The notes under the pieces: generated by a model | The model's database searches: none | Seen by the model: the letters and a program-made list of their open reading frames with translations, nothing else | What the model was told of the DNA's origin: nothing | Assembly: GCA_964543295.1 (NCBI GenBank) | Contig: CAZIXA010000002.1 | Span: 46,410 to 110,409, forward strand | Direction of reading: 5' to 3' | DNA: 64,000 nucleotides | Source of the DNA: an uncultured Clostridia bacterium | GTDB lineage: Bacteria; Aerophobota; Aerophobia; Aerophobales; AE-B3A | Program-made: the position numbers and the translations under genes | Shown here: piece by piece, positions 1-64,000 of the stretch | How positions within the stretch are numbered: the first letter of the stretch is position 1 | Layout: each line of letters opens with the position of its first letter

Positions 1-535
1 TTGGAGAGAAGCTAAACCTTTACAGGATTTTCTTATGCATCAGGTTATTCGCCGGGCTATAGAAGCAGAACTTCCCATCCAGATTCATACCGGTTTCCAA
101 GAGGGTAGTGGCAATATTATCACTAACAGCAACCCTACGCATTTGGTGAACCTTTTCATCCAGTATCCTCAGGCTAAATTTGATGTCTTCCATGCCTCTT
201 ATCCTTATACCGGCGAGCTTATTACTCTAGCCAAGAACTTTCCTAATGTTTATATGGATCTGTGCTGGATGCACATAATCTCTCCTTATGCTGCCAGAAG
301 GGTCCTCTCTGAATTGATAGAAACTCTTCCCTCCAATAAAATATTTGGATTCGGGGGTGACTATTTAATTGTAGAAGGAGCCTATGCTCATGCTAAAATA
401 GCTCGTGACAACATAGCCAAAGTTCTCACAGAAAAGATAGAGGAGAACTATTTTTCTCTATCAGAGGCATTAGAGTTTGCCCGAAAGATCCTGCGTAATA
501 ACCCCTTGGAAGTGTTCAATGTTGGTTCTGCCTGA
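1..535 (+). CDS. Amidohydrolase-2-like (TIM-barrel metal-dependent hydrolase), 5'-partial. The reading frame is open from position 2, so the gene starts upstream of the window.
   Basis: The frame is open with no stop from position 2 and ends at TGA 533-535. The protein shows fold-level similarity only (motifs HTGFQEG, DLCWMH). Confidence 0.5.
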   Translation, partial: WREAKPLQDFLMHQVIRRAIEAELPIQIHTGFQEGSGNIITNSNPTHLVNLFIQYPQAKFDVFHASYPYTGELITLAKNFPNVYMDLCWMHIISPYAARRVLSELIETLPSNKIFGFGGDYLIVEGAYAHAKIARDNIAKVLTEKIEENYFSLSEALEFARKILRNNPLEVFNVGSA

Positions 536-818
536 TTCGTGAAGAGGCACTAAACTTTTGGTCCCCAATCCCTGAATGAGGTTCGGAGATTCTGTTTTCC
601 GCCTCCTGTAGATCGTCCCTCCTGAAGTACCTTCTACCGGTTAGCCACTCCTCGTTCTGCTCATCGATAAGATCTTTCCATGTTTTTCCCTTATTTTGGA
701 GGAATGATGACCTTTTTGTCAAGGCCATCCGATTTTGCAGAAACTGTAGGGCATGGTCTTTCCAGAAACTAGTATCATATATCTTTGACATCCCCTGCCA
801 AACACATATAATTGTCAT
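516..818 (-). CDS. Hypothetical small basic protein (100 aa).
   Basis: A 100-codon ORF convergent with the upstream hydrolase. No recognisable domain, and it may not be expressed. Confidence 0.2.
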   Translation of the reverse strand: MTIICVWQGMSKIYDTSFWKDHALQFLQNRMALTKRSSFLQNKGKTWKDLIDEQNEEWLTGRRYFRRDDLQEAENRISEPHSGIGDQKFSASSRIRQNQH

Positions 819-873
819 GCAAGAGCTGCAGGGAAAGTGAAGATGTAGTTGAAACGAAGAAGGAGGAGGATTG

Positions 874-1008
874 ATGAAAGAAAAGATGAGAGCTATTGTA
901 TTTGAGGGCAGGCATAAGTTTGGATTGAAAGATGTGCCTGTTCCTCAACCGGGAGAAAAGGAGGTTTTGATAAAGGTGGATACCTGTGGCGTCTGTGGAG
1001 CCGGGTGA
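874..1008 (+). pseudogene. Truncated N-terminal fragment (44 codons) of a paralogous Zn-dependent alcohol dehydrogenase (GroES-like domain). It ends right after the CGxCG zinc-ligand motif.
   Basis: An AGGAGGAGGA RBS lies at 861-870, with ATG at 874. The peptide MKEKMRAIVFEGRHKFGLKDVPVPQPGEKEVLIKVDTCGVCGAG* duplicates the N-terminus of the downstream full-length ADH (…VPSVTSDEVLIQVKVCGICGSDIH) in a different frame. Confidence 0.5.
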
Positions 1009-1042
1009 AGATAGTTATGAAACCTTGGAAGTGGTAAAAAAA

Positions 1043-2068
1043 ATGGTACAGGCAAAATTAGTCTCAACGGAAAAGATAAAATTAGAAAAGGTAAAGGTCC
1101 CTTCCGTAACCTCGGATGAGGTTTTGATTCAGGTAAAAGTTTGTGGGATATGTGGCTCTGATATTCATGCTTATAAAGGTAGGCATCCCTTTGTTCATCC
1201 CCCCATAGTTTTAGGGCATGAATTTTCCGGGTTGGTTTCTGAAGTTGGTTCAGGGGTCAAAGCCATATCAAAAGGGGAAAAAGTAACCGTTGAGCCCAAC
1301 CTAGTCTGCGGTGAGTGCTATAACTGCCTCCGTGGACGATATAATATCTGTCTGAATCTGAAGGTCATTGGATGTGTCGGTCATAATGGTGCCTTCACTG
1401 AATACATTGTCGTGCCCAAAGATAAAGTTATAAAAATACCTCAAGGAATTTCTTGGGATGAAGCAGCTCTAATAGAACCTGCAGCGGTAGCTGTTCATGC
1501 AGTGAAAAAGGCAGAACAAAGGGTAGGAGACAGAGCAGTTGTCCTCGGAGCCGGACCAATAGGTCTTTTGGTTATGCAAGTGGCTAAAGTGAGCGGGGCT
1601 AAAGAGGTGATTGTAACTGATCTACTTGATTATAGATTAAAGAAAGCCCGGGATTTGGGGGCCGATCGGGCCATAAATTCGAGCTCAGAGAATTTAGTAA
1701 ATCTTATTAAAGAAGACTATGGCGAGAGGATTGATCTTATCTATGATTGTGTAGGTATTGAAGAGACAGTCTCTCAGGCTATTCAGATCGTCCGCAAAGG
1801 AACCAAGATCCTCATAGTGGGAGTGCCGGAGGGAAAAATAGGGGTTAACTTAGCTTATGTTCAGGACAGAGAACTTGAGCTTTTGGGAAGCTTAATGTAC
1901 GTAAGGGAAGATTTTACAACCGCCCTGGAGCTAATTCACCAGGGAAAAATCAAGGTAAGACCCCTTATAAGTCATCATTTTACCCTGGAGGAGATCGATA
2001 AAGCCTTCCAGAAAATTCTGACCATGAAAGAAGAGGTTCTTAAGGTACTGATCCATCTCCAGAGCTAA
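1043..2068 (+). CDS. Zn-dependent medium-chain dehydrogenase (sorbitol / L-threonine / L-iditol dehydrogenase-like).
   Basis: Motifs CGICGSDIH, GHEFSG, CGECYNCLRGRYNIC (structural Zn site) and the Rossmann motif GAGPIGL. The ORF track opens at 986, but the conserved N-terminus starts at ATG 1043. Confidence 0.8.
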   Translation: MVQAKLVSTEKIKLEKVKVPSVTSDEVLIQVKVCGICGSDIHAYKGRHPFVHPPIVLGHEFSGLVSEVGSGVKAISKGEKVTVEPNLVCGECYNCLRGRYNICLNLKVIGCVGHNGAFTEYIVVPKDKVIKIPQGISWDEAALIEPAAVAVHAVKKAEQRVGDRAVVLGAGPIGLLVMQVAKVSGAKEVIVTDLLDYRLKKARDLGADRAINSSSENLVNLIKEDYGERIDLIYDCVGIEETVSQAIQIVRKGTKILIVGVPEGKIGVNLAYVQDRELELLGSLMYVREDFTTALELIHQGKIKVRPLISHHFTLEEIDKAFQKILTMKEEVLKVLIHLQS

Positions 2069-2079
2069 AGAGGATTCCT

Positions 2080-4488
2080 ATGAGAAGAGTAAATTATAGG
2101 GTGTGGTGGTTTATCGTTGTGGGTTCACTCTTGTTTTGTTTGGTCACTCCTTTAGTCCAGGCCAAGACCCACCTGGAACTGGCTAATGAGTATGCTGTCA
2201 AAAGCGAGGAGTTTTTTAACGAAGCAGTTTCTGAATATAATTTGGCCCTGGATGAGCCCGGGGCCGATATAGATCAAATCCAATTTTTGTTGGGGAAGCT
2301 CTACTATGAGCATGGCAGGTTTGAGAAAGCTGTCGAGATCCTTTCTTCTCTTTATCCCCAAAAGAAAGATGATTTTCTTGTGGCCAAACTTCTGACTCTT
2401 TCTTATTATAAGACCGGAAATTACACCCGTGCCTTAGTCATCTTTGACAAAAATGAAAATTCGACTGACCAAGAATTTCTCTATTACTATGGACAAACCT
2501 GTGAAAAAAAGAGCCTTTTTGATAAGGCCGTTCGCGCCTATAGCCAGATTAAAGAGGGAAAATACTTATCTTTAGCCAAAAAGAGAATTCTTTTAATCAA
2601 TGCCGGGATGAAGTTGGCCACAGTCGATGATATTGGGGACCCTTATTTAAGGAATTTAATCAAGAGCTCACCCGGCTCGGCTGATTATCCCAATGCCGGA
2701 GCTATCGTTCTTTTAGACGATGAGTGGCTCGAGATTCTCTCAGACGGCACAGCCGTACAGACCACGCATTTTATGGTGAAGATATTGAATGAGCGAGGCA
2801 AACACTATGGGGAGGTAGAAATTAGCTACGATTCCACCTATGAGACTGTAGAAATTGAATACGCCCGAACCATCAAGCCTGATGGGAAAGTTTTTTCAGT
2901 GGGTGATAGACACATTCGTGATGTTTCCCGATACCTGGAGTATCCTTTGTATAGCAATGCTCGAGTGAGAATCGTCTCCATGCCCGAGGTGACCTGGGGA
3001 GCAGTCATTGAATATAAGGCGAAGAAGTATATTAATAAACTGGTCAATGGAGAAAATTTTTCTCTTCAATATGGAATTCAGGGGTACGAACCCTGTCTGA
3101 ATCGTAAGTTGAAGGTGTCGGTCCCTTCCGGGTATAAGCTCCACATAAAATCTTATAATCCAGGTTTTATTTCTTTTCCGGCTGATTTATCTCCCCGGGT
3201 CAGGGTACTGACAGATAGGACAGAGTATGAGTGGAGATTTAGTAATATTCCGGAGATTATTGAGGAGCCGAGCATGTCACCCTGGGTAGAGATTGTACCC
3301 AGTCTTTCCTTTTCTTCCTTCGATAGTTGGCAAATGGTTCATGATTGGTGGCAGAGTTTGGCTGAAGATAAGATGGAATTGGATGAGATAATTAAAGCCA
3401 AGGTTGAGGAGTTAATTCAAGATAAAGAAACGGCGGAAGAGAAAGCAGCTTCAATTTATCACTGGGTTGCCGAAAAAATCCGTTATATTGCGGTAGAATA
3501 TGGAGAAGCTGGCTTTGAGCCGCACGAGGCAAGTGAGGTATTCAAAAATAAGTACGGTGATTGTAAGGATCAGGCAGTTCTTTTAATTGGTATGCTAAGA
3601 TATGCCGGGATTCCAGCTTATCCGGTCTTGATCAGCACCCGGGGTAACTGGAGGTTGGATGATAACTTTCCTGCTTTGGTCTTTGATCATGCTATGGTTT
3701 TGGCCAAGGTTGGGGAAAGATCGGTCTTTCTTGATCCTACCGGGGAAACAGTTTCTTTTGGAGATCTTCCCCGGTCCGATCAAAACAGGAAAGTACTAAT
3801 TCTCGCGGAGGGAAAGGCAGAGATTGAGACTATACCTTTATTTTCTGCCGACCACAATAAATTTATTTTAAAGATGGATTTGAGGATAAGCGAGGACGAG
3901 ACAATTTGGGGAACCAGGCAAATTTTCACTTTTGGTGAATATGACCAGGGACAGAGGTGGTGGATAAAATATACCAAGCCAGCCCTGATCAAAGAACAAC
4001 TTAAGTCGGTCATTAATAATTTTTCGCCTGGGGTAGAGCTCCTGGATTATCACATAAGTAATGCAGAAGAGCTTGGTCAACCCATTGAGATCACGGTAGA
4101 GTTTAAAGGACCCAAGTTTTTAACCTCGTTGGGGGAGGAGAGGCTAATTCCTGTCCTAGGAGGAGTATCGGCCGATTTTGTTTCCCGGGAAAAGAGAAAC
4201 TATCCCCTCGATTTTGGGGTTTTGAGGGAATCAAGGACTCTCATCCAGATTAAACTCCCGGATAATCTTACTGTGAAATATCTTCCTCCTCCCATTATTA
4301 AGGATACCAGGTGGTTTACCTATATTAATAAATATACATTTTCCAACTCGACCGTTTCTTTTGAGGAACTGATGAGTGACAAAGTCACCAGGATCTCGGT
4401 TGACGAATATAGAGAGTATAAAGAGGCTTACGAACTACTAGCACGTCAGACTGATAAACAGGTGGTTTTAAGCAAAGTTACCCCGTAG
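2080..4488 (+). CDS. Secreted transglutaminase-like cysteine protease-fold protein with DUF3857-like and TPR-like N-terminal regions.
   Basis: An N-terminal signal peptide is present. The core YGDCKDQAVLLIGMLRYAGIPAYPVLIST matches the transglutaminase-like Cys core. Length is 802 aa. Confidence 0.65.
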   Translation: MRRVNYRVWWFIVVGSLLFCLVTPLVQAKTHLELANEYAVKSEEFFNEAVSEYNLALDEPGADIDQIQFLLGKLYYEHGRFEKAVEILSSLYPQKKDDFLVAKLLTLSYYKTGNYTRALVIFDKNENSTDQEFLYYYGQTCEKKSLFDKAVRAYSQIKEGKYLSLAKKRILLINAGMKLATVDDIGDPYLRNLIKSSPGSADYPNAGAIVLLDDEWLEILSDGTAVQTTHFMVKILNERGKHYGEVEISYDSTYETVEIEYARTIKPDGKVFSVGDRHIRDVSRYLEYPLYSNARVRIVSMPEVTWGAVIEYKAKKYINKLVNGENFSLQYGIQGYEPCLNRKLKVSVPSGYKLHIKSYNPGFISFPADLSPRVRVLTDRTEYEWRFSNIPEIIEEPSMSPWVEIVPSLSFSSFDSWQMVHDWWQSLAEDKMELDEIIKAKVEELIQDKETAEEKAASIYHWVAEKIRYIAVEYGEAGFEPHEASEVFKNKYGDCKDQAVLLIGMLRYAGIPAYPVLISTRGNWRLDDNFPALVFDHAMVLAKVGERSVFLDPTGETVSFGDLPRSDQNRKVLILAEGKAEIETIPLFSADHNKFILKMDLRISEDETIWGTRQIFTFGEYDQGQRWWIKYTKPALIKEQLKSVINNFSPGVELLDYHISNAEELGQPIEITVEFKGPKFLTSLGEERLIPVLGGVSADFVSREKRNYPLDFGVLRESRTLIQIKLPDNLTVKYLPPPIIKDTRWFTYINKYTFSNSTVSFEELMSDKVTRISVDEYREYKEAYELLARQTDKQVVLSKVTP

Positions 4489-4506
4489 TCAGAAGATTTA
4501 TATGGG

Positions 4507-4542
4507 TTTATTGAGTTTATTGAGTTCATAGAGTTTATTGGG
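4507..4542 (+). repeat. Short tandem repeat of about four 9-mers (TTTATTGAG) between the transglutaminase-like gene and oppD.
   Basis: GGGTTTATTGAGTTTATTGAGTTCATAGAGTTTATTGGG. Confidence 0.6.
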
Positions 4543-4602
4543 TTTAAAGGAAAAAATTGGTGTACAGCCTCAAACTTTTTCCTGAGACTAAAGGAGTTGT
4601 CC

Positions 4603-5610
4603 TTGATATACAGCGACGGAGGGGAAGAGTCCCGAAATATACTTGAAGTCAAGAACCTGAAGACCTATTTTTACACGGATGAAGGAGTAGTTCGGGCTGT
4701 TGACGGTATAAGCTTCCACATAAAAAAGGGGGAGACCCTTGGTATGATAGGCGAATCAGGTTGTGGCAAGAGTGTAACTGCTCTTTCTATCATGCGACTC
4801 GTTCCTCAGCCGCCGGGACGGATAATCGGGGGCGAGATCTACTTCAAAGGTGAGAATCTCAGGGAGAAAAGCGAGCCTGAGATGCGGAGAATAAGAGGCA
4901 ATGAAATAGCCATGGTTTTTCAGGAACCAATGACCTCGCTTAATCCCTTATTTACCATCGGAGATCAGATAGCCGAGGCCATTATTCTTCATCAGAAAGT
5001 GGATAAACGAGAAGCCCAATATCGGGTGATAGAGGTGTTACAGAGAGTCGGTATGCCTGCTCCGGAGCGAAGAGCTCATCAATATCCTCACCAGTTGAGT
5101 GGAGGGATGCGTCAGAGGGCAATGATAGCTATGTCTTTATCCTGTAATCCTGATCTCTTGATTGCGGATGAGCCTACTACTGCTCTGGATGTAACTATTC
5201 AGGCTCAAATACTGGAGTTAATGGAGAGATTCAAAGATGCGTTGGGGATGGCTCTTCTTCTAATCACGCACAATCTGGGAGTCATAGCGGAAGTTTCGGA
5301 CAGAGTAGTTGTTGTCTATGCGGGAAAGACCGTGGAATATGCAGGTGCGCAGACGATCTTTAAGCATCCCAGACACCCTTATATGATGGGATTGCTCGAG
5401 TCGGTGCCCAGATTGGACGATGCCAGTAAAAAGTTAAAGATAATAAAAGGAGCCGTTCCTTTCGGCTTGAATTTGCCGAGGGGCTGTCGATTCCATCCTC
5501 GATGCGAAAAAGTTATGGACGTTTGCAAAGTCAAAGAGCCCCGAATTTTAAAAGTAGAAAAGAACCATTGGGTGCGATGCTGGCTCTGTGATTCAGAAGG
5601 AAAACTATAG
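4603..5610 (+). CDS. Oligopeptide/dipeptide ABC transporter ATP-binding protein (OppD/DppD type).
   Basis: Walker A GESGCGKS, signature LSGGMRQR, Walker [13 protein letters not shown], and the Opp C-terminal Cys-rich tail. The likely start is TTG 4603, placed 6 nt after AAGGAG. Confidence 0.85.
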
Positions 5611-5612
5611 AA

Positions 5613-6620
5613 ATGGTTAAAACAAATGGGAATCTCATGGAAGTGAAGAATCTCAAGAAATACTTTTCCCTGAGAGGAGGATTTCTGTCTCGAGCTACGG
5701 GGGAGATACGAGCGGTTGATGGAGTAAGTTTTTCTATTAGGCCAAAGGAAACCTTAGGATTGGTGGGTGAGAGTGGTTCGGGAAAAACTACCGTGGCCAG
5801 GGCAATCTTAAGACTCTCTTCTATAACTGATGGCCAGATTCTATTTAAAGGACGAAATATTTTTAAACTGGACAAAGAAGAACTCCGTAAGTTACGTCGG
5901 CGCCTTCAAATCATCTTTCAGGACCCTTATGCTTCCTTGAATCCCCGCATGAGTGTAGAAGAGATTGTGGGCGAGGGTATATTTATTCACAGGCTAGCCA
6001 AAGGGCCTGAGAAAAGAGAAAAGGTAGTACGATTGTTGGAGATAGTGGGGCTGTCAGCACATTACCTGAGGAGATACCCTCATGAATTAAGTGGGGGAGA
6101 GAGACAACGCATAGGAATAGCCAGGGCTCTAGCTGTTGATCCCCGGTTGATAGTTTGTGATGAGCCAGTATCGGCACTCGATGTTTCTATTCAAGCACAG
6201 GTCATAAACCTACTGGAGGATCTACAGCAAAGGTTTGGACTTTCTTATTTATTTATAGCTCATGACTTAAGCGTGGTAAGGCATATAGCCCATAGAGTGG
6301 CAGTAATGTATTTGGGTAAAATAGTAGAACTCGCCACCAAGGATGGTCTATATACATCACCTCAACATCCCTATACTGAGGCTTTGCTTTCCGCTGTGCC
6401 CATACCAGACCCCACGGTGGATCGACACCGAATAGTTCTCAAAGGTGAGATACCCAGTCCTGTAAATCCTCCCTCAGGCTGTTATTTTCATCCACGGTGC
6501 TGGTATGCAAAATCTGTCTGTAGAGAAAGAGCCCCTGAGTTGGTCGACTTGGGGGAAAGACATCTAGTTGCCTGTCATTTAAGACGGAAAAAAGTCAAGG
6601 AGGTAAAGACCGATGAATAA
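5613..6620 (+). CDS. Oligopeptide/dipeptide ABC transporter ATP-binding protein (OppF/DppF type).
   Basis: Walker A GESGSGKTT, signature LSGGERQR, Walker B CDEPVSALD, and a C-terminal oligopeptide-ABC tail. Confidence 0.85.
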   Translation: MVKTNGNLMEVKNLKKYFSLRGGFLSRATGEIRAVDGVSFSIRPKETLGLVGESGSGKTTVARAILRLSSITDGQILFKGRNIFKLDKEELRKLRRRLQIIFQDPYASLNPRMSVEEIVGEGIFIHRLAKGPEKREKVVRLLEIVGLSAHYLRRYPHELSGGERQRIGIARALAVDPRLIVCDEPVSALDVSIQAQVINLLEDLQQRFGLSYLFIAHDLSVVRHIAHRVAVMYLGKIVELATKDGLYTSPQHPYTEALLSAVPIPDPTVDRHRIVLKGEIPSPVNPPSGCYFHPRCWYAKSVCRERAPELVDLGERHLVACHLRRKKVKEVKTDE

Positions 6621-8520
6621 GTTTACAACTCTACTACTGGGAATTTGTGTTTTGTTTAGTTTATCTTTCCCTTCAGCGGCTGAGCTTACGAATCCCAAGG
6701 TTATGGAAGGAGAAGTGGGAAAGTATGGAGGTACCCTTGTCTGGTCTGTCTTTGGCAGCGGGCCCAAGACATTTAATTTTCCCATTGCTCAGGAGACTTC
6801 CTCTACCACTCCTTTAAGTTTCTTGTTTAGCGGATTAACCGAGACCAATGGGGTAACTACTGAGGTGGAACCTGCCCTGGCAGAGTCCTGGGAATTTAGT
6901 GAAGATGGGCTGGTCTGGACCTTTCACCTACGCAAGGGTGTTACCTGGTTCGATGGTGAGCCATTTACGGCAGATGATGTTGTCTTCACCTACAATAGCA
7001 TCATTTATAACAAGGATATTGCCTGCGGCATGCGGGATCTCTTAACCATTGAGGGAGAGAGAATAAAGGTAGAAAAAGTGGATGACTACACGGTAAGATT
7101 TACCTTGCCTGTTCCCTATGCACCTCTGCTAAGGCACTTAGGAACAGCCATTATGCCCAAACATATTCTCGAGCCAGCGGTGAAGAAAGGTACCTATATG
7201 ACCACCTGGGGAGTGGATACCCCACCTAACAAGCTCATTGGGACAGGACCTTTTATGATGACTCAATATGTTCCTGCGGATAGAATCATTTTTAAAAGAA
7301 ATCCTCATTACTGGAAGGTGGATAAAGAAGGTAATCAACTGCCTTATCTAGATGGTATGATTATGTTGATTGTCCCTTCCATAGACACTCAACTTCTCAA
7401 GTTCCAGGCAGGTGAGATTGACATCTACGGGATGAGAGGAGAAGATTATGCTGTCCTCAAACCCAAGGAAAAGGAAGGCAACTTCACCGTTACCAAAGGT
7501 GGACCAACATTTGGTTCTGAGTTTGTTATCTTAAACTGGAGCCATCCCGACCCGGTTAAATTCAAATGGTTTAACAATCCCCAGTTTAGAAAGGCCTTAG
7601 CTCACGCTATTGACAGGCAGACCTTTATTGATGACGTCATGTACGGATTTGGCGTACCTCAATGGAGTCCAGTCTCTCCCGCCGTGAAAGCCTTCTACAA
7701 TCCGGAGGTAAAGAAATATCCCTATGACCTGGCCAAGGCGAGAAAGATTTTACAGGAGGCTGGTTTTAGGTTGAAAACTGAGAAAGGCAAGCAATCTAGA
7801 ATGGGAAAAATTGGGCCTTGGTCAAGGTGGATAGTCTTTTCGATATCCATATTGGTGCTTTGCTTTCTTGGTGTATGGACGGCCATCAGAAGAAAATGGC
7901 GAATTATGATCATTTGGATTGTACTAATAGGTGTCATTGTCATAGGCAATTATTATGTTTCCCTGCCGCCGGCTGGACCAAAATATTTATATGACCCGGA
8001 GGGTCATAAGGTAGAGTTTGAGCTCTTCACCAATAGCGGTAATAGTGTCCGGGAGGCTCTGGGTACATTAGTGGCTGATGATCTTAAAAAATTAGGAATG
8101 AACGTTCATTTCCGACCCCTTGATTTCAATCTCTTAGTCCAAAAATTAACTTCCAAACCACAAGGTGACTGGGATGCCATCATCATTGGTTTGACTGGTG
8201 GAGTGGAGCCTCACGGCGGTGCTAATGTCTGGAAGTCTGATGGACAATTACATTCCTGGAATTATAATCCTGAAAATAGATATGACTGGGAACTAAAGGT
8301 AGATGATTTGTTCAATAAGGGTGTCCAGGAATTGGATCCCAAAAAGAGAAAACTAATCTATGATCAATGGCAAATGATTGTTTCTGAGAAGCTTCCCTTC
8401 CTTTATTCGGCCCTATCCACTTACCTTAGTGCGGCTAGAAACACTCTTAAAAATGCCCGTCCCACCGCCTACGGAGGTACCCTTTGGAATGTGGAGGTGC
8501 TTTATCTAGAAAAAGAATAA
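6613..8520 (+). CDS. ABC transporter substrate-binding protein, family 5 (OppA/DppA-like), with an atypical internal insertion of about 55 aa carrying two hydrophobic helices.
   Basis: A signal peptide and the family-5 SBP blocks (LPYLDGMIMLIV, YLYDPEGHKVEFELFTNSGN) are present. Residues around 390-445 (nt 7777-7980) are strongly hydrophobic, as expected for transmembrane segments. Confidence 0.75.
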   Translation: MNKFTTLLLGICVLFSLSFPSAAELTNPKVMEGEVGKYGGTLVWSVFGSGPKTFNFPIAQETSSTTPLSFLFSGLTETNGVTTEVEPALAESWEFSEDGLVWTFHLRKGVTWFDGEPFTADDVVFTYNSIIYNKDIACGMRDLLTIEGERIKVEKVDDYTVRFTLPVPYAPLLRHLGTAIMPKHILEPAVKKGTYMTTWGVDTPPNKLIGTGPFMMTQYVPADRIIFKRNPHYWKVDKEGNQLPYLDGMIMLIVPSIDTQLLKFQAGEIDIYGMRGEDYAVLKPKEKEGNFTVTKGGPTFGSEFVILNWSHPDPVKFKWFNNPQFRKALAHAIDRQTFIDDVMYGFGVPQWSPVSPAVKAFYNPEVKKYPYDLAKARKILQEAGFRLKTEKGKQSRMGKIGPWSRWIVFSISILVLCFLGVWTAIRRKWRIMIIWIVLIGVIVIGNYYVSLPPAGPKYLYDPEGHKVEFELFTNSGNSVREALGTLVADDLKKLGMNVHFRPLDFNLLVQKLTSKPQGDWDAIIIGLTGGVEPHGGANVWKSDGQLHSWNYNPENRYDWELKVDDLFNKGVQELDPKKRKLIYDQWQMIVSEKLPFLYSALSTYLSAARNTLKNARPTAYGGTLWNVEVLYLEKE

Positions 8521-8598
8521 CAAATCCTGGTGTTTGATTAAAAAGGACTCTTAAGAGTTTAACATTCTCGAAATCTTCTAAAGAGTAAAGGAGAGAGC

Positions 8599-9564
8599 TT
8601 GTTAACATATATTGTTCGACGATTTTTGCATATGTTTCCCCTAGTGATCGGGATATCGCTTATCTCCTTTTTCATCATCCAATTAGCTCCCGGGGATTTT
8701 TTAACTCAACAGGCTTTAAATCCTCAAGTTTCAACTCAGAGAATCGCTCAGGAAAGAGCTCGTTTCGGGTTAGATAAACCAGTCTACGTTCAATATTTTA
8801 TCTGGTTAAAGAACGCTCTGCGTCTTGACTTTGGGTATTCCTTTTCTTATCGAGTGCCTGTCTTTAGATTAATTGCCACCAGACTCTTTAATACTTTTAT
8901 CCTTTCCCTGAGCGCCATGATCTTTACCTGGGTACTCTCGATTCCCCTGGGGATAATTTCGGCAATTAAGCAGTATTCCTGGGTAGATAAGTTGCTCACC
9001 TTTGTGGCCTTTTTGGGTTTGGCTATTCCAAACTTCTTCTTCGCCCTACTCCTGTTGTTCATGGCCATGCGCACCGGTTGGTTTCCCGTGGGAGGAATGT
9101 ACAGTATCGACTTTCAGTCTCTGAGTTTATTTGGTAAAATCTGGGATCGTCTCTATCATTTGATCCTTCCCACCATAGTTCTGGGCACCTCAGGCATGGC
9201 CGGGTTGATGAGACAAATGCGAGGGAATCTCCTGGACTACCTTAAGGCTGATTTTGTGACTACTGCCCGGGCTAAAGGACTAAGTGAAAGAGTGGTTATC
9301 TGGAAACACGCAGTGCGTAATGCCATTAATCCCATCATTACTATTTTTGGTCTTTCTTTACCAGGTCTACTTTCCGGCGCTGCCCTCACCGAAATTGTCA
9401 TGGCCTGGCCAGGCCTGGGAAGGTTGATGCTGGAGGCAGTATTAGCCCAGGATCTTTATCTGGTAATGGGTAGTCTCATCATGGGGTCAGTTCTGCTTAT
9501 CCTTGGTAATCTGGTAGCTGATCTATTGCTTGCCTGGGTTGATCCCCGCATCCGCTATGATTGA
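8599..9564 (+). CDS. Oligopeptide ABC transporter permease (OppB/DppB type).
   Basis: Polytopic membrane protein with the N-terminal motif YIVRRF and the EAA-like loop. TTG start. Confidence 0.8.
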   Translation: MLTYIVRRFLHMFPLVIGISLISFFIIQLAPGDFLTQQALNPQVSTQRIAQERARFGLDKPVYVQYFIWLKNALRLDFGYSFSYRVPVFRLIATRLFNTFILSLSAMIFTWVLSIPLGIISAIKQYSWVDKLLTFVAFLGLAIPNFFFALLLLFMAMRTGWFPVGGMYSIDFQSLSLFGKIWDRLYHLILPTIVLGTSGMAGLMRQMRGNLLDYLKADFVTTARAKGLSERVVIWKHAVRNAINPIITIFGLSLPGLLSGAALTEIVMAWPGLGRLMLEAVLAQDLYLVMGSLIMGSVLLILGNLVADLLLAWVDPRIRYD

Positions 9565-9589
9565 GCCAACTTTTAGGGGGAATTGGTAG

Positions 9590-10729
9590 ATGACAAGAAT
9601 ATTCATGCGCTGGAGAAAGAGTAATCTTCCGAAAACAAAATCGCTGACTCGAACTAAAATTATCTGGCGGGGACTTAGACGAAACCAATTAGGCCTAGTC
9701 GGGGGAATTGTTCTCATTGTTCTTTATCTGGGTGCACTTTTTGCCGATTTCGTTAGTCCATATTCTCCGGATCTCCAGGTCCGAAGTAAGAGCTACTATC
9801 CTCCCACCCCTATACACTTCATTGATGCTCAGGGCAGGTGGAGCTGGCGGCCCTTTGTCTATGAGTACAAACTAGTGGATAGAGCTTTTAAAATTTATAA
9901 GCCTGATACCAGCGTGAAGCATCCCTTCCGTTTCCTGGTGAGGGGAACAGAGTACAAGTTTCTGGGTTTAATTCCTTCTCAAATCCATCTCTTTGGGACT
10001 GATAAGCCTGGTTATATCTTTCTTTTAGGGACAGATAAATTTGGACGGGATCTCCTTTCCCGACTTCTTTTTGGAGCTCGTATCTCTCTTTCAGTAGGAT
10101 TGGTTGGCATCCTGGTTTCCTTTAGTCTGGGAGCATTGGTGGGAGGAATATCAGGGTACTATGGTGGTGCGGTGGACAATGTTTTGATGAGATTCTGTGA
10201 AATGATTATGTCTTTCCCGGGATTTTACTTGCTTCTGGCTCTCCGGGCTGTACTTCCCACTAATCTATCTTCAACTCAGGTCTATCTTTTAATTGTACTC
10301 ATATTAAGCTTCATTGGCTGGCCCGGATTTGCTCGAGTGATTCGAGGTATGTTTCTTTCTTTCAGAGAGCAGGAGTTTAGCCTGGCAGCTAAGGCTTTAG
10401 GGAGCACCGATCTTCGTATTATTTTAAGACATATCTTACCTAACACTATGAGCTTTATCGTTGTAGCGGCTACTCTCAGCGTACCAGGTTATATCCTGGG
10501 AGAAAGTGCTTTGAGTTTTTTGGGGTTGGGGATTCAGGAACCGCAGGCCAGTTGGGGCAATATGCTAGCTGCAGCTATGAACACCCGAGTTTTAGTCAGT
10601 TTCCCCTGGATTTTAGCTCCTGGCCTTTTCATTTTTATATCTATTCTCGCTTTCAACTTTCTGGGAGATGCTCTGCGTGATGCCCTGGAACCCAGGATGC
10701 GAACCAGTAGACAAACTTTTACTGGCTAG
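9590..10729 (+). CDS. Oligopeptide ABC transporter permease (OppC/DppC type) with an extended N-terminus.
   Basis: Polytopic membrane protein of OppC-type topology with an N-terminal extension typical of OppC. Confidence 0.8.
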   Translation: MTRIFMRWRKSNLPKTKSLTRTKIIWRGLRRNQLGLVGGIVLIVLYLGALFADFVSPYSPDLQVRSKSYYPPTPIHFIDAQGRWSWRPFVYEYKLVDRAFKIYKPDTSVKHPFRFLVRGTEYKFLGLIPSQIHLFGTDKPGYIFLLGTDKFGRDLLSRLLFGARISLSVGLVGILVSFSLGALVGGISGYYGGAVDNVLMRFCEMIMSFPGFYLLLALRAVLPTNLSSTQVYLLIVLILSFIGWPGFARVIRGMFLSFREQEFSLAAKALGSTDLRIILRHILPNTMSFIVVAATLSVPGYILGESALSFLGLGIQEPQASWGNMLAAAMNTRVLVSFPWILAPGLFIFISILAFNFLGDALRDALEPRMRTSRQTFTG

Positions 10730-10740
10730 TGAAAAAGTGA

Positions 10741-10764
10741 AAAAGGGGACGTGATTATTTTTGG
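10741..10764 (+). repeat. REP element, forward, between oppC and the M16 peptidase gene.
   Basis: AAAAGGGGACGTGATTATTTTTGG. Confidence 0.7.
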
Positions 10765-10853
10765 TGGCGGTAGGCTTCAGCCCGCGGCTACCAATCCAAA
10801 AAAGACAAATATTTTGACATTACTAATGGAAGAACAAAGGAGGTAAAAATAAG

Positions 10854-13484
10854 ATGAGAAAAAGACGGATTCATTGGCTGGCAATTTTGGGATTATTAGT
10901 GGGTCTGAGTGTGGTTTTCTTGCCTTTCTTTGCTGGCCCCCAAGCGGCAACTATTTCGGAAAGTTATCCTCAGCCTCAAAGATACGTCCTGGACAATGGA
11001 ATGACAGTCATTCTGGAGGAAATTCATACTGCTCCTGTAGTGGCCTGGCAGGCTTGGGTGAAAGCTGGAAGCATCACTGAAGGTGAGTACTCAGGCTCAG
11101 GGGTATCTCATTATATTGAACACATGCTATTTAAGGGAACCAAAAAAAGAGGAGTGGGAGAAATTGATCGGGAGATAAGAGGCCTGGGAGGAACCATTAA
11201 TGCTTATACCTCCTTCGATCGTACTGTTTACCATCTGGTGGTTCCCAGTGAGCATTTTGTCACCGCTCTTGATATTCTGGCTGATGCAGTAATGAATTCA
11301 GCTTTTAACCCGGAGGAATTAAAGAAGGAAAGAGAAGTGATACTTCGGGAAATTGATATGGGCAAGGATGATCCTGATCGCTTCTTAGGTCGTTTTTTCT
11401 GGTCTACTGTCTACCACGAGCATCCCTATCGCTATCCGGTTATTGGATACCGAACTCTATTTGAACGATTAACAAGGGAAGATCTCTTAGCCTATTACCA
11501 TAGAATGTACCGCCCTAATAATATGATACTGGTAGGAGTGGGAGATTTTGATTCTCAAGTAGCTCTTGCCCAAATTAAAGAGGCTTTTACCGACTTTAAG
11601 CGAGGATCGCTGCCACCAGTTTACATTCCAGCTGAACCTCGTCAATTGGTGCCAAGGAGAGTGGAAAAAGAATTTGAAGTTAAACAAATTTACCTACTCA
11701 TGGGTTTTCATACAGTAAGTATTCAGAATAAAGATATGTACCCCCTGGATGTTCTGGCTATCATTTTGGGGCAAGGGCGAAGTTCCCGATTGTTTAGAAA
11801 AATTAGAGAAGAAAAGGGACTGGTAAACGCCGTATCTGCCTGGTCCTATACTCCCAGGGATGCTGGTATCTTTGGTATAAGAGCTACTCTGAATGAGGCA
11901 AATAAAAACCGTGCTATTGAGGAAATCTTAAAAGAACTGGACCAATTCAAAGTGGAGCTGGTGAGTGAAGAGGAGCTAGAGAAGGCCAAAAGAAAGGTGG
12001 TAAGTGAGCACATATTCTCCCAGGAGACTATGGAAGATAGGGCCACAGATCTGGCTTCCAATGAGCTGGTGGTTGGAGATGTTAATTTTTCTGAAAACTA
12101 CGTCAAACAAATCCAGAAGGTGAACCGGGAAGAGATTAGACGGGTGGCTAATAAATATTTTCGTCGGAATAATCTTACCATAACTCTTCTCAAGCCAGCT
12201 GTGGAAAAGGCAGCCACCAAGCCAAAGATTTCTGTAAAAAAACCACCGCTCATCAATAAATATGAGATGCCCAATGGCATGAATCTTCTGGTGCGCGAAA
12301 ATCATACCTTACCCACTGTTTTCATGCAGGTCGTATTTAAGGGAGGGCTGAGGTTCGAAAATCAAGACAATAATGGGATATGTAATTTTGTACGAAGTAT
12401 GCTCTTGAAAGGGACTAAGACTAAGTCTGCTCGCCAGATAGCTGATGAAATAGAGTCGCTTGGTGGAGCTATCGATACCTACGGAGGAAATAACAGTTTC
12501 GGCTGCTCGGTTAGCGTATTAAAGGAAGACTTTGATACCGGACTTGATATCCTGGCCGATGTCATTATGAACTCGAGCTTCCCTTCCGGGGAAATAGAGC
12601 GGGAAAGAAGAATCATCTTAGCTCAGATCAAAGCTCAAGAAGATGATATTTTTAATGCTGCCTTTAAACTGTTCAAAGAAACCTTATTTACCCGCCATCC
12701 CTTTAAATTTCAAAGTATCGGCACGGCCCAGAGTATAGCTAAGCTCACCAGAGCCGATTTAATTAAATATTATGATGAATTCTGTAGACCTAACAATATG
12801 GTCCTCGCTGTTTATGGAGATGTAAAGGCATCCGAGGTGGCAAAGAAAGTAGAGCAGGCCTTTGCTGACTTTAAAGCTCAGCCACTGCCTTTGATTCAGA
12901 TTCCCCAGGAGCTAAAACCAACCCAGGTGAGGGTGGCCACCGAGTATATGGAGAAAAAACAGGCTGTGATTATGATAGGGTTTCAGGGCATTAATGTTAA
13001 AAGTGAGGATAGATACACCTTTGAGGTTATGACCTCTATCCTTTCCGGCGGAGGTTCCCGCCTTTACCAGAGCCTTAGAGAACGGCTGGGCCTTGCCTAT
13101 AATATAGGAAGTTTTTCCTTTATAGGACTGGAGGATCCCGGTGCTTACATCTTTTACATAGCTACAGCTCCGGAAAAGATAGAGACAGCTAGAGATGGGC
13201 TTTTGGAAGAGATAAAAAAGCTGATAACGAATGAGGTATCAGAAGAGGAGCTCAATCGAGCTAAGAAAGATTTAATTGGCACCGAGACCATTCGTCTGGA
13301 GACTAACCAGGCTTTGGCTCTTCAGTCTGCCCTGGATGAGCTATACGGATTGGGCTACGAGAATTTTAAACGATATGCTTCCGATATTAATCAAGTTACT
13401 CAAGAGGATATTAAAAAGGTGGCGGCTAAGTATTTTGATCTCGGTAGCTATACGATAGTGGTTGTGGGACCGAAAGAGCACTAA
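10854..13484 (+). CDS. M16-family zinc metallopeptidase (pitrilysin-like), a single chain with two tandem M16 units, secreted.
   Basis: The inverzincin motif HYIEHMLFKG (HxxEH), a duplicated M16 architecture (876 aa), a signal peptide, and AAGGAGG immediately upstream. Confidence 0.85.
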   Translation: MRKRRIHWLAILGLLVGLSVVFLPFFAGPQAATISESYPQPQRYVLDNGMTVILEEIHTAPVVAWQAWVKAGSITEGEYSGSGVSHYIEHMLFKGTKKRGVGEIDREIRGLGGTINAYTSFDRTVYHLVVPSEHFVTALDILADAVMNSAFNPEELKKEREVILREIDMGKDDPDRFLGRFFWSTVYHEHPYRYPVIGYRTLFERLTREDLLAYYHRMYRPNNMILVGVGDFDSQVALAQIKEAFTDFKRGSLPPVYIPAEPRQLVPRRVEKEFEVKQIYLLMGFHTVSIQNKDMYPLDVLAIILGQGRSSRLFRKIREEKGLVNAVSAWSYTPRDAGIFGIRATLNEANKNRAIEEILKELDQFKVELVSEEELEKAKRKVVSEHIFSQETMEDRATDLASNELVVGDVNFSENYVKQIQKVNREEIRRVANKYFRRNNLTITLLKPAVEKAATKPKISVKKPPLINKYEMPNGMNLLVRENHTLPTVFMQVVFKGGLRFENQDNNGICNFVRSMLLKGTKTKSARQIADEIESLGGAIDTYGGNNSFGCSVSVLKEDFDTGLDILADVIMNSSFPSGEIERERRIILAQIKAQEDDIFNAAFKLFKETLFTRHPFKFQSIGTAQSIAKLTRADLIKYYDEFCRPNNMVLAVYGDVKASEVAKKVEQAFADFKAQPLPLIQIPQELKPTQVRVATEYMEKKQAVIMIGFQGINVKSEDRYTFEVMTSILSGGGSRLYQSLRERLGLAYNIGSFSFIGLEDPGAYIFYIATAPEKIETARDGLLEEIKKLITNEVSEEELNRAKKDLIGTETIRLETNQALALQSALDELYGLGYENFKRYASDINQVTQEDIKKVAAKYFDLGSYTIVVVGPKEH

Positions 13485-13526
13485 AGGGGTCAGGTCTCAA
13501 CATTATTTACCCGCTCTATTCCTTCT

Positions 13527-14573
13527 TTATTTTTCTATATGGATTGTTCTGGTGGGGAAGGGAATCTTTATTCCTTTAGATTGCAGTTCCTCATAAGCCA
13601 GAGAGACAAACTTATCTCGAATATCGAATCTTTGCCTAAAATCGGTAATCCAGAAAACTACTCTAAAATTAAGGGAGAAGTCGGCCATTTCCATAAAATA
13701 AACCCGGGGAGGAGGGTCCTCCTGGATTCTCCCTATCTTTTTGATACAATCCATAAGGACTTGCCTGGTTTTTTTTATGTCTGAGCCATAAGCTACCCCT
13801 ATCCTTACCACCATCTTCAAGTTAGCTAAGGGACGGCCATAATTGGTGATTTTACTTGTTACTAGGCTATTGTTAGGAATGATGATCTCATTTCCTTCCT
13901 CGAATGATTTTATCCGGGTCGACCTTAAGCCTATGTCGATAATTTCTCCCACTTCCCCACTTTCTAGTTTGATAAAATCACCTATTCTAAAGGATTGGTC
14001 AGCAATGAGGGCTATTCCTCCAAAGATGTTGGCGAAGATATCACGCAGAGCAAAGCCGAAGACAAACCCGGCAATACCTAGACTGGCCACCAGAGCCGTT
14101 ACTCTAACATCCCAGAGAGTTAAGATAAAGATAATGAGGAGGCCGAATATAATAAAATTCAAAATTTTTCGGCTAAGAATTATTAATTCTCGTCCTTTGA
14201 CCTTACCCGTGACCCTGCTTCTTTGGGTAAACCAGCCTTTAATTAATACATTAATAAAAGAGCTAGCCAGGTAACAGGAGATGGCTATGACTATGGAAAG
14301 TACTATCCGGGAGAAAATTACTCTGGTCTGAGTAGATAAAGGAAGAAAGTTAAAGGCGGTGGTAATTCCAGCCAGGATGATAAGATAGAAGATGGGAGCT
14401 TTTACTTTAGAGAGAATGATGTCGTCAAGTTGGGTGGTTGTTTTCTTGACTAATCTACCAACCAGGTGAGTTAAAATAAGATAGATGACTTTTGCTCCCA
14501 GGTAAAAAAAGGCAAAAGCCAGGATTGCTTTTAGATAGGGACTAATCGCAAGTTTCTCCAGCGATTCTATCAT
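13527..14573 (-). CDS. Mechanosensitive ion channel, MscS family.
   Basis: Three N-terminal transmembrane helices followed by the MscS beta-domain signature (IGDFIKLESGEVGEIIDIGLRSTRIKSFEGNEIIIPNNSL). Confidence 0.8.
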   Translation of the reverse strand: MIESLEKLAISPYLKAILAFAFFYLGAKVIYLILTHLVGRLVKKTTTQLDDIILSKVKAPIFYLIILAGITTAFNFLPLSTQTRVIFSRIVLSIVIAISCYLASSFINVLIKGWFTQRSRVTGKVKGRELIILSRKILNFIIFGLLIIFILTLWDVRVTALVASLGIAGFVFGFALRDIFANIFGGIALIADQSFRIGDFIKLESGEVGEIIDIGLRSTRIKSFEEGNEIIIPNNSLVTSKITNYGRPLANLKMVVRIGVAYGSDIKKTRQVLMDCIKKIGRIQEDPPPRVYFMEMADFSLNFRVVFWITDFRQRFDIRDKFVSLAYEELQSKGIKIPFPTRTIHIEK

Positions 14574-14820
14574 TATCCTCTCTTTTTAATGGCTGGTGTC
14601 TTCAGAATATACAAAAATAGCCTGTTGTCAAGAAAAGGAAGCCACTAGATTATATAGATTTTGTTGGGGTACCATTTTAATATAACTATCTCATCTTAGC
14701 ATTTGCATGTTTCACGAGAGCCTAAACTGATAGCTTTTTTCTTCTCCAGTCTTCTTTCCTCTTGACCTAATTTCACTGGAACTTCATATTCTGTTGTAGA
14801 CCCCCAAATTTCTGAGGTTC

Positions 14821-14900
14821 TCACTTGACACTTCAAATATTTTTATCATTTTTACCAAAAAATGTTAAATATCAATAAAAATGATACTTAAATTAAGGGA
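14821..14900 (+). promoter_or_regulatory. Promoter/operator element, copy 1. TTGACA at 14825-14830, then the inverted repeat TATCA-N7-TGATA at 14870-14886.
   Basis: An approximately 80-bp element repeated at 14990-15070 with about 85% identity. It contains a -35-like TTGACA and a 5-N7-5 inverted repeat. Confidence 0.45.
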
Positions 14901-14989
14901 GATTATCAAGGAAAAAGAGAGGGGTTTAGCGAGACAGATAGGCGAAAATATGCTATGGGTGGCCTTTTCGCTTGGCCGTTTCACCTCCC

Positions 14990-15070
14990 CCTCTTGACAC
15001 TTTGAATATTTTTATTATCTTTAAAAAAAGATGGTAAATATCAATAAAATTGATACTTAAGTGACAAAGA
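14990..15070 (+). promoter_or_regulatory. Promoter/operator element, copy 2. TTGACA at 14994-14999, IR TATCA-N7-TGATA at 15039-15055. It ends about 27 bp upstream of the ArsR-type regulator gene.
   Basis: Same architecture as copy 1. The position fits an autoregulated operator for the downstream wHTH regulator. Confidence 0.45.
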
Positions 15071-15082
15071 GGGAGCTAAAGA

Positions 15083-16015
15083 ATGGATGATAAACTCCTA
15101 GTTGTCCCGGTAACTAAAGGCAAGGAAGATGCATTTACGATTCTTAAATCTCTGGCCTCCAAAGTCCGGCTGGATATATTGGATATATTAAAAGATAAGA
15201 AACTTAATGTGAGCGATATCGCTGAAAAGCTGGGTATTCCTCAATCTACTGTTTCAACTAATCTCAAGTTTTTAGAAGAAGCTGGCTTAGTTAAAGTGGA
15301 GATTGCCTCTGGCAAAAAAGGAGCTCAAAAATTATGTTCTTCCTGTTATGAAGAAGTTGTATTTCAGCTACCCAGTATGAAAAGAAAGCCTCAAGAAAAT
15401 ATCATTGAGGTAGAAATGCCAGTAGGATTATACACAGATTTTAAAGTGAGTCCTCCTTGTGGTCTGTGTTCAAAGGATAAAATCATTGGTTTTTTGGATG
15501 TACCCAACTCCTTTCATGAACCTGCTCGTGCTACGGCCAGTTTAATATGGTTTGAAAGAGGGTTTGTGGAATACAAATTCCCCAACAACCTTCCTATTGA
15601 TAGGGAATTAAAGAGGCTTGAGGTAAGCATGGAATTATCCTCAGAAGTTGTCGGCACTAGTAAAGATTGGCCCTCAGATATAACAGTATGGATAAATGGT
15701 GTAGAGATAGGAGGTTGGACCTCCTCCGGTGATTTTGGAGACAAGCGGGGAAAACTTACTCCTGAGTGGTGGAAATTAGCGGGGTCTCAATATGGACTGC
15801 TCAAGAGATGGAGTGTTACCAAAACTGGGTCCTTTGTAGATGGGGTAAGGATATCCAATGTAACAATATCTAACTTAGGAATTAAAAATCATACTTCCAT
15901 AAAGGTTAAAATTGGAATTAAAGAGGGCGCTAAGAACATCGGGGGTATAAACATATTCGGTAGCAACTTCGGAAACTATGACCAGGATATTGTAATGAGA
16001 CTGGAGTTGGGATAA
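15083..16015 (+). CDS. ArsR-family winged-HTH transcriptional regulator with a C-terminal domain of unknown function of about 220 aa.
   Basis: The N-terminal ArsR HTH signature (VRLDILDILKDKKLNVSDIAEKLGIPQSTVSTNLKFLEEAGLV), the AGAGGGAG RBS, and its position at the head of a sugar ABC/glycosidase locus. Confidence 0.7.
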   Translation: MDDKLLVVPVTKGKEDAFTILKSLASKVRLDILDILKDKKLNVSDIAEKLGIPQSTVSTNLKFLEEAGLVKVEIASGKKGAQKLCSSCYEEVVFQLPSMKRKPQENIIEVEMPVGLYTDFKVSPPCGLCSKDKIIGFLDVPNSFHEPARATASLIWFERGFVEYKFPNNLPIDRELKRLEVSMELSSEVVGTSKDWPSDITVWINGVEIGGWTSSGDFGDKRGKLTPEWWKLAGSQYGLLKRWSVTKTGSFVDGVRISNVTISNLGIKNHTSIKVKIGIKEGAKNIGGINIFGSNFGNYDQDIVMRLELG

Positions 16016-16214
16016 TTTTGCTGCATCCTAAGTAGTAAATAGACAAGTAAAAGCTCTTTCGTTTGAAAAAGGAAAAGCTAAAATCAAGGCCAGGAGGAGG
16101 TGATGAGATTAAGAAAATAAATAGGCTCATTAGCTTGGGAAAGGAAGGCTTCCTAAAAGAGAAGTGTTGGAAAATTAATTTCTCTTTTAGGAGCTTTCCA
16201 CGAAAGTTTGAACC

Positions 16215-17516
16215 ATGTCTCTAAATACGAGGAGGAAAAAAATGAAGAGGTCAAATGTTTTTCCCAAAACAATAACATCTTTAGTAATTGCTTTCTCTTT
16301 GATATCTGTAGGTCTCACTTCGGTTCTTTCTGCAAAGGTGACCCATATTAAATTTGCTGAGTGGAATGCCTTAAAGGACCCATATAATTATGTGAAAGCT
16401 TTTGAAAAGGCAAATCCGGATATTAAAGTCGATTTTACCTTAATTCCTGAAGCAGAATATTCTCAGAAAATTAATACTATGGCAATAACTGGTAATGCTC
16501 CAGATGTTATGGTATTATGGGAATGTGATATAACTAGATTGGCTAAAGCCGGGCTTGTTATCCCACTGGATGAGCATGTAAAACAAACTAAAACTTTCAG
16601 CATGGATGATTTTATTCCCGCTGTTGGTAATTTAATTAAGTCACAAGGTAAAATATACGGATTTCCTTGGTGTTTTGCTACAGAAATATTGTATTACAAC
16701 AAAGATGTGTTTGACAAAGCTGGTTTAGCATATCCGGATGAGAAGTGGACATGGAAGGATTTTGAAAACGCTGCTAAAAAGCTAACTATAGTAAAAGATG
16801 GTAAGGTTGTTCAATGGGGTTGCGATTCTCTTAATTTCCAGGGACTATGGTACTCTCTAATTGGCACAGCAGGCGATGAAATTGTAAATGAAAAAGGTCA
16901 ATTCTCTATAGGAAATGGTGCAAAGGAATTTTTACAATGGTGGTATAACTTGACAAATAAAGATAAGGTAGTTCCATCTCCACAGACTGCAGTAGGTGGG
17001 GTGACATCAGATTTATTCATGGCTGGAAAGGCAGCCATGGCATTCAATGGCAGTTGGATGACCTCAGTTTATAAAGATATAAAAGACTTCGGGTGGGATA
17101 TTGCTCCAATACCGAAAGAAAAGAGACAGTACTCTACACTTCATACAGGATTCTTTACTATCTATGTTAAGAGTAAGGTTAAAGATGCAGCATGGAGATT
17201 TATTGAATTCTGTATGAGCGGTGAAGGGCAGGAAGTAATAAATAAGGCTGGAAATAATCCTTCAGCACGTATATCAATACTTAAGAAGGGTTATTATAAA
17301 GTATATGGCCCTAAAGGTCCAACTCGTTGGGATGCAATTGAAAAGACGGCACAATTTGCTCAGTGGGGATATGTATTACTTCCTCCAGGATTGAGTTTTG
17401 ATGTTGTTAAAGACTTCCATGCGGTAATATTAGGACAAATGAGTATAGATGATGCTCTAAAGCGTGCAATGGATAGAGGAAAGGAAATTTTAGGAGAGAA
17501 AGGAGTTGCTGAATAG
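16215..17516 (+). CDS. Sugar ABC transporter substrate-binding protein (family 1, MalE/AraN-like).
   Basis: A signal/lipobox-like N-terminus, family-1 SBP blocks, and two MalFG-type permease genes downstream. Confidence 0.8.
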   Translation: MSLNTRRKKMKRSNVFPKTITSLVIAFSLISVGLTSVLSAKVTHIKFAEWNALKDPYNYVKAFEKANPDIKVDFTLIPEAEYSQKINTMAITGNAPDVMVLWECDITRLAKAGLVIPLDEHVKQTKTFSMDDFIPAVGNLIKSQGKIYGFPWCFATEILYYNKDVFDKAGLAYPDEKWTWKDFENAAKKLTIVKDGKVVQWGCDSLNFQGLWYSLIGTAGDEIVNEKGQFSIGNGAKEFLQWWYNLTNKDKVVPSPQTAVGGVTSDLFMAGKAAMAFNGSWMTSVYKDIKDFGWDIAPIPKEKRQYSTLHTGFFTIYVKSKVKDAAWRFIEFCMSGEGQEVINKAGNNPSARISILKKGYYKVYGPKGPTRWDAIEKTAQFAQWGYVLLPPGLSFDVVKDFHAVILGQMSIDDALKRAMDRGKEILGEKGVAE

Positions 17517-17633
17517 AGTCAGTCTTATATAAGGGGAAACTGCCACTCCCCCTTTTTAGCGATGGATAGTGTTTGTAGCACCTCACTATTTTCAGTGAGG
17601 TGCTACAATTTTTAGAAAATATTTTAAGATTAT

Positions 17634-18536
17634 ATGAAGAGCAGAATAATGAATCACAAAAAAGGGTCAATCGTTCCCTATATATATTTATCTCCATGGA
17701 TAATAGGATTCGTCTTATTTTCCGGAGGACCTATTATTGCTGCTATACTAATAGGTTTTACCAAATGGGAGCTGATAAGTAACCCTACCTGGGTTGGTCT
17801 TTCTAATTTTGTTAGGATGTTTAGAGTAAGTTCTGAATTTTGGGGTATACTTAGGGTTACTCTTATTTTTACTTTATTTTCTGTGATTGTAACTGTAGGA
17901 TGGGCTCTTTTCTTAGCTTTACTTCTAAATCAAAAGACCCGTGGTACAGGTATATTCAGTTTTTTCTATTTTATTCCAGCAGTTGTACCATTGGTAGCGT
18001 TGACTTTTGTATTCCAGCTAATTTTTAATAAAGAACTTGGAGTTGCAAATTATCTCCTTTATCTAATTGGTATTCATAATGGCCCAAACTGGCTAATGGA
18101 TAGTAGGTGGGTCTTGTGGACTATTATATTCATTTGTATCTATATGTATTCAACAGGACAGATGATGTTGATTTTTGACGGAGCTTTAAAGGATGTGTCT
18201 AAGGAACTATATGAAGCTGCGGAAATTGATGGTGCAAATAGTATAGATAAATTTTTTAAAATTACTCTTCCTGCCATTTCGCCAATTCTATTTTTTAATT
18301 TAGTTATAGCTACAATAGGTTCACTGAACCTGTCATTTACGCTGATATACCCATTAACAGGCGGAGGCCCAGGAAAACTTACTCAGGTGATAAGTTTAGA
18401 CATTTATAACAATGCCTTTAAAAACTTTAGAATGGGATATGCTTGTGCTGAGGCTATTGTACTATTTATTATTGTTGCAATAATATCATTGGTACAATTT
18501 AGACTTTCCCGAAAATGGGTATATTATGAAGTGTAG
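17634..18536 (+). CDS. Sugar ABC transporter permease (MalF/AraP-like).
   Basis: Six transmembrane helices and the EAA motif region (EAAEIDGANSIDKFFKITLP). Confidence 0.8.
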   Translation: MKSRIMNHKKGSIVPYIYLSPWIIGFVLFSGGPIIAAILIGFTKWELISNPTWVGLSNFVRMFRVSSEFWGILRVTLIFTLFSVIVTVGWALFLALLLNQKTRGTGIFSFFYFIPAVVPLVALTFVFQLIFNKELGVANYLLYLIGIHNGPNWLMDSRWVLWTIIFICIYMYSTGQMMLIFDGALKDVSKELYEAAEIDGANSIDKFFKITLPAISPILFFNLVIATIGSLNLSFTLIYPLTGGGPGKLTQVISLDIYNNAFKNFRMGYACAEAIVLFIIVAIISLVQFRLSRKWVYYEV

Positions 18537-18578
18537 TTATTACTTAAGTACAAATTGGCTATTTTTTAGAAAGAGGAA

Positions 18579-19421
18579 ATGTGGAGAATGGAAATGAGTA
18601 ACAAAACAATAAAATTTTTACGATATTTTATAGCGGCATTAGTAGCTATTATTATGTTCTTTCCTATTCTCTGGATTATCTCGTCATCTTTTAAACCTCT
18701 TATAGAGTTTAGTTCCTATCCTCCCTTTCTTATTCCTCGCCACTTTTATCCTGAGAATTTTATTGAATTATTGTCCCAAAGTAAAGTATTAACATATTTA
18801 AAAAACACCGTAATTTTGATTGTGGGAAGCACTGTAGGAACTTTAATATCTAGCTCTATAGTTGCTTATCCTCTTGCACGAATGAACTTTAGAGGTAGAA
18901 ATCTAATTTTTGGAATGATTTTGGCAACTATGATGGTACCGAGTGCAGTTACAATTGTTCCTCAATATATTCTCTTTAACCGATTGGGATGGCTTGATAC
19001 ATTTTTACCAATAATTGTGCCTGCTTTTTTTGCTTATCCCTTTAATGTATTTCTTTTTAGACAATATTATAGAACAATTCCTAAGGATTTAGATGAAGCC
19101 GCTAAACTTGATGGATGCAACAGTTGGCAAATATTTTTAAAGATAATTGTTCCTCTATCTAAACCAATCTTTATAGCGATTGGAGTGCTATCTTCTATAT
19201 ATTGGTGGAATGAATTTTTTATCCCTCTAATTTTTATAAATTCAGAGGACTTAAAACCATTGAGCGTAGGTCTATATAGTGTTTCCAGAACTTTCTTTAT
19301 AACAAGGTGGAATCTTCTGATGGCAATGTCTACAGTAATGATAATCCCACCGATAATTTTATATTTATTTTCCCGTAGATATATAGCTGAAGGAATAAAA
19401 ACTTCAGGGATAAAGCAATAG
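18579..19421 (+). CDS. Sugar ABC transporter permease (MalG/AraQ-like).
   Basis: Six transmembrane helices and the EAA motif (EAAKLDGCNSWQIFLKIIVP). Confidence 0.8.
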   Translation: MWRMEMSNKTIKFLRYFIAALVAIIMFFPILWIISSSFKPLIEFSSYPPFLIPRHFYPENFIELLSQSKVLTYLKNTVILIVGSTVGTLISSSIVAYPLARMNFRGRNLIFGMILATMMVPSAVTIVPQYILFNRLGWLDTFLPIIVPAFFAYPFNVFLFRQYYRTIPKDLDEAAKLDGCNSWQIFLKIIVPLSKPIFIAIGVLSSIYWWNEFFIPLIFINSEDLKPLSVGLYSVSRTFFITRWNLLMAMSTVMIIPPIILYLFSRRYIAEGIKTSGIKQ

Positions 19422-19676
19422 TTAACCTAAAAAGGCATAAAAATAGGCTATGAAGGATCTTTAAGAAAGGTCGTAGATCCAATATATTAGGTATTTATTC
19501 CATTAGGGTGAGCATGAATGTCAGTCCTTAAAAATGAGGGAGTTATTGATAGTGGTCATTATTCCAGATTCCAGTTATTCTCGCTTTCTTCTTTGCCCAA
19601 AGGTATTTTGTAGAGCGAATAACCGTAACCGGGGTGGAAGGTTAAGGTTTTCACAATCAAAGTTGGAGGAGTTATC

Positions 19677-21641
19677 ATGCCAATTAGATGTTTAGAATTC
19701 CAAAGAATTTCCTGGAAGGATAGGGGAGTTGTATCCACAACGAACAGTTCTTTTTGTAAATTGAAACCTATTCCCATCAGAGCTGTACAGATGAGGGCAG
19801 GATTTTGGAAATCTCGAATGGACACGCTTGCGACAGTTATTCTAAAAAAGCAGATGCAAGAGATTCGAAAAAGTGGTGTCCTTGATAACTTTATGCGTGT
19901 TTACGGCAAATCAGATGCAGAGTTTAGGGGGTTTTACTTTGTGGACTCAGATATCTACAAATGGATAGAGGCTGCCTCCTGGGCCCTTCAGACCCAAGAT
20001 CTGCCCGAAATTGAAAAAATGATCAACGAGGCCATTGATATTATCGAGCCGGCTCAAGGTGACGATGGCTATCTTAATACTTACTTTCAAAAGGAAAGAG
20101 CTGGGAAACGTTGGACAGATTTGGAGCATATGCATGAGCTATACTGTGCCGGTCACCTGTTTCAAGCAGCCATTGCTCATCACCGTTCTACCGGCAGTGA
20201 TCGACTGCTCAATATCGCTTGCAAATATGCGGATTACATTTGTGAGGTATTTGGACCTGGGAAAAAGGAAACCCACCCGGGCCATCCAGAGATTGAGATG
20301 GGATTGATTGAACTATATCGGGAAACAGGACTAAAACGCTATCTTAATATGGCAGGTTTTTTCATCGACCACATTGGGGGCAAGGATATGCGGGAACTCC
20401 TGGGACACGCTGTACGAGCGTTATATTTCTGTTGTGGAATGACTGACTACTATGTAGAGACGGGAGACCGAGCCTATCCGAAGGCATTGGAGAGTTTATG
20501 GAAGAGTATGACAGAGACCAAGATGTACGTGACTGGAGCTGTGGGTGGTCGGGTCCACACCGAGTCCTTTGGTCGAGAATTTGAACTGCCAAACGAAAAC
20601 TGTTATGCAGAAACCTGTGCAGCCATTGCCTCAGCGTTCTGGAACTGGCGGATGCTTACCATTAATGGAGAGGCTCGTTTTGCGGATCTCGTGGAATTAA
20701 CATTGTATAACAGCATTTTCTCAGGTATCTCACTTGATGGGGAAAAATACTTTTACGTCAATCCTCATGCCAGTAGCGGTAGGTCTACGGGAGATCCATG
20801 GTACTCCTTTGATAGATCTAGTGCATCTACCCGCCAAACTTGGTTCAAATGTGCATGCTGTCCGCCGAACCTTGCACGAATATTTGCCAGTCTGTCTGGA
20901 TATTTCTATTCAACCAGTAATGAGGGTATCTGGATTCACCTCTATGACAACAATACCGTCAACTGGCGTCTACCAGACGGAACGAAGTTTGTTCTTTCTC
21001 AAAGGACTAACTATCCCTGGGATGGCAAGATTGAAATTGAGATATTCCCGGAGAAAGAAAAAGAATTCAGCCTTTTCCTTCGTATCCCGGGGTGGTGTCG
21101 AAAAGCTTCTATCATGGTGAATGATGAGTTGATATCCGGTGCCATCCAAGCTGGCAGCTATTATGAGATTAAGAGAACCTGGAGGAAGAAAAGCAAGGTC
21201 GTCCTGGATATGGCGATGCCCCCAGTTTTGATGATCTCTAATCCTATGGTGGCTGAGAATCGTTGCAGTGTTGCGCTGAAGCGCGGTCCGATTATCTATT
21301 GTTTTGAAGGAGTAGATAACCCAGGCATATTTGTCCGACAAGCTAGATTAAAGGTAGATTCTGAAAACCCTGGGAAGAACCTTAAAACCGAATTTCGTCC
21401 TGATCTACTCGGGGGTGTTATGGTAATAAGAGGGGAAGGAATGATTCCTGTGGAGAATTGGGGTCCTCTATACAGACCTTTCGAGACAAATCCCGTCAAA
21501 ACTAAACCAGTGGTTCTAAAAACAATCCCTTACTATGCTTGGGATAACCGCGGTGTCTCCGAGATGAGTATATGGATACAAATGGACAAAACTAAACTTT
21601 TATCAGAAAATGTAAAAACTAGTATAGCGTTTTCTAAATAA
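19677..21641 (+). CDS. Glycoside hydrolase family 127 (DUF1680) beta-L-arabinofuranosidase (HypBA1-like).
   Basis: The GH127 architecture and the Cys-rich zinc/catalytic motif FKCACCPPN. GGAGGAG lies upstream of ATG 19677. Confidence 0.8.
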   Translation: MPIRCLEFQRISWKDRGVVSTTNSSFCKLKPIPIRAVQMRAGFWKSRMDTLATVILKKQMQEIRKSGVLDNFMRVYGKSDAEFRGFYFVDSDIYKWIEAASWALQTQDLPEIEKMINEAIDIIEPAQGDDGYLNTYFQKERAGKRWTDLEHMHELYCAGHLFQAAIAHHRSTGSDRLLNIACKYADYICEVFGPGKKETHPGHPEIEMGLIELYRETGLKRYLNMAGFFIDHIGGKDMRELLGHAVRALYFCCGMTDYYVETGDRAYPKALESLWKSMTETKMYVTGAVGGRVHTESFGREFELPNENCYAETCAAIASAFWNWRMLTINGEARFADLVELTLYNSIFSGISLDGEKYFYVNPHASSGRSTGDPWYSFDRSSASTRQTWFKCACCPPNLARIFASLSGYFYSTSNEGIWIHLYDNNTVNWRLPDGTKFVLSQRTNYPWDGKIEIEIFPEKEKEFSLFLRIPGWCRKASIMVNDELISGAIQAGSYYEIKRTWRKKSKVVLDMAMPPVLMISNPMVAENRCSVALKRGPIIYCFEGVDNPGIFVRQARLKVDSENPGKNLKTEFRPDLLGGVMVIRGEGMIPVENWGPLYRPFETNPVKTKPVVLKTIPYYAWDNRGVSEMSIWIQMDKTKLLSENVKTSIAFSK

Positions 21642-21801
21642 CGTTACAACAATTTGTCATTGTGAGTGATAGCGAAACAATCTTAAAATCTTACCAACTG
21701 AGGGATTGCTTTGTCGCTTTGCTCCCTGGAATGACAGGATAAAATGTAAAGTTAATTGGGAAACGAACTACTAGATTAAAAAATCGATATCTTCAAGGCA
21801 T

Positions 21802-21977
21802 AGGAATTTCAATAATTTCTCTGAATCGTTATGAAGTAAACCTCGGCAGACGAGATATCAGAAAAAAGAGGGGAGCAGGCTCGACTTGCTCGAGCGAAGC
21901 GAGAGTCGGCTTCGCCGATCGAGCCATCGAGGGGGGAATTCTGAAGGAATCGGCGAAGCCCTATTTCCCCCCTCGAG
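21802..21977 (+). repeat. Structured repeat element of about 175-190 nt, copy 1 (promoter-like 5' part followed by nested GC-rich stems). The second copy is at 58802-58975.
   Basis: About 95% identity to 58802-58975. Internal inverted repeats: GCTTCGCCGAT/ATCGGCGAAGC and TCGAGGGGGGAA/TTCCCCCCTCGA. Confidence 0.7.
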
Positions 21978-22067
21978 TATCTTGTTCCAAAAGTAGAGAC
22001 ACGACTTATGGAGGGGAATATAGGTTAAGATTTGAAAAAGTACTGATAAAATGAGGGGTTTGTAATA

Positions 22068-23540
22068 ATGAATAATTACAGAATCAAAATTGATACAGAA
22101 AGACAAATTGGCAAAATAGATCTTAATATCTACGGTCACTTCATAGAACATCTAGGAAGATGTATTTATGGGGGTATTTATGAGGAGGACTCTTCTCTTT
22201 CTGATGAGAGAGGTTTCAGAAAAGATATATTGGAGGCAGCGAAAGCTATAAAATGTCCTCTTCTGAGATGGCCGGGAGGTAACTTTGCCTCCAATTATCA
22301 CTGGGAAGATGGGATTGGTCCTAAGGAGAAAAGGCCGGTGCGGTTTGATCTTGCCTGGAGTAAAGAGGAGACAAATAGATTTGGTACAGACGAGTTTATT
22401 GACTATTGTCGAGCAATAGGAGCTGAGCCTTACATTTGTGTTAACATAGGAACTGGCACTTTAGACGAAGCCATACACTGGCTGGAATACTGCAATGGCA
22501 GTGGGAATACTTATTATGCGAAATTAAGAGAAAAAAATGGCCATCTAGAACCTTACCGGGTTAAATACTGGGGGATAGGGAACGAGAACTATGGGGAATG
22601 GCAAGTAGGATACAGATCAGCAAAGGAGTATGCGAAGGTTTTACGAGAATATGCCAAGTTTATGAAAGTGGTTGATCCCAACATAAAAGTCGTGGCTGTG
22701 GGGGCTGATAATCCTGATTGGGATCTTGAAGTAACCAAAACCGCCGGAAAATATATAGACTATATTTCCAATCACCAGTATGTGGGCTCCGGCGACTATT
22801 ATGAAACAGTAGCTTCCATTTACTGGATTGAGAAGAGGCTAAAAATTCTAAAGAGTACGATAGAAATAGCTCAACCTTTAGCAAAAGAGGAAGAAAGAGT
22901 AAAAATCGCTTTTGATGAGTGGAATATTTGGTACAGAAGTACGCCAGAAAATGGCAATGAAGAAAATTATGCTCTGAAGGATGGACTATTCGCCGCTGGA
23001 GTGTTTATTATCTTGCATAAGCTATGTCGGAGCGTGACCCTGGCCAACCTGGCTCAACTGGTAAATGTACTGGGAGCTATCCACACGGAAAGGCATGGTC
23101 TTTACCTTACTTCAATTTATAGAGCTTTTGAGCTTTTTGTTAACCACACGGGAGAAATAGCACTAGATACTTTAGTTAATTCAGAAACTTACGATATTGT
23201 AGGGAAGGCGCATTTCGGTCGCAGAGGGTTCAAGCTAACCAATGTTCCCTATTTGGATGCCTCTGTAACCCTAAGCAGACACAAAGATAAGTTATATATT
23301 GTCACAGTTAATTATCATCGGGAGAAAGACATAGAGTGCCCTATATCCTTGGAAGGTTTTTCCTTTAAGGAAGAAGCAAAAGTCTATGAGCTTAACGGTC
23401 CCGATGTGATGGCGGTAAATGATTTTGATAACCCACAGAGAATCAGGATAAAAGATAAGACAATCAAAAAAGTCAGTCCTAGATTTAGTTATGTTTTTCC
23501 TGCCCATTCAGCCACGGTAATAGAATTCAAAGTGGGTTGA
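22068..23540 (+). CDS. Glycoside hydrolase family 51 alpha-L-arabinofuranosidase (AbfA-like).
   Basis: GH51 catalytic-region motifs (WGIGNENYG acid/base region, FDEWNIW nucleophile region). Length is 490 aa. Confidence 0.85.
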   Translation: MNNYRIKIDTERQIGKIDLNIYGHFIEHLGRCIYGGIYEEDSSLSDERGFRKDILEAAKAIKCPLLRWPGGNFASNYHWEDGIGPKEKRPVRFDLAWSKEETNRFGTDEFIDYCRAIGAEPYICVNIGTGTLDEAIHWLEYCNGSGNTYYAKLREKNGHLEPYRVKYWGIGNENYGEWQVGYRSAKEYAKVLREYAKFMKVVDPNIKVVAVGADNPDWDLEVTKTAGKYIDYISNHQYVGSGDYYETVASIYWIEKRLKILKSTIEIAQPLAKEEERVKIAFDEWNIWYRSTPENGNEENYALKDGLFAAGVFIILHKLCRSVTLANLAQLVNVLGAIHTERHGLYLTSIYRAFELFVNHTGEIALDTLVNSETYDIVGKAHFGRRGFKLTNVPYLDASVTLSRHKDKLYIVTVNYHREKDIECPISLEGFSFKEEAKVYELNGPDVMAVNDFDNPQRIRIKDKTIKKVSPRFSYVFPAHSATVIEFKVG

Positions 23541-23553
23541 CACTCCCCACAGA

Positions 23554-23577
23554 AAAAGGGGACGTGATTATTTTTTA
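23554..23577 (+). repeat. REP element (AAAAAGGGGACGTGATTATTTTTT), forward orientation.
   Basis: Exact 22-24 nt motif shared with 10741, 27733, 33652 (forward) and 28486, 33745 (reverse). Confidence 0.75.
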
Positions 23578-23743
23578 CCAGGGAAAAAATGGCTAAAATT
23601 CGTCTTTTGCTCTTAACCTTTTGGAGGGAACTTTCTGGCAGATTTTACTTCTTATGAGTCTATTTTAAATAAAAACAGTGGAGTGTCAAATAAAAAAAGT
23701 TGTTCGATGTTTAAATCCTGGATTTAAGTATTCTTGACATTTT

Positions 23744-24088
23744 CTATTCCAAACCCAGAATCACTTTTAATGTCACTCCCACCTTCAGGAGATTTTCTTC
23801 GCCAATATTTCCAAGCTTTCTTACCAACCTTTTTCTATCGATTACTCTTATCTGCTCACATAGGAGTACAGAATCTTTTGTCAATCCTCCAATGCCAGCA
23901 GCGATTTTAACGTGAGAAGGCAAAATAGGTTCTCTTATCTTAGTGATGAAAGTGATTATAATTGTACGAGGACTTTTCTCATTCGCTCTTTCTATCTGAA
24001 TAATCAGAGCCGGCCTTATACCTCACTGATCTGTGCCTACAACTGGACTTAAGTCCAGTAGAAACACATCTCCCCTTTTTATTTCCAC
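23744..24088 (-). pseudogene. MazF/PemK/EndoA-family mRNA-interferase toxin gene with an in-frame TGA (minus-strand codon 22, plus-strand 24023-24025) where the family has Gly (EQ-G-G).
   Basis: Translation is (GTG)MEIKRGDVFLLDLSPVVGTDQ*GIRPALIIQIERANEKSPRTIIITFITKIREPILPSHVKIAAGIGGLTKDSVLLCEQIRVIDRKRLVRKLGNIGEENLLKVGVTLKVILGLE. It is collinear with Bacillus EndoA. The GTG start overlaps the antitoxin 3' end. Confidence 0.75.
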
Positions 24089-24282
24089 TTTATCTTCCCT
24101 TTAGCCAGCATTTCCTCATAAACTACAAGCTCAGAGGGATAATCACTCGTATCTGATTCTATTAGACTGCTTGTTTCCTTTTCTATCTGCTCCTCTTTTG
24201 CTAGCCGATGGTAAGCTTCCCTTATCTGCTGGGGAGTCAAATATACAGTTACCGGAATCATTTTTTTCTTTTGTTCAAGCAT
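24079..24282 (-). CDS. Putative antitoxin of the MazE/EndoAI type (67 aa), cognate to the downstream MazF-like toxin.
   Basis: AGGAGG lies 8 nt upstream of ATG. The 3' end overlaps the toxin GTG start. It is a small protein with an acidic C-terminus. Confidence 0.6.
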   Translation of the reverse strand: MLEQKKKMIPVTVYLTPQQIREAYHRLAKEEQIEKETSSLIESDTSDYPSELVVYEEMLAKGKIKWK

Positions 24283-24336
24283 AACTTATTACCTCCTAAT
24301 TTTTAATGAGACTATCGGTATCTACAACATAAGTAG

Positions 24337-24360
24337 AAAATGGGGACGGGATTATTTTTT
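24337..24360 (+). repeat. Degenerate REP element (AAAATGGGGACGGGATTATTTTTT).
   Basis: 20 of 24 nt match the REP consensus. Together with the REP at 23554 it brackets the toxin-antitoxin cassette. Confidence 0.55.
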
Positions 24361-24510
24361 GTTGAGGTGTCTTGAGCAGGGAGACTTATAGATACCAAAA
24401 AGGATCTTTCGTAAGACCAATGAAGGAGAAAAGATAGTAATCTTTTTCATCTATGCTTAACACTCCTATCTCTAAGAAAAAAGGAAACAAAGAGAAAGAA
24501 AAAGCAAGAT

Positions 24511-25014
24511 TTATTGGCTTAGTTTGAAGGCTAAATCCACTGCCTCTTTTGCCGAGTCAACAATGTGAGGTCTTAGATTAAAATTTTTTAATAGAGTTTC
24601 GTCGCTCAGGATATCCATCCAGCCGCCGCTTCCACGTATGAGGATGGTTGGCTTGCCAATATTTAAGGAGTAGGATATCTCATTAAGGGTACCCCACCTC
24701 CCCGCTATTCCAATTACCGCATCAGCGCTATTTACGAGGATATAGTTTCTGGCATAACCAAGGTGGGTAGCGATAGCGACATCGATAAATCTATTGGCCT
24801 TCTCCTTGGCCCCAGGAAGAATTCCGATGGTCAGCCCCCTCCCTTTTTTTGCTCCCTTTGCTGCTTGTTCCATAACTCCACCCTTTCCTCCACAAATTAA
24901 AACTCCATCCCTTTGAGCAATATAGTATCCTACTTCCTCGGCAGTTTTTAATGTAGCCGAAGAAAGTTCCTTATCAGTACTATCGCTTCCACAGACACCT
25001 ATTAACTTTCTCAT
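24511..25014 (-). CDS. LOG-family / TIGR00725-like Rossmann-fold protein (putative nucleotide-binding, lysine-decarboxylase-like).
   Basis: Motifs GGKGGVMEQAAKGAKKG, GILPG and the PGGxGTxxE-like segment GRWGTLNEI. It overlaps the valS stop by 4 nt. Confidence 0.6.
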   Translation of the reverse strand: MRKLIGVCGSDSTDKELSSATLKTAEEVGYYIAQRDGVLICGGKGGVMEQAAKGAKKGRGLTIGILPGAKEKANRFIDVAIATHLGYARNYILVNSADAVIGIAGRWGTLNEISYSLNIGKPTILIRGSGGWMDILSDETLLKNFNLRPHIVDSAKEAVDLAFKLSQ

Positions 25015-27716
25015 ATCTTCTGGACCTCTCTCAACATCCTTTTTAGTTTCCCGGCTCTCGACCGAAGACTACTGCTTTTCTCTTTTTCCTTTCTTACAAT
25101 CTCTGAGGGAGCTTTTCTTATAAAATCTTTGCTTAAGAGTTTCTTTTGCAGGTTTTTTAGTTCTTTTTCTATTGTTTCTAAGTTTTCCTTCAGCCTCCTT
25201 CTTTCTTTATCAAAGTCCATCTGTGGTTTTAGGGGAATGAAAATGTCTATATCATCCACTAAAGAGGAAATAGAACCAGTTGGTTTGGCTATTTTCTCGC
25301 CTATTATCAGCTTCTCTGTTCTTACCAAATTGGCGATATAGGATCTATTTTCACGCAGGAGGTTCAGTTTTTCTTCATTGGGTGATTTAAGGTAAAGATC
25401 TATTTTTTTTGGGGGGGCAATTCCCATCTCTGACCTCACATTACGCGCCTCCTGAATAACTTGCATTAAAAGGTTCATTTTTTCCTCTACCTTTGGCTCA
25501 GCTTTTTTTTCAGCCACTGGCCAGTTGGATATAGTGATGCTCTCCTCGTGAGTGGAAAGACGCTGATAAATCTCCCCAGTGATAAAAGGCATAAAAGGAT
25601 GGAGCAGTTTCAAGGTTCCCTCCAGGACATAATGGAGGATCCACTGGGCTGTGTAGCGGGAAGATTCCCCTTCCTCTCCCAGTAAACGGGACTTTACCAG
25701 CTCTATATACCAATCGCAGAATTCTCCCCAGAGAAACTGATAAATAGAGTTCGCCGCCTCGGAAAATCTATAATGGTCTAAATGCTTGGTCACGCGGTTA
25801 ACCAGAGAAAAGAAACGCCCCAAAATCCATCTATCGCAAAGCTCTGGCGATTTAAGATCATCTACTGTTCCTCCCGGCCTAAAATCGGTAAGATTCATCA
25901 AGGTAAATCTGGAGGCATTCCAGATCTTATTGGCGAAGTTTCGGTACCCTCGCAGTCTATTTTCAGAGAAGCGAAGATAAGGAGAATCTGTCTTTGGGGC
26001 TACCAGGGAGAATCTAAAGGCATCGGTTCCATATTTTTCCATCATCCGCAAAGGGTCCACCACATTTCCCTTAGATTTACTCATTTTTTCTCCTTTCTCA
26101 TCGCCGATTAGAGGATGGATGTAAACCTGGCGAAAGGGGATCTGATGAGTAAATTTAAGGCCCATCATTACCATACGAGAGACCCAGAAAAATAAAATGT
26201 CCCAGGCTGTACAGAGAAGGGAAGTAGGATAGAATTTCTTCAGCTTCTCTTTCTTTTCGGGCCAGCCTAGAGTAGAAAATGGCCAGAGACTAGAGGAAAA
26301 CCAGGTATCAAGGACATCCGGGTCTTGTTCCAAGTCTCTTGAGCTACAACCATCACATTGGGTTGGCTTTCTTGTGGCTACTATCATCTTTCCACAGCTC
26401 TGGCAGTGCCAGACTGGAAGTCGGTGTCCCCACCAAATCTGACGAGATACGCACCAGTCATGAATGTTTTCCAGCCACTGAAAGTAGCCCTTTTTCCAAA
26501 AGGAAGGGATGAATTCAATCTTTTTTTCCTTAACTGCTTTCACTGCCTCCCTGGCCAATTTTTCCATCTTTACGAACCATTGAGGAGAAAGATAAGGTTC
26601 AACTTCTGTCCTGCAGCGATAGCAGTGGCCAATTCTGTAAGGGTAGTCCTCGATTTTTTCCAGGCATCCTCTTCTCTTGAGGTCCTCTAGAATTTTTCTG
26701 CGACACTCGAATCTATCTAAGCCCTGGTAAGAGTCTCCATTTTTATTTATGGTACCGTCTTTATTTAAAACGTTAATAACAGGAAGATTATGTCTTTTAC
26801 CGATGAGAAAGTCATTGGGATCATGAGCAGGGGTAACCTTAAGAATGCCGGTGCCAAACTTAGGGTCAACATATTCGTCATAGACGAGAGGGAGCTCACG
26901 GCCTAAAAGAGGAAGGCTAAGTTTCCTCCCTTTAAGATTTTTATATCTTTCATCTTTCGGATTGGCTGCCACAGCAGTATCTCCTAGCATAGTCTCGGGC
27001 CTGGTGGTGGCAACGACTAGATGAATCTTTTTTGCATCTAGTTTATTTTTAAAGGGATATCTTATATAGTAGAGTTTTCCTTGCTTTTCTTCATATTCCA
27101 CCTCGATGTCTGAGAGGGCTGTCTCGCAGCGAGGACACCAGTTAATGATATAATCACCCCTATAAATATATCCTTCTTTATAGAGGCGAACGAATACCTC
27201 CTCTACCGCTTGGCAATGGGATTTATCCATGGTGAAGGATTTATCCTGCCAACTGCAGGAGACACCTAATTTTCTAAGCTGGGAGAAAATTCTTTCTCCA
27301 TATTTTTCTTTCCATTGCCAAACCCGCTGTAGGAATTTTTCTCTGCCTAATATTTGTCTACTTAGTCCTTCTTCAGCCAGACTTTTTTCCACCACATTCT
27401 GGGTAGCAATGCCGGCGTGGTCAATGCCTGGAACCCATAGCACCTCGTATCCCTGCATTCTCTTGAAGCGAGCCACAATATCTTGCAGAGTGTTGTTGAA
27501 AGCATGACCCATATGTAGGGCGCCAGTGATATTAGGAGGAGGCATTACCATGGAGAAGGCGGTTTTCTTTTTACCCGGATGGGGAGAAAAATAGTTATTT
27601 CTTTCCCAGAAATCTGCCCATTTTTTTTCTATTTCTTGAGGCTCATATCTTTTCTTCATTTTTTCCAGTGGCTTCATCCTCCCAGGCATCTTAATAAGAA
27701 GGAGAGCGATTGTCAA
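25011..27716 (-). CDS. valS: Valine--tRNA ligase.
   Basis: HIGH motif (PNITGALHMGHAF), KMSKS (KMSKSKGN), a C-terminal coiled-coil, 901 aa. The exact start codon is uncertain (candidate ATGs at 27716, 27689 and 27671). Confidence 0.9.
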   Translation of the reverse strand: MTIALLLIKMPGRMKPLEKMKKRYEPQEIEKKWADFWERNNYFSPHPGKKKTAFSMVMPPPNITGALHMGHAFNNTLQDIVARFKRMQGYEVLWVPGIDHAGIATQNVVEKSLAEEGLSRQILGREKFLQRVWQWKEKYGERIFSQLRKLGVSCSWQDKSFTMDKSHCQAVEEVFVRLYKEGYIYRGDYIINWCPRCETALSDIEVEYEEKQGKLYYIRYPFKNKLDAKKIHLVVATTRPETMLGDTAVAANPKDERYKNLKGRKLSLPLLGRELPLVYDEYVDPKFGTGILKVTPAHDPNDFLIGKRHNLPVINVLNKDGTINKNGDSYQGLDRFECRRKILEDLKRRGCLEKIEDYPYRIGHCYRCRTEVEPYLSPQWFVKMEKLAREAVKAVKEKKIEFIPSFWKKGYFQWLENIHDWCVSRQIWWGHRLPVWHCQSCGKMIVATRKPTQCDGCSSRDLEQDPDVLDTWFSSSLWPFSTLGWPEKKEKLKKFYPTSLLCTAWDILFFWVSRMVMMGLKFTHQIPFRQVYIHPLIGDEKGEKMSKSKGNVVDPLRMMEKYGTDAFRFSLVAPKTDSPYLRFSENRLRGYRNFANKIWNASRFTLMNLTDFRPGGTVDDLKSPELCDRWILGRFFSLVNRVTKHLDHYRFSEAANSIYQFLWGEFCDWYIELVKSRLLGEEGESSRYTAQWILHYVLEGTLKLLHPFMPFITGEIYQRLSTHEESITISNWPVAEKKAEPKVEEKMNLLMQVIQEARNVRSEMGIAPPKKIDLYLKSPNEEKLNLLRENRSYIANLVRTEKLIIGEKIAKPTGSISSLVDDIDIFIPLKPQMDFDKERRRLKENLETIEKELKNLQKKLLSKDFIRKAPSEIVRKEKEKSSSLRSRAGKLKRMLREVQKI

Positions 27717-27732
27717 GTTAAAAAAAGGGGAT

Positions 27733-27758
27733 AAAAAAAGGGGACGTGATTAATTTTC
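27733..27758 (+). repeat. REP element, forward, preceded by a partial copy, 49 bp upstream of the RAYT gene.
   Basis: AAAAAAAGGGGACGTGATTAATTTTC, followed by TTGACT-N16-TAAGAT, a promoter-like sequence. Confidence 0.75.
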
Positions 27759-27806
27759 TTGACTTCTTGGATTTTATTAGTAAGATGAAATAGAAAGGAG
27801 AATTAA

Positions 27807-28496
27807 ATGCCTAGACAGGCTCGTGTTGTTATTGCCAACATACCCTATCACATAATTCACCGGGGGAATAACAGACAGGCCATATTTTTTGGTGAGAATG
27901 ATTATAAATTCTTTCTTGAAGCAATGAAAGAAGCCAAAGAAAAGCATCCTAATAAAGTCTATGCCTATGTGTTAATGAGCAATCATGTCCATCTTTTGTT
28001 AGAGCCAAAGAAAAGAGAGAATCTTCATCAATTCATAAAACTTCTTGCTGCAAAATATACCGGCTATGTTAATAGGATTTATCAGAGGACAGGAGTACTT
28101 TGGGAGGGCCGATTTAGAAGCTCTCCGGTGGGAGGCGAAAGATATTTTTTAGCCTGTCTGCGTTACATCGAGATGAATCCTTTGCGGGCAGGGATGGCTA
28201 AGGAGTTAGAAGAATACCCCTGGAGTAGTTACAGATTCCGAGCCCACGGAGAGAACAGCAAGATTTTAGATTACGATGTGTGGTATGAAGCATTGGCAGA
28301 GGAGGCATTAGTCAGGCAGAAAAGGTATAGAAAATTCTTCCAGGAGACAGTTCTGGAAAGTGAATGGAAGTTAATCAGAGAAATGGCCAACAGGGGAGGA
28401 ATAACAGGGAGTCAAAAATTCTCAGAAAAGATTGAGAAGATTTTGGGCAGGAAGATTATATTGAGACCAATAGGAAGACCTAAGATAAAAAAATAA
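27807..28496 (+). mobile_element. REP-associated tyrosine transposase (RAYT; IS200/IS605-like Y1 HUH transposase, TnpA_REP).
   Basis: The HUH motif SNHVHLL and the catalytic Tyr region (YTGYVNRIYQRTGVLWEGRF). The gene is flanked by REP copies in inverted orientation, at 27733 (forward) and 28486 (reverse). Confidence 0.8.
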
Positions 28497-28512
28497 TCAC
28501 GTCCCCTTTTTT
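28486..28512 (-). repeat. REP element in reverse orientation, overlapping the RAYT stop codon.
   Basis: AAAAAAATAATCACGTCCCCTTTTTTT is the reverse complement of the REP consensus. Confidence 0.75.
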
Positions 28513-28526
28513 TACAAGAGAAGAAA

Positions 28527-29372
28527 ATGATATTTTTTTCTGAAAAGTGCTTGGAATACCGGGCCCAGGGTCATCCAGAATCACCGGAAAGAGTAAAGAT
28601 TACCTACGATTATCTAAAGGAAAAGGGATTTTCTTTTCAGCAGGCTCAAGTCTGCAGCGAGGGGGATCTTCTGTTAGTTCACACCAGATCTTTTCTGAAG
28701 AAAGTAAAAGAAAATCGGTTTTTTGATGCGGATACTCCCAATATTAATGGCGTCTATGAACACGCTATTCTCTCGGCAGGTGGGGCTGTTGAAGCGATGA
28801 AAAAAGCTATGGAGGAAGAGCCAAGTTTTTCCTTATTAAGGCCTCCAGGCCATCATGCCGGAAAAGACTATCTCGGTGGGTTCTGTTACTTTAACAATAT
28901 GGCCATAGCGGTGATCAAGGCTCTAGAGAAGGTTGAGAGAGTGGCTATTCTCGATTTTGATGGGCATCATGGAAATGGAACCGAGGATATTTTCCTGGGT
29001 GACCTTCGAGTTGTTTATCTTTCCTTACATCAATATCCTGCCTATCCCGGAACCGGCACAGCTTCTCAAAAGAATTGTCTTAACTATCCTCTCTTACCCG
29101 GGACGGGAGAGGAAAGATATCTTCAGGTTTTCTCGCAGGGTCTGGAAAAGGTTAAAAAATTTGATCCCGCCTTAATCGGGGTCTCGGCTGGGTTTGATGG
29201 ATACAAGGAAGATAGGCTTCTCAATCTGGAACTGGAGGTCAAAACCTATTATAATATTGGCAGATCTATAAAAGATTTGGGTAGACCTTGCTTTGCTGTC
29301 CTGGAAGGAGGCTACAGCAGTGACCTTCCCCTCTGTGTTTATCAGTTCCTCCAAGGGATAGGGGTAAAATAG
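28527..29372 (+). CDS. Histone-deacetylase-superfamily protein (HDAC/AcuC/acetylpolyamine amidohydrolase-like), short form.
   Basis: Motif ILDFDGHHGNGTEDIF (DxDxHHGNG) and the Zn-binding signature GGGY near the C-terminus. Confidence 0.75.
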   Translation: MIFFSEKCLEYRAQGHPESPERVKITYDYLKEKGFSFQQAQVCSEGDLLLVHTRSFLKKVKENRFFDADTPNINGVYEHAILSAGGAVEAMKKAMEEEPSFSLLRPPGHHAGKDYLGGFCYFNNMAIAVIKALEKVERVAILDFDGHHGNGTEDIFLGDLRVVYLSLHQYPAYPGTGTASQKNCLNYPLLPGTGEERYLQVFSQGLEKVKKFDPALIGVSAGFDGYKEDRLLNLELEVKTYYNIGRSIKDLGRPCFAVLEGGYSSDLPLCVYQFLQGIGVK

Positions 29373-29502
29373 ATAAAAGGGTAGGTGCTCCGGACACGCC
29401 GGTTCCCTTTACTCCAGGGATGGATGGAAAACTATTGGGTGCCAGGCGAGGCCCATGTAATAAGGGCAGTTAGAGAAGTTATGGGTGGATAAGGAGGTTA
29501 AG

Positions 29503-30504
29503 ATGGAAAAAGATATTTTGTTTGGCTCCTGTTTACCACCATTTGGTGACTGTGCAGATAGATTCGTATTATCAGGCTACAGTGGTGTAAAAAGAACCCC
29601 CGTAGAGATGATTAAAAGGGCTGGTAAGGTTAAAAGCTTATCGGGAATAGAATTGGTAGGGACCTGGCACCTAAGCGATAATAACATTAGAGAAATAAAA
29701 AAGGTGGTGGAGGACGTCGGTCTTAAGGTCTGTATGGTGACGCCTGATATGTGGGCTAGAGGTAAGTGGGGAAAAGGGGGATTCACCTCCAGAGATGAAA
29801 AAACACGGGAAGAGGCAATAAGAGATGTGAAGGCCTCCATGGATTGGGCCATTGAACTCGATTGTGATGCGATTGAGCTTTGGTTTGGTCAGGATGGATA
29901 CGACTATTTATTCCAGGCTAATTATATGGAAGCCTGGGATAGGTTAGTAGGAGCAACTAGAGAATGTGCCGATTATCGACCTGAGGTAAAGGTCTGCCTT
30001 GAGTACAAAATCAAAGAGCCGAGAACGCACATTTTCGTAGGAACAGCGGGTAAAGCTCTTCTCTTGGCTAAAGAGGTCAATAGGGACAATGTCGGAGTTC
30101 TGGTGGATGTGGGCCATGCCCTGGCCGCCGGAGAGAATCCGGCTGAATCCATTGCTCTTCTTTCCAGAAGCAAGAAGCTCTTTTACCTTCACTTCAATGA
30201 CAATTATGCCACCTGGGATGACGATATGATGGTTGGCTCGGTTCATCTTCTGCAGTACCTTGAGCTACTATACTGGTTGAAAAGGACTGGCTATAAAGGA
30301 TGGCATACCCTGGATATATTCCCCTATCGGGAAGATGGCCTTAGAGCAGTGGAAGAAAGCATCGCCTGGATCAAGGGTCTCTATGAGCTTCTGAATAGGA
30401 TTGATTATCGGAGGATAGAAAAGATAATAGAAGAAGGAGACGCCACTCAAGCATCTGAGATTTTGAGAACAAGCATTCTTTCCTGGAGTCAAAATCGAGT
30501 TTAA
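29503..30504 (+). CDS. Xylose-isomerase-like TIM-barrel sugar (phosphate) isomerase/epimerase.
   Basis: Fold-level features (WHTLDIFPYRED, HFNDN). AAGGAGG lies upstream of ATG 29503; the ORF track opens earlier, at GTG 29485. Confidence 0.55.
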   Translation: MEKDILFGSCLPPFGDCADRFVLSGYSGVKRTPVEMIKRAGKVKSLSGIELVGTWHLSDNNIREIKKVVEDVGLKVCMVTPDMWARGKWGKGGFTSRDEKTREEAIRDVKASMDWAIELDCDAIELWFGQDGYDYLFQANYMEAWDRLVGATRECADYRPEVKVCLEYKIKEPRTHIFVGTAGKALLLAKEVNRDNVGVLVDVGHALAAGENPAESIALLSRSKKLFYLHFNDNYATWDDDMMVGSVHLLQYLELLYWLKRTGYKGWHTLDIFPYREDGLRAVEESIAWIKGLYELLNRIDYRRIEKIIEEGDATQASEILRTSILSWSQNRV

Positions 30505-30539
30505 ATTCTCTATTTGGTCAGGATGAAAAGGCGGAAGAA

Positions 30540-31262
30540 ATGAAGAAATATTTAATCTATGCAATAATGGTAGGTTTAGTTATGTCCCTTTCGAGAGTTA
30601 CTATTTTCTCGGCAGAAAAAAGCAAAGAAGATGTGTACAGGCTGCAAAGAGAGAAAATGGTGGCAGATCAGATTGAGGCTAGAGGAGTCAAGGATGAAAA
30701 AGTCCTTTGGGCCATGAGGACTGTTCCTCGCCACAAATTCGTCTCAGAAGATCTTATAAACTCTGCCTATGAAGATAGACCTTTACCTATCGGCTTCGGG
30801 CAGACCATTTCTCAGCCTTACATCGTGGCTCTGATGACGCAGTTTTTGGGCGTTGGTGAAAAAGATAAGGTCTTAGAGGTGGGCACTGGCTCTGGTTACC
30901 AGGCGGCTATTCTTTCCGGAATTGTTGAGGAGGTTTACACTATAGAAATATTTGAAGAACTGGGAACAATGGCCGGGAAAAGATTAAGAGATTTGGGTTA
31001 CCACAACGTAAAGGTTAAGGTGGCTGATGGATATTATGGCTGGCCGGAGGAAGCTCCCTTTGATGCAATCATTGTTACCTGTGCTGCCACTCATATTCCT
31101 CCTCCCTTGATTGAGCAGTTAAAAGACGGAGGAACAATGTGCATACCGGTAGGTAGTGTTTTCTGGACTCAAAACTTGATGCTGGTGAAAAAGAAGAACG
31201 GTAAAATTACCGCTAGAAGTGTCCTTCCGGTAAGATTTGTTCCCCTGTTGGGAAAGCACTAG
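30540..31262 (+). CDS. pcm: Protein-L-isoaspartate O-methyltransferase with an N-terminal signal/anchor extension.
   Basis: Motifs VPRHKFV, QTISQPYIVALM and the SAM motif VLEVGTGSGYQAA. Confidence 0.85.
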   Translation: MKKYLIYAIMVGLVMSLSRVTIFSAEKSKEDVYRLQREKMVADQIEARGVKDEKVLWAMRTVPRHKFVSEDLINSAYEDRPLPIGFGQTISQPYIVALMTQFLGVGEKDKVLEVGTGSGYQAAILSGIVEEVYTIEIFEELGTMAGKRLRDLGYHNVKVKVADGYYGWPEEAPFDAIIVTCAATHIPPPLIEQLKDGGTMCIPVGSVFWTQNLMLVKKKNGKITARSVLPVRFVPLLGKH

Positions 31263-33645
31263 AGTGGCGCTCTTTTTTTCTATATTCCTGATTTCCTTCT
31301 CCATCCTTTCCTACGAAATCCTTTTGATGAGGATCTTTTCCATAACGAGCTGGTCGCACTTTGCTTATATGATCATTAGTATTGCCCTCCTCGGTTTTGG
31401 TGGTAGCGGAACCTTTATCTCCCTGTTTCAGAATAAATTAAAAAAATATTTTTATCCTTCTTTTACTATCCTCTCCTTTTCCTTCTCCATTTCCCTTTTC
31501 CTTTGTTTTCTCCTTTCTCAACGAATTCCCTTTGACCCTTTTCTCATCGTCTGGTATCGGCGCCAGTATCTTTATCTATTGGAATATTATCTGGTTCTTT
31601 TCGTCCCCTTTTTCTTAGGAGCAAGTTGCGTTGGACTAATGTTTGCTGAATTTCCCCAGAAGATCAGTAGAGTTTACTTCTATAATCTTTTGGGATCAGG
31701 AGGGGGCGCTTTAGGAGCAGTTCTTTTTCTCTATGTTTTTACTCCTCTTCGGGTACTGGTGCTCATAACTTCAATTGCCTTCCTGGCCGCTCTAATTTCC
31801 TCATCTTATCTGGCCAGAAGGATTTTAATCGGCCTTGTTTTCGCTTCCTTTGCCCTGATCTTTCTTTTTTTTCTCTTTCCCCCGAAACTTATGATTTCTC
31901 AATACAAAGGCTTAAGTACCACCTTAAATCTTCCCCAGGCAAAAGTTTTAAACGAGGTCTCATCTCCTCTAGGCCTTATTGACGTTGTCAGTAGTCCAGC
32001 TATAAGGCATGCCCCTGGCCTTAGCCTCAATTTTGAAGGCACGATTCCTCCCCAATTGGGTATTTTTATAGATGCCGACTCTATGTCTGCTATTACTGAT
32101 TTTGGGGGTAGGCTCTCCAATCTAAGATTTCTAGATTATACCACCTCAAGTTTGCCCTACCATCTTCTTCGCCTACCCAAAGTACTGGTTTTAGGAGCTG
32201 GAGGGGGCTCAGAGGTTCTCACCGCCCTCTATCATCAAGCCTCGTCGATTGAGGCTTTGGAGATTAACCCCCAGGTGATAAGTCTGGTGCAGACTGAACA
32301 CAGCGATTTCTCCAATCACCTTTATTCCCTTCCCCAGGTGAGGCCGGTAGTAGCTGAGGGACGTGGTTTTATTCAGTCCAGCGAGAAAAAATATGATCTA
32401 ATTCAGATTGCCCTTTTGGATTCCTTTAGTGCTTCCTCAGCCGGCGTTTACGCCTTATCGGAAACCTATCTTTATACTCTCGAAGCTGTAAAGGAGTACA
32501 TAAGGCACCTTACCCCTGAGGGCATTCTCTCCATTACCAGATGGTTGAAGATGCCTCCACGGGATGGAATTAAGATATTTGCTACGGCAGTAGAGGCTCT
32601 AGAAGATCTGGGGATAAAAGATCCTTCCTCTCATCTCGTCTTTATAAGAAGCTGGGCTACCTCCACTTTGCTCGTCAAACGATCTTTTTTCTCTTCCTCC
32701 CAGATAATGGCAGCCAAGAAATTTTCTCGCATCAGGCTATTTGATCTTATCTGGTATCCAGGCGTAAAATCAGGGGAGGCCAATCGCTACAACACTTTAC
32801 CCGAAGCCTATTATTATGATGCAAGTAGAAAAATTCTTTCCCCAGAAAGGGAAAAGTTTTATCAAAATTATCTATTCTATATAAGGCCGGCTACTGATAA
32901 TTCTCCCTATTTCTTTCACTTTTTTAGGTGGAAGTCTCTACCCTACCTTCTTAAAACCATGGGGAGTCAATGGATTCCTTTTATAGAATGGGGATATATA
33001 GTTTTGATGGCCACTTTGTTTCAAGCAGTAGTGGTGAGTATAGTTTTGATTATCCTTCCCTTGTTCGGGCTCAAAAGCTCCACCACGGTATCGAGGCACA
33101 GGCTACCTATTTTGGTCTATTTTCTTTTTCTGGGCTTAGGATACATGTTTGTGGAGATCTCTTTTATCCAAAAATTCACCCTTTTTTTATCTTATCCTAT
33201 TTATGCGGTGGCGGTGGTAATATCAGGTTTTCTTTTTTTCTCCGGATGGGGAAGTTATCTAAGTGGACGAATCAGAATAGGTCGAGCAGGTAGTGTAGCC
33301 TCTGCTGTGGGAGCAATAATAATTATCTGTCTTATCTATTTGGGGTTCTTAGACAGCATTTTTCGAAGGTTCATCTCTTTATCGGACACCATAAAGATAG
33401 TGCTTTCCCTTCTCTTTCTTTCCCCTTTAGCTTTTTTTATGGGAATGCCCTTCCCTCTGGGGCTTAGCAGAGTTTCTGTCAAAAAGTCCTTCCTTGTGCC
33501 TTGGGCCTGGGGGGTAAATGGCTGTGCTTCTGTGATCAGCCCAGTCCTGGCCACTATCCTGGCCACTTCCGCGGGATTTAATTTAGTGGTGATAATGGCC
33601 CTTTTCCTGTATTTCTTGGCGGCCATAATTTTTGCTCGCCTTTAA
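31237..33645 (+). CDS. Polytopic membrane protein fused to a spermidine/spermine-synthase-like (aminopropyltransferase-fold) domain.
   Basis: Multiple N- and C-terminal transmembrane helices. A central domain carries VLVLGAGGGSEV…IEALEINPQV…DLIQIALLDSF, the spermidine-synthase signature. Confidence 0.65.
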   Translation: MFPCWESTRVALFFSIFLISFSILSYEILLMRIFSITSWSHFAYMIISIALLGFGGSGTFISLFQNKLKKYFYPSFTILSFSFSISLFLCFLLSQRIPFDPFLIVWYRRQYLYLLEYYLVLFVPFFLGASCVGLMFAEFPQKISRVYFYNLLGSGGGALGAVLFLYVFTPLRVLVLITSIAFLAALISSSYLARRILIGLVFASFALIFLFFLFPPKLMISQYKGLSTTLNLPQAKVLNEVSSPLGLIDVVSSPAIRHAPGLSLNFEGTIPPQLGIFIDADSMSAITDFGGRLSNLRFLDYTTSSLPYHLLRLPKVLVLGAGGGSEVLTALYHQASSIEALEINPQVISLVQTEHSDFSNHLYSLPQVRPVVAEGRGFIQSSEKKYDLIQIALLDSFSASSAGVYALSETYLYTLEAVKEYIRHLTPEGILSITRWLKMPPRDGIKIFATAVEALEDLGIKDPSSHLVFIRSWATSTLLVKRSFFSSSQIMAAKKFSRIRLFDLIWYPGVKSGEANRYNTLPEAYYYDASRKILSPEREKFYQNYLFYIRPATDNSPYFFHFFRWKSLPYLLKTMGSQWIPFIEWGYIVLMATLFQAVVVSIVLIILPLFGLKSSTTVSRHRLPILVYFLFLGLGYMFVEISFIQKFTLFLSYPIYAVAVVISGFLFFSGWGSYLSGRIRIGRAGSVASAVGAIIIICLIYLGFLDSIFRRFISLSDTIKIVLSLLFLSPLAFFMGMPFPLGLSRVSVKKSFLVPWAWGVNGCASVISPVLATILATSAGFNLVVIMALFLYFLAAIIFARL

Positions 33646-33651
33646 AATATG

Positions 33652-33770
33652 GGAAAGGGGGACGTGATTATTTTTTGAGATATATTAAGTCGTCTATGAG
33701 GTAGCAGGCAAACTGCAAAGAAAATTGTGAGCCGGAATTTCGTAAAAAATAATCACGTCCCCTTTTCCTG
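33652..33770. repeat. REP doublet (BIME-like). A forward REP at 33652-33677 and a reverse REP at 33745-33770 are separated by about 67 bp.
   Basis: GAAAGGGGGACGTGATTATTTTTTG … AAAAAATAATCACGTCCCCTTTTCC. An inverted pair able to form a long hairpin. Confidence 0.7.
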
Positions 33771-33934
33771 GTAGAAACTCCGATGTGAATGGTTTTGGTG
33801 CGCATGGTCTGAAAACTACAGATGGGCAGGGTCGCTGCAAGGATAGCCCAAGCAGCAAAGATTCAAAAATCAAGACCTGACCCTTTTGAGTGCTCTCAAC
33901 CAAGGACGCTCAGACTCAGCACGGTCTTTGTTTC

Positions 33935-33963
33935 TTGACTTTCTTTGGAAAAGTTGTTATAGT
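33935..33963 (+). promoter_or_regulatory. Sigma70-like promoter (TTGACT-N17-TATAGT) at the head of the glycan island.
   Basis: TTGACT at 33935-33940, a 17-nt spacer, TATAGT at 33958-33963, about 85 bp upstream of the DegT gene. Confidence 0.5.
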
Positions 33964-34047
33964 TTGGGCTAAATGGATAGTTATGCTTTAGGGGTCAAAC
34001 CGCGGAAGTTAAAAAGGGGAAGGATTTGTCCCGCAGAGGAGAAAGCA

Positions 34048-35187
34048 GTGAAGATTCCCTTGCTCGATTTGAAATCTCAGTACAAGACAATCGAAGGAGA
34101 AGTTAATAGAGTGGTAGAAGAGGTTTTGGAAAGTGGACATTATATCCTGGGTCAAAATGTGAAAGCCCTGGAAGAGGAAATTGCTGACTATTGCGAAGTT
34201 AAGTATGCCATAGGAGTTGCCTCGGGCACAGATGCCTTAAGGCTGAGCTTATTGAGCTTGGGAGTGGGTGAAGGAGATGAGGTGATAGTTACTCCTTTTA
34301 CTTTTATTGCCACTGCTGAGGTGATTACTCAGGTAGGTGCCAGACCCACCTTCGTTGATATTGAGGAAAAAAGTTTTAATCTGGATCCCGCCAAGATAGA
34401 AAAGGCCCTAACCCATAGGACCAAAGCCATAATTCCGGTTCATCTTTATGGGCAGGCCGTAGATATGCGCAAGATAATGCACACAGCAAAAGAACACAGT
34501 TTGAAAGTAATCGAAGACGTTGCTCAGGCCTTTGGAACAGAGTATCGTGGATGGGCTGGCCACCCAAAAAAGTTGGGCTCCATGGGAGATGTAGGGTGTC
34601 TTAGTTTCTTTCCGACCAAGAATCTGGGAGGATACGGTGATGGAGGAATGGTTCTGACCAATGACCATGAGGTAGCTAGAAGGATAAAAATGCTCAGAGT
34701 TCATGGTCTAGACTCAAACTGTGGTCATTCTCTACTGGGATATAATAGTCGGTTGGATGAACTGCAAGCGGCAATTCTTAGAGTGAAGCTAAGATGGGTA
34801 GATGAATGGACAAGGATGCGTCGTCAAAATGCATCTCTTTATAATAAGCTGTTCTCTTCTTCTACAGTTCCGGTGAGAATTCCCTTTCAGGCTCCCTATG
34901 CCAGACATAGTTTCTGTGTTTACACTATTCGGATACCCAAAAGAGACAGGTTAAAGGATTACTTGAAGAAAAAAGGGATTGAAACCAAGATTTATTATCC
35001 TCTTCCCCTGCATCTTCAGAAGGTTTATAGGGATCTCGGCTACGATGATCTTGATCTCCCGATAGCGGAAAGAGTCTCTAAAGAAGTTCTCTCCCTACCG
35101 ATATATCCAGAGCTACGCGAAGCGCAGATTGAGTTTGTGGTAAAAGAGATTAAAAATTTTTTTCATAATATTCAATTTGGCCATTGA
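34048..35187 (+). CDS. DegT/DnrJ/EryC1/StrS-family PLP-dependent sugar aminotransferase.
   Basis: The conserved family N-terminus (IPLLDLKSQY) and the PLP-binding lysine region. GAGGAG RBS precedes GTG 34048; the ORF track opens earlier, at 33973. Confidence 0.8.
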   Translation: MKIPLLDLKSQYKTIEGEVNRVVEEVLESGHYILGQNVKALEEEIADYCEVKYAIGVASGTDALRLSLLSLGVGEGDEVIVTPFTFIATAEVITQVGARPTFVDIEEKSFNLDPAKIEKALTHRTKAIIPVHLYGQAVDMRKIMHTAKEHSLKVIEDVAQAFGTEYRGWAGHPKKLGSMGDVGCLSFFPTKNLGGYGDGGMVLTNDHEVARRIKMLRVHGLDSNCGHSLLGYNSRLDELQAAILRVKLRWVDEWTRMRRQNASLYNKLFSSSTVPVRIPFQAPYARHSFCVYTIRIPKRDRLKDYLKKKGIETKIYYPLPLHLQKVYRDLGYDDLDLPIAERVSKEVLSLPIYPELREAQIEFVVKEIKNFFHNIQFGH

Positions 35188-35203
35188 CCTCAGGAGAAAG
35201 GAC

Positions 35204-36151
35204 GTGGCAAGCTACCTGATAACCGGGGGAGCAGGTTTTATCGGATCACATCTGGTGGGAAGGCTATTAAAAGAGGATGAGGAGGTAATAGCTATTGATA
35301 ATTTTGATGATTACTATGATCCCAAAATAAAGAGAAGCAATATCAAAGAATATTTGGGTAACAGGAATTTTGAGTTAAGGGAAGTGGACCTGCGGGATCC
35401 GCAAGAGTTAAGAAGAGTTTTTCAATCCGATAAAATTGCTCAAGTTATCCATTTAGCGGCCAGGGCTGGAGTTAGACCCTCTTTAAGGAATCCTCTTTTG
35501 TATGAGGAAGTAAACATCAAGGGCACCTTGAATTTGTTAGAAATATGCAAGGATTATCCCGTGGAAAATTTTATTTTTGCTTCCTCTTCTTCGGTCTATG
35601 GCACCGCCAGCACTCCCTTTGTGGAAGATGAGAACCTTAACAAACCTACCTCCTTTTATGCAGCTACCAAGCAGGCTGGAGAGCTCATTTGCCATACCTA
35701 TCATCATCTCTACAGTATTCCCACCACTTGCTTGAGACTGTTCACTGTTTATGGTCCCCGACAGAGACCGGAGATGGCCATACATAAATTTACCAGGCTG
35801 ATCGATGAAGGCGGGGAAATAACTATTTTTGGTAATGGGCATTCAAAAAGGGATTATACCTATATTTCGGACATTATTGATGGAATTATGAGAGTACTGC
35901 ACAAAAAATTCGACTATGAGGTATTCAATCTAGGCAGATCACAACCAATCGAGTTGAGAGAACTCGTGGCATTAATTGAGTCGGGTCTGGGAAAGAAAGC
36001 CAGAATAGGACATCTTCCTGACCAGCCAGGCGATCTTCCCATCACTTTTGCTGATCTCACTAAATCGAGGAAGGTATTGGGTTATAATCCCAGGATAGGA
36101 ATAGAAGAGGGTATTAGAAGATTTATCGAATGGCACCGGAATAAACCTTAA
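35204..36151 (+). CDS. NAD-dependent nucleotide-sugar epimerase/dehydratase (SDR; UDP-glucuronate/UDP-glucose 4-epimerase-like).
   Basis: GGAGFIGSHL Rossmann motif and the YxxxK catalytic motif (YAATK). AGGAGA lies upstream of GTG 35204. Confidence 0.75.
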   Translation: MASYLITGGAGFIGSHLVGRLLKEDEEVIAIDNFDDYYDPKIKRSNIKEYLGNRNFELREVDLRDPQELRRVFQSDKIAQVIHLAARAGVRPSLRNPLLYEEVNIKGTLNLLEICKDYPVENFIFASSSSVYGTASTPFVEDENLNKPTSFYAATKQAGELICHTYHHLYSIPTTCLRLFTVYGPRQRPEMAIHKFTRLIDEGGEITIFGNGHSKRDYTYISDIIDGIMRVLHKKFDYEVFNLGRSQPIELRELVALIESGLGKKARIGHLPDQPGDLPITFADLTKSRKVLGYNPRIGIEEGIRRFIEWHRNKP

Positions 36152-36191
36152 TTTTGAGGAAGAACCCCGAGATGTTCTTGAGAGGGTCTCT

Positions 36192-37523
36192 ATGAACATT
36201 TCTATCATTGGTATTGGGCATGTAGGATTAGTTACTGGAGCATGTTTTGCAGAGATAGGCAATCAGGTAATCTGTGTGGATAACGATAAGGAAAAAATTG
36301 CTACTCTGAAAAAAGGAAAAATGCCTATCTACGAGCCTCACCTCGGGGAACTAGTTAAAAAAAACGTTAATGAAGAGCAGCTTTTCTTTTCTACCTCCAT
36401 TGAGGAAGGTGTATCGAAATCCAGCGTGATCTTCATTGCGGTGGGAACACCTCCTAAGGAAAATGGAGAGGCAGATCTATCTTCGGTGGAGAAAGTCTGT
36501 AGTCAGATTGCCCGAAATATGAAGGATTATAAGTTGGTGGTGGAAAAGAGCACTGTTCCAGTACAAACCGGACAGTGGATAAAACGTCTGTTTAACCTGC
36601 ATGATTCTCATCAGGATTTTGACGTTGCCTCAAATCCTGAGTTTTTGCGGGAGGGAAGCGCTATACACGATTTTCTTAATCCGGATAGAATTGTCATCGG
36701 GGTGGAGAATGAAAGAGCAGCCAACATCCTAAAGGAACTTTACTCCCCTATTATCAAACGTAGTTTTGACTCCTCTTTAAAATCTTCTCTGGTCAATCAC
36801 ATTCCCCTGCTTATAACCGACCTTCAAAGTGCAGAGCTAATAAAGCATGCCTCCAACTCTTTTCTGGCTGCCAAGATATCCTTCATAAATGCAGTGGCTG
36901 ATATCTGCGAGAGAGTAGGAGCTGACGTAGAGAAGGTAGCTCAGGGAATGGGATATGATCCTCGCATTGTCCCGGCCTTTCTTAAAGCTGGAGTAGGTTT
37001 TGGAGGTTTCTGTTTTCCCAAGGATCTGCAGGCGTTTATCCAGATAGCGGGAAAGTTTAATTATGATTTTGCTCTTCTCAAAGAGGTAGAGAGAATAAAC
37101 AAAGATAGACCAAGAAGACTGGTGGAGAAAATAGAGGAGGCTTTATGGGTGTTAAAAGATAAAACTATTGGTATTCTTGGTCTTGCCTTTAAGCCAGACA
37201 CCGATGATATGAGATTTGCTCCCTCAATTGAAGTGATAAATCTATTGCAAAAAGAGAAAGCAAAAGTAAAAGTCTATGACCCAGTAGCCATGGACAAGGC
37301 TAAAATGATTTTAAAGGATGTAGAGTACGGTAAAAATCCCTATCTGGTGGCCGAGGGAAGCAATGCCTTAGTCATCGTTACTGAATGGAGTGAATTTCGA
37401 GGTCTTGACCTGGCAAAAATAAAGGGTTTACTGGCCAATCCCATCATCGTAGATGGGAGAAATATCTTCGATCCAGCCAAGATGAAAAAACTGGGTTTTG
37501 TGTATAAGGCAATGGGAAGATGA
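36192..37523 (+). CDS. ugd: UDP-glucose 6-dehydrogenase (nucleotide-sugar dehydrogenase family).
   Basis: N-terminal IIGIGHVGL and the catalytic Cys motif [10 protein letters not shown]. Length is 443 aa. Confidence 0.8.
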
Positions 37524-38449
37524 GAATATTAATAACCGGGGGAGCAGGTTTTCTTGGTTCACATTTATGTGACTATTTGCTGGCTAAAGGTCATGAGGTG
37601 ATAGCTCTGGATAATCTTATTACTGGAAAGGTCGTCAATATCGTTCATCTAGCTGGAAATGAGCATTTCCAATTCATCAAGCAGGATGTGACCGAATATC
37701 TTTATCTTAAGGGGAAAATAGACTATATCCTTCATTTTGCTTCCCCAGCCAGCCCTGTTGATTATCAAAAGTATCCTATTCAAACTTTGAAGGTGGGTTC
37801 TTTAGGAACGCACAAAGCTCTGGGCCTGGCCAGAGAGAAAAAAGCAAAATTTTTGCTTGCTTCGACTTCTGAGGTTTATGGGGATCCTCAGGTAAATCCT
37901 CAAAAAGAGGACTACTGGGGAAATGTTAACTCCCTGGGTCCAAGAGGAATGTACGATGAAGCCAAGAGGTTTGCTGAGGCTTTGACTATGGCCTATCATC
38001 GCTATCATAAGATGCATACAAAGATCGCTCGCATATTTAATTCGTATGGACCCAGGATGAGGAAGGATGACGGAAGGGTTGTTCCTACTTTTATTAATCA
38101 GGCCCTAAAAGGAGAACCTCTCACTGTCTTTGGAGATGGCTCTCAGACAAGGAGTTTTTGTTACGTTTCAGATCTGGTAGAAGGGATATATAAGCTGATG
38201 GTCTCAGAGATAAATGAGCCGGTGAACCTGGGCAGTCCTCATGAGATGAGCATCCTGGATTTTGCTAGATCGGTGCTTGAAATCACTCGCAGCCAGAGCA
38301 AGATAACCTATAAACCTCTGCCAGAGAATGATCCCAGGGTAAGGCGACCGGATATATCCAGAGCAAGGAAATATTTGAAATGGCAGCCAAAAGTCGAGTT
38401 AAGAGAGGGATTGAAGGAAACTTTAGCCTGGTTTGAAAAAGAGACCTAG
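37520..38449 (+). CDS. UDP-glucuronate decarboxylase (UDP-xylose synthase).
   Basis: Highly characteristic UXS sequence ([18 protein letters not shown]…STSEVYGDP…YDEAKR…[11 protein letters not shown]). ATGA overlap with ugd. Confidence 0.85.
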
Positions 38450-38487
38450 CTGGTTTGGATTACGTTTCAAAAACGGGGGAAATTTCG

Positions 38488-38649
38488 ATGCTTGATAAGG
38501 AGTTACTTAAAATTCTGGCCTGTCCTATCTGTAAAAGCGGGGTCAAACTTGAGGGTAATAAAATTATCTGCAGCAAGTGTAAAAAATACTATCCCATCAG
38601 GGATGGTATTCCGGTCATGCTGATAGACGAGGCAAAGGATTTAGAATAA
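38488..38649 (+). CDS. Trm112-like (DUF343/YcaR-family) small zinc-ribbon protein.
   Basis: ILACPICKSG…CSKCKKYYPIRDGIPVML. Confidence 0.6.
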   Translation: MLDKELLKILACPICKSGVKLEGNKIICSKCKKYYPIRDGIPVMLIDEAKDLE

Positions 38650-38716
38650 GAGGTTAATGATCTACTTTAAGAGAGGACGGGAATTTGCGCTGTATCGGGG
38701 CTGAAAGAGGGTCAAG

Positions 38717-39166
38717 GTGGAAGATAGAGCAGTAGAGGAAATAAAACGGCACTTCGATGTGGTAGCGGAAAGCTTAAAAGATGAGATTAAGCTAATAGCA
38801 GAAGGACATGTCCTTCTGAACAAAACAATAGGCGATCTTCGAGAAGATATAGATGAGCTTCGAAAAGAAAATGCACAAGAGCATGCTATCCTCAACAGGA
38901 GAATAGATGATCTCCGTAAAGAGAATGCGGAAGAACATGCTCTCCTCAACAGGAGAATAGATGATCTCCGTAAAGAGAATGCGGAAGAACATGCTATGCT
39001 GAACCAGAGAATAGACGATCTTCGTAGAGAGAATGCAGAGGAACATCGAGAGATCCTATCAGCCATAAAGTTTTCCTACGCTGAGCTGGACCACCGCATC
39101 GTAGCTCTAGAGGACAAATTCGCTGACATTGAGAAACGTATAACTCGTCTAGAAAGTCTTCGTTAG
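38717..39166 (+). CDS. Coiled-coil protein built from four 18-aa (54-bp) tandem repeats (RRIDDLRKENAEEHAxLN).
   Basis: The tandem repeats at 38839-39054 are in frame. No recognisable domain. Confidence 0.55.
   Translation: MEDRAVEEIKRHFDVVAESLKDEIKLIAEGHVLLNKTIGDLREDIDELRKENAQEHAILNRRIDDLRKENAEEHALLNRRIDDLRKENAEEHAMLNQRIDDLRRENAEEHREILSAIKFSYAELDHRIVALEDKFADIEKRITRLESLR
38839..39054 (+). repeat. Four tandem copies of a 54-bp unit inside the coiled-coil gene (two near-identical, two diverged).
   Basis: Units at 38839, 38893, 38947 and 39001. The 38893 and 38947 copies differ at only a few positions. Confidence 0.8.
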
Positions 39167-39244
39167 GATCTTAGAATTGTGGATTGCAGACTTGATTTTT
39201 TGCGTTTTTGACCTAGGACTTAGGACTAACTTGGGGTGAGTAAA

Positions 39245-40309
39245 ATGAAGGCTTTGATCTTAAGTGGAGGAGCAGGTACTCGTCTTCGGCCCATTACCCA
39301 TACCGCAGCCAAACAGCTTATTCCTGTGGCCAACAAACCCATACTTTTTTATGGAATTGAGGCAATTAAAGAAGCAGGTATTAGTGATGTAGGAGTTGTC
39401 ACCGGAGATACTCATGAGGAGATAAAGGAAGCAGTGGGAGGAGGGGAAAAGTGGGGGATTAAGGTTACCTACATTCGACAACCGTCTCCCTTAGGTTTAG
39501 CTCATGCGGTAAAGGAATCGAGAGATTTCTTGCAGGATGAGCCCTTTGTGATGTACCTGGGAGATAACATAGTAAAACAGGGAATAAACTCTTTAGTAAA
39601 AGAATTCCGAGAAAAAAAACCTAATTCCCAGATTCTTCTCGCTCATGTCAATAATCCCCGGCAATTTGGGGTAGCAGAGCTTAAAGGTGATAAAGTGGTG
39701 AGGTTAGTGGAAAAGCCTAAAGAGCCAAAGAGTGACCTGGCTTTAGTAGGCGTGTATATGTTTGATCACCATGTGTTTGAGGCAGTAGACAATATCAAGC
39801 CATCCTGGAGGAATGAGCTAGAAATTACCGATGCTATACAGTACCTAATTGAGCATGGTTATCTAGTTCATTCTCATATCATTAACGGCTGGTGGAAAGA
39901 TACCGGCAAACGTGAGGATTTACTGGAGGCTAACAGGATAATGCTGGACGATGTTAAAACAGAGATAAAAGGAGAAGTGAGTGAAGATTCCAGGATTTAT
40001 GGAAGGGTAAAGATAGATTCTGGAGTCCAGGTAATTAAGAGTGTAATCCGAGGGCCAGCCATAATCGGTAGAGGGTGTAGGTTAATAAAGTCCTACATTG
40101 GTCCTTTTACCTCTGTCTATTATAATACTTTAATTGAAGAATCCGAGATAGAACACAGTATTGTTATGGAGGAATGTAAAATTACTGGCTTGAAATCACG
40201 CATAGAAGACAGCCTCATCGGAAAAAATGTAGTTATCAGTAAGTCAACCGCCAAGCCCCAGGCTTATCGATTTATGCTGGGCGACAGTAGTGAAGTGGGG
40301 ACAATTTAG
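39245..40309 (+). CDS. rmlA: Glucose-1-phosphate thymidylyltransferase, long form with a C-terminal left-handed beta-helix domain.
   Basis: MKALILSGGAGTRLRPITHTAAKQL, and a length of 355 aa typical of the long RmlA clade. Confidence 0.8.
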   Translation: MKALILSGGAGTRLRPITHTAAKQLIPVANKPILFYGIEAIKEAGISDVGVVTGDTHEEIKEAVGGGEKWGIKVTYIRQPSPLGLAHAVKESRDFLQDEPFVMYLGDNIVKQGINSLVKEFREKKPNSQILLAHVNNPRQFGVAELKGDKVVRLVEKPKEPKSDLALVGVYMFDHHVFEAVDNIKPSWRNELEITDAIQYLIEHGYLVHSHIINGWWKDTGKREDLLEANRIMLDDVKTEIKGEVSEDSRIYGRVKIDSGVQVIKSVIRGPAIIGRGCRLIKSYIGPFTSVYYNTLIEESEIEHSIVMEECKITGLKSRIEDSLIGKNVVISKSTAKPQAYRFMLGDSSEVGTI

Positions 40310-40326
40310 ACAAGAGGAGCAATAGG

Positions 40327-41448
40327 TTGAGACTGCTTGTTACCGGTGGAGCTGGCTTTATCGGGAGTAATTTTGTAAGACACACACTCAAAAAATATCC
40401 TGACTATGAAATTGTCGTTCTTGACAAACTCACCTATGCCGGGGATCTTGATAATTTAAAGGAGTTTCTGAATCCAGACAATTTATATTTAAGAAAAGAT
40501 TATAAAACCTCATATGCTCATCATCCGATTGAAAGTTTGTGGTCTGGAGTGAAGGCTAGATTCATTGAAAGAAAGCTTTTAGCCGATCGGCTTCTCTTCA
40601 TTCAGGGAGATATCTGCGATTCTCAATTAGTAGAACGAATAATGCCTGATGCGGATGTGGTAGTGAATTTTGCCGCCCAAAGCCACGTGGACCGTTCCAT
40701 ACTGGAAGCGGGTAGCTTCGTTACCACTGATGTCTATGGTACCTATGTTCTCCTCGAGGCCGCCAGAAGATACAAAAAAAATAGATTCATTCAAATTGGC
40801 ACCGATGAGGCATACGGAAGCATTGAGAAAGGCTCATTCAAAGAGACAGATCCTTTAAATCCGTCCAGTCCCTATGCAGCAAGTAAGGCGGCTGCTGATC
40901 TATTAGTAAAATCCTATTATGTGACCTATGATCTCCCAGTGATAATTACCCGTAGTAGCAATAATTTTGGGCCCTATCAGCATCCGGAAAAACTAATTCC
41001 TTTATTTATTACTAATGCTATCGATAATATGCATCTTCCCTTATATGGAGATGGGATGAATGTCAGGGATTGGCTATATGTTATTGATAATTGTTTTGCT
41101 ATTGACCTGGTGCTTCATAAAGGCAGGCGGGGTGAGATATATAATATTGGCGCAGATAATGAACAAGCCAATATTGAGATAACGAGGATGATTTTGAAAC
41201 TGCTGGGCAAGCCCGAAGACTTGATCAAGTTAGTTCAAGATAGGCCAGGCCATGATCGGCGGTATGCGCTTAACTCTACCAAAATAAAAAAGCTGGGCTG
41301 GAAAACGAGCTATTACTTCGAAGAAGCCATGAAAAGGACTGTTGACTGGTATATGAACAATAAGGACTGGTGGCGGAAAATAAAAGAAAAAGACAGGGAC
41401 TATCGAGAATACTATAGAAAGCAATATATTGAGCGGGAAACCATATGA
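40327..41448 (+). CDS. rmlB: dTDP-glucose 4,6-dehydratase carrying an insertion of about 35 aa after the first Rossmann strand region.
   Basis: LLVTGGAGFIGSNFVRH…LDKLTYAG…HVDRSI…YAASKAA… It begins with TTG after GAGGAG. Confidence 0.85.
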   Translation: MRLLVTGGAGFIGSNFVRHTLKKYPDYEIVVLDKLTYAGDLDNLKEFLNPDNLYLRKDYKTSYAHHPIESLWSGVKARFIERKLLADRLLFIQGDICDSQLVERIMPDADVVVNFAAQSHVDRSILEAGSFVTTDVYGTYVLLEAARRYKKNRFIQIGTDEAYGSIEKGSFKETDPLNPSSPYAASKAAADLLVKSYYVTYDLPVIITRSSNNFGPYQHPEKLIPLFITNAIDNMHLPLYGDGMNVRDWLYVIDNCFAIDLVLHKGRRGEIYNIGADNEQANIEITRMILKLLGKPEDLIKLVQDRPGHDRRYALNSTKIKKLGWKTSYYFEEAMKRTVDWYMNNKDWWRKIKEKDRDYREYYRKQYIERETI

Positions 41449-41552
41449 AAATTCTTATTACCGGGATCAGCGGGATGTTGGTGGTAGACTTTTGGTGTAT
41501 CTTTCGAAGTAGAGCCCTAAAAGAATATCTACAGGAAAGGAAAGGCTTATGA
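41445..41552 (+). pseudogene. Remnant of the dTDP-4-dehydrorhamnose reductase gene (rmlD): a 35-codon ORF with an RmlD-like N-terminus (MKILITGxxGxLV). It is translationally coupled (ATGA) to both neighbours.
   Basis: MKILITGISGMLVVDFWCIFRSRALKEYLQERKGL*. ATGA overlaps rmlB at 41445-41448 and the cupin gene at 41549-41552. Confidence 0.5.
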
Positions 41553-42004
41553 TTGAAGGGGTTAGGTTAAAAGAGCTTAAGTCCATTCCCGATGAAAGGG
41601 GCCGGGTGATGGAAATATTAAGAGCTGATGATGAGGGGTTTGAAAGATTTGGCCAGGTATATATGACCACTGCTTACCCGGGAGTAGTAAAGGCCTGGCA
41701 TTACCATAAACTCCAGACCGATAATATGGCTGTAATAAAGGGAATGATGAAGGTTGTTCTCTACGATGGACGGAAGGATTCGCCGACTAATGGCGAGGTA
41801 AACGAGTTTTTCTTGGGGGAACACAGTTTTAAACTCATCCAAATACCCAAAATGGTCTATCACGGCTTTAAGTGCATAGGTCAGGAAGAAGCTATTGTGA
41901 TAAACATCCCCACCCAGCCTTATGATTATAAACATCCTGATGAGTACCGGCTGGACCCTTATGAAAATAAGATACCCTATGATTGGAGGTTAAAAGAGGG
42001 GTAG
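41549..42004 (+). CDS. RmlC-like cupin, either a short dTDP-4-dehydrorhamnose 3,5-epimerase-like or an FdtA-like 3,4-ketoisomerase.
   Basis: Cupin motif KAWHYHK (compare FdtA RGFHAHK and RmlC RGLHYQ). Length is 151 aa. Confidence 0.65.
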   Translation: MIEGVRLKELKSIPDERGRVMEILRADDEGFERFGQVYMTTAYPGVVKAWHYHKLQTDNMAVIKGMMKVVLYDGRKDSPTNGEVNEFFLGEHSFKLIQIPKMVYHGFKCIGQEEAIVINIPTQPYDYKHPDEYRLDPYENKIPYDWRLKEG

Positions 42005-42119
42005 GCAATCAAAGGCGAGATATAGACAACGGCCTTAAGAAAGCTATTTCAAAACGTGTGACTTATCAACTTACAAGTAAGAGAAAGAGTCAGCGGAATC
42101 TGAGGAAAGGAGATCGGTA

Positions 42120-43196
42120 ATGGTGCAGGAAAATACCGAGTTAATCGATTATCTGGGCGTAATCTGGAAGTGGAAGCTGCTCATAATCCTAATAACAGTA
42201 GTTTGTGCAATTACTTCCGGGGTGATAAGTTTTGTTTTACCCAAAATATATCAATCTTCAGGCATCCTTGAAGTAGGAAGAGTTCCCAGATATAGGGGAA
42301 CAGGCCAGGAGCAGATTGAGCCAATTGAAGATATTGAGTCAGTTAGCGAGGTTCTCGAAAGTGATGAAATGCTCAGCAAGACTAAGGAAAAATTTAATCT
42401 ACATACTACCTTAGGGGGAATAAGGGCCAGGCTGGATGTGGAACCAATTCTTGGCAAGTATATAGGTTCAAGATTGCAGGCCCGCCTCATTAAAATAACC
42501 TTTGAAGATCGGGACCCCCAGTTAACAGTGGATATTCTGAATACTTTGTCAGACTCCCTCATAAAGCAGCATCTCCAGGAGTATCAGACCTCAATAGAAA
42601 ACCTTGACCAGGAGATAGCTAATTCTCAGGAGAAGATAAAAATAATTAACCTAGCGATAGGAACTATTAATAGGCAGATAGCCATAATAGATGACAAGAT
42701 CAAACTCCAGAATGAATATCGGAAAGTGGTTGATCAGCAAATAAAAGTGGCCGAAAAAGCCATTGCTGAAACGAGACAGGATCTTTCCAAACTAGGCTTG
42801 AAAAATATTAGTCCTCTGGAAGTGCTTTTTTTGCGATCTACTTTACGAGATCAGGAGGAAAGGATAGCAAGTTTTCATCGGGAACTAAAAGACGTTGAGC
42901 TTTCCATTGAAGAAAACAAGAGATCTATTGAAGAACAAAAAGCACTTATTGCAGAAAATCAGAAGGATGTTCAGGACTTGCGAGATAAGATAGTATATCT
43001 AGAACATATGAGGGCGATATCGGAGAACACAAAAGTGAGAGATAAGCCAATAAAGCCTGATGCGCCTATCAGACCCAAGAAAAAATTAAATGCAATTATC
43101 GGAGGGGTGGTAGGTTTTGTAGCGGCAATAATCCTGGCCTTCTTTTTTGAATACTTACAAACGGTTGGGATGAGGAAAAGAGAAAAAGTGAGATGA
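42120..43196 (+). CDS. Polysaccharide co-polymerase (Wzz/chain-length determinant family).
   Basis: An N-terminal transmembrane helix, a long coiled-coil periplasmic region, and a C-terminal transmembrane helix (IIGGVVGFVAAIILAFFFEYL). Confidence 0.75.
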   Translation: MVQENTELIDYLGVIWKWKLLIILITVVCAITSGVISFVLPKIYQSSGILEVGRVPRYRGTGQEQIEPIEDIESVSEVLESDEMLSKTKEKFNLHTTLGGIRARLDVEPILGKYIGSRLQARLIKITFEDRDPQLTVDILNTLSDSLIKQHLQEYQTSIENLDQEIANSQEKIKIINLAIGTINRQIAIIDDKIKLQNEYRKVVDQQIKVAEKAIAETRQDLSKLGLKNISPLEVLFLRSTLRDQEERIASFHRELKDVELSIEENKRSIEEQKALIAENQKDVQDLRDKIVYLEHMRAISENTKVRDKPIKPDAPIRPKKKLNAIIGGVVGFVAAIILAFFFEYLQTVGMRKREKVR

Positions 43197-43236
43197 AGCA
43201 GCGGGAAATAAGGAAAGATCACGATGGAAATCAGCT

Positions 43237-45789
43237 ATGAGGAAAAAGCTGCAGTGCGCAAAGGCTTTGATGATGGTTAGCGTCTGGTTCATTGTTTGGC
43301 CAGGAGGAACCCTGTTGGCCAAGGATTTAAGTGGGCTAACAAAGGAAAAGAAGTATCATCCTAAAATGGAGAGCGTCCTGGGGATGCTAACGGATAAATA
43401 CTCCCAGGGTCGGGCAGTGGCTCGGGAATTTGCCTATCAAAGAAAAATTCCCTTCCAGGATGATCAAGTTACCGTTATCTTAGTTCCCCCAGCAGGGAGG
43501 GATGCCTCAGCCATCGATGAAGGAAGTTTGAGTTTATACGGAGCCAACGTAGAGGCGATTTCCCGGCATCTGATCAGAGCGAGGATTCCAATATCAAAGC
43601 TGGTTGAGATTGCCGAGAATGTAGCTGGTGTCTCTTACATTCGCTTGTCTCTTACTCCTCTGCCGGGTTCGGTGACCAGCGAAGGAGTAGCTCTCACCAA
43701 TGCGGTCGACTACCACAGCGCAGGATACGAAGGTCAGAACACTAAGGTAGCGGTCATAGATTTAGGATTTAATGAATTGGAGATGGTGCAAAATGCTGGA
43801 GAACTGCCTTCTAATATTATAACCAAAGATTTTACGGGAACCGGTCTAACCACAGGTTCGAATCATGGAACCAAAGTTGCGCAGATTGTGTATGATATGG
43901 CTCCCCAAGCCCAGCTTTCTTTCATCAAGATAGCTGATGAAGTCGACCTGGAAAACGCTAAGGATTACTGCATTACGGAAGGAGAGGATATAATCAACCA
44001 CTGCTGGGGTTGGCCTAATACCAACTTTACTGATGGAACCGGCCTGATCTGTGACATTGCTAATGATGCCCAATCTCATAATATTCTCTGGGTCAACGCA
44101 GCGGGAAATGCAGCAAGAGAGCATTATCAGGATTTTTTCACTGATGTTGATAGCGATAGTTGGCATGAATTTGCTCCTGGAGACGAAACCAATCCTATTC
44201 AGGTTCTTGGAGACGACATCACCATCTTCCTAACCTGGGATGCCTGGCCCACTACCAAGCAAGACTACGATCTTTATTTATATGACTCTGATTTTAACCT
44301 GGTTGCCTCCTCCACCAATGCCCAAACCGGGACTCAGCCACCTACTGAGAAAATCGTCTATACACCTTCGCACTCCGGTACCTATAACATAATGATTCAT
44401 AAGTTCAGTGCTACCGGGAACGAGGAGCTGAAACTCTTTACTTTTAACTGTGACTTGCAATATTATACTCCTGCTCACAGTCTTTGGCCTCCGGCAGATG
44501 CCGCTGGTGTCATGAGCGCAGGTGCTATCGATCAGGCCAATTGGGAGACGGGACCTCAGGAAAGCTACAGTTCTCAGGGTCCTACCAATGACGGAAGAAT
44601 TAAGCCCGACATAAGCGGCCCCGATGGAGTGAGCCGCTATGCTGGAGGGACTGTTGGCAGAGGTTATGGTACATCCTATGCTGCTCCCCATGTGGCCGGA
44701 GCCGCCTCCCTGCTTCTTTCCAGATATCCTGCCTATACCGCTGATCAACTTAAATTGACTCTGGAGAATTGGGCTGTTGATATGGGGACACCGGGTAAAG
44801 ATAATATCTATGGGTATGGTCGGTTAATGCTGGAGCTTATTCCCGGTGCACCGCCCAGTCTTTCCTGGACTGGCGAGCCAAACTATACCTCTGATGGACT
44901 TGATCCAGAAACAGGGACATCCAGTACTAATTTTATCTATCGGGTGAAATATAGTGATGAGGATAATGATCCTCCTGCTTCAGGTTTTCCCAAGGTTCAC
45001 ATCCTCAAGGGAGGCTCGGAAATCTCGGGCAGTCCCTTTACTATGGATGAGGTCGATTCCGGGGATACCACTTACAGCGACGGTAAACTTTACACTTACA
45101 CCAAAACTGAACTGATTCTGGGAACTGATTATGGCTACTGTTTTGAAGCTGAGGATGTTCATGGGAGCCAAGCCACCGGAGATCCTATTAATGTGGTTGA
45201 TGGTCCGGATATTAGTGAAGAAATACCTGTTTTGGAAGTTGATCCTGCTTCCTTGGCTTTCGGTGAAGTGAAAGTGCCTCAAACTAAGACCATGACCTTT
45301 CGTGCCTATAACACTGGTACAGGAAAGTTGAGCGGAACGATCAGCGATGATAGAGACTGGATAACGGTAGATCCAACGAGCCTTACAGAGAATGATAATA
45401 CTATCTCAGTTACTGTGGACACAGGTATCATGGATGCAGAGCGATGGAAGGAGTACAGCGGGACTGTAACGGTCATCTCCAATGGGGGGACAAAAACCGT
45501 AGATGTAAGTGTTACTCCTACTTGCGTCAAAGTCTATCCTAATCCCTTTAATCCCGGGTGTTCTCGGCTTACCTTCTGGGGTTCCGGGGTTCCTCATGCT
45601 ACGATTAAAATCTACACTGTGAGCGGAGAACTAGTCAAAAGTTTATATGAGATTAGCGGAGAATATAAAATTTACTGGGATGGTAAAAATGAAGAAGGAA
45701 AACCTGTAGTTGCTGGAATTTACCTTTTTGTAGCCAATAATCCGGAAGGAAGGGATACTGGAAAATTCATGATAATCAGAAAGCCCTGA
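43237..45789 (+). CDS. Secreted subtilisin-like serine peptidase (S8) with a C-terminal Por/T9SS-type sorting domain (TIGR04183-like).
   Basis: Catalytic triad regions D (VAVIDLGF), H (HGTKVAQIV) and S (GTSYAAPHVAGAAS). A signal peptide is present. The C-terminal domain reads YPNPFNP…TIKIYTVSGELV…WDGKNEEGKPVVAGIYLF. Confidence 0.8.
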   Translation: MRKKLQCAKALMMVSVWFIVWPGGTLLAKDLSGLTKEKKYHPKMESVLGMLTDKYSQGRAVAREFAYQRKIPFQDDQVTVILVPPAGRDASAIDEGSLSLYGANVEAISRHLIRARIPISKLVEIAENVAGVSYIRLSLTPLPGSVTSEGVALTNAVDYHSAGYEGQNTKVAVIDLGFNELEMVQNAGELPSNIITKDFTGTGLTTGSNHGTKVAQIVYDMAPQAQLSFIKIADEVDLENAKDYCITEGEDIINHCWGWPNTNFTDGTGLICDIANDAQSHNILWVNAAGNAAREHYQDFFTDVDSDSWHEFAPGDETNPIQVLGDDITIFLTWDAWPTTKQDYDLYLYDSDFNLVASSTNAQTGTQPPTEKIVYTPSHSGTYNIMIHKFSATGNEELKLFTFNCDLQYYTPAHSLWPPADAAGVMSAGAIDQANWETGPQESYSSQGPTNDGRIKPDISGPDGVSRYAGGTVGRGYGTSYAAPHVAGAASLLLSRYPAYTADQLKLTLENWAVDMGTPGKDNIYGYGRLMLELIPGAPPSLSWTGEPNYTSDGLDPETGTSSTNFIYRVKYSDEDNDPPASGFPKVHILKGGSEISGSPFTMDEVDSGDTTYSDGKLYTYTKTELILGTDYGYCFEAEDVHGSQATGDPINVVDGPDISEEIPVLEVDPASLAFGEVKVPQTKTMTFRAYNTGTGKLSGTISDDRDWITVDPTSLTENDNTISVTVDTGIMDAERWKEYSGTVTVISNGGTKTVDVSVTPTCVKVYPNPFNPGCSRLTFWGSGVPHATIKIYTVSGELVKSLYEISGEYKIYWDGKNEEGKPVVAGIYLFVANNPEGRDTGKFMIIRKP

Positions 45790-45822
45790 GAGATTAATTA
45801 ATCTGGGGGAGGATAAGGGAAG

Positions 45823-46947
45823 ATGGAAAAAAAGATATTGGTAACGGGAGGAGCGGGATTTATTGGCTCCTACCTCGTCGATAAATTAATTGAGCTGGGC
45901 TATGAAGTCATGGTTTTCGATAACTTGGAGCCTCAGGTACATGGAGACGGCCAGAAAATACCGGAATATTTAAATAAAGAATGTGAATTTATTAAGGGAG
46001 ATGTCCGAAATAGGGACGAGTTTAAAAAAGCTTTGAAGGGTAGAGAGATCGTTTTTCATCAGGCTGCTGCAGTGGGAGTGGGGCAGTCTATGTATGAAAT
46101 TAATAAATATACCGAGGTTAACATTTTGGGCACGTCGAACTTACTTGATATCCTGGCCAACGAAAACCATCAGGTGGAAAAGCTAATTATCGCTTCTTCA
46201 ATGTCGGTATATGGTGAGGGAAAATATAGCTGTGTTGATTGCGGAGTAGTTTATCCCAAATTGAGGTCGTTATCACAACTCAAAGAAGGAGAGTGGGAAA
46301 TGAGGTGTCCTTTCTGTAACCAGGAAGTACAAAGTTTACCTACGGATGAAGAGAAGCCACTCTATCCCACTTCTATTTATTCCATTTCCAAGAGGGACCA
46401 AGAGGAGATGTGCTTAACCATCGGAAGAGCCTACTGTATTCCCACCGTGGCCTTGAGATACTTCAATGTTTATGGCCCCAGACAAGCACTGTCCAATCCT
46501 TATACCGGGGTAGCAGCCATATTTTCTTCCCGTATTTTAAATAACCACCCACCCTGTATCTTTGAAGACGGTTTACAGTCCCGGGATTTTACCCATGTCA
46601 GTGACATCGTTCAGGCTAACCTTCTGGCTATGGAGAGCAATGATGCAGATTACGAGGTTTTTAATGTGGGTACAGGTCGGCCTTTAACAGTTTTGAGTAT
46701 CGCCGAGGCTCTTATCAAAAGCCTTAACTCATCAGTGGATATGAATATAGTGAGAAAATATAGAGAAGGGGATATCAGGCACTGCTATGCTGATATTTCT
46801 AAAATTCGGGACCAACTTGGTTTCCAGCCCAAAGTGAAATTCGAAAAGGGTATTTCTGAGTTCGTTGGTTGGGTACGAGGTGAGAAGGCTAGGGATCAAT
46901 TTGAAAAATCGAGAAGAGAATTGGAGGAAAAAGGATTAGCAGTCTAA
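45823..46947 (+). CDS. NAD-dependent epimerase/dehydratase (SDR) carrying a CxxC…CxxC zinc-ribbon insertion.
   Basis: GGAGFIGSYL, the YxxxK motif (YSISK), and an inserted CVDCG…CPFCNQ segment. Confidence 0.7.
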   Translation: MEKKILVTGGAGFIGSYLVDKLIELGYEVMVFDNLEPQVHGDGQKIPEYLNKECEFIKGDVRNRDEFKKALKGREIVFHQAAAVGVGQSMYEINKYTEVNILGTSNLLDILANENHQVEKLIIASSMSVYGEGKYSCVDCGVVYPKLRSLSQLKEGEWEMRCPFCNQEVQSLPTDEEKPLYPTSIYSISKRDQEEMCLTIGRAYCIPTVALRYFNVYGPRQALSNPYTGVAAIFSSRILNNHPPCIFEDGLQSRDFTHVSDIVQANLLAMESNDADYEVFNVGTGRPLTVLSIAEALIKSLNSSVDMNIVRKYREGDIRHCYADISKIRDQLGFQPKVKFEKGISEFVGWVRGEKARDQFEKSRRELEEKGLAV

Positions 46948-47144
46948 ACACCTTGCGTCAGCCATATCAGTTGATATATTTTTGATAAGCCGATAATCCA
47001 AAGAATCCCCGAGAAGCCTTCCACATAATAACTTCCAATTCTTCCCGGGGTCGCGTGTTGCATCTCAACCCTCTCGGCTACTTGAGGTCGGTTGGTCAGA
47101 CGATCTATTTTTTAACAAGCTAGCTACGTAATGCCAATGTAGAG

Positions 47145-49685
47145 GTGCGAGATACTGTGTGGCTGAAGAAAGTTGAAAAGTACTGGCTTCTTATAATTAT
47201 TCTTGAGTTTGCCTTTTTTCTCAGAGCTTATGGGATGAGTTTTGGTCTTCCGTACATCTATGAGGCCGATGCTCACATATACATAAATGGTGCTGTCGGT
47301 TTCCTACGAAGAGGGGACTGGAACCCGTATGTGGGGCTTTTGGTCAATGTGGCCGCAATTTGTGGGGCACTCTACATAATTTGGAAAAAAAAGAGAAAAG
47401 CTTATATATTGTTAGTATTCTTCTTAATATATTCCTTATCCATAGCCGGATTTTTGGGAAGGGCTTTTCATTGGACAATGCCAATCTTTCCCCTCTCAGC
47501 TATTTTTGCGGGCGTGTTTATCGTCAAAGCTGCTAGCTATGTTTTGGACAGGAGGGGTCTGACTAGACACACAAATTTAATTTTGGTTATCAGTGTTTTG
47601 CTTATAACATCTCCTTCCACAGTATCAGCTATTCACCAGGATTATCAACTTACACAAAAAGATACCCGGGCTTATGCTAAGGAGTGGGTTGAACAAAATT
47701 TACCCAAAGGGAGTAAAATCGGACAAGAGGGATGTACCGGTCTACATTTAGACCGAAATTTATTCCAGATTACGGAAAAGTTCACCCTTAGCGATAAGGA
47801 TTTACAGTACTACGTTGGGACAGGATTTGATTTTTTACTGGTAAGCGATGACAGATATGGGCGTTACTTCAGCGATCCAAAGAGATACCCTCATAATGTG
47901 AGGTTCTACCGTACTCTATTTAAACAGGGAAAGCTTTTAAAAGAATTTAGACCCAGCTTTACCCGACCTAGTCCGACAATTAAGATAATCGATATCAGGG
48001 GTTTTAGGCAATCACCAGCAGCAGACAGGGGGAAATGGCAGGTTGATCCTTCTAATCTGGTGATAATGAAAGGCAGTAGTGCCACACTTCCGGAATCAAC
48101 CGCTGCTACCGACCTAAAGAATTATATAACCAGCAAGACCAGTATAACGCCAGGTATAGTCACCGATACATATACCGGGAGTAAGCAGATCATCAGTATC
48201 GGTATGCCTGCAACGAGCAGCGAAATATCGAGTTTCGTGGGAAGTAAATCATTGCCAAAATGCGATGGTTACGCCATTGATATCCCGAACAGTGGTAAGA
48301 TACACATTAGTAGTAAAACTTATGGTCGGGGAGTAGTATATGGTGTATACCATTTGATGCATTTGATGAAGTTTTCCGGGAATAAGATAGTGTTGGAAGC
48401 AGCCAGTCTTTATGAGGAACCAGATTTTAAGATTAGAAAAGTTCATATAAACGAGTGGTTAAATACTAGTATATTTATGGAAGAAACTTTTAAAATAATG
48501 GTGAGGTATCCATACCGTTTTAATGCAATTCAGGAGTGGAAAATATATAGGGACATTATGCCATCATTGTCTGACAAGGAATATTTACGTAGATATGGAT
48601 TAGAGTTTAATGATGGTGATTTGTATTACGAACCGCCCAACGACACTGTTGAGGGTTGGACAGCCACTATTAGAGATCAGTTGGATCCAGATAGAACTAA
48701 TAATTATATAACTGGTCTTTGTGCTTCAAGTTGGGAGATTTACGATGCATATCAATATCCACCATTTCTGCAGAAGACGTACGATATTGTTAAGGGTGAA
48801 TATGGTAAAGAGGTAGTCTTACGATGTTTAGTTGACTATAGATTTCATCCTCATACTATAGAGAACCAATGGAATAAATGGAAAACGGTACTGAATGATC
48901 TTCCTTTCTCAGATTTTCAGGTTAGAGCTTACTCTGATTATGGTTCTGAACAGGCACCCTGGAATCCAGGAAATCCCCAGTTGAATCCAATACTGAACAA
49001 TTCAGTTAAAGGAGAGAAAATTGTCGAATTCAAACTTTACGATGAGCAGATACACGGAGGAAGAGGGGAAGGAGTAGAGCTATGGCCCCAAATGGTGGAC
49101 CCGCTTCCACAAAATCGGGCAAATTATTTTAAGGACAGGTTCGTCCGACATAAAAATAATGGTGTTAAGGGAGTAACTATATGGCTTGGGAAGGGTCACG
49201 ACAGCGTCGATGCATTTTGTGTTAATGATGAAATCAATTTGTCTTCATTATATGCATTTGGCAGTCTTGCCTGGGATACTAATCAGGGTGTTGAGAATGA
49301 AGTTCTTTATGCTTGGGCTAAAGATAAGTACGGTCCGAAAGCAGCACCGCATATCGCTCATTATCTGGTTAACACCTATGAAGCTTTTCTCTACCAGGTT
49401 TATAAGATGGATTATACTGGTACAGATAATACGCAAGCTATATTTGGTACTTGGCCTCATCATATGACTACCAATCCAGAGCTTGATCCTAGAGCTAAGA
49501 GAGCCATGGATGAGATGTATTACTCCTTGTATGCTGCAAGACCATATTTGTCTGCCTCGGTGTATAATGAATATTTAACACGGACAGATAAATTATGTAA
49601 ATTTCTCACCGACAATTCTGGTGGCCACACTCCCCCACCGCAAAGTAATATCAAGCGGCAAAATTCCAGCCAAGCTGAACAGTAA
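47145..49685 (+). CDS. GT-C-type (ArnT/PMT-like) polytopic membrane glycosyltransferase fused to a large C-terminal extracytoplasmic domain of about 550 aa and unknown function.
   Basis: N-terminal transmembrane helices with a first-loop acidic motif (YIYEADAH) typical of GT-C enzymes. GTG start. The C-terminal domain is unassigned. Confidence 0.5.
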   Translation: MRDTVWLKKVEKYWLLIIILEFAFFLRAYGMSFGLPYIYEADAHIYINGAVGFLRRGDWNPYVGLLVNVAAICGALYIIWKKKRKAYILLVFFLIYSLSIAGFLGRAFHWTMPIFPLSAIFAGVFIVKAASYVLDRRGLTRHTNLILVISVLLITSPSTVSAIHQDYQLTQKDTRAYAKEWVEQNLPKGSKIGQEGCTGLHLDRNLFQITEKFTLSDKDLQYYVGTGFDFLLVSDDRYGRYFSDPKRYPHNVRFYRTLFKQGKLLKEFRPSFTRPSPTIKIIDIRGFRQSPAADRGKWQVDPSNLVIMKGSSATLPESTAATDLKNYITSKTSITPGIVTDTYTGSKQIISIGMPATSSEISSFVGSKSLPKCDGYAIDIPNSGKIHISSKTYGRGVVYGVYHLMHLMKFSGNKIVLEAASLYEEPDFKIRKVHINEWLNTSIFMEETFKIMVRYPYRFNAIQEWKIYRDIMPSLSDKEYLRRYGLEFNDGDLYYEPPNDTVEGWTATIRDQLDPDRTNNYITGLCASSWEIYDAYQYPPFLQKTYDIVKGEYGKEVVLRCLVDYRFHPHTIENQWNKWKTVLNDLPFSDFQVRAYSDYGSEQAPWNPGNPQLNPILNNSVKGEKIVEFKLYDEQIHGGRGEGVELWPQMVDPLPQNRANYFKDRFVRHKNNGVKGVTIWLGKGHDSVDAFCVNDEINLSSLYAFGSLAWDTNQGVENEVLYAWAKDKYGPKAAPHIAHYLVNTYEAFLYQVYKMDYTGTDNTQAIFGTWPHHMTTNPELDPRAKRAMDEMYYSLYAARPYLSASVYNEYLTRTDKLCKFLTDNSGGHTPPPQSNIKRQNSSQAEQ

Positions 49686-49923
49686 CTGATGGTATACCGG
49701 ATACCCTACTCTACTGGCTGCGAACGAAGCAAACTCGGTAGTCGCCGGTAGCCGCAGGCTTCAGCCTGCGTAAAACCTTAGCCTGTGTTTATGCGCATCC
49801 TAAAGGGTGCGGCTACCCGCTCTATTCTTTGCAATCAACAACATGGAACGTCCTTCACTTTACCTCATAAATATGATCCGAGCTCTTGAAGGAATAGTGC
49901 GGTATGCTTGCAAATGTAGGATT

Positions 49924-49953
49924 TGACTTTTCAAAGAATACAGTTATTATAGC
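49924..49953 (+). promoter_or_regulatory. Sigma70-like promoter (TTGACT-N17-TATTAT) upstream of the GT4 gene.
   Basis: TTGACT at 49924-49929, TATTAT about 17 nt downstream. Confidence 0.4.
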
Positions 49954-50009
49954 CCATAAATGAGATATTAGTGCTTGGAAGAGAAGCACTTTTTGGCTTG
50001 ACCACATCC

Positions 50010-51236
50010 ATGAAGAAGTTGCGAATATGTATGATTACGACCTTTTATCCTCCATATCATACGGGAGGCTGTGGAATTCACGTATATCATCTATCAAATT
50101 TGCTTGCTCAGCAGGGTCACCAGGTGGAGGTTATTCACTGTATCGATTCCTATTTTACTAAGAGACAGACCAAGCAAAAAGGCAGGTATGAAAAGCATAT
50201 AAATCTAAAAGTTCACGGGATAAAAAGTGGCGTAGGCCGAATAGCACCCACCATTACTTATCTAACTGGCTATCCTGTTTTGGTAGGTAATAAAATTAGA
50301 AGAATCTTTACTAAAGGTTTTGATGTTATTCATTACCATAATATTTCGCTGCTTGGTGGGCCAGCCGTGTTAAGCTTTGGAGATGCCATAAAACTCTTTA
50401 CCCTTCACACGTACTGGTTAATCTGCCCTACTCACTACCTATGGAAATTTAATCGTGAAATTTGCCAGAGTAAAGAGTGCTTGAAATGCTTGATCTTTTA
50501 TGGGAAGTTGCCACCTCAACTCTGGAGGTACTTAAACCTGAGGGATAAGATGCTCAAAAATGTGGATGTACTTATCGCACCCAGCCAGTTTCTCAAATCT
50601 AAGCATGTAGAGGAGGGTATTAAAAACCGCCTGGACTGGATACCCCATTTTGTTTTTCCTCCTCGAGAAAATGATACGCTGAAGGAAGAAAACACTACAT
50701 TAGATCTAAAAAATCTTATTCCTTATTTTTTGTATGTGGGACGTTTAGAGCCTAATAAAGGGGTACAGGTCTTAATAGAAGCTTATACTAAGAAGATGAG
50801 AAAAAGTAGGCTATTGGTCGCTGGTGAGGGCACGTATTGCCAGACTCTCAAGCAACAGGCCAGAAATAACCCTAATATAATATTCCTCGGCCAGCTTCCA
50901 CACCAGAAGCTCGCATCTCTGTACAGGAATGCTCTGGCTTTAATCATACCTTCTCTTTGGCCTGAGATTATTACCTTGGTGGTTATAGAGGCGATGTCTC
51001 ATGGTATTCCTGTTGTAACTACTGGCAATGGAGGTTTAATGGAAGTTGTTGATGGCAATAAAGCAGGGATTATCTATGGGGAGGTAGACGAATTGGTTGA
51101 TGCTCTGGACCTCATTGAAGATAATCGAGATCTGAGAAATGAGTTAGCAGCTAACGCCTCGAATGCATACCAGAAATATTATTCACCAGAGGCTTATCTT
51201 CATAAATATTATAGCTTGATAAATAAATTCCTCTAG
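50010..51236 (+). CDS. Glycosyltransferase family 4 (GT-B, retaining).
   Basis: The GT4 C-terminal signature (EAMSHGIPVVTTGNGGLMEVV). The ORF track opens at GTG 49971, but ATG 50010 matches the conserved N-terminus (MKKLRICMITTFYPP). Confidence 0.8.
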   Translation: MKKLRICMITTFYPPYHTGGCGIHVYHLSNLLAQQGHQVEVIHCIDSYFTKRQTKQKGRYEKHINLKVHGIKSGVGRIAPTITYLTGYPVLVGNKIRRIFTKGFDVIHYHNISLLGGPAVLSFGDAIKLFTLHTYWLICPTHYLWKFNREICQSKECLKCLIFYGKLPPQLWRYLNLRDKMLKNVDVLIAPSQFLKSKHVEEGIKNRLDWIPHFVFPPRENDTLKEENTTLDLKNLIPYFLYVGRLEPNKGVQVLIEAYTKKMRKSRLLVAGEGTYCQTLKQQARNNPNIIFLGQLPHQKLASLYRNALALIIPSLWPEIITLVVIEAMSHGIPVVTTGNGGLMEVVDGNKAGIIYGEVDELVDALDLIEDNRDLRNELAANASNAYQKYYSPEAYLHKYYSLINKFL

Positions 51237-51268
51237 AAATTTGTGGAAAAGGCAGTCAGGGAGGACTA

Positions 51269-52381
51269 TTGGTGGTCAAAAGATTGAGTAGAGAGCTTAT
51301 CTGGAAATATCTACCTCTTGCCATAACTGGTTTTTATGATTACCAGATAAAGGTTCATTTCAGCAGGATTCTACCTCCCAGAACGCTCATATTTCCCGTA
51401 ACCTATCGATGTAATTCACGATGTCTCATGTGCAATATATGGAAAAAGGATCGAAAACCAGAGATGAGTTTAAAAGAGCTGGAAGTGGCCTTCTCAGATA
51501 ATTTATTTAGAAAAATCCAAAATGTTAACATCACCGGCGGAGAACCAACCTTACGGAAAGACCTGAGTCAGATTGTCCGATTGCTCGTAAGGAAGATGCC
51601 AGAATTAAGAAAGATTACCCTTACCACAAATGCCCTTAATGTAAGTAGTGTAGTTACTTCTTCTGCAAAAATATCAGAAATTTGCCGTGAGAAAGACATT
51701 GATTTCCTGGTGGGAATCTCCCTGGATGGCATTGGTGAGGTTCATGATGAGATAAGAAATGTTCCGAGAGCTTTTGAGAGGACTAGCCAAACTATTTTGA
51801 AAGTTCAGGAACTTCAACAACTTCATCATAATAGGATGAGGTTAAACGTTAACTGTACCATAACCAAAAAAAATCTACCCGATCTGGAAAATCTTATTGA
51901 TTGGTGCAGTCGACATAATGTCTATGTCAACTTCATAATTGCTGAGTTTTCCGAAAACTACTATTCGAACGAAGGTGTAGAGAAGCAATTGCGGATCGAA
52001 GACGAGGACATGGATTATTTTCTGAGTTTTCTCCAAAAACTAGCAGCGGAGAAATCGCTTTTCAACTTGTCAGCCTATTTTTACAGTGACATGCTAGAAG
52101 TAATTAAGAACAATAAAGCAAGAACGGCTCCCTGTATCTTCTGGTTTGACGGATTTGTCTTTGACATCTACGGGGATCTTTATTACTGCATTCTCTGGGA
52201 TAAGATTGGAAACTGCCGTGACAAAAGTTGCAGTAGTATCTATTATGATCCTAAGAATGTTCTCTACCGGAAAGATCTTTTAAGAACAAAGTGCGCCAAC
52301 TGCACCAGCAGTTGTTTTCTAGAAATAGCGACCGGGAAAGAGCTAATCAAATACTTGAAGTTTCTATTATTTTACCATTAG
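51269..52381 (+). CDS. Radical SAM protein with a C-terminal Cys-rich (SPASM/twitch-like) region.
   Basis: CxxxCxxC (YRCNSRCLMC) near the N-terminus and C-terminal cysteines (CANCTSSC). Confidence 0.7.
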   Translation: MVVKRLSRELIWKYLPLAITGFYDYQIKVHFSRILPPRTLIFPVTYRCNSRCLMCNIWKKDRKPEMSLKELEVAFSDNLFRKIQNVNITGGEPTLRKDLSQIVRLLVRKMPELRKITLTTNALNVSSVVTSSAKISEICREKDIDFLVGISLDGIGEVHDEIRNVPRAFERTSQTILKVQELQQLHHNRMRLNVNCTITKKNLPDLENLIDWCSRHNVYVNFIIAEFSENYYSNEGVEKQLRIEDEDMDYFLSFLQKLAAEKSLFNLSAYFYSDMLEVIKNNKARTAPCIFWFDGFVFDIYGDLYYCILWDKIGNCRDKSCSSIYYDPKNVLYRKDLLRTKCANCTSSCFLEIATGKELIKYLKFLLFYH

Positions 52382-52393
52382 GAAGGGTAAGGT

Positions 52394-53134
52394 ATGGCAG
52401 AAATAGATATAAACGTAGATCAAAGGATGGTAATTTCTGAAGCTGGCACACGTGAAAATTTCCATAAGTATATTGAGCGAGTAACCGGTCAACGATCTTT
52501 CGGTCCCTTCCTTTGTCAGGAGCTCATCTTTGCCCTCTTTGCTAATCTGCCCACCGCCTTGGGTTCGGTACTCAGGACCGTTGTTTATCGCTCGTTTCTG
52601 GGAAAGATGGGTTCAAATTGCTTTATTGAAGAAGGTGTTCGTCTTAGAATACCCCAGAAGATTTTTCTTGGGGATCGAGTATTCATAGGAAAAAACTGTG
52701 ACATAGATGTTGAGTATCTTGATAGCGAGATAAGGATTGGTGATGACGTGCATATATCGCGTGACACTATAATCTTAGCTGGGATAGGTAAAACTATCAT
52801 CAATGAGAGTGTCAGCATAGGTGCAGGTAGTTTTATTTATGGATCCGGTGGGGTTGAAATTGGTAGGGATTCGCTTTTGGCTGATCATGTAAGAGTAATG
52901 GCTGGAAGCCACAAATATAAAGACGTATCCAAATTAATACGTCTTCAAGGAGCATGTTTGAAAAAGACAACCATTGGCCGAGATGTATGGTTAAGCTCGT
53001 CAACCATAGTTTTAGGAGGAGTCACAGTTGGTGATGGAGCAGTAGTGGGAGCAGGTGCAGTAGTGAGCAAAGATATACCCAGTTACAGTATCGCCGTGGG
53101 TGTACCGGCAAAGGTTATCGGAAAAAGAGAGTAA
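52394..53134 (+). CDS. Hexapeptide-repeat (LbH) acetyltransferase, sugar N-/O-acetyltransferase-like.
   Basis: Multiple hexapeptide repeats (IGDDVHI, IGAGSFI, IGRDVWL, VGDGAVVGAGAVV). Confidence 0.75.
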   Translation: MAEIDINVDQRMVISEAGTRENFHKYIERVTGQRSFGPFLCQELIFALFANLPTALGSVLRTVVYRSFLGKMGSNCFIEEGVRLRIPQKIFLGDRVFIGKNCDIDVEYLDSEIRIGDDVHISRDTIILAGIGKTIINESVSIGAGSFIYGSGGVEIGRDSLLADHVRVMAGSHKYKDVSKLIRLQGACLKKTTIGRDVWLSSSTIVLGGVTVGDGAVVGAGAVVSKDIPSYSIAVGVPAKVIGKRE

Positions 53135-53168
53135 ATCGTAGTAAATTATTAAAGATGGTAAACACTGA

Positions 53169-54074
53169 ATGAGAGAAATGTTGCAAGTAAGAAAAAGAGT
53201 TATAAAGTGGATTCTTCAGGGTCTCTTGATTGCTGTAATTTTCTATTTTTTGGCAAGAAACTTATACGTCAACTGGAACAAGATTGTCGAGTATGACTGG
53301 AATATAAACTACTACTTCCTGGCATCCTCGTTGGTCCTTTCCATAGTAGGTGCTTTCTTGATAGCTCTTGGATGGAACTTGATACTGAGAGTGCTGGGGG
53401 GCAGGCTAGGATACAAAAGAGCCCTTAAGATTTTTTTCATTACTGATTTGGCTAAATATGTGCCTGGTAAAGTATGGACTATAGCCGGAAAGATTTATCT
53501 ATGTACAAAAGAAGGTATTTCCCTTGCTAAGACATCAGCAAGCGTGGTTATCCAACCCTTGATACAGGTAATAACCGGAATATTAATGTTTCTCGTCTCT
53601 CTTCCATTCTGGACGAAAACCAGCGATTTTATGAACAAACTTTACTTTTTTTTCCCCCTGATTCCCATTGGTTTGGTTCTTCTGCACCCGGCCATAATGA
53701 CTAAGCTACTCAATTTTGTGTTGACCAGATTAAAACAAAAACCGATAGAGTTAAACACAAAATACAGAGATATATTATTAATCTTGCTCTTATGGTGTGG
53801 TTTATGGACTTTATCAGGGATTACCTATTACTTTTTGATTATTTCAGTACAGTCTTTTCCTGTTTCATGGTTGCCAGTGACGATTGGCATCTTTTCGATA
53901 GCTGGAGTATCTCAATTTTTGACACCCTCTGGCATAGGAGTACTGGAAGGTGTGCTAACAGTCTTGCTTAGTCTGTATCTTCCTGTACCCATAGCTATTC
54001 TTATCGCACTTTTAGCTCGGGTTTGGAAAACAGTGACTGAACTAGTATGCGTAGCGATTACTGTGAAGTTTTAA
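53169..54074 (+). CDS. Flippase-like domain membrane protein (lysylphosphatidylglycerol-synthase TM-region family, PF03706-like).
   Basis: Eight predicted transmembrane helices and the motif KIFFITDLAKYVPGKVW. Confidence 0.6.
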   Translation: MREMLQVRKRVIKWILQGLLIAVIFYFLARNLYVNWNKIVEYDWNINYYFLASSLVLSIVGAFLIALGWNLILRVLGGRLGYKRALKIFFITDLAKYVPGKVWTIAGKIYLCTKEGISLAKTSASVVIQPLIQVITGILMFLVSLPFWTKTSDFMNKLYFFFPLIPIGLVLLHPAIMTKLLNFVLTRLKQKPIELNTKYRDILLILLLWCGLWTLSGITYYFLIISVQSFPVSWLPVTIGIFSIAGVSQFLTPSGIGVLEGVLTVLLSLYLPVPIAILIALLARVWKTVTELVCVAITVKF

Positions 54075-54199
54075 ATTTTTTGTAAAATGTATTCATGGAA
54101 AAATCTCGATATATCCTTGACGAGATTTCTTGGTTGTTATAAGCTACATTTAGCGTTTTAGGAAAACTGAACTACAGTCCAGAACGGAGGATATTCAGT

Positions 54200-55630
54200 A
54201 TGTCCAATTCCAAAGTACTTTTAATTAGTCCACAAATAGATTATGCAAAAATGTTTGGAAAAGCAAGCGCAACTACCCCCTCGATGATTCCCTTAAACTT
54301 ACTATATCTGTCCGCGTATTTAGAGGGTAAAAACATTCCCGTAAAAGTACTGGATGGGCAAGTAAATGACTTGAGTGAGGAGAGTTTAATAAGGCATATT
54401 AAACAATTCAACCCAAACATTGTGGGCATAAGTTGCCATACACCATTAGTATATCTTGCTCATAGAATTGCCAAGACGGTAAAAAGCGCTTCCCGTCAAA
54501 TAACAGTCATTATGGGGGGTCCTCATCCGAGTGTACTTCCTGACGAGACAATAGCTGATGAGAATGTTGATATAGTAGTTAGAGGTGAGGGTGAAATCAC
54601 ACTTTTTGAGTTGGTAAAAGCGATTGAAAGCGGCACTAATCTAAATTTAATTCTGGGGATAACGTATCAGGATAACGGAAATATTGTCGCTACTGCAGAT
54701 AGGCCTTTAAACACGGATCTTGATTCGCTGCCCCTTCCTTCAAGACATCTCGTCCCTATCAGGGAATATCACCCTCAAGCAGATATTTACTACCGATTCC
54801 CCTGGACTATTATGCTTACCTCCAGAGGATGTCCATACAAATGTATATTTTGCGCTTCCAGGCGAATCTCAGGACATAAATATCGAGTGAGAAGTCCAGA
54901 AAAGGTTGTTGAAGAAATCGACGTCCTGGTAAACCAATATGGCATTAGAAATATCGGCATAGCCGATGATAACTTTGTTGTCGACAGAAAGAGGACAGAG
55001 CGAATATGTGATATACTTATTAAGGAGGGCTACCACCGAAGAGTGGACTGGGTGTGTGCACTCAGAGCAGATGGGGTTGATAAGCCTCTCCTGAAAAAGA
55101 TGAGAGCCGCAGGCTGCAAATGTATCTGTGTCGGTATTGAAACAGGGTCTCAGCGGTTGATGAATATTCTTAAAAAGCATCTTAAGTTAGAAAAAGTGGA
55201 GGAAGGGGTCAGAATGATGAGGGAAGCAGAAATCAAAGTCCGGGGCACTTTTTTGCTGGGAATTCCAACAGAGACAGAGGAGGAAACGCTACAGACCGTA
55301 CATTTTGCTAAGAAATTAAGTCTCGATTTTGCTAAGTTTAATATTATTACTCCCTATCCAGGCACAGAATTGTATGAAATGGCTAAGGACAGAGACTTGG
55401 TCGCGGACGATACGTGGTCCAGGTTAATTCCAGGCATCGGATTCAGTGAGGCAGAGCCGGTCTTTGTGCCTAAGGGAAGAAATCCCAAAGAGTTAAAAGC
55501 CAAGCAACAAAGAGCTACCAGGACATTCTATTTTCGGCCGCGGCCAATTTGGAATTTAGCTAATAACATACGATCCTTTGATGATTTTAAGCGGTATTTT
55601 TATGCGGCAAAATTATTGCTGAAATGGTAG
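54200..55630 (+). CDS. B12-binding-domain radical SAM protein (class B, COG1032-type), paralog 1.
   Basis: An N-terminal cobalamin-binding Rossmann-like domain and CxxxCxxC (SRGCPYKCIFC). Confidence 0.8.
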   Translation: MSNSKVLLISPQIDYAKMFGKASATTPSMIPLNLLYLSAYLEGKNIPVKVLDGQVNDLSEESLIRHIKQFNPNIVGISCHTPLVYLAHRIAKTVKSASRQITVIMGGPHPSVLPDETIADENVDIVVRGEGEITLFELVKAIESGTNLNLILGITYQDNGNIVATADRPLNTDLDSLPLPSRHLVPIREYHPQADIYYRFPWTIMLTSRGCPYKCIFCASRRISGHKYRVRSPEKVVEEIDVLVNQYGIRNIGIADDNFVVDRKRTERICDILIKEGYHRRVDWVCALRADGVDKPLLKKMRAAGCKCICVGIETGSQRLMNILKKHLKLEKVEEGVRMMREAEIKVRGTFLLGIPTETEEETLQTVHFAKKLSLDFAKFNIITPYPGTELYEMAKDRDLVADDTWSRLIPGIGFSEAEPVFVPKGRNPKELKAKQQRATRTFYFRPRPIWNLANNIRSFDDFKRYFYAAKLLLKW

Positions 55631-55666
55631 CCCTCCATCGAGAGGAACAAATACGGGAAAATCACT

Positions 55667-56410
55667 ATGGACATCAGTATGTATCAGGATTTTTACAACC
55701 TCGAAGAAAAGCACTGGTGGTTTCTTGGTCGTCGCAAGATTGTCTTCTCTATGTTAAATAAGTATTTACCAAATGGAAGCCAGTTAAGAATACTCGATGT
55801 GGGTTGTGGTACAGGTGCTACTTTAAGGAAATTGGAAAAATATGGCCATGCTACCGGTGTAGATATATCTGAAGAGGCAGTCAAGTTCTGTAAATTGCGC
55901 GGCTGCAGGAACGTGTATAAAATTGACAAACAAGGCCTTTTCTTTGAAGATTACACGTTTGACGTGGTTGTTGCCCTGGATGTTATTGAGCATATTACTG
56001 ATGATTGCGCTGCCTTATCGGAATATTACCAAATTACCAAACAAAATGGAATTTTGGTAGTTACCGTACCTGCCTATAATTTCCTTTGGGGAGCTCACGA
56101 CGAAATAAACCATCATAAGAGAAGATATACTGCTAAGGAGTTAAAGAATAAAGTTGAAAAAGCGGAATTCGCTGTCAAAAAGCTAACTTATTTTAACACA
56201 TTCTTGTTCCCATTCGTTCTTCTAGCCAGAATGAGTCAACGGGTGACCAAAATGATAAATGGCAGGTATAAACTTCGATCTGATCTCAAACTGCATCATT
56301 CAGGTATAAATGATATTTTGAAAACCGTATTCTTTCTTGAAAACCGATTCTTAAAAGAATATAATTTTCTATACGGTGTATCATTGTTATGTGTGGCAAA
56401 AAAGAGTTAA
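55667..56410 (+). CDS. Class I SAM-dependent methyltransferase.
   Basis: Motif I LDVGCGTGA and a post-I acidic residue (GVDISEE). Confidence 0.8.
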   Translation: MDISMYQDFYNLEEKHWWFLGRRKIVFSMLNKYLPNGSQLRILDVGCGTGATLRKLEKYGHATGVDISEEAVKFCKLRGCRNVYKIDKQGLFFEDYTFDVVVALDVIEHITDDCAALSEYYQITKQNGILVVTVPAYNFLWGAHDEINHHKRRYTAKELKNKVEKAEFAVKKLTYFNTFLFPFVLLARMSQRVTKMINGRYKLRSDLKLHHSGINDILKTVFFLENRFLKEYNFLYGVSLLCVAKKS

Positions 56411-58074
56411 TATCTGTAAATGCGAGAAGCAAGTCGTCCCGATTGCTCAAAAATGAGGATTTCATACTGGTTGGTTTCTTAACCCTGGTGGCACTTACCA
56501 TTAGGCTGATATCTTTGCATTTTTACCATTTTATTGGGATAGACGGTGGGGTAGATGGTGTTGGCTATGCTATTAGTGGCAAAAACCTCTTTTGGGGGCT
56601 GGGTTATTCCTTTCAGGGTCATCCTCAGTTAGTTAACCCTCCTTTCTATCCTGTATTAATTGGAATTTCATGGCTCTTTACCCATAATCTGGAATTTTCC
56701 GGTCAGATAGTGTCTGTCATTGCCGGAAGTTTGCTGGTTATACCCGTTTTTTACTTAGCAAAAGAGATGTATACAAGAGAAACGGGGATATGGTCTGCTA
56801 TCTTTGTTGCTGTCTGTCCTCCTCTAATATTCGGCTCCACTGAGGTTCGTGTTGCCTCGTTGTATACACTACTGTTGTCGGCGATGGTAGCTATCGGATG
56901 GAGGGCTCTACGAAGTAAATATCTATTTTGGTCTGCACTCACCGGTCTAATGTTAGCTTTATGTTATCTGACCCGTGCAGAAGCTATTATGTTTCTAGTT
57001 ATCTTTCTTCTTCTCTACCTACTTTTGTTTAAACTCAATATTGGCTTATCCTCATTCACAATAAAGACAATTATATTAAAAACCACTGTTCTCATAACAG
57101 TCTTTGTGTTAGTTTCATTTCCTTTTTGGCATTTCTTGCATCGTCACACAGGCAGATGGACACTTAGTGGAAGAGGCCCTTATACCTTCATTGGCTACTA
57201 TGGAGGTGATTGGGAGAAAGTCAATTTTGAGCTGGCCTCGAATCCAGAAGCAGCGCAGTTAAAATGGTTGAACCAAGGTGGGTTGCTGAATTTTGTCATA
57301 TCTAATCGCCATAAGCTACTGGCAAGATGGGAACGCAATATAGTGAGCATATGGTCTGGTCAGGATAAACAGGCTCAGCTGTTAAGAATCCCACGTTGGG
57401 TATTGAGAGGTGGGCTAATCCTCTTAACATTATTTATCGGCTTTGCATTCATTAAATTTATTCGGGCCCGACATATAGCGGCAAAGCATATTTATCTACT
57501 TATCATAGTTTCTTCTTCTCTCATCTATTTTTTCTTCGCCATTGATTGGCGCTATTTCTATCCTTATATTCCCTTTTTCTTAATTGGACTCGCACGAATA
57601 ACAACCATCATTCAAAACCGGCCCAGAGAGAGTCTTACCTCTGGGAACAGAACTCTTACTAAGTTTTTTGTATGTTCCCCGGTAGTGATACTTTTAGCAG
57701 GTATGAGCTATTATTCAGGGGTTCTAATAGGGAAGAAAGTGAATTACGCTCCTTATGAATACAAAATAATGGGCCAATGGATGAAAGAAAACATAGATGA
57801 TATTGAAAATAAGATTGTAATGTCCAGGAAACTGGGGGTGTCTTTCTACGGGGGAGCGAAGCACGAGCCCCTCTACTATGGTGAATACCCGGGATTAATT
57901 ACCTATGCAAGGTCTAAAAAAGTTGATTATTTGGTAATAGACCAATGGACAATTCCGAAAACCAGACCTCAGTTTGCCTTCTTGCTGAAAGAAGACCAAA
58001 AGCATCCAGGATTAAAGCTGGTTCACAAAGTAAGATATAAAGATCGAAAAACAATACTCTACAAAATTGAATGA
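56389..58074 (+). CDS. GT-C-type polytopic membrane glycosyltransferase (ArnT/GT39/GT83-like).
   Basis: About 12 transmembrane helices, a first-loop DGG/VDGVGY region, a C-terminal soluble domain, 561 aa. Confidence 0.6.
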   Translation: MCGKKELISVNARSKSSRLLKNEDFILVGFLTLVALTIRLISLHFYHFIGIDGGVDGVGYAISGKNLFWGLGYSFQGHPQLVNPPFYPVLIGISWLFTHNLEFSGQIVSVIAGSLLVIPVFYLAKEMYTRETGIWSAIFVAVCPPLIFGSTEVRVASLYTLLLSAMVAIGWRALRSKYLFWSALTGLMLALCYLTRAEAIMFLVIFLLLYLLLFKLNIGLSSFTIKTIILKTTVLITVFVLVSFPFWHFLHRHTGRWTLSGRGPYTFIGYYGGDWEKVNFELASNPEAAQLKWLNQGGLLNFVISNRHKLLARWERNIVSIWSGQDKQAQLLRIPRWVLRGGLILLTLFIGFAFIKFIRARHIAAKHIYLLIIVSSSLIYFFFAIDWRYFYPYIPFFLIGLARITTIIQNRPRESLTSGNRTLTKFFVCSPVVILLAGMSYYSGVLIGKKVNYAPYEYKIMGQWMKENIDDIENKIVMSRKLGVSFYGGAKHEPLYYGEYPGLITYARSKKVDYLVIDQWTIPKTRPQFAFLLKEDQKHPGLKLVHKVRYKDRKTILYKIE

Positions 58075-58748
58075 GACCTCCAATTATGTTAAGCAAGATT
58101 CCGTCTGAGTTGTTCGGCCTTTATTCTAACCTGGGAGTTAAAGCAGCATCATATGCACCTCTGCGTTGGCGTTTGTGTCCGTTTGAGGAGATAGAGAAAC
58201 ATGTCCCTGAGGAAGGAACAATTATTGACATAGGTTGTGGATATGGCCTACTGGCTAATTTTTTAGTCTTAAGGTCGAGCAAAAGAGATGTCACCGGGAT
58301 AGACCTTTCAGTGGGAAGAATTAGGGTAGCCCAAAAAACTACCGATAATCGAAAGAAAGTCCAATTCAAGCTTATGAATGCACTTGATTTGCAATCAGGA
58401 GAGTACAGTACTGTAGTAATGAGCGACTTTCTGCATCATATTGATTACCAAGCCCAGGAAGAACTACTGGTTCGTTGTTATCAAAAACTGCCCCCCGGGG
58501 GGCTTCTCATTATCGAAGAAGTGGATAATAGACCGCTCTGGAAATATTGGTTTGCCGTCATCAACGACAAGATCCTGAACGTTGGTGAGCGGCAGTTTTT
58601 TCGTGGCCGCCATGAATTCCAGGAGCTTTTGCAGAGAATCGGCTTTTTGGTGAGGACAAAGAAAGTAGATAAAGGTATCCCGCTATCTGATATTCTATTC
58701 ATATGTAGAAAGAAAGGCAGTTCAACAACCTCTTCAAGAACCTTATAA
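58071..58748 (+). CDS. Class I SAM-dependent methyltransferase.
   Basis: Motif I IDIGCGYGLL and a post-I GIDLS segment. Confidence 0.8.
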   Translation: MRPPIMLSKIPSELFGLYSNLGVKAASYAPLRWRLCPFEEIEKHVPEEGTIIDIGCGYGLLANFLVLRSSKRDVTGIDLSVGRIRVAQKTTDNRKKVQFKLMNALDLQSGEYSTVVMSDFLHHIDYQAQEELLVRCYQKLPPGGLLIIEEVDNRPLWKYWFAVINDKILNVGERQFFRGRHEFQELLQRIGFLVRTKKVDKGIPLSDILFICRKKGSSTTSSRTL

Positions 58749-58801
58749 TTAAAGAGAAAGGCAGGGAATCCGTCGAACTCACGGAGGAAATTTTAAGGTA
58801 T

Positions 58802-58975
58802 GGGAATTTGAATAATTTCTCTGAATTGTTATCAAGTAAACCTCGGCAGACGAGATATCAGAAAAAAGAGGGGAGCAGGCTCGACTTGCTCGAGCGAAGC
58901 GAGAGTCGGCTTTGCCGATCGAGCCGTCGAGGGGGGAATTCCGAAGGAATCGGCGAAGCCCTATTTCCCCTCTCA
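58802..58975 (+). repeat. Structured repeat element, copy 2 (see 21802-21977).
   Basis: About 95% identity to copy 1 over roughly 175 nt. Stem 1 is retained with a C-to-T change that gives a G-U wobble; the terminal stem 2 is degraded. Confidence 0.7.
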
Positions 58976-59000
58976 ATATGTTCGAGATGGAATTGAAGGT

Positions 59001-59777
59001 ATGATCATAATACTATTGCCAGCTTACAATGAGGCATCTGGTATTGAAGAGCTACTTGGTAGAATAGGAGAAGTGCTTAACTATAACGAATATCAGGTTA
59101 TAGTGGTAAATGATGGGAGCACCAATGGAACAAAAGAAATCGTTACTAAATGCGCTCAACGGCAACCGATCACTTTACTAAATCATCGAGTTAACCTGGG
59201 GCTGGGGAAGGCTATGGAAACGGGTATTTTGTATACTTGTTCTCACTTCAAAAGCAATGATATATTAGTAACTATGGATGCCGATAACACCCATGATCCC
59301 CAGATGATAAAACAAATGGTCCAGAAAGTCGACAACGGGGTAGATATGGTGATTGGTTCTCGTTTCGTTAAGAAAAGTGGGGAGATAGGTGTCCCTACGT
59401 ATCGCAAGCTACTCAGCAGAGCGGTGAAAATCCTGTTAAGAGTGATTTTCCCTGGGGTCAAGGTAAAGGATTACACCAGTGGTTACCGAGTATATCGGGT
59501 TAGTCTACTTAAGAAGGCACTAAAAGTTCACCATCCATTAGTCAAATCACGAGGATTTGGGGTAATGGCAGAGCTACTTTTGAAACTAAATTGCCTAAAG
59601 CCTTTGGTAGTTGAGGTGCCCCTGGTATTACACTATAACCATAAAACGGGCAAAAGTAAGATCAAAATTTTGTCAACGGTGATTGAATATGGGAAGATGA
59701 CCTTTGACCTGAAAAGAGAGGAAATCCTGGGTCACTGGAGAGTCGATAATCTAAGGAATATTCATAATGGCCGCTGA
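59001..59777 (+). CDS. GT2-family polyprenyl-phosphate glycosyltransferase (DPM1/ArnC/GtrB-like).
   Basis: LLPAYNE…VIVVNDGSTNGT…TMDADNTHDP (DxD). Confidence 0.8.
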   Translation: MIIILLPAYNEASGIEELLGRIGEVLNYNEYQVIVVNDGSTNGTKEIVTKCAQRQPITLLNHRVNLGLGKAMETGILYTCSHFKSNDILVTMDADNTHDPQMIKQMVQKVDNGVDMVIGSRFVKKSGEIGVPTYRKLLSRAVKILLRVIFPGVKVKDYTSGYRVYRVSLLKKALKVHHPLVKSRGFGVMAELLLKLNCLKPLVVEVPLVLHYNHKTGKSKIKILSTVIEYGKMTFDLKREEILGHWRVDNLRNIHNGR

Positions 59778-59789
59778 GAAGAAAAAGTT

Positions 59790-60164
59790 ATGAGGATATT
59801 CGATATTCTTGCCATCTTCGTTTCTGTTTGTTTTGCTGTTGTCGGGCAACTACTGTTGAAGATGGGAATGTTACGCATTGGTAGATTTTCCCTTAATATT
59901 TCTACCATAGTACAACAATATGCCAGAATCCTTTTGAATCCCTTTGTCATAGCCGGAATTGTTAGTTTTGCCCTGAGTATGCTGGTTTGGCTGTATGTGC
60001 TCTCAAAGCTGGAGCTTAGCATTGCCTTCCCATTCGTTGCGCTCAACTATGTCCTGATATTATTCGTCTCCCATTTTTTACTTAAAGAGACGATTACTCC
60101 CGTTAAGATCATGGGCGTGGCCGTGATTGTACTCGGGGTTTTTTTGATTTCAAGAGGTGGTTGA
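59790..60164 (+). CDS. Small 4-TM DMT/SMR-like membrane protein (ArnE/ArnF- or GtrA-like flippase subunit).
   Basis: Four transmembrane helices, 124 aa, the GQLLLK motif, and a position immediately downstream of the ArnC-like GT2. Confidence 0.6.
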   Translation: MRIFDILAIFVSVCFAVVGQLLLKMGMLRIGRFSLNISTIVQQYARILLNPFVIAGIVSFALSMLVWLYVLSKLELSIAFPFVALNYVLILFVSHFLLKETITPVKIMGVAVIVLGVFLISRGG

Positions 60165-60227
60165 AGGAACCACTAAGTCGAATAGGATCTTCGGGAGTCT
60201 CAGATAGAAGTTAGAAGGATAACGCAG

Positions 60228-61433
60228 GTGAAGGTACTGGTAACAATCTTTGAAGAGTTGGTTCCCGTAACTGGTGGAGGGACCCCAAGAATATCAAATA
60301 TAATAAAGGCTCTGGTCAGGAAAGAACACGAAGTTTATGTCGCCTCGTCTATTGGGGTGAGAAAAGAGAATGCCATTGAGCAGATGGGGTGTGTTGGTCT
60401 GGGGCCTCTTTTGAAGGTGAGTCGCTTAAGTTCAAAAAAAATGGTAAAGTATCTGTATGCTCATCCCCTGAATATATGGCGAGTGGTAAAATATGCCAGA
60501 AAAATAAAACCCGATCTGATTATCTCTCATAACACTATCGCTGGGTTTGCTGCGCTTTTGGCAAAACGGTTCCAAAAAGACTGCCTTGTGGTTTTGGATC
60601 TGACCGATCTACTATTTGAGTATCTGGGAGACTATTACCCTGGGGGATGGATGAGGTTAGTTCAACTTGAGGGAAAGCGTCTGGAAAGAAATACCATTAG
60701 AGAATCGGACAAAATAGTTACCGTTAGCAATTCCATGAGGGATATTCTTTTGACCTATGGCGCAAAGTTAGAAAATATTGAGGTGATTTGTGATGGAGTG
60801 GACACGAAGATTTTTAAACGGACATATGAGAGTGAACTGAGGAATAAATTTGGCAAGGATGCCGAAGATATTGTTATATTTCAAGGAGTAATCGATCCTC
60901 AGGACAATCCCCAGATTATTTTAGATGCAGCCAAGGAGGTGTTGAAGAAACACCGCCAGACAATGTTTTGGATAATAGGGGATGGAACAGCCCTGCCCAA
61001 GCTCAAACAAAAAGTTGTTGAGGAGAATTTAGCCGAGTATTTCTATTTTTCAGGATGGGTCAAGCAAGAAGAAGTAGCTCACTACATCTCAGCTAGCGAC
61101 ATTGGACTTGTCATTCTTCCGGACAGCTTGTCGGCCCGGGGCAGGGTAACCCTTAAGGAATTCGAGTATTGGGCTTGCGGTGTTCCCGTTGTTGCTCCTC
61201 AACTGTCAGCGCTTGAAGAGGTGGTTGAGGACGGAAAGACAGGTTTTTTCTGGCAACCAGGTAACTTTAAGGATCTTGCCCAGAAGATAATGCTTCTCAT
61301 TGAAAGCAAAGATATGAGAAAGAAAATGGGACAAAAGGGGGTGGAGGTGGTCAAAGAGAAATTCGAATGGCAGAAATTGACCAATCATTATGTAAAGGTT
61401 TGCGAGAATTTCGTGAAGAGGATACAGGAATGA
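60228..61433 (+). CDS. Glycosyltransferase family 4 (GT-B).
   Basis: The GT4 C-terminal EX7E-like region (EFEYWACGVPVVAPQLSALEEVVEDGKTGFFW). Confidence 0.75.
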   Translation: MKVLVTIFEELVPVTGGGTPRISNIIKALVRKEHEVYVASSIGVRKENAIEQMGCVGLGPLLKVSRLSSKKMVKYLYAHPLNIWRVVKYARKIKPDLIISHNTIAGFAALLAKRFQKDCLVVLDLTDLLFEYLGDYYPGGWMRLVQLEGKRLERNTIRESDKIVTVSNSMRDILLTYGAKLENIEVICDGVDTKIFKRTYESELRNKFGKDAEDIVIFQGVIDPQDNPQIILDAAKEVLKKHRQTMFWIIGDGTALPKLKQKVVEENLAEYFYFSGWVKQEEVAHYISASDIGLVILPDSLSARGRVTLKEFEYWACGVPVVAPQLSALEEVVEDGKTGFFWQPGNFKDLAQKIMLLIESKDMRKKMGQKGVEVVKEKFEWQKLTNHYVKVCENFVKRIQE

Positions 61434-62872
61434 GAGTCTTATTGATAGTGCCTGGGACTTACTCTTGGAGGTATCCCGGCCCTATTCAGCCTCATACTGG
61501 GATAGCTTACCTAGCGGCGATTTTGAAGAAGAATAGAATTGAAGTGAAAATATTGGATATGTGCTTGAGAGACCATACTAGACAGCTTTTTCCAACTCTT
61601 GATATTTTTCGTCCGCAACTAATAGGTATAACGGTATTTAGTCTTCACTATAAAAGAGTTTATGACTTGATCCATAAGATTAAGAATCAGGGGAAGTACC
61701 AGGTTGTTCTTGGTGGTCCTCATATCTCAGCCATTAGAGATGCAGCGCTGAGGAAAAGCGAGGCAGATTTTGCCATAAAAGGAGAGGGAGAGAAGACTTT
61801 ACTTGAGTTATGTAAGGCCGTAGGAGAACCGCATCCTGATTACAGTAACATTGAAGGACTAATTTGGAGATCTGAGCACGGCGTGGTAGAGAATAACGAT
61901 AGGCCCTTTATTGATAACCTGGACGCTCTTCCTTTTCCCGCCTATGAGGAGTTTCCGTTAGAAAAGTATTTTTGTTATAAGGACAAAACCCTATCTATCA
62001 TTACCTCCAGAGGATGTCCACGGCGCTGCATTTTCTGTTCGGTTAGACTTTCTACGGGAGGGAAATTCAGACCTCGAAGTCCAGAAAATTTGGTGGCCGA
62101 AATAAAACACTGGTATGAACAAGGATGGAAAAGTTTCGAGTTTCAAGATGACAATTTTACCTGTGATATGAACAGAGCGAAGAGAATTTGTGAGCTCCTG
62201 GTCAGTAAAAACTTGGCTATTAGATGGTCTTTACCGAACGGGGTCCGGGCAGATAAACTTGACAGAAAACTGCTAGAAAAAATGAGGGAATCCGGGTGCT
62301 TCCGGATTGCATTGGGTGTCGAGTCTGCCGATAACGATGTCCTCCGGAAAATAAAAAAGGGGACCAAAATTGAGCAAGTTGAAGAGACTGTAAAAATAAT
62401 TAAGCAGGTGGGAATAGAGGTAGTGGGTTTTTTCATTGTGGGTCATCCTACTGAGACCTATGAACGGTTTATGGAAAGTGTTGATTTTGCCAGACGTATG
62501 TCATTTGATCAGGCGAGCTTTTGGAATCTGGTTCCCTACCCGGGGACAGAGCTTTTGGAATGGGTAAGGGATAATGCAGTCTTACTTTATCCGGAAGAGG
62601 TTTATCTTAATCGAGCCTCTTATTGTGAAGGCAGGCCAATTTTTGAAACGGCTGATTTTTCTGCGAAAGAAAGAAGAAAAGCATGGAAGTTTGGCCATTC
62701 CTTAGAGAGAAAAACTATTGCCTACGGGAAAATGGGCATGTTCTGGGGAGGTGTTGGCTTGGTCATATCTTCAATCCCCATTTTGGAACGAATCCTGGTC
62801 CGATTAATAAAGGCAAACCAAATAGGTAGATTTTACTATGAAGTCTTATCTTCTTGGATAGAAAAGATATAG
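61430..62872 (+). CDS. B12-binding-domain radical SAM protein, paralog 2.
   Basis: MRVLLIVPG…, CxxxCxxC (SRGCPRRCIFC). ATGA overlap with the GT4. The ORF track opens at 61367, but ATG 61430 is the likely start. Confidence 0.8.
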   Translation: MRVLLIVPGTYSWRYPGPIQPHTGIAYLAAILKKNRIEVKILDMCLRDHTRQLFPTLDIFRPQLIGITVFSLHYKRVYDLIHKIKNQGKYQVVLGGPHISAIRDAALRKSEADFAIKGEGEKTLLELCKAVGEPHPDYSNIEGLIWRSEHGVVENNDRPFIDNLDALPFPAYEEFPLEKYFCYKDKTLSIITSRGCPRRCIFCSVRLSTGGKFRPRSPENLVAEIKHWYEQGWKSFEFQDDNFTCDMNRAKRICELLVSKNLAIRWSLPNGVRADKLDRKLLEKMRESGCFRIALGVESADNDVLRKIKKGTKIEQVEETVKIIKQVGIEVVGFFIVGHPTETYERFMESVDFARRMSFDQASFWNLVPYPGTELLEWVRDNAVLLYPEEVYLNRASYCEGRPIFETADFSAKERRKAWKFGHSLERKTIAYGKMGMFWGGVGLVISSIPILERILVRLIKANQIGRFYYEVLSSWIEKI

Positions 62873-62925
62873 AGTAAGTACTGGTGGTAAATAGTACTCC
62901 TTGAAAATTACCGGAGGTGTTGATT

Positions 62926-64000
62926 ATGAAAGTTCTGGTTACCAATCCTCCCTGGCCAGGATCAGGATATGGAGCCAGGTCAGATGTGAGATGGCCGCAC
63001 AAGAGAAGCGACAAGTTTATAGAATATCCTATCTATTTGGCTTATGTGGTAGCGGTTTTGGAGAAGGCAGGGATCGAGGTGGAGTTTATCGACGCAGTAG
63101 TAGAGGAGATGTCCATACCGGATTTTGCTGATGCCGCAGCAAAAATTAATCCCAATATGGTGGTTATTGAATGCTCAACTCCTTCAATTCAATATGATCT
63201 TTTGACGGCTAAGAGTCTAAAAGAGAGGATGAGCGATGTTTTCATAGTCTTGGTCGGCTCTCACCCCACTTTCTTCCATAGTCAGATTATGAAGGAAAAT
63301 CCCCAGATTGATGCCATTTGTAGAGGAGAGTTTGATTTGACAGTTAAAGATGTGGCAGTGGCTCTTTCAAATGGAGATAAACTTGATGAAGTAAAAGGGA
63401 TTACCTATAGAAATAAGGAAGGAATCCAGGTAAATGAAGATCGTCCCTTGATCCAAGACCTTGATGAGCTACCCTTTCCGGCCAGGCATATTGTAAAGGG
63501 CGATAACTATAGACAGGGTACTTTTACCGGTAAACGCTGTACCACTATGGTTAGCTCCCGAGGGTGTCCCCATCGCTGCACCTATTGTCTGTGGCCGAGA
63601 ACCTTGTACGGCAGCCGATTCAGGGCTAGAAGTGCGGAAGACGTGGTAGCTGAGGTGGAGCAGCTAACAAGAGATTATCACATTGATGAGATCTATTTTG
63701 ATGACGATTCCCTGGCTCTGAATCGAGCACGAATATTAAGAATTTGTCGACTGATCAATCAAAAAGGCATCAAGGTTAAATGGATACCTCAGTGTCGAGT
63801 GGACAGCATGGATGAAGAAGTTCTTAGGGCTATGAAAGAAGCAGGCTGCCATTACATAAGGTTTGGAGTGGAGTCGGGTTCCCAAAAGATACTCGATATT
63901 ATGAAGAAGGGAACCACCTTAGCTAAGATTAGGCGTGCTTTTGATTTATGTCGGAAGGTGGGCATAAAAACCCAGGCATTTTTCTTATTTGGGATTCCGG
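62926..64000 (+). CDS. B12-binding-domain radical SAM protein, paralog 3, 3'-partial (runs off the window).
   Basis: GGAGGTG RBS lies upstream of ATG 62926. MKVLVTNPPWPGSGYGAR… and CxxxCxxC (SRGCPHRCTYC). The frame is open to 64000. This gene is absent from the ORF track. Confidence 0.8.
   Translation, partial: MKVLVTNPPWPGSGYGARSDVRWPHKRSDKFIEYPIYLAYVVAVLEKAGIEVEFIDAVVEEMSIPDFADAAAKINPNMVVIECSTPSIQYDLLTAKSLKERMSDVFIVLVGSHPTFFHSQIMKENPQIDAICRGEFDLTVKDVAVALSNGDKLDEVKGITYRNKEGIQVNEDRPLIQDLDELPFPARHIVKGDNYRQGTFTGKRCTTMVSSRGCPHRCTYCLWPRTLYGSRFRARSAEDVVAEVEQLTRDYHIDEIYFDDDSLALNRARILRICRLINQKGIKVKWIPQCRVDSMDEEVLRAMKEAGCHYIRFGVESGSQKILDIMKKGTTLAKIRRAFDLCRKVGIKTQAFFLFGIP

Follow-up and report, generated by a model that had tools for sequence, protein, structure and literature searches.

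Introduction

Four arrangements of substrate-binding proteins (SBPs) are set out in a review of the subject, namely TMD fusion, a lipid anchor, a separate transmembrane (TM) helix, or existence as a free protein (PMC3971661). The lipoprotein-anchored SBPs of cluster C, including Mtb DppA and many Gram-positive OppA and AppA proteins, have the same fold and transporter type as the protein described here and are likewise held at the membrane; however, their anchor is an N-terminal triacylated Cys following a lipobox, whereas the present protein lacks a lipobox and carries an internal hairpin in its C-lobe that is presumed to be the anchor. Mtb DppA without its lipid anchor gives no stable DppABCD assembly and lower ATPase activity (PMC10954201), which is a precedent for the functional value of tethering a cluster C SBP. 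A protein anchor on a separate SBP polypeptide also occurs in archaea and some Gram-positives (PMC3971661), but there a single TM helix lies at the terminus, whereas here two helices lie mid-chain, and the chain on both sides of them, comprising both lobes, would have to be exported. Permease-fused SBDs of the OpuA and GlnPQ type are likewise attached to the membrane by TM segments in the same chain; in the present case, the permeases are separate genes and the hairpin has no similarity to BPD_transp_1. The closest solved structures, Bacillus subtilis AppA (1xoc), which is a lipoprotein, and Escherichia coli DppA (1dpp; complex, 8z1y/8z1z), which is freely periplasmic, are about 25 % identical to the protein and have no insert. 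As a short in-frame surface insertion in a functional protein with a patchy distribution among relatives, the insert also recalls the Rickettsia palindromic elements, although those are multi-copy, palindromic and present in many genes, whereas this one occupies a single locus, is unstructured as RNA and has a tree that parallels the host clades. No account of a transmembrane hairpin in a solute-binding protein came up in a literature search; the membrane-tethered SBP is known, but an anchor made of an internal hairpin is previously undescribed.

This report concerns an SBP gene within a 64-kb stretch of DNA (the window, i.e. the whole stretch analysed; positions are counted from its first nucleotide, and features are on the + strand unless otherwise given). 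It is considered probable that the insert in this gene is a selectively maintained two-helix TM hairpin that serves as membrane anchor of the SBP, with insert-bearing and insert-less alleles that have become unlinked by recombination.

The SBP gene and its operon

The open reading frame at 6613..8520 encodes a family-5, cluster C (OppA/DppA-like) SBP of 635 aa, for which ligand binding is predicted. Its match to SBP_bac_5 (PF00496; E 7.6e-90, 302 bits against a gathering cut-off of 32.4) is the sole Pfam family in the protein and falls into two stretches divided by the insert. That split, together with the frame itself, in which the hydrophobic segment singled out by the first-pass annotation is present, confirms an in-frame insertion inside an OppA-like SBP; membership of the family is also borne out by structure prediction and Foldseek (below). 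The operon runs oppD, oppF, SBP, oppB, oppC, with an OppD-like ABC ATPase at 4597..5610 (Pfam ABC_tran and oligo_HPY), an OppF-like ABC ATPase at 5613..6620 (Pfam) whose final codons overlap the start of the SBP gene in the ORF list, an OppB-like permease at 8599..9564 (Pfam BPD_transp_1 and BPD_transp_1_N) and an OppC-like permease at 9590..10729 (Pfam OppC_N and BPD_transp_1). Upstream of the operon is a TPR/DUF3857/transglutaminase gene, and downstream is an M16 (insulinase-type) peptidase gene (10854..13484; Pfam), which is syntenic with the operon at insert-bearing and insert-less loci alike.

The SBP begins with a Sec-type signal peptide, MNKFTTLLLGICVLFSLSFPSAA (6613..6684), which has neither a lipobox nor a twin-arginine motif and is followed by E; the cleavage site would be of the A-x-A type, as placed from the small residues at -3 and -1. 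When a lipobox was defined as [LVI][ASTVI][GAS]C at the end of the signal peptide, a scan found none in P0001-P0022, i.e. in no protein of the SBP clade; Cys12, in LGIC, is too early for a lipobox and is preceded by Ile. A lipobox is often present in remoter SBP relatives (about 50 % identity). The insert-bearing SBP has no other anchor, there being neither a lipobox nor a retained terminal TM helix nor a permease fusion. The second SBP in the 64-kb window likewise lacks a lipobox, which suggests a diderm in which free periplasmic SBPs are normal and tethering is optional, and optional tethering fits the coexistence of the two alleles described below.

Extent and boundaries of the insert

Relative to insert-less orthologs, the gene has a net gain of 67 codons (201 nt), which appears as one clean indel in both protein and codon alignments. 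The insert is best described as aa 389-458 (7777..7986), replacing a three-residue E-G-K turn, since the left junction can be placed only to within about 3 codons in the alignment. It is therefore longer than the approximately 55 aa of the first-pass annotation, and the alignment moves its right boundary from 7980 to 7986. Insert-less orthologs read ...EAGF-I-LK-EGK-LYD..., whereas insert-bearing ones read ...EAGF-R/T-LK-T/A-EKGK...GPKY-LYD...; the distance from EAGF to LYD in the former is six residues, as it is at the corresponding site of B. subtilis AppA (1xoc; turn 346-351, after the helix ...AEAGW), so that an earlier estimate of about ten residues between the flanks was roughly right. 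The loop that hosts the insert varies in length across the SBP family.

Within the insert, a periplasmic N-side linker, EKGKQSRMGKIGPWSR (7780..7827), is variable in the alignment and has low pLDDT in the AlphaFold2 (AF2) model. It is followed by predicted TM helix 1 (W406-I425, 7828..7887, out-to-in; hydropathy, with an AF2 helix at 402-426), by the basic loop RRKWR (7888..7902), which is nearly invariant in all aligned copies and is predicted from the positive-inside rule to be cytoplasmic, and by predicted TM helix 2 (I431-V449, 7903..7959, in-to-out; hydropathy, with an AF2 helix at 429-450). Hydropathy thus upholds the two hydrophobic stretches originally noticed around RRKWR. According to both AF2 and the alignment, a Pro-rich C-side linker, SLPPAGPKY (7960..7986), then leads into the strand KYLY of the SBP fold.

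Distribution of the insert

Homologs with the same insertion, the search for which had been proposed as a check, are present: the insert recurs, always at one site of one syntenic locus, in about 63 database proteins and in no fewer than 12 contigs from independent assemblies. The insert-bearing contigs come from JGI (L003, L009-L011 and L014), Logan (L004 and L007) and NCBI metagenomes and metagenome-assembled genomes (L008, L012, L013 and L015), and the source metagenomes are of marine sediment and subsurface. Named genomes with this locus belong to Candidatus Aerophobetes; the insert is present in L015 and absent from the single-cell genome of Candidatus Aerophobus profundus (L017). By sample, the insert is carried in 3 of 3 cases from ES703 and 2 of 2 from Ga0307429/30, and is lacking in 3 of 3 from JGI 3300035158. 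Database orthologs are of two lengths, 634-635 aa (81-86 % identical) and 567-568 aa (up to 91-93 % identical), and clusters at 90 % identity have about 63 members with the insert vs about 37 without it, making the insert-bearing form the majority. Absence of the segment from orthologs in related genomes had been named as grounds for dismissing it, and this is true of some close orthologs, but others carry it. As the gene neighbourhood is common to insert-bearing and insert-less genes, the two are alleles of one locus, not paralogs. In public databases, the proteins go by such names as 'hypothetical protein' and 'solute-binding protein family 5'.

Translation and constraint

Over the segment, only the SBP frame (+1) is open in 11 of 11 copies, with the five other frames stopped in every copy. 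The antisense and alternative-frame ORFs considered in the window copy (7722..7949 on the - strand and 7818..7994 on the + strand) were rejected, as they encounter stop codons in every copy. The only length variant is L013, with a 3-nt in-frame insertion. Variable sites in the 45-codon core are distributed 8/6/17 over the three codon positions, VWTAIRRKWRIMIIWIVLI is nearly invariant in copies whose host genes are up to 20-24 % apart at the DNA level, and divergence of up to 20 % in DNA has left the hydrophobic pattern intact. On the strength of the open SBP frame, the excess of third-position changes and the retained hydrophobicity, the insert is translated and under purifying selection. The earlier suggestion of a recently inserted mini-gene is not supported by this comparison: an AAAGG (7783-7787) and an ATG (7801-7803) do exist inside the window's insert, but they are not conserved, most orthologs having a Pro codon in place of the ATG, and the insert has no stop codon or separate ORF. 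Nor is the insertion recent, since the tree of the insert tracks the host clades (below).

Membrane character and place in the fold

The Kyte-Doolittle mean over a 19-residue window reaches 2.54 for W406-I425 and 2.43 for I431-V449, and simple additive sums on the Hessa scale are -2.4 and -0.9 kcal/mol, respectively. The hydrophobicity of the insert is far beyond chance because, of 121 homologs, only insert-bearing orthologs have a comparable internal hydrophobic window. The two segments (aa 406-425 and 431-449) are well inside the 635-residue chain, whose C-terminus is hydrophilic. The features of a generic helical-hairpin anchor, namely two segments of ~20 residues with enough hydrophobicity for Sec-mediated insertion, a short basic loop and an even number of spans that leaves both flanks on one side, are all predicted for the insert. 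Under the positive-inside rule, a basic connecting loop is expected on the cytoplasmic side, and the even number of spans together with the basic loop would place both halves of the SBP on the periplasmic side.

An AF2 model built on a 103-sequence MSA has a pLDDT of 89.6 and a pTM of 0.81. The SBP parts flanking the insert on either side exceed a pLDDT of 90; within the insert, helices are modelled at 402-426 and 429-450 with pLDDT 65-78, and the linker at 390-401 has low confidence. Strands 386-389 and 457-460 form a stalk that bears the hairpin. In the model, therefore, the insert caps a surface beta-hairpin of the C-lobe, and the SBP fold is predicted to be intact. In Foldseek comparisons, the model matches AppA 1xoc with E 3e-45 and a target-normalised TM-score of 0.85, and DppA in the DppABCDF complex (8z1z_F) also with a target-normalised TM-score of 0.85; it further superposes on NikA and others. 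The placement in a surface loop that alignment to OppA/DppA structures was expected to reveal is thus seen both in the six-residue turn of AppA and in the predicted beta-hairpin tip.

Presence and absence across clades

Trees of the SBP (built without the insert and junction columns), OppB and OppC all recover three clades: A, containing the window and L001; B, with L007, L004 and L005, among others; and C, with L003 and L006, among others. Both insert states occur in each of the three. Parsimony on the SBP tree gives 8 state changes (7-9 in bootstraps) vs a mean of 9.9 under random relabelling (range, 7-13), and so the insert state is almost without phylogenetic signal. Strain chimerism of metagenomic contigs may inflate the unlinking within clades, but it could not have produced both states in clades that are 13-22 % apart. 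Clades A, B and C reappear in a tree of the insert alone, implying that the insert is old and diverged with its hosts, with no recent spread. The B-C distance is 12-14 % in the insert vs 22 % in the gene, and the insert evolves more slowly than the host gene both within clade B and between B and C; the smaller B-C distance could reflect stronger constraint or, alternatively, a degree of later exchange.

Residues associated with insert state are confined to the junction (386, 389 and 390), and in 30-codon windows divergence between the allele classes equals that within them right up to the junction. A divergence peak between the classes at the junction, as expected of a tightly linked balanced polymorphism, was not seen. 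The insert-less junction, ATT TTR AAA GAA GGT AAA, is outgroup-like and cannot be reached from the filled allele by one deletion; insert-less alleles therefore derive from the ancestral form and not from repeated excision. An instructive pair is L007 (with the insert) and L005 (without it), which are 97.1 % identical in DNA; of the 57 differences between them, 35 lie no more than about 70 codons from the site, a cluster consistent with what a recombination tract would leave. Taken together, these comparisons point to an old two-allele polymorphism that has been shuffled and unlinked from its flanks by homologous recombination, and it may be inferred that both alleles have been maintained over the long term.

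Search for other copies and for an origin

No second copy of the insert was found in the 64-kb window by blastn or tblastn, and neither flanking direct or inverted repeats nor a TIR or TSD was found at the insert. Of the metagenome matches listed for the insert, 6 of 6 were this same SBP gene; a scan of species-representative genomes, which included an insert-derived pattern, returned the SBP locus only, with one match to an insert-bearing genome; and no insert was found in viral contigs. When the insert was compared by phmmer with 1.84 billion representatives, a single match resulted, P0121 (E 9.8e-4); the library has one representative per 50 % cluster, and an insert-less protein stands for the cluster to which the insert belongs. 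P0121 was rejected as a homolog of the insert, given its incoherent, fragmentary Pfam matches, and is regarded as noise. Derivation of the insert by duplication from within the same gene or from its signal peptide was likewise rejected, local alignments being no better than those of shuffles; one marginal shuffle value (0.01) in the window copy was absent from the other copies.

Several known types of element were also considered. Rfam gave no match at E<=1 in 7500-8300 and none at the gathering score in the whole window, and RNA folding of the insert is no better than that of shuffles (z +0.97), with no palindromic structure; having neither an Rfam match nor a significant fold, the insert was rejected as a self-splicing intron or known RNA element. 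Inteins are at least ~130 aa long, begin with Cys or Ser, and end in His-Asn followed by Cys, Ser or Thr. The insert, at 67-70 aa, begins T/A-E-K and ends G-P-K-Y before Leu, and an intein was thus discarded. With no intein features and no terminal repeats, the region does not answer to the known intein or IS remnant that had been raised as a way of explaining it away.

Weighing the alternatives

A chimeric junction or other assembly or sequencing artefact, which the first-pass annotation had entertained, has nothing in its favour beyond the odd architecture of the protein; the same insert occurs in independent NCBI, JGI, ENA and Logan assemblies, in which the insert sequences co-diverge, and so the chance of an artefact is negligible. 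A better case can be made for a mobile in-frame element (RPE/MITE-like, homing or cassette-type) with precise insertion and excision at this site, in that the insert state is almost random on the gene tree and linkage to the flanks is gone beyond about 6 codons. Nevertheless, such an element would be one that is known from a single locus among the matches listed, is absent from the rest of the window and from viral contigs, and has, after an exhaustive phmmer search, one noise-level match; it would also lack terminal inverted or direct repeats and any RNA or palindromic structure (z +0.97), its tree would parallel the host clades, and no single deletion would turn the filled junction into the insert-less one. 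It is accordingly judged quite improbable, although not to the degree of an artefact.

Two explanations that accept an old, translated insert but assign it another role, or none, deserve somewhat more weight. Its position in a loop of variable length, the frequency and outgroup-like character of insert-less alleles, and the lack of co-variation with OppB/OppC would suit a tolerated passenger, i.e. a functionless segment that entered a permissive surface loop in frame by chance and has simply not been lost. Its probability is low in the face of an insert that, in three clades and at DNA divergences of up to 20 %, has remained in frame and hydrophobic, whose changes fall in excess on third positions while its core hardly varies, whose rate is below that of the host gene in clade B and in the B-C comparison, and which is the majority form (about 63 vs 37 members); moreover, neutrality is hardly to be expected of a hydrophobic hairpin of 40 residues in a protein that is exported. 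Given a similarly low probability is a docking module, in which the hairpin packs on the TM helices of OppB/OppC, so that the SBP would belong permanently to the translocator as a subunit. RRKWR and the flanking Trp are conserved beyond the need of a generic anchor, and the anchor region in Mtb DppABCD is recognised by TMH2 of DppB (PMC10954201), but the same OppB/OppC sequences serve both alleles, and a perfect association with insert state at four OppC columns, seen with 5 insert-less loci, disappeared when 4 more were added (best value, 0.857), leaving no OppB/OppC residues that co-vary with the insert. More remote even than a mobile element is the idea that helix 2 is an internal signal peptide, cleaved at A-I-A/I-G in clades B and C so as to split the SBP into two chains. 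While RRKWR, the hydrophobic core and AIA resemble an n-h-c layout in clades B and C, the V-I-V of the window copy is judged unfavourable for signal peptidase, the motif is within a predicted helix, and there is no precedent. The membrane tether is the best supported of the three readings first offered for the segment (tether, mini-gene and chimera), as the insert is translated and constrained, obeys the positive-inside rule, is modelled at a surface tip and belongs to a protein with no lipobox; tethering itself is a prediction.

A model for anchoring by an internal hairpin

Membrane insertion, topology and a tethering function are inferred, and the course of events under a membrane-anchor reading would be as follows. 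The N-terminal Sec signal peptide would direct the initial ~390 residues across the membrane until helix 1 stopped transfer, the RRKWR loop would remain cytoplasmic, and helix 2 would re-initiate export for the remaining ~180 residues. Both periplasmic parts would then fold as a normal SBP, connected by short linkers of about 16 and 9 residues to the hairpin that holds them at the cytoplasmic membrane. In place of a lipid anchor, a terminal TM helix or a permease fusion, the hairpin would thus keep the binding protein beside OppBCDF. With a C-side linker of only 9 residues, a hairpin tip on the wrong side would hinder docking on OppBC; papers on E. coli DppABCDF and Mtb DppABCD hold no residue-level information on the insert-bearing loop. 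In this model, the insert would be one allele at one chromosomal locus of Candidatus Aerophobetes, accompanied in the three sampled clades by an outgroup-like insert-less allele, and the insert-less alleles are evidently functional as well.

Implications

A broader proposal can be put forward more tentatively: that this is the first SBP anchored by an internal TM hairpin, and that tethered and free alleles have been kept by selection, possibly linked to habitat, through the diversification of an entire Aerophobetes group while being moved between backgrounds by homologous recombination. If true, the internal hairpin would be a fifth SBP arrangement beside the four already described (PMC3971661). 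It would also demonstrate export of a two-lobed periplasmic fold as two halves with a membrane hairpin between them, a point of use to protein engineering and to the study of Sec topogenesis. At 97 % DNA identity, L007 and L005 provide natural alleles for a direct test of the effect of tethering on transport. The presence of both alleles in three clades raises the evolutionary question of what maintains them in slow-growing sediment bacteria and, if the proposal holds, the locus would constitute a natural experiment on the payoff of SBP tethering in an energy-starved subsurface organism.

Variation of the insert among samples and copies

Among the orthologous SBP loci of Ca. Aerophobetes, the presence or absence of the insert appears to track the sample of origin rather than the lineage. 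All three contigs from the single sample JGI 3300035158 (L019, L021 and L022) are insert-less, although they fall into two of the clades defined by the SBP, OppB and OppC trees, and both contigs from the sister samples Ga0307430/Ga0307429 (L010 and L014), again from two clades, are insert-bearing. Likewise, ES703, a single subsurface metagenome at NCBI, contains three insert-bearing proteins of different lineages, located in the clusters of P0004, P0005 and P0008. By a rough, post hoc estimate, the chance of such sample-wise grouping is ~0.03. In contig L013, the copy of the insert (3001-3216) carries a 3-nt in-frame insertion, and its C-side linker is divergent, reading IISLAGPKY and not IRPVGPKY; therefore, change is tolerated in the periplasmic linkers and not in the helices. 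Within the Aerophobetes-type SBP clusters P0137, P0157 and P0169, the NCBI labels of some members read 'Firmicutes/Bacillota bacterium' or 'Patescibacteria group bacterium', which are probably errors of MAG binning or taxonomy.

Genomic context of the SBP gene

Whereas the usual opp operon is ordered oppABCDF, the order in the window, kept across all related loci, is oppD-oppF-SBP-oppB-oppC; in the window, the oppF-like ATPase gene just upstream extends at its end over the SBP start codon (6613-6620). The operon is preceded by a gene for a TPR/DUF3857/transglutaminase-like protein (2080-4488) and followed by one for a double M16 (insulinase-type) peptidase (10854-13484); the two genes keep these positions whether or not a locus bears the insert, and this shared synteny points to a unit for taking up and degrading peptides. 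The synteny is broken locally downstream of the peptidase gene, with an MscS-type mechanosensitive channel gene in the window (13527-14573, minus strand) versus an Fe-ADH gene at that place in the related loci L001, L003 and L006. Elsewhere, two large plus-strand ORFs of 802 and 846 aa (31237-33645 and 47145-49685) had no Pfam match at E<=1e-6. Within 16215-23540, a sugar ABC system whose SBP_bac_1 protein is without a lipobox adjoins genes for a GH127 beta-L-arabinofuranosidase and an alpha-L-arabinofuranosidase, a juxtaposition consistent with a saccharolytic lifestyle.

Follow-up and report, generated by a model that had tools for sequence, protein, structure and literature searches.

An element of about 175 nt had been read, from the sequence alone, as occurring twice in a 64,000-nt stretch of bacterial DNA (the window), each time directly upstream of a glycan-acting gene. 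The question is what kind of element this is, and what it might do in front of those genes. The sequence-only reading offered three options: a cis-regulatory leader RNA such as a riboswitch or attenuator, a small RNA gene, or a MITE-like mobile repeat carrying an outward promoter. On balance, we lean towards a non-autonomous mobile repeat without terminal inverted repeats (TIRs), which would reside in 5' leaders, be co-transcribed, experience selection on its hairpins at the RNA level, and act as a generic leader module.

Two copies of the repeat in the window

The window repeat search found a single 183-nt direct repeat with 95% identity (21792-21974 and 58792-58974), bearing out the claim of two copies at this level of likeness. 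Pairwise alignment of the copies placed the similarity from ~21796/58796, where it starts with AGG(C/T)AT, to ~21984/58983, and it was lost after GTATCTTG (21984). A 27-mer from the element core had two exact matches in the window, compared with none expected. In the covariance model, the two window copies scored 134 and 120 bits, and the next best match scored 18 bits. No third copy was found in the window by an HMM of family members, nor by the covariance model with filters off.

Both copies lie on the plus strand and, as had been noted, in the same orientation as the GH51 and GT2 genes downstream of them. Copy 1 (21796..21984) is a long variant of 189 nt, with 83 nt between it and the GH51 start codon at 22068. 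Copy 2 (58796..58983), recovered by alignment, HMM and covariance model, is also a long variant, but its 3' tail AATATGTTC is degenerate. It starts 44 nt past the stop of a methyltransferase gene, and ~18 nt separate its end from the GT2 start codon at 59001. The element had been described as far more GC-rich than the surrounding DNA; this applied to its 3' two-thirds (61%, compared with 42% for the window), but not to its 5' third (34-37%). The spacing between the copies is exactly 37,000 nt; we put this down to chance, given that an independent short-read (Logan) assembly of the window's own genome is interrupted within copy 1. A break at this point is expected for a repeat.

Family size and range

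The pattern GCTCGAN5TCGAGCGAAGCGAGAG was scanned through one genome per species. This hairpin-core pattern (27 nt) gave 11 loci, several of the matches being at contig ends. All were within four MAGs, two of which are titled Candidatus Aerophobetes and two labelled only "bacterium". All named genomes in which the element was found belong to Candidatus Aerophobetes. When metagenomes were scanned with a pattern drawn from the 5' part and the matches filtered with an HMM, 59 hits were obtained, representing 53 distinct sequences. These metagenome copies were found via the 5' module, so the conservation of that module is inflated among them; the module was nonetheless present in every hairpin-pattern copy not cut by a contig end, a set in which its ascertainment is unbiased. 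The search beyond the window, which the sequence-only reading had proposed as a check, thus revealed a repeat family of at least 50 copies, at ~36 independent loci after merging orthologous loci. Viral contigs gave no match with three patterns. The comparison against Rfam, likewise proposed, was negative: at the gathering threshold, Rfam 15 matched only tRNAs and left the element unmatched in the window and 12 loci, and at a permissive threshold it returned only noise at E up to 10 for 21600-22150.

Lengths across the family ranged from 125 to 195 nt. Paralogous copies were 90-97% identical over 125-190 nt, while their flanks were unrelated. Between orthologous loci, the identity of the element was about that of its flanks, which were 85-97% identical across species. 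The likeness of paralogous copies implies constraint, gene conversion or recent spread. Conservation of 90-97% across species also exceeds the need of a merely tolerated insertion and hints at a more specific function, which counts against the reading that we favour.

Modular architecture

The 41-sequence alignment showed one order of parts: an AT-rich 5' module of ~64 nt, an A-run, GAGGGGAG, a hairpin P1, a dinucleotide, a second hairpin P2, and the tail RTATCTTG. In copy 1, where all parts are on the plus strand, the 5' module (AGGCATAGGAATTTCAATAATTTCTCTGAAT..GGCAGACGAGATATC) spans 21796..21859 and holds the hexamers TTCAAT (21808-21813) and TATGAA (21830-21835). A single-stranded linker follows at 21860..21877. 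It consists of the A-run (21862-21867), which is 5-8 A across the family, and then the Shine-Dalgarno-like GAGGGGAG (21868-21875), which was near-invariant among the 41 copies. P1 (21878..21925) has an outer stem, GGCTCGA (21878-21884) paired with TCGAGCC (21919-21925), and in the MFE fold an optional inner arm, TCG-A-GCGAAGC (21890-21900) paired with GCTTCGC-CGA (21909-21918). The dinucleotide between the hairpins is GU in the family and AU in copy 1. In P2 (21927..21976), TCGAGGGGGG (21927-21936) pairs with CCCCCCTCGA (21967-21976), and the conserved 3' tail GTATCTTG occupies 21977..21984. The hairpins of copy 2, also on the plus strand, lie at 58878..58925 (P1) and 58927..58976 (P2); the 3' arm of the latter is CCCCTCTCAA, and its stem is weakened.

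Two segments proved optional. The 29-nt P1 inner arm was missing from five copies (L092, L038, L019, L022 and L023). A 24-nt insert in the P2 loop, at 21938-21961 in copy 1, contains two C-GAA-G mini-hairpins and includes the 3' half of stem 1 of the sequence-only reading; it was present in 17 of the 41 aligned copies and missing from 24. Its presence differed between orthologous loci with flanks more than 95% identical (L009 vs L028, L029 vs L060, and L083/L013 vs L103/L018). Minimal members, L063 and L030, consisted of a short P1 and P2 only, and L016 and L090 of the 5' module with a single P2-like hairpin. At the loci examined, the two modules, 5' and 3', were contiguous except where another element interrupted them. 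Locus L044 was considered as proof of an independent 5' module, and this was ruled out, as it represents a normal copy split by an unrelated MITE. A coding element was also rejected: one frame is open across it, yet this frame is disrupted by the indels of 29 and 24 nt and by the variable A-run.

Compensatory substitutions in P1 and P2

Under a nested model (P1 with its inner arm, and P2), 91.6% of cells in the alignment were paired, compared with 43-53% when the 3' partners were slid by 1-3 columns. For P2, the value was 96%. Compensated changes were identified in P1 at columns 95/139 (U-A in 19 copies, C-G in 14), in P2 at columns 145/195 (C-G in 23 copies, U-A in 14) and 146/194 (a G-C to G-U to A-U series), and at columns 155/187 (G-C, G-U and A-U). 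The comparison of additional copies, another check that had been suggested, supported both hairpins: the base-pairing of P1 and P2 is kept by compensatory substitutions. Most of these compensations split two subfamilies, corresponding to few independent events.

The sequence-only reading had described two interleaved long-range stems, implying either a pseudoknot or mutually exclusive folds. As inverted repeats these stems are real, with perfect 12-nt complementarity in copy 1: TCGAGGGGGGAA/TTCCCCCCTCGA matches over 12 nt at 100% in copy 1 and over 10 nt at 90% in copy 2, and GGCTTCGCCGAT/ATCGGCGAAGCC at 100% in copy 1 and 92% in copy 2, with a G-U as the mismatch. Stem 2, which is equivalent to P2, was supported, whereas stem 1 showed no covariation. 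The pseudoknot is unsupported because stem 1 needs the optional insert, could be formed in 14 of 41 copies, and had no pairs changed on both sides. Its 5' half paired instead with an upstream GCGAAGC in 34 copies. The C-to-T change reported in stem 1 of copy 2 does keep the pairing as G-U, but T is the family majority at this position, and the C of copy 1 is the exception.

The local hairpin GCTCGA-cttgc-TCGAGC, also proposed from the two copies, did not survive comparison with the family, since 15 copies carry a T-to-C change at column 95 that breaks its pairing. In the outer stem GGCTCGA...TCGAGCC, this change has an exact compensation, indicating that the outer stem is the conserved one. 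A long-range closing stem, AGAUAU/GUAUCU (P0), was tried and rejected, as 79% of cells paired and 14 copies carried an uncompensated A-C.

Insertion without terminal inverted repeats

Comparison of orthologous loci was informative about mobility. GH51 orthologues in three other contigs (~82% identity) carried no copy. In the rsfS-tRNA-Ala-ilvD region, the place of the element differed among three lineages: it precedes the motif TGTCACAGGATATTGC in L008/L011, follows this motif and adjoins the tRNA in L009/L028, and lies upstream of rsfS in L032, whose rsfS-tRNA spacer is without the element. For the L032 copy, L009/L028 provided a base-precise empty site, GATAAAT^CTCATTGG, the filled site being GATAAATGT[AGGTAT...GAGTAT]CTCGCATGG. 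No target-site duplication (TSD) was visible in this L032 vs L009 pair.

Terminal inverted repeats were not found. Within 21600-22070 and 58700-59010, a search with a 6-nt seed returned only internal stems, and the element ends, AGGTAT... and ...GTATCTTG, are not complementary. MITEs with such ends would have been recognised, because a true MITE with 17-bp TIRs was found in the same genomes (L008, L044). Among the loci examined, Pfam analysis of flanking genes identified no transposase adjoining any copy and no autonomous relative. The upstream genes were ordinary housekeeping genes, with no transposase or TnpB seen among them, and a TnpB omega-RNA-like origin was dismissed on this basis. Judged from these alignments, the comparisons show repeated independent insertion without TIRs.

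Both sides of the element share an 8-nt consensus, ATATYTTG in the left flank and RTATCTTG at the right end. The left-hand motif is a degenerate form of that in the tail, lies just beyond the 5' end, and reads TATCTTCA at 21788-21795 in copy 1. Locus-specific matching of the flanks beyond the consensus was not significantly in excess (p = 0.04-0.06 for 4-mers and p = 0.11 for 8-mers). The shared motif suggests a preferred target or a recombination core more than a duplication of the classical kind. Together, the ATAWYTTR-like target, the lack of TIRs and TSD, and the strand bias resemble Y1 (IS200/IS605-type) single-strand or site-specific systems. The element has MITE-like traits, being small, non-coding and multi-copy with filled and empty orthologous sites. 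Assignment as a MITE in the strict sense was rejected, as there was no TIR, no demonstrable TSD and, at the loci examined, no related autonomous IS. Of the three options first offered, the mobile repeat came closest, although the outward promoter and the MITE ends that accompanied it were unsupported.

These features raise the possibility that the element acts at the DNA level only. It would then be a PATE- or REP-like selfish element, whose single-stranded DNA hairpins are recognised by a Y1 enzyme (IS200/IS605 or RAYT-type) or another recombinase, and whose RNA structure is incidental. We consider this unlikely, though the likeliest of the rival readings. It is compatible with the mobility part of the reading that we prefer. 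The lack of TIRs, the absence of a TSD at the single base-precise filled/empty pair, insertion beside a recurrent 8-nt motif and the strand-biased orientation are all consistent with it. The element also contains GCGAAGC-type mini-hairpin motifs, a type that is very stable in DNA, and the two strands of copy 1 fold about equally well.

PATEs, which derive from IS200/IS605, have no TIR or TSD, a short specific target motif, a strand-specific orientation and a hairpin near the right end. The element resembles them in its lack of TIR and TSD, its motif-adjacent insertion, its strand-specific orientation and its hairpin near the right end, but it has no left-end hairpin and no related autonomous IS, and its target is 8 nt long and degenerate. 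REPs are 20-40-nt palindromes, often in inverted pairs, that usually occur after genes and flank their RAYT. Like REPs and REPINs, the element is a short, hairpin-forming interspersed repeat without TIR or TSD, and RAYT-like Y1 genes with REPs of their own occur in the same genomes. However, the Y1 gene of the window (27807-28496) is flanked by GGGGACGTGATTA repeats and that of L005 by GTAGCCGCAGGCT hairpins, neither of which is related to the element by sequence. No Y1 gene was flanked by element hairpins, and a REP/REPIN assignment was rejected.

Other observations also argue against a role in DNA alone. The 5' end is without a strong hairpin, there is no GTAG-type REP signature, and the element lies before genes rather than after them. 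The plus strand carries an excess of G-U over A-C cells (63 vs 28), which is modest when counted by pairs (19 vs 13), and the dominant G-U at columns 112/130 would become an A-C mismatch on the other strand. The evidence on which strand matters, which also includes a plus strand fold better by 7 kcal/mol in the short variant, is modest.

Position relative to neighbouring genes

Neighbouring genes were assigned with crude ORF calls and with ARAGORN. At ~27 of 32 assessable independent loci, the element was followed by a co-oriented gene or tRNA. Between co-oriented genes, the element was in sense at ~16 loci and antisense at 2; it lay between divergent genes at 9 loci and between convergent genes at 3, two of these last copies being degenerate or interrupted. 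The tail was typically 10-30 nt before the start codon, leaving room for an RBS only. Gaps to tRNAs were similarly short: 0 nt (L009/L028) and 31 nt (L011) for tRNA-Ala, and 10 nt for a tRNA-Leu-Met-Met cluster (L053). Two observations run against the reading that we favour. Some 4-5 copies were antisense to or pointed into their neighbours (L071, L023/L047, L038 and L040), and the orientation bias may partly be a replication-strand bias, which is inseparable here from transcription direction.

The insertions lie in the short interval that separates a promoter from an RBS or from the 5' end of a tRNA, and nearly all are in sense. On the preferred reading, the element would be co-transcribed within the 5' leader, and its hairpins would matter in the plus strand RNA. 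If active at all, it may serve as a generic cis module of the leader, whose structure would affect stability or processing; alternatively, it may form a self-contained insulating fold that keeps the downstream RBS free. We infer that the element is neither a promoter nor a ligand- or pathway-specific regulator.

The genes behind the element were functionally unrelated and formed no coherent regulon. They encode GH51, GT2, aldo/keto and GFO/IDH/MocA reductases, SecA, ArgRS, MurJ, Lgt, ribosomal protein L9, RNase PH, RsfS, Asd, a LeuC-like protein, tRNA-Ala, tRNA-Leu/Met, an HD phosphohydrolase, an FGGY kinase, Fe-ADH, an FMN reductase and an HTH-cupin regulator. The proposed link to glycan-acting genes was not upheld, given this range of downstream genes and the GH51 orthologues that lack the element. 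The glycan association in the window is a coincidence of two copies.

Many of these targets are growth-related (tRNAs, L9, ArgRS, SecA, MurJ, RsfS, Asd and IlvD), as might be seen for a global cis-regulatory leader RNA, whether an attenuator or a protein-binding or small-molecule riboregulator, that places many housekeeping genes and tRNA operons under common control. High conservation among paralogous copies and across species, pairing maintained through compensation, and a fixed position directly before the RBS or tRNA are all in its favour. An alternative pairing would also be available to such an RNA: the C-tract of P2 can pair with its G-tract or, in place of P2, with the upstream GAGGGGAG. 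The latter is the MFE fold of copy 2, which carries the variant CCCCTCTC (AGAGGGGA at 58867-58874 with TCCCCTCT at 58966-58973). Since GAGGGGAG hardly varies, covariation is uninformative on this pairing.

Against a global leader RNA, GH51, GT2, oxidoreductases and genes of unknown function are found among the downstream genes as well, some copies run antisense to adjacent genes, and P2 is followed by no canonical U-tract. Rfam gave no match at gathering or permissive thresholds, and modules that are dispensable, and differ between orthologous loci, fit a defined binding pocket poorly. We regard this explanation as improbable. A riboswitch in particular, the first option of the sequence-only reading, was rejected given the negative Rfam search, the lack of a coherent regulon and the dispensability of whole modules. 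The stems covary; however, both the inner arm of P1 and the insert in the P2 loop can be lost, and the copies are too alike to define an invariant core.

A slightly more doubtful proposal is that of a mobile riboregulator, a self-propagating leader module that draws housekeeping genes and tRNA operons by the dozen into a single circuit of post-transcriptional control or attenuation. Such a circuit might toggle between P2 and the GAGGGGAG:C-tract pairing, or might need a dedicated RNA-binding protein. If true, it would be a natural case of regulon growth by RNA-element transposition.

Promoters upstream of the repeat

Each copy had been said to begin with a promoter-like segment. The hexamers exist (TTCAAT-N16-TATGAA/TATCAA), but they were reported in neither copy by a sigma-70 consensus scan, which required near-consensus -35 and -10 boxes, 16-18 nt spacing, and A2 and T6 in the -10. 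In our own sigma-70 scoring, the element itself reached less than 8/12. Strong promoters (at least 10/12, TTGACA-16/17-TAnnnT) were instead found 9-71 nt upstream of the element, and co-oriented with it, at 10 of 36 independent loci. Control analysis with shuffled sequences and random windows gave an expectation of ~1 and a maximum of 4 in 200 trials. Examples are TTGACA-16-TATAAT at L025 and TTGACA-16-TATATT at L005. The ten also include a sigma-70-like promoter match in the window (TCAACA-16-TATAAT, 10/12), on the plus strand at 58722..58749, 44 nt upstream of copy 2.

Canonical TTGACA/TAnnnT promoters numbered 71 in this genome, compared with 44 in shuffles. The motif in the left flank was tried as a -10 box and rejected, as a -35 was not enriched at 16-18 nt spacing. 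The promoter thus appears to lie upstream of the repeat, so that the propagated unit would be a leader segment and not a promoter. That a strong upstream promoter was seen at just 10 of the 36 loci counts against the reading that we favour.

A portable promoter would account for some of the same observations. Transcription would be initiated in the AT-rich module, perhaps with an alternative sigma factor, so that the new transcript would have the hairpins as its 5' end. The element is upstream of, and co-oriented with, genes. At several loci, just 1-45 nt lie between the end of an upstream co-oriented gene and the element, so that a further promoter would hardly fit, and in L016 and L090 the 5' module is fused to a reduced hairpin ahead of a gene. 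The element also contains AGGAATTT-N13-GAAT, which may resemble sigma-H-type boxes. Despite these points, we rate a portable promoter as distinctly improbable. TTCAAT/TATCAA lacks the conserved final T, was not called by the scan and scored below 8/12; canonical TTGACA/TAnnnT promoters do occur in the genome, and upstream of the element at 10 of 36 loci; and the -10-like motif in the left flank is without a -35 partner at the correct spacing.

The position of the element also fits the operational definition of putative mobile promoters (PMPs), which are at least 50 nt long and at least 80% identical, and lie upstream of non-homologous CDSs with unaligned flanks (Matus-Garcia et al. 2012; PMC3488235). 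PMP families number up to 93 per genome, and most are without an Rfam or IS match (PMC3488235). The element is 90-97% identical over 125-190 nt, has unrelated flanks and lies within ~200 nt of a start codon, its promoter activity being putative. The PMP definition is one of position, not of mechanism, and the promoter of the element appears to be upstream of the repeat.

Probable transcription through P2

No intrinsic terminator was called at copy 1, copy 2 or the L006 short variant. The tail of the element is GUAUCUUG, and there is no canonical U-tract. Canonical terminators were not enriched in this genome, and the missing U-tract after P2 is weak evidence. Essential genes lie 10-30 nt downstream of the element; transcription must therefore traverse it, and P2 would not be an efficient constitutive terminator. 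This read-through, with no room for a promoter belonging to the downstream gene itself, makes a multi-copy sRNA gene very improbable. Each copy would in that case produce a ~130-190-nt RNA ending at P2 and acting in trans, for example via its C-rich, anti-Shine-Dalgarno-like tract. In favour of this, P2 forms a terminal hairpin of high stability with GUAUCUUGU after it, the tract is complementary to the G-rich RBSs of these genomes, termination signals may be atypical here given the lack of enrichment of canonical ones, and a tRNA abutting the 3' end (L009) would allow release by RNase P. However, the C-tract is locked within an 11-bp G-C stem, the terminator scan was negative, and the strict adjacency of the element to the next gene start would be left without explanation.

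Relation to known interspersed repeats

Among known systems, the element works most like Correia elements, ERIC and BOX. ERIC of enterobacteria and BOX of pneumococcus are intergenic and transcribed, with stable RNA structure and orientation-dependent effects on mRNA stability. BOX is modular (A-B-C) with variable modules; both are largely palindromic and are not confined to the promoter-to-RBS interval. The element is likewise intergenic and modular, with a stable RNA fold, but it has no sequence relation to either, and is asymmetric: its first half is AT-rich, and its hairpins occupy a GC-rich second half.

Interspersed repeats of small size that alter expression (Correia, ERIC, BOX and REP) are well known in a few cultivated bacteria. 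The present family belongs to an uncultivated phylum and is without the usual transposon ends, nearly confined to the promoter-to-RBS interval in the sense orientation, and equipped with hairpins that are compensated across species. Should the RNA be functional, a common leader would be shared by many core genes, which would open a way to co-regulation across the genome and provide a convenient case in which to study the spread of regulatory RNA modules.

The Correia repeat-enclosed elements (CREE) of Neisseria are multi-copy, non-autonomous elements of ~100-155 nt, with a long and a short form distinguished by an internal segment. They are often located in 5' regions and co-transcribed, and their hairpins in mRNA affect the expression of neighbours; they have 26-bp terminal inverted repeats, a TA duplication, promoters at their ends, and binding of IHF (PMC2649163; reviewed in PMC2229807 and PMC10969869). 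The element is similarly small, multi-copy and non-autonomous, occurs in long and short forms in 5' regions, and would be co-transcribed. Unlike CREE, it is without TIRs, a demonstrable duplication or a consensus promoter, and is strongly polar, in sense only. In practice, the repeat breaks short-read assemblies of Aerophobetes MAGs, and one or two copies seen alone could pass for a gene-specific riboswitch.

Y1 transposase genes and associated repeats

The window holds a Y1 transposase gene (IS200-like, PF01797; 229 aa) on the plus strand at 27807-28496. Copies of a 26-nt repeat that includes the 13-mer GGGGACGTGATTA stand on either side of the gene, inverted relative to each other; gene and repeats together span 27740-28506. 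The 13-mer occurs seven times in the window (10745, 23558, 24342, 27740, 28494, 33658 and 33750), and at both positions checked (23558 and 28494) it lies at or just past a stop codon. This arrangement looks like that of a RAYT gene with its own REP family, the repeat of which is unrelated in sequence to the element.

A second, distant Y1 transposase gene was found outside the window in locus L005 (732-1282). The hairpins on either side of it, GTAGCCGCAGGCT...CCTGCG in inverted orientation, have a GTAG-type REP signature, and the core of a MITE family represented at two further loci, L008 and L044, consists of similar hairpins. The L008 member (~1350-1464, minus orientation) is a classical MITE, roughly 115 nt long; its imperfect TIRs (GTAAATGCTCAGTAAAC / GTTCACTGAATACTTAC) measure 17 bp and its duplication, GAAGTAAC, 8 bp. 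At this locus it sits between tRNA-Ala and the element, as an insertion that is missing from the paralogous L011. The L044 member (~1940-2085) interrupts a copy of the element itself. The resemblance between the hairpins around the L005 gene and the MITE core suggests a RAYT/REPIN-like pair in Aerophobetes.

Rearranged and interrupted copies of the element

Besides the L044 copy, another interrupted copy was identified at L040 (927-1192), where about 60 nt of inserted sequence, including GGAGGGGGAAACATCCCCC, lie within the P1 hairpin; the neighbouring gene is convergent, and this copy points into its 3′ end. Upstream of murJ at L007 (425-809, minus orientation), two copies are arranged head to tail, the second with a diverged P1 region, and the orthologous loci L013, L018, L083 and L103 each carry a single copy. 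In the window, the two copies start at 21792 and 58792, exactly 37,000 nt apart; this spacing was treated as coincidence, since, in an independent assembly of this genome, the sequence breaks off within copy 1.

Recurrent motifs around the element

The motif GAGTCCCRAGATATT lies directly 5′ of the element in four independent loci (L003, L005 at 5861-5875, L015 and L068/L111), and away from it in two more (L019 at 8351 and L103 at 7178). This could represent a further small repeat or an extension of the element's 5′ module. Motifs of the form TCACAGSGTRTTGCAA recur upstream of tRNA-Ala whether the element is present or absent, at L032 (~1921-2013), at L009 (~4940-4975) and, in L008/L011, just 3′ of the element. 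The similar sequence ACAAGGGTGTGGCAG was observed at L069 (~7440-7460), upstream of an unrelated gene.

Other repeats in the window

A direct repeat of 68 nt (14824-14891 and 14993-15060, 87% identity) lies upstream of a gene starting at 15083; it begins with CTTGACA, and contains consensus-like promoter boxes. At 38849-39010, three tandem 54-nt units with 80-85% identity lie inside an ORF and encode an 18-residue peptide repeat.

What the first reader, a model, noticed from the sequence alone, without database searches (positions are those of the whole stretch)
23554..24360. An EndoA/MazF-type toxin-antitoxin cassette bracketed by REPs has a toxin interrupted by a single in-frame TGA
The minus strand encodes a 67-aa antitoxin (24079-24282) with an AGGAGG RBS 8 nt upstream. 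Its 3' end overlaps the GTG start of a MazF/PemK/EndoA-like toxin (23744-24088). Along its whole length the toxin matches the EndoA-type family pattern (…KRGDVF..DLSPVVG…RPALI…), but codon 22 is TGA exactly where the family has the second Gly of EQ-G-G. That is a single G-to-T change from GGA. Every other gene in the window uses TGA as a stop and none contains an internal one. The toxin is therefore either freshly inactivated, leaving an orphan antitoxin, or the sequence has an error at this base. Translational readthrough is a less likely alternative. The cassette lies between two forward REPs (23554 and 24337), the second one degenerate.
Basis: seen in the sequence. Interest (0 to 1): 0.6.

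Follow-up and report, generated by a model that had tools for sequence, protein, structure and literature searches.

The report
Decayed MazF toxin-antitoxin cassette relic
This is a real but ordinary dead MazF-type toxin gene: it has a premature stop, has also lost a catalytic residue, and sits beside a still-open but damaged antitoxin gene in an uncultured Aerophobota bacterium.

Summary
On the minus strand, a 67-aa antitoxin gene (24282-24079) overlaps by 10 nt a full-length PemK/MazF reading frame (24088-23744). Codon 22 of that frame (24025-24023) is TGA.

- Fifteen near-identical cassettes (about 96-98% nt) from other metagenomes all carry TCA (Ser) at codon 22. The change is therefore TCA>TGA at plus-strand base 24024, not GGA>TGA.
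- The stop is not a lone fresh hit. The same allele carries four further unique missense changes at nearly invariant positions: E20D, D33E, P46T and T48I. T48 is the catalytic Thr of Bacillus MazF.
- The antitoxin carries two unique changes (M45T, L49P) in its conserved C-terminal tail.
- The window branch has 0 synonymous and 7 non-synonymous changes.

An independent assembly of run SRR30905122 reproduces the region exactly. TGA ends 13 of 47 long ORFs, and no SECIS-like structure is present. Sequencing error and recoding are therefore unlikely.

The "REPs" are real 26-nt direct repeats of a lineage-specific intergenic motif (7 copies). The motif is not palindromic. It coincides with a breakpoint of synteny between strains.

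Verdict: an ordinary pseudogenised type II TA module, of low interest.

The parts
24079..24282 (-). Antitoxin gene: 67 aa, intact ORF, ATG at 24282-24280, stop at 24081-24079. The allele carries unique M45T (24150-24148, ACG) and L49P (24138-24136, CCC).
   Evidence: for the ORF; only 15 close homologues, with M45 and L49 invariant in the other 12; the same C-terminal tail lies upstream of the toxin in 78 of 80 genome loci, with position 49 Leu in 76 of 77 and position 45 F/M/L/V/I in 76 of 77; no Pfam, NCBIfam or PDB family.
24292..24297 (-). AGGAGG ribosome-binding site, 9 nt upstream of the antitoxin ATG.
   Evidence: Read directly.
23744..24088 (-). MazF/PemK-family toxin pseudogene: 114 codons including a premature stop, GTG start, 10-nt overlap with the antitoxin's 3' end.
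   Evidence: for the translation. PF02452, 1.7e-24, full length; ungapped alignment of residues 2-113 to Bacillus MazF/EndoA structures 7bxy, 4me7 and 4mdx; 175 homologues.
24023..24025 (-). Premature stop, codon 22 TGA. The ancestral codon was TCA (Ser), so the changed base is 24024.
   Evidence: TCA in 15 related contigs; the column is A98/S18/G2/V1.
23945..24031 (-). Cluster of four allele-specific missense changes: E20D (24031-24029), D33E (23992-23990), P46T (23953-23951) and T48I (23947-23945). T48 is the catalytic Thr.
   Evidence: E 118/119, D 111/119 (+N 8), P 118/120, T 120/120. R25/T48 are catalytic and E20 is essential according to PMC7354611 and PMC8634880.
23724..24311 (-). Extent of the cassette shared with relatives that sit in other genomic contexts. 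The 5' boundary, TCATTAAAAATTAGGAGG, is the same in three different contexts. The 3' boundary is not defined, because the L006 contig ends at 23724.
24335..24360 (-). Upstream copy of the 26-nt intergenic motif (minus strand AAAAAATAATCCCGTCCCCATTTTCT). Synteny with other strains ends 0-4 nt after it.
23551..23576 (-). Downstream copy of the same motif, in direct orientation, starting 11 nt after the stop codon of the convergent arabinofuranosidase gene.
   Evidence: only this copy forms a weak hairpin, and it does so with flanking sequence.

Best explanation
This is a chromosomal type II MazF/PemK toxin-antitoxin cassette in a Candidatus Aerophobota MAG, and it has decayed into a relic.

Shown:
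- The toxin gene cannot make an active endoribonuclease. Translation ends after 21 residues at a TCA>TGA nonsense codon.
- Any rare readthrough product would still lack the catalytic Thr48 (T48I). It would also carry E20D, D33E and P46T at nearly invariant positions.
- The largest ORF downstream of the stop (59 aa, TTG at 23923) lacks both R25 and T48.
- The antitoxin ORF, its RBS and the overlapping start/stop arrangement are intact. However, its conserved C-terminal tail carries M45T and L49P.

Inferred:
- That tail is the toxin-binding region, so selection on neutralisation has also relaxed.
- The toxin was probably disabled first. After that, nothing kept the antitoxin's binding tail conserved, and the pair is now drifting towards loss.
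- The cassette sits in a strain-variable islet downstream of valS-TIGR00725.
- Most related copies in other samples have a different toxin lesion: the 3' end is replaced from codon 104. Toxin loss therefore seems recurrent in this lineage.
For: Family assignment:
- PemK_toxin HMM matches full length.
- Ungapped alignment to solved Bacillus MazF structures, so residue numbering transfers directly.
- R25 and T48 are catalytic and E20 is essential (PMC7354611 and PMC8634880).

Allele comparison:
- 15 related contigs from 15 samples all have GAG/TCA/GAY/CCT/ACC at codons 20/22/33/46/48.
- Only the window and L087 have GAT/TGA/GAA/ACT/ATC.
- Column conservation in 120 homologues is given.

Substitution pattern:
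- On the window branch the toxin has 0 synonymous and 5 non-synonymous changes. The sister branches have 10 and 4 (Fisher p=0.011).
- For the whole cassette the counts are 0/7 against 12/8 (p=0.008).
- Antitoxin M45 and L49 are invariant in close relatives, and L49 is conserved in 76 of 77 wider loci.

Not an artefact or recoding:
- An independent Logan assembly of SRR30905122 is 100% identical over 1,940 bp, including the TGA.
- Standard code: TGA ends 13 of 47 long ORFs, and ORFs tile 89% of the window.
- No SECIS or Rfam hit, and the fold z-score is -0.36.
Against: - No read-level data could be inspected. The Logan contig probably derives from the same reads as the MAG, so it rules out an assembler artefact but not a systematic read error.
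- A composite haplotype is also not excluded. It is unlikely, because all five toxin sites lie within 87 nt.
- No experiment shows that this family's intact members are toxic, or that the tail binds the toxin.
- The missense hits are concentrated in conserved columns (p about 0.02) and in codons 20-48 (p about 0.016) (both tests are post hoc). This fits selected multi-step attenuation better than purely neutral decay, so the order of events is unresolved.
Confidence: 0.85

Rival explanations
1. The TGA is a sequencing or assembly error in an otherwise functional toxin gene.
For: The source is a MAG, and single-base consensus errors do occur. The allele was seen only in the source contig and in one Logan contig from one run.
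Against: - A second, independently built assembly of run SRR30905122 is identical over 1,940 bp.
- The same allele carries six further unique non-synonymous changes, including loss of catalytic T48. Repairing one base would not restore function.
- There are no allele-specific synonymous changes, which random errors would also produce.
Confidence: 0.03
2. The UGA is decoded, either as selenocysteine, by programmed readthrough, or under a reassigned genetic code. The toxin would then be made and regulated at the level of recoding.
For: UGA is the leakiest stop codon in bacteria (general knowledge). The ancestral residue is Ser, which is chemically close to Sec and Cys.
Against: - TGA terminates 13 of 47 long ORFs, and standard-code ORFs cover 89% of the window.
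- There is no Rfam or SECIS match.
- The 81 nt around and after the UGA fold no better than shuffles (z=-0.36).
- The sequence downstream of the codon is the same as in the TCA-carrying relatives, so no recoding signal co-evolved with the stop.
- The product would still carry T48I and E20D.
Confidence: 0.02
3. The toxin is dead, but the antitoxin is retained by selection as a functional orphan. It could act as an anti-addiction factor against incoming intact copies of the same cassette, or as a transcriptional regulator.
For: - The antitoxin ORF, its strong RBS and its N-terminal part are unchanged.
- Apparently intact cassettes circulate in related populations (L006, P0006-P0010).
- Orphan antitoxins are discussed as possible anti-addiction modules (PMC7354431).
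Against: - Both allele-specific changes (M45T, L49P) fall on invariant hydrophobic residues of the conserved tail. A Pro replaces a Leu that is conserved across phyla.
- The branch has 0 synonymous and 2 non-synonymous changes, with no sign of purifying selection.
Confidence: 0.12
4. The flanking 26-nt repeats are recombination or insertion sites that mobilised the cassette, in the manner of an att site, an attC-like site or an IS target. The TA pair would be a mobile mini-cassette, not simply a gene pair lying between two intergenic motifs.
For: - Direct repeats bracket the cassette.
- Three strain configurations diverge 0-4 nt after the same motif copy.
- The motif also lies next to the cassette in L006 and in L001-L005, and it brackets another module in L088.
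- The motif is lineage-specific and strictly intergenic.
Against: - The motif also lies between housekeeping genes, in both orientations.
- The right-hand junctions are not at the motif. L089 is not a clean motif-to-motif deletion of L088, and the L003/L004 cassette is inserted inside an RHH gene with no motif at its 5' side.
- No recombinase gene is adjacent in the window.
- The motif has no hairpin or attC-like structure.
Confidence: 0.1

Closest known systems
Bacillus subtilis / B. cereus MazF (EndoA, YdcE; PDB 4MDX, 4ME7, 1NE8, 7BXY) with MazE (EndoAI)
   Same: - Same PemK/MazF family, with an ungapped alignment of residues 2-113 (E about 1e-27).
- Same positions for G18, E20, R25, P26 and T48.
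- Antitoxin-first bicistronic operon.
   Different: - Here the toxin has a stop at codon 22 and Ile in place of catalytic Thr48.
- The residue-22 column is Ala/Ser in this subfamily, against Gly in EndoA.
- The antitoxin shows no detectable sequence relation to MazE/EndoAI.
MazF-family toxins paired with DUF2281-type antitoxins (Chloroflexota, Cyanobacteria and others; loci L007-L086)
   Same: - Toxin 53-78% identical.
- The upstream antitoxin ends with the same tail..[F/M]xDYLxxLxxYExxLxxGxIxW, in 78 of 80 loci.
- The genes overlap in the same way.
   Different: - The Aerophobota antitoxin has a different N-terminal part (MIPVTVYLTPQQIREAYHRLAKEE...) in place of DUF2281.
- The window copy is degraded.
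Degraded TA systems and orphan antitoxins reported in surveys of bacterial genomes (reviewed in PMC7354431)
   Same: The toxin is lost or broken while the antitoxin ORF persists. The module lies in a variable genomic region.
   Different: Nothing essential. This copy shows multiple hits on catalytic and binding residues on one short branch, and a second, independent toxin lesion is common in sister populations.
REP/BIME repetitive extragenic palindromes
   Same: Short, multi-copy, strictly intergenic, found in both orientations, and associated with rearrangement junctions.
   Different: - No dyad symmetry or stable hairpin.
- Only about 24-26 nt are conserved: an A-run, TAATCACGTCCCC, then a T-run.
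- No RAYT-type gene was seen in the window.

Membership tests
PemK/MazF toxin family (PF02452) | Profile match above the curated threshold over the whole domain | tested here: met
   86.6 bits against a cut-off of 23.1, profile 1-109 of 109, with the stop replaced. The part after the stop alone scores 61 bits.
PemK/MazF toxin family (PF02452) | Catalytic Arg (R25 in Bacillus numbering) | tested here: met
   R25 is present. It lies downstream of the stop.
PemK/MazF toxin family (PF02452) | Catalytic Thr/Ser (T48 in Bacillus numbering) | tested here: not met
   Ile in the window, Thr in 120 of 120 homologues. T48 mutants lose activity (PMC7354611).
PemK/MazF toxin family (PF02452) | Uninterrupted reading frame giving a ~110-aa protein | tested here: not met
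   TGA at codon 22. By sequence this is a pseudogene of the family, not a functional member.
Type II toxin-antitoxin module | Small antitoxin gene immediately upstream, co-oriented and overlapping or adjacent, conserved as a pair | tested here: met
   10-nt overlap. The same pairing is present in all related contigs that extend upstream of the toxin and in 78 of 80 wider loci.
Type II toxin-antitoxin module | The antitoxin protein binds and neutralises the toxin; the toxin inhibits growth | not testable with these tools
   Inferred only, from family membership and the conserved C-terminal tail. The AF2 model of the antitoxin has low confidence (pLDDT 68.7).
REP (repetitive extragenic palindrome) | Multi-copy and extragenic | tested here: met
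   7 copies against 0.33 expected, all in the 10% of the window that is intergenic.
REP (repetitive extragenic palindrome) | Imperfect palindrome able to form a stem-loop | tested here: not met
   none of the seven copies folds better than about 1.2 SD below shuffles, four fold no better than the shuffle mean, and there is no common stem.
Selenocysteine / programmed UGA recoding | SECIS-like stem-loop just 3' of the UGA, or a reassigned UGA in the genome | tested here: not met

The most novel reading that the evidence does not exclude
The 26-nt A-run/TAATCACGTCCCC/T-run motif may be a lineage-specific recombination or insertion hot-spot. On this reading it delimits small exchangeable modules in Aerophobota genomes, such as this TA pair or an ATPase+RHH pair. 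The dead TA cassette would then be one captured cassette in a so far undescribed cassette-shuffling system.
Probability: 0.08. Interest if true: 0.55.

Novelty: new member of a known kind. Interest (0 to 1): 0.15.

Why it matters
It matters little beyond annotation. The locus should be annotated as a mazF-family pseudogene plus a possibly decaying antitoxin, not as a working TA system and not as a recoding event.

As a small case study it shows three things:
- The same chromosomal TA cassette lost its toxin by at least two independent routes in related sediment populations.
- Active-site residues took several hits on one short branch.
- The antitoxin's binding tail started to erode afterwards.

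This fits the common view that chromosomal TA modules are transient selfish passengers. The flanking motif is the only element that could lead somewhere new.

Tried and rejected
- The genome-contig scan with the toxin did not return the source genome or any copy above 78% identity. I could not look for intact copies elsewhere in the same genome.
- The metagenome-contig scan for the codon-22 neighbourhood with N at the variable bases returned only the contig already held (L001). A wider allele survey was therefore not possible that way. I used exact-protein look-ups instead.
- Rfam at gathering level for the whole window and at E<=10 locally gave only chance-level eukaryotic families.
- For the antitoxin, Pfam, NCBIfam and a PDB profile search gave nothing. 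AF2 on an 11-sequence alignment gave a low-confidence two-helix model, so I ran no fold search and make no RHH claim.
- I considered DGR-type or other targeted hypermutation of the toxin. The five changes are G>T, C>G, C>A, C>A and C>T on the coding strand, so they are not adenine-specific.
- I considered gene conversion from a divergent copy. The patch contains no synonymous differences, and the window holds no second copy.
- I considered a MITE carrying the motif. Only the roughly 24-nt core is repeated.
- I considered foreign base composition. Cassette GC is 38.6% against 41.9 +/- 3.2% for the window, which is not unusual.

Full report
**1. What is in the sequence**

On the minus strand, an AGGAGG (24297-24292) lies 9 nt upstream of an ATG that opens a 67-codon ORF (24282-24079). 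Ten nucleotides before that ORF's stop, a GTG (24088) opens a 114-codon frame that runs to a TAG at 23746-23744. Codon 22 of this frame (24025-24023) is TGA. With the stop replaced, the frame matches Pfam PemK_toxin over the whole profile: 1.7e-24, 86.6 bits against a cut-off of 23.1. It also aligns without gaps, residues 2-113, to the solved Bacillus MazF/EndoA structures 7BXY, 4ME7, 4MDX and 1NE8.

Minor corrections:
- The RBS spacer is 9 nt.
- In EndoA (E20-Q21-G22-G23) the stop aligns with the first Gly of the pair.
- The base that differs from relatives is plus-strand 24024, not 24023.

**2. Source and genetic code**

Exact-sequence look-ups place the window on a 186,326-bp NCBI contig. 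The neighbouring TIGR00725 protein belongs to a 90%-identity cluster whose named members are from Candidatus Aerophobetes/Aerophobota bacteria. The window has 41.9% GC. Standard-code ORFs of at least 100 aa cover 89% of it. Their stops are TAA 18, TAG 16 and TGA 13. TGA is therefore an ordinary stop here. Rfam finds nothing at gathering level in the window and nothing meaningful locally. The RNA around and after the UGA folds no better than shuffles (z=-0.36). Recoding is not supported.

**3. Is it an error?**

A Logan assembly of run SRR30905122 (L087, 1,940 bp) is 100% identical to window 24377-22438, including the TGA. This excludes an assembler artefact. It probably rests on the same reads, so it does not replace a read pile-up. 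The stronger argument is comparative and follows in section 4.

**4. Comparison with relatives**

The protein search found 175 homologues. The closest ones (90-94% aa) come from metagenomes. I fetched 15 contigs from 15 different samples that carry the same cassette at about 96-98% nucleotide identity (alignment; BLAST).

| Codon | 15 related contigs | Window and L087 |
|---|---|---|
| 20 | GAG | GAT |
| 22 | TCA | TGA |
| 33 | GAC/GAT | GAA |
| 46 | CCT | ACT |
| 48 | ACC | ATC |

These codons are tabulated. The nonsense change is therefore TCA(Ser)>TGA, not GGA>TGA. It is accompanied by E20D, D33E, P46T and T48I.

Conservation of these columns in 120 homologues:
- Position 20: Glu in 118 of 119.
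- Position 33: Asp in 111 and Asn in 8, of 119.
- Position 46: Pro in 118 of 120.
- Position 48: Thr in 120 of 120.
- Position 22: Ala 98, Ser 18, Gly 2, Val 1.

Because the alignment to Bacillus MazF is ungapped, the numbering transfers directly. R25 and T48 are the catalytic pair, and mutating either abolishes or severely reduces activity (PMC7354611). E20A nearly abolishes the activity of MazF-Da (PMC8634880). The toxin is therefore disabled several times over.

**5. Pattern of substitution**

I assigned changes by parsimony among the window, the L003 group and L006 (plus the three-state codon 33).
- Window branch, toxin: 0 synonymous and 5 non-synonymous changes.
- Sister branches, toxin: 10 synonymous and 4 non-synonymous changes (Fisher p=0.011).
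- Whole cassette: 0/7 against 12/8 (p=0.008).

The sister-branch replacements fall on variable columns. The window's missense changes all fall on the 39% of columns that are at least 93% conserved (p about 0.02). They also span only 29 of 114 codons (p about 0.016). Both tests are post hoc. Purifying selection has clearly been lifted on this branch. The concentration on active-site residues hints at selected, stepwise attenuation, as opposed to purely neutral decay after the stop. With five events this is only a hint.

**6. The antitoxin**

It has no Pfam, NCBIfam or PDB relative and only 15 close homologues. Its last ~28 residues are, however, the same tail found at the end of the gene upstream of the toxin in 78 of 80 genome loci from many phyla. 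Y48, Y55, E56, L59 and W66 are invariant. Position 49 is Leu in 76 of 77. Position 45 is F/M/L/V/I in 76 of 77. In those wider loci the N-terminal part is DUF2281. The Aerophobota version has a different N-terminal part.

The window allele alone has T45 and P49. I infer that this tail is the toxin-binding segment and that its erosion follows the loss of the toxin. An AF2 model was of low confidence (pLDDT 68.7) and I did not use it further. The ORF and RBS are intact, so a residual role as regulator or anti-addiction factor cannot be excluded (PMC7354431). The two substitutions argue against it.

**7. Context and the "REPs"**

The cassette is flanked by direct 26-nt repeats at 23551-23576 and 24335-24360, 92% identical. 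These belong to a family of 7 copies in the window, against 0.33 expected. All copies are intergenic, and both orientations occur. The family is absent from the 80 loci of other phyla but present in the related Aerophobota contigs. Only about 24 nt are conserved, and the motif forms no consistent hairpin. It is therefore not a REP in the strict sense.

The region downstream of valS-TIGR00725 differs between strains:
- L089, from the same sequencing run and 99.1% identical across valS, continues into a 540-aa transglutaminase-like gene.
- L088 and L091 continue into an AAA_14/DUF4143 ATPase plus a 76-aa RHH-like gene, then another motif copy, then the 540-aa gene.
- L092-L095 continue into a Wzz/GNVR gene.

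The window, L088/L091 and L089 all diverge 0-4 nt after the CCCCATTTTC end of the motif. The other junctions are not at motif copies, so clean site-specific exchange is not shown.

In 14 of the 15 related contigs, the toxin's last 11 codons are replaced from codon 104, giving a 106-aa allele ending KVEGE. This is followed by a fragment of an HTH-protein ORF, the motif and the 540-aa gene. In L001 a DDE transposase gene abuts the antitoxin start. The cassette is thus one passenger in a small junkyard-like islet, and its toxin has been damaged independently at least twice.

**8. Verdict**

This is a genuine, already well-decayed MazF-family TA relic. It is a new member of a known kind and an example of a well-known fate of chromosomal TA modules. 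It is not a sequencing error and not recoding. It is also not the single fresh G>T hit that was proposed. Interest is low. The only lead with some potential is the lineage-specific intergenic motif at the strain breakpoint.

Noticed in passing
window 10745-10761, 23558-23574, 24342-24358, 27740-27756, 28490-28506, 33658-33674, 33746-33762: A lineage-specific, non-palindromic intergenic motif of about 24-26 nt (AAAAAATAATCACGTCCCCTTTTT). It has 7 copies, in both orientations, and is absent from 80 loci of other phyla. Three copies lie 11-18 nt after stop codons, pointing back into the gene. Four lie 21-211 nt upstream of gene starts. Its function is unknown.
   Followed up: partly
window 33652-33683 / 33737-33768: Two motif copies form a 32-nt inverted pair (88% complementary, 53 nt between the arms) in the 327-nt gap before the gene at 33973.
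   Followed up: no
window 24332-24336; L088 3754-3780; L089 2850-2875; L091 1144-1170: Synteny among co-occurring Aerophobota strains breaks 0-4 nt after the motif downstream of valS-TIGR00725. What follows is alternatively the TA cassette, an AAA_14/DUF4143 ATPase plus a 76-aa RHH-like gene, a 540-aa transglutaminase-like gene, or Wzz/GNVR.
   Followed up: partly
L001-L005, L099-L107 (toxin codon 104 onward; corresponds to window 23776): In 14 related contigs from different samples, the toxin's C-terminal 11 residues are replaced (106-aa allele ending KVEGE). This is followed by a 28-aa fragment resembling an HTH N-terminus (MITMKKWAAIRQLKEQGFAKK...). It is a second, widespread toxin lesion.
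   Followed up: partly
L001 1956-3782: A 608-aa DDE-transposase-like gene ends 15 nt before the antitoxin and replaces the cassette's normal 5' end, including the ATG.
   Followed up: no
P0150 (72 aa, JGI): This protein reads as a toxin fragment (LPCHVKIAAGIGGLTKDSVLLCEQIR) fused to the antitoxin at the shared EQIR/QQIR motif. It may be a recombination or an assembly chimera.
   Followed up: no
window 23662-23689 (-) and 23537-23546 / 23680-23689: A near-consensus sigma-70-like promoter (TTGACA-16-TAAAAT, 11 of 12) lies just downstream of the toxin stop and points towards the 3' end of the arabinofuranosidase gene. Its -35 hexamer is part of a perfect 10-nt inverted repeat with the end of that gene.
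   Followed up: no
window 24079-24282 versus L007-L086 upstream ORFs: The antitoxin family is modular. A conserved C-terminal tail is joined to DUF2281 in most phyla, but to an unrelated N-terminal segment with no family assignment in the Aerophobota copies.
   Followed up: partly
L088 3581-3694 (between window 24434 and 24416): A 113-nt insertion relative to the window lies between TIGR00725 and the motif in two JGI strains (L088 and L091).
   Followed up: no

Follow-up and report, generated by a model that had tools for sequence, protein, structure and literature searches.

The 783-bp unit at 27732-28514 of the window (the whole 64-kb stretch of DNA that was analysed) is probably a TIRtron: a single-copy, chromosomal gene for a Y1 HUH single-stranded DNA nuclease/transposase of subclass 2.1, set between two terminal inverted repeats (TIRs) of 23-26 nt, in a host related to a Candidatus Aerophobetes metagenome-assembled genome (MAG). 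The same 23-mer, consisting of an A-run, GGGGACGTGATTA and a T-run, is dispersed extragenically as solo copies and outward-facing doublets. The TIRtron/TIRYT arrangement is already described in the account of Di Nocera, De Gregorio and Rocco (2013; PMC3733652), and the unit is a new example of that arrangement, not a new kind of system. With it, this little-studied class (Group 1, subclass 2.1) now reaches a candidate phylum for which metagenomes are the sole source; Aerophobetes lies outside the phyla named for subclass 2.1 and Group 1 in the passages of PMC6006769 and PMC5581495 cited here.

The enzyme and its class

The gene (27807-28496, + strand) encodes 229 amino acids, and a ribosome-binding site, GGAG, can be read directly from the sequence at 27797-27800. 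The protein had been described in an earlier note as carrying the HUH motif SNHVHLL and a tyrosine-containing block, and both were borne out. The open reading frame matches the Pfam family Y1_Tnp (PF01797; E 3.8e-17, 63 bits against a cut-off of 23), SNHVHLL contains the metal-binding motif H60-V-H62, and the tyrosine is found in the class-2 Y-x3-NP motif Y120-I-E-M-N124-P125. Both histidines are invariant among 30 homologues, as are Y120, N124-P125 and W139-S-S. PDB 4ER8 is the top sequence match (E 8.5e-4), with Y120 pairing with the first tyrosine of its DYIYINP (about residue 115, counted off the printed alignment). When an AF2 model of the protein (pLDDT 89.9, pTM 0.88) was used in Foldseek, 4ER8 again came first (E 3.3e-10, target TM 0.70), followed by IS608, ISDra2 and IS200 TnpA.

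The same note had called the protein a RAYT of the TnpA_REP type. Among the NCBIfam models, REP_Tyr_transpos (NF047646) gave 78.9 bits and IS200 (NF033573) 25.5 bits, against cut-offs of 80 bits (equivalog) and 55 bits, respectively. REP_Tyr_transpos matches 30/30 members of the family (best E 1.5e-25), which straddles the 80-bit cut-off. By sequence and fold, the protein is an intact class-2 Y1 HUH enzyme, nearer E. coli TnpA_REP than IS200 TnpA. The IS200/IS605 elements (IS608, ISDra2) do share its HUH/Y1 core and fold, and action on single-stranded DNA without target-site duplication is expected of both. They differ (subclass 1.1) in having Y-x3-Q rather than Y-x3-NP, about 150 rather than 229 amino acids, two different subterminal hairpins rather than true TIRs, and multiple near-identical copies per genome rather than the one copy seen in the 64-kb window, and the IS200 model score falls under its cut-off. 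The earlier note had held that its label would fail if the protein grouped with ordinary IS200 TnpA carrying their own IS ends; the unit does have conserved ends of its own, but its enzyme is not an ordinary IS200 TnpA.

Within class 2, the motifs point to one subclass. Table 1 of Quentin et al. (2018; PMC6006769) gives the key motifs of subclass 2.1 as NHVH, W[EQ], YIELNP and an SS tail, with a median length of 238 aa. The window protein has NHVH, WE (W99-E100), YIEMNP and W139-S-S in 229 aa, with methionine in place of leucine, both of which occur in the family. By motif signature and length, we therefore assign the protein to TnpA-Y1 subclass 2.1, which is Bertels Group 1 RAYT and TIRYT, an assignment read from the sequence. 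It shares with the TIRYTs the signature NHVH / WE / YIE[LM]NP / SS, a length of about 230 aa and a conserved C-terminal extension. In the AF2 model this C-terminal domain contains helices at 158-162, 167-179, 184-196 and 203-213, and it is conserved family-wide. Published descriptions of subclass 2.1 TIRYTs mention a C-terminal HTH-like domain (Bac_DnaA_C, HTH_23 or HTH_28). With E-values as high as 10 allowed, Pfam gave no annotation for the C-terminal domain of the window protein, neither one of these three models nor another HTH model; the domain may correspond to what is called the "conserved extension" in subgroup 2.1.1. An AT-hook-like GRP at the C-terminus (G223-R-P in the window) is invariant.

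The gene occurs once in the window, at the ValRS-deacetylase intergenic site, and the same neighbours surround a 99%-identical relative in an independent sample, which sits on a contig of only 1,059 bp. An exact-sequence look-up of the protein matched no record, and the gene was not found on the repeat-bearing contigs of the related Ca. Aerophobetes MAG.

Terminal repeats and their dispersed copies

The earlier note had also described the gene as bracketed by an inverted motif, 49 nt upstream and across the stop codon, and a repeat finder recovered precisely such a pair at 27732-27757 and 28489-28514 (26 nt, 96% complementary). The left TIR (+), found by both the motif scan and the repeat finder, is made up of the A-run, the 13-nt core and the T-run; it stops 49 nt short of the start codon (ATG, 27807), and the first G of its core lies 67 nt upstream of the ATG (family median 71 nt). 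The right TIR (-) is the reverse complement of the left and encodes the last lysine codons and the TAA stop, with its outermost core base 10 nt beyond the stop (family median 12 nt). Just outside the left TIR is a partial tandem copy of the repeat's outer half (AAAAAAAGGGGAT, 27719-27731, +). This copy is missing at the same locus of an independent sample (L035), and the window is 16 bases longer there.

When we scanned the window for AAAAAGGGGACGTGATTA with up to 3 mismatches, we found seven sites, at 10740(+), 23553(+), 24337(+, 2 mismatches), 27735(+), 28494(-), 33653(+) and 33750(-), against 0.11 expected; 0/100 shuffles reached seven. The 13-nt core with up to 2 mismatches gave the identical seven sites (1.2 expected). 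Two solo copies equal the 23-nt consensus: one at 10740-10762 (+), 10 nt past the stop of ORF 9590-10729, which is kept at the orthologous site in the Aerophobetes MAG (L001), and one at 23553-23575 (+), 12 nt past the stop of ORF 22068-23540. A third, at 24337-24359 (+), is degenerate (AAAATGGGGACGGGATTATTTTT); MAG contig L017 has this variant too (1519-1541). The remaining two copies outside the TIRs form a head-to-head, REPIN- or MITE-like doublet at 33653-33767, with a + copy at 33653-33675, a 69-nt spacer and a - copy at 33745-33767; its arms as delimited by the repeat finder are 33652-33683 and 33737-33768. The doublet begins 7 nt past the stop of ORF 31237-33645 and is conserved, spacer included, in MAG contig L033. 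The motif scan thus recovered all the copies that had been listed before (10741, 23554, the degenerate 24337 and an inverted doublet at 33652-33770). The accompanying statement that there are at least seven copies, all outside coding sequence, is right in its count; six of the seven are intergenic, but the right TIR overlaps the end of the transposase gene.

We also examined how these repeats fold as single-stranded DNA. Single copies (n=5) gave 0 to -3 kcal/mol, with z-scores of -1.95 to +0.95, and at the usual threshold none did better than shuffles. Doublets gave -22 to -26 kcal/mol (z -6.5 to -9), and the window doublet (33653-33767) gave -26.5 kcal/mol (z -6.8). Both the earlier suggestion that the motif is not strongly palindromic, so that pairing may need doublets, and its prediction that doublets form hairpins agree with these values.

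These observations bear on whether the unit could be a canonical RAYT or REPtron, that is, a gene flanked by true GTAG-tagged palindromic REPs that are disseminated as REPINs. For this comparison, canonical means the TnpA_REP subclasses 2.2, 2.4, 2.5, 2.7 and 2.8. The unit resembles the REPtrons of E. coli and Pseudomonas (subclasses 2.2 and 2.5; Groups 2 and 3) in that a single-copy class-2 Y1 enzyme lies between inverted short repeats that are dispersed intergenically, largely as inverted doublets with long hairpins, and in that repeat and enzyme co-vary. The 4ER8 match and the REP_Tyr_transpos hits throughout the family would fit as well. However, none of the seven window copies has a conserved GT[AG]G or C[TC]AC tag in or beside it, and the single unit is not a stable palindrome, so the flanking motif, earlier called a REP, keeps its description as a dispersed extragenic family but not that name. 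Moreover, the window protein is about 65 aa longer than REPtron enzymes and has another C-terminal domain, its 78.9 bits lie under the equivalog cut-off, and its motifs are those of subclass 2.1, in which automatic and manual searches turned up no REPs according to PMC6006769. In addition, the core is shared by homologues of different phyla and keeps a fixed spacing to the gene, unlike the lineage- and species-specific repeats of REPtrons. We consider a canonical RAYT very unlikely, and classify the unit as a TIRYT/TIRtron and not a canonical RAYT/REPtron. The earlier label stands as far as kinship to TnpA_REP goes, and fails in naming a RAYT flanked by REPs. For annotation, such genes should be labelled neither IS200 transposases nor REP-associated in the strict sense.

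Several other features near the repeats were considered. GACG/CGTC occurs within every window copy, and membership of a CGTC-tagged REP superfamily was rejected as coincidental: CGTC lies mid-core, and relatives with GGGGTCAGA lack it. The sequence after 10762 resembled a tRNA 3' end, but ARAGORN and Rfam were negative across the window for a tRNA or known RNA beside the copies. The promoter-like TTGACT-16-TAAGAT that had been noted is present at 27759-27786 (+), inside the element, downstream of the left TIR and ahead of the gene, with 9/12 matches; such matches in the region around the gene are not rarer than chance (4 found, 2.0 expected). Promoter adjacency was rejected as a family-wide feature, since just 4 of 48 homologue loci have TTGAC after the repeat.

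Conservation across phyla and possible mobility of the repeats

Among 71 complete homologue loci, drawn from many phyla, 57 have flanking inverted repeats. At 48 loci, the median distance is 71 nt from the left core to the ATG and 12 nt from the stop to the right core. The TIRs behave as the element's own conserved ends, because the same kind of repeat recurs at the same distance from the gene across phyla. The homologue core is of the GGGG(T/A)CAGA type and equals GGGGWSAS, the sequence that the TIRs of TIRYT genes are reported to share (PMC3733652). The window core, GGGGACGT, differs from GGGGWSAS and is a variant of it, matching at 6 of 8 positions (7 and 8 differ); in its nearest relatives this position is taken by GGGGTCAG or GGGGACAG, and the units are equally long. 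Core similarity tracks protein similarity (Mantel r 0.32; 0/500 permutations as high). Together with the 3' repeat overlapping the gene end, the GGGG-led core and the conserved spacing of the inverted repeats are further points of likeness to TIRtrons.

Alternatively, the 23-mer could be a host regulatory or structural signal, such as a binding site for a protein or, in doubled form, a terminator, that flanks the gene by chance and has no functional link to the enzyme. Copies lie 7-12 nt past stop codons at three sites, doublets would give long hairpins followed by T-runs in both directions, and copies are kept at orthologous sites. A chance neighbour of this kind is nevertheless very unlikely, given that 57 of 71 homologue loci, across many phyla, show a repeat variant of their own at both places, that the variant tracks the protein, and that solo copies lack terminator structure.

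In a motif scan of 185,579 species genomes, the repeat was concentrated in one relative of the window. This relative, the Ca. Aerophobetes MAG, has about 26 copies, most of them in outward-facing doublets, spread over 13 contigs, and the earlier proviso that the motif might turn out to be rare genome-wide does not hold. Beyond this MAG, the scan gave single matches, and three in two unclassified MAGs. Although 88% of the DNA is coding, 28 of 33 copies lie outside ORFs (P ~5e-21). All ten doublets are oriented "+ then -", with spacers of 21-87 nt and overall sizes of about 65-135 bp, and five of them (L021, L025, L029, L006 and L034) have related spacers in unrelated flanks. Repeat families are also dispersed in lineages L116, L121 and L122, and not in L036, L040 and L088.

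According to the literature on TIRYTs, their TIRs can build up into families of moderate abundance that comprise singles, dimers and clusters, and the repeat described here is likewise found as moderately abundant singles and dimers accompanying few gene copies. Its local density is high for Group 1: seven copies per 64 kb, compared with a reported mean of about 12 occurrences of the flanking 16-mer per replicon. A Group 1 enzyme can accompany a fairly dense, doublet-rich repeat family; current summaries tie REPIN-like populations mainly to Groups 2 and 3.

By analogy with REPINs or MITEs, the doublets would behave as non-autonomous units. As in bacterial MITEs, they are non-coding, 65-135 bp long and bounded by inverted repeats of about 23 nt, with one spacer family at five loci. 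They differ from MITEs in being associated with a Y1 HUH protein instead of a DDE transposase, in that no target-site duplications are visible around them (their boundaries are blurred by A/T runs), and in that the spacer has no significant similarity to the parent gene unit. The last point comes from comparing spacers with the first and last 70 nt of the gene unit inside the TIRs. Of 36 such comparisons, a single one reached p < 0.01, and we rejected the idea that doublets are internal-deletion derivatives of the unit. Solo copies showed no significant replication-linked orientation bias, with about 9 copies concordant and 4 discordant with local GC skew; some of these copies are orthologous to each other and hence not independent.

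A further possibility is that the unit is an autonomous, currently selfish insertion sequence, in which case the whole 783-bp TIR-gene-TIR unit would transpose and the doublets would be its MITEs. Several observations could be taken this way: TIRs that are kept across phyla and stand at a constant distance from the gene, the promoter-like site inside them, and the indels that adjoin TIRs and repeats at loci compared between genomes, along with partial end duplications. Relatives occur on a few plasmids, one of which has three places, and the RAYT Group 1 duplication rate given by Bertels et al. (2017; PMC5581495), 6.2%, is the highest of the RAYT groups. Against this, the gene has one copy in 64 kb and identical chromosomal neighbours in the independent sample, the homologues P0008 and P0018 each have one context over several assemblies, and plasmids with a relative number only 32 of 72,556. 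According to PMC6006769, subclass 2.1 averages 1.9 copies per genome, with 49% identity between copies. Taken with the dissimilar spacers and the lack of visible target-site duplications, these data make a currently selfish element unlikely. Two repeat sites allowed a comparison with the related MAG; both are occupied in both genomes, and no transposition event was seen.

Arms, core and a possible mechanism

Returning to the TIRtron, we propose that the enzyme recognises the conserved 13-nt core, which would probably be shown between short complementary arms on single-stranded DNA, and that the invariant AT-hook-like GRP may aid it on the A/T-rich flanks. The enzyme would then nick and rejoin DNA at or in the repeat. 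Such events could maintain doublets and occasionally copy them in trans, with the gene staying at one locus.

Across the family, arm complementarity peaks at a 13-nt loop, where 69% of arm cells are paired, compared with 55% in shuffles (0/500 as high); 31% of stem cells are unpaired. The arm covariation score is 0.36 and drops to 0.20 or less once the partners are slid. Much of the arm pairing is A-run against T-run, and could instead reflect AT-hook or bending sites on double-stranded DNA.

A more speculative extension, which we regard as possible but doubtful, is that TIRYT TIRs in general are minimal hairpins, in which a conserved 13-nt loop beginning with GGGGWSAS is enclosed by arms of 4-7 complementary bases. 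HUH hairpin logic would then apply to subclass 2.1 too, although it is reported to lack REP-like structures, and nicking might occur in the loop as with Rep proteins. The recurrent partial duplications that stop directly after GGGGW(C) would be nick footprints, the A/T-rich arms would be gripped by the invariant AT-hook at the C-terminus, and in Aerophobetes such a Group 1 system would have grown into a population resembling REPINs. The literature cited here, as far as its cited passages go, describes no biochemical test of a subclass 2.1 member, and the 13-nt core with covarying arms, the fixed gene spacing, the AT-hook-like tail and the partial outer-half duplications provide testable hypotheses for the Group 1 class. 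Three of the details appear to be new: short complementary arms that covary around a conserved 13-nt core, the invariant AT-hook-like GRP at the C-terminus, and the recurrence across the family of partial duplications of the repeat's outer half, which lie outside 20 of 101 homologue arms.

A Y1 transposase gene with conserved ends

The 229-aa protein encoded at 27807-28496 matches the Pfam family Y1_Tnp (3.8e-17). Against NCBIfam REP_Tyr_transpos it scores 78.9 bits, slightly below the 80-bit cut-off, and against IS200 25.5 bits (cut-off 55); the RAYT model was matched by 30 of 30 aligned relatives. The nearest solved structure, both by sequence and by fold, is E. coli TnpA_REP (4ER8; Foldseek E 3.3e-10 with a confident AlphaFold model, pLDDT 89.9). 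Residues H60, H62, Y120, N124-P125 and W139-S-S are invariant across 30 homologues. All 30 aligned proteins also end in an invariant G-R-P among Lys/Arg, an AT-hook-like tail and possibly a new detail; the word "hook" is absent from the text of Quentin et al. (PMC6006769).

When we searched the window for AAAAAGGGGACGTGATTA with up to three mismatches, we recovered seven sites against 0.11 expected (0 of 100 shuffles reached seven), and the 13-nt core alone returned the same seven. An earlier note had counted at least seven copies, including an inverted pair around the gene and a doublet of two inverted copies. A repeat finder returned both: the pair at 27732-27757 and 28489-28514 (26 nt, 96% complementary) and the doublet at 33652-33768. 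The left arm and the ATG are 49 nt apart, and the last lysine codons and the TAA stop lie within the right arm. The note's statement that all copies lie outside coding sequence holds for the dispersed copies, which are intergenic (three begin 7-12 nt past a stop codon), but not for this arm. Its promoter-like TTGACT-16-TAAGAT is indeed present at 27759-27786, but matches this good are not rarer than chance in this region.

Searching with the protein yielded over 2,500 relatives; identity is 99% for one of them and at most 56% for the next, and their hosts include Omnitrophota, Desantisbacteria, Desulfobulbaceae, SAR324 and Gammaproteobacteria. We fetched 83 homologue loci, 71 of which had a complete gene and sufficient flank, and in 57 of these 71 an inverted repeat spans the gene. 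The left core starts at a median of 71 nt upstream of the ATG (67 in the window) and the right core ends at a median of 12 nt beyond the stop (10 in the window). The homologues' arms have GGGG(T/A)CAGA in common, as in AAAAAGGGGTCAGAATTATTTTTT or AAACCGGGGACAGACCACGGTTT; the window unit keeps the length and layout, with its core drifted to GGGGACGTGATTA. The more similar the proteins, the more similar their cores (Mantel r 0.32; none of 500 permutations was that high). The element encodes an intact Y1 HUH enzyme and has conserved, co-varying ends. That the 23-mer instead serves host regulation and has nothing to do with the enzyme is very improbable, as it is contradicted by the family-wide association of repeat and gene.

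Dispersed repeats and doublets

When GGGGACGTGATTAWTTTT was sought in a single genome from each species, 34 loci came back. Of these, 13 were contigs of one MAG, Candidatus Aerophobetes CSMAG_2676, and three came from two unclassified MAGs; the remainder were lone matches with A/T flanks unlike those of the 23-mer. The window is syntenic with CSMAG_2676 at ~80-91% nucleotide identity, and therefore comes from a relative. About 26 repeat copies lie across these 13 contigs, so the genome-wide rarity that the note said would refute its reading is not seen. Over window and MAG loci together, 28 of 33 copies fall outside ORFs (P ~5e-21; 140 kb, 88% coding under a crude ORF mask). Two different MAG contigs, L004 (JAUWXE010000082.1) and L032 (JAUWXE010000025.1), share the sequence that surrounds a repeat copy, inverted on one relative to the other, which suggests that the assembly broke or duplicated at this shared repeat. 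Other lineages differ: those of L116, L121, L122 and L100 likewise have dispersed copies and doublets, and those of L036, L040 and L088 do not.

The repeats form a dispersed extragenic family with strict doublet polarity: in 10 of 10 doublets (spacers 21-87 nt) the T-runs point inward and the GGGG ends outward, and the pair enclosing the transposase gene has the same polarity. One doublet family recurs at several loci, with a related asymmetric spacer and unrelated flanks in L021, L025, L029, L006 and L034. Of the evidence here, this five-doublet spacer family argues most strongly that the doublet, rather than the single repeat, has been copied as a unit. Single units fold at 0 to -3 kcal/mol, not better than shuffles, whereas doublets have folding energies of -22 to -26 kcal/mol, bearing out the suggestion that pairing needs doublets.

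Placement among known classes

Quentin et al. 2018 (PMC6006769) describe 12 subclasses of TnpA-Y1 proteins. Subclass 2.1, which is Bertels Group 1, has NHVH, W[EQ], YIELNP and an SS tail motif, a median of 238 aa, and "no" in the REP column; among the signatures described there, the window protein fits that of 2.1 and no other. In the same paper this subclass is treated as identical to the TIRYTs that Di Nocera et al. 2013 (PMC3733652) described: Y1 genes with TIRs on both sides "at about the same distance" and a common GGGGWSAS, in some species accompanied by "moderately abundant families of TIRs", many "organized as REPs in dimers or clusters". According to Bertels et al. 2017 (PMC5581495), highly abundant flanking 16-mers accompany only Groups 2 and 3, and Group 1 has ~12 occurrences per replicon on average.

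Both the subclass signature and the TIRYT literature make a TIRtron (also named TIRYT, Group 1 RAYT or subclass 2.1) the best description of the element, whose TIR family is dispersed in an Aerophobetes genome. Its core is a variant, and its local repeat density is unusually high. A canonical REPtron, a RAYT with true REPs, is very unlikely, since both defining DNA features fail: we found no GT[AG]G tag on the window repeats, and single units form no stable hairpin. The earlier label "RAYT" was thus right at superfamily level, but "REP" was not.

Arm structure, mobility and neighbouring sequence

Across 102 distinct arms, the bases flanking the core are complementary (AATCAAT/ATTGATT, AAACC/GGTTT, AAAAG/CTTTT, GATC/GATC, TTCAA/TTGAA; A5/T5 in the window), with a sharp maximum at a 13-nt loop. 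In this structure the paired share of cells is 69%, compared with 55% for shuffles (none of 500 reached it), with about a third of stem cells unpaired and A-run/T-run composition contributing to the pairing; a covariation score of 0.36 falls to 0.20 or less when the partners are slid. There is thus moderate support for covarying complementary arms around the core, possibly a new detail. In 20 of 101 arms the full repeat is directly adjoined on its outer side by an incomplete tandem copy of its outer half (5' arm, GGGG and 0-5 nt), and in 5 on its inner side; loci with an outer copy include L049, L054, L072, L085, L098, L113, L116, L121 and L123. The window's copy, at 27719-27731, is missing at the same locus in sample SRR31155648, and indels adjoin repeats in four of four window-versus-relative comparisons. 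These partial duplications may also be new; together with the indels, they could be slippage products, or nicking footprints near the core start. A combined reading of the repeats as hairpin-loops and the protein tail as an AT-hook is possible but rather doubtful.

Cut-and-rejoin chemistry of HUH/Y1 enzymes is established for IS608, ISDra2 and E. coli TnpA_REP. By analogy, the enzyme would bind the core on single-stranded DNA and cut and rejoin there, which would maintain doublets and occasionally copy them in trans. As for the transposase gene, it seems to stay at one locus, because its neighbours, ValRS and a deacetylase, are the same in an independent sample, two distant homologues each keep one context across several assemblies, and only 32 of 72,556 plasmid records carry a relative. 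We saw no movement. At the two repeat sites with a comparable site in the MAG, both genomes carry the repeat, which is better conserved there than its surroundings. An active IS with the doublets as its MITEs is unlikely: the window holds a single copy of the gene, synteny speaks against it, and the doublet spacers have no recognisable derivation from the gene unit.

Several stretches beside the repeats are of separate note. Segment 33769-33925 (~157 nt) directly adjoins the doublet, is missing at the orthologous MAG site L033, and has no second copy in the window or fetched loci. A GC-rich stretch of ~42 nt directly after a solo repeat (10763-10804), missing at MAG site L001, looks tRNA-like by eye; ARAGORN finds no tRNA in it. 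The only ORFs in 23576-24336, which lies between two directly oriented copies, are two small ones on the minus strand (59 and 67 aa). The start of this stretch resembles what is left of the beginning of a signal-peptide gene, which MAG contig L017 has intact (803-1507); one gene may have replaced another between the repeats.

Elsewhere, a GC-rich intergenic direct repeat of 183 nt (21792-21974 and 58792-58974, 95% identical, starts exactly 37,000 bases apart) has no Rfam match, no copy in any fetched locus and an unremarkable RNA fold (z -1.2). A very A/T-rich 68-nt direct repeat (14824-14891 and 14993-15060, 87% identical) opens with CTTGACAC, and in 38849-39010 a 54-nt unit occurs three times in tandem, with 80-85% identity to its first copy.
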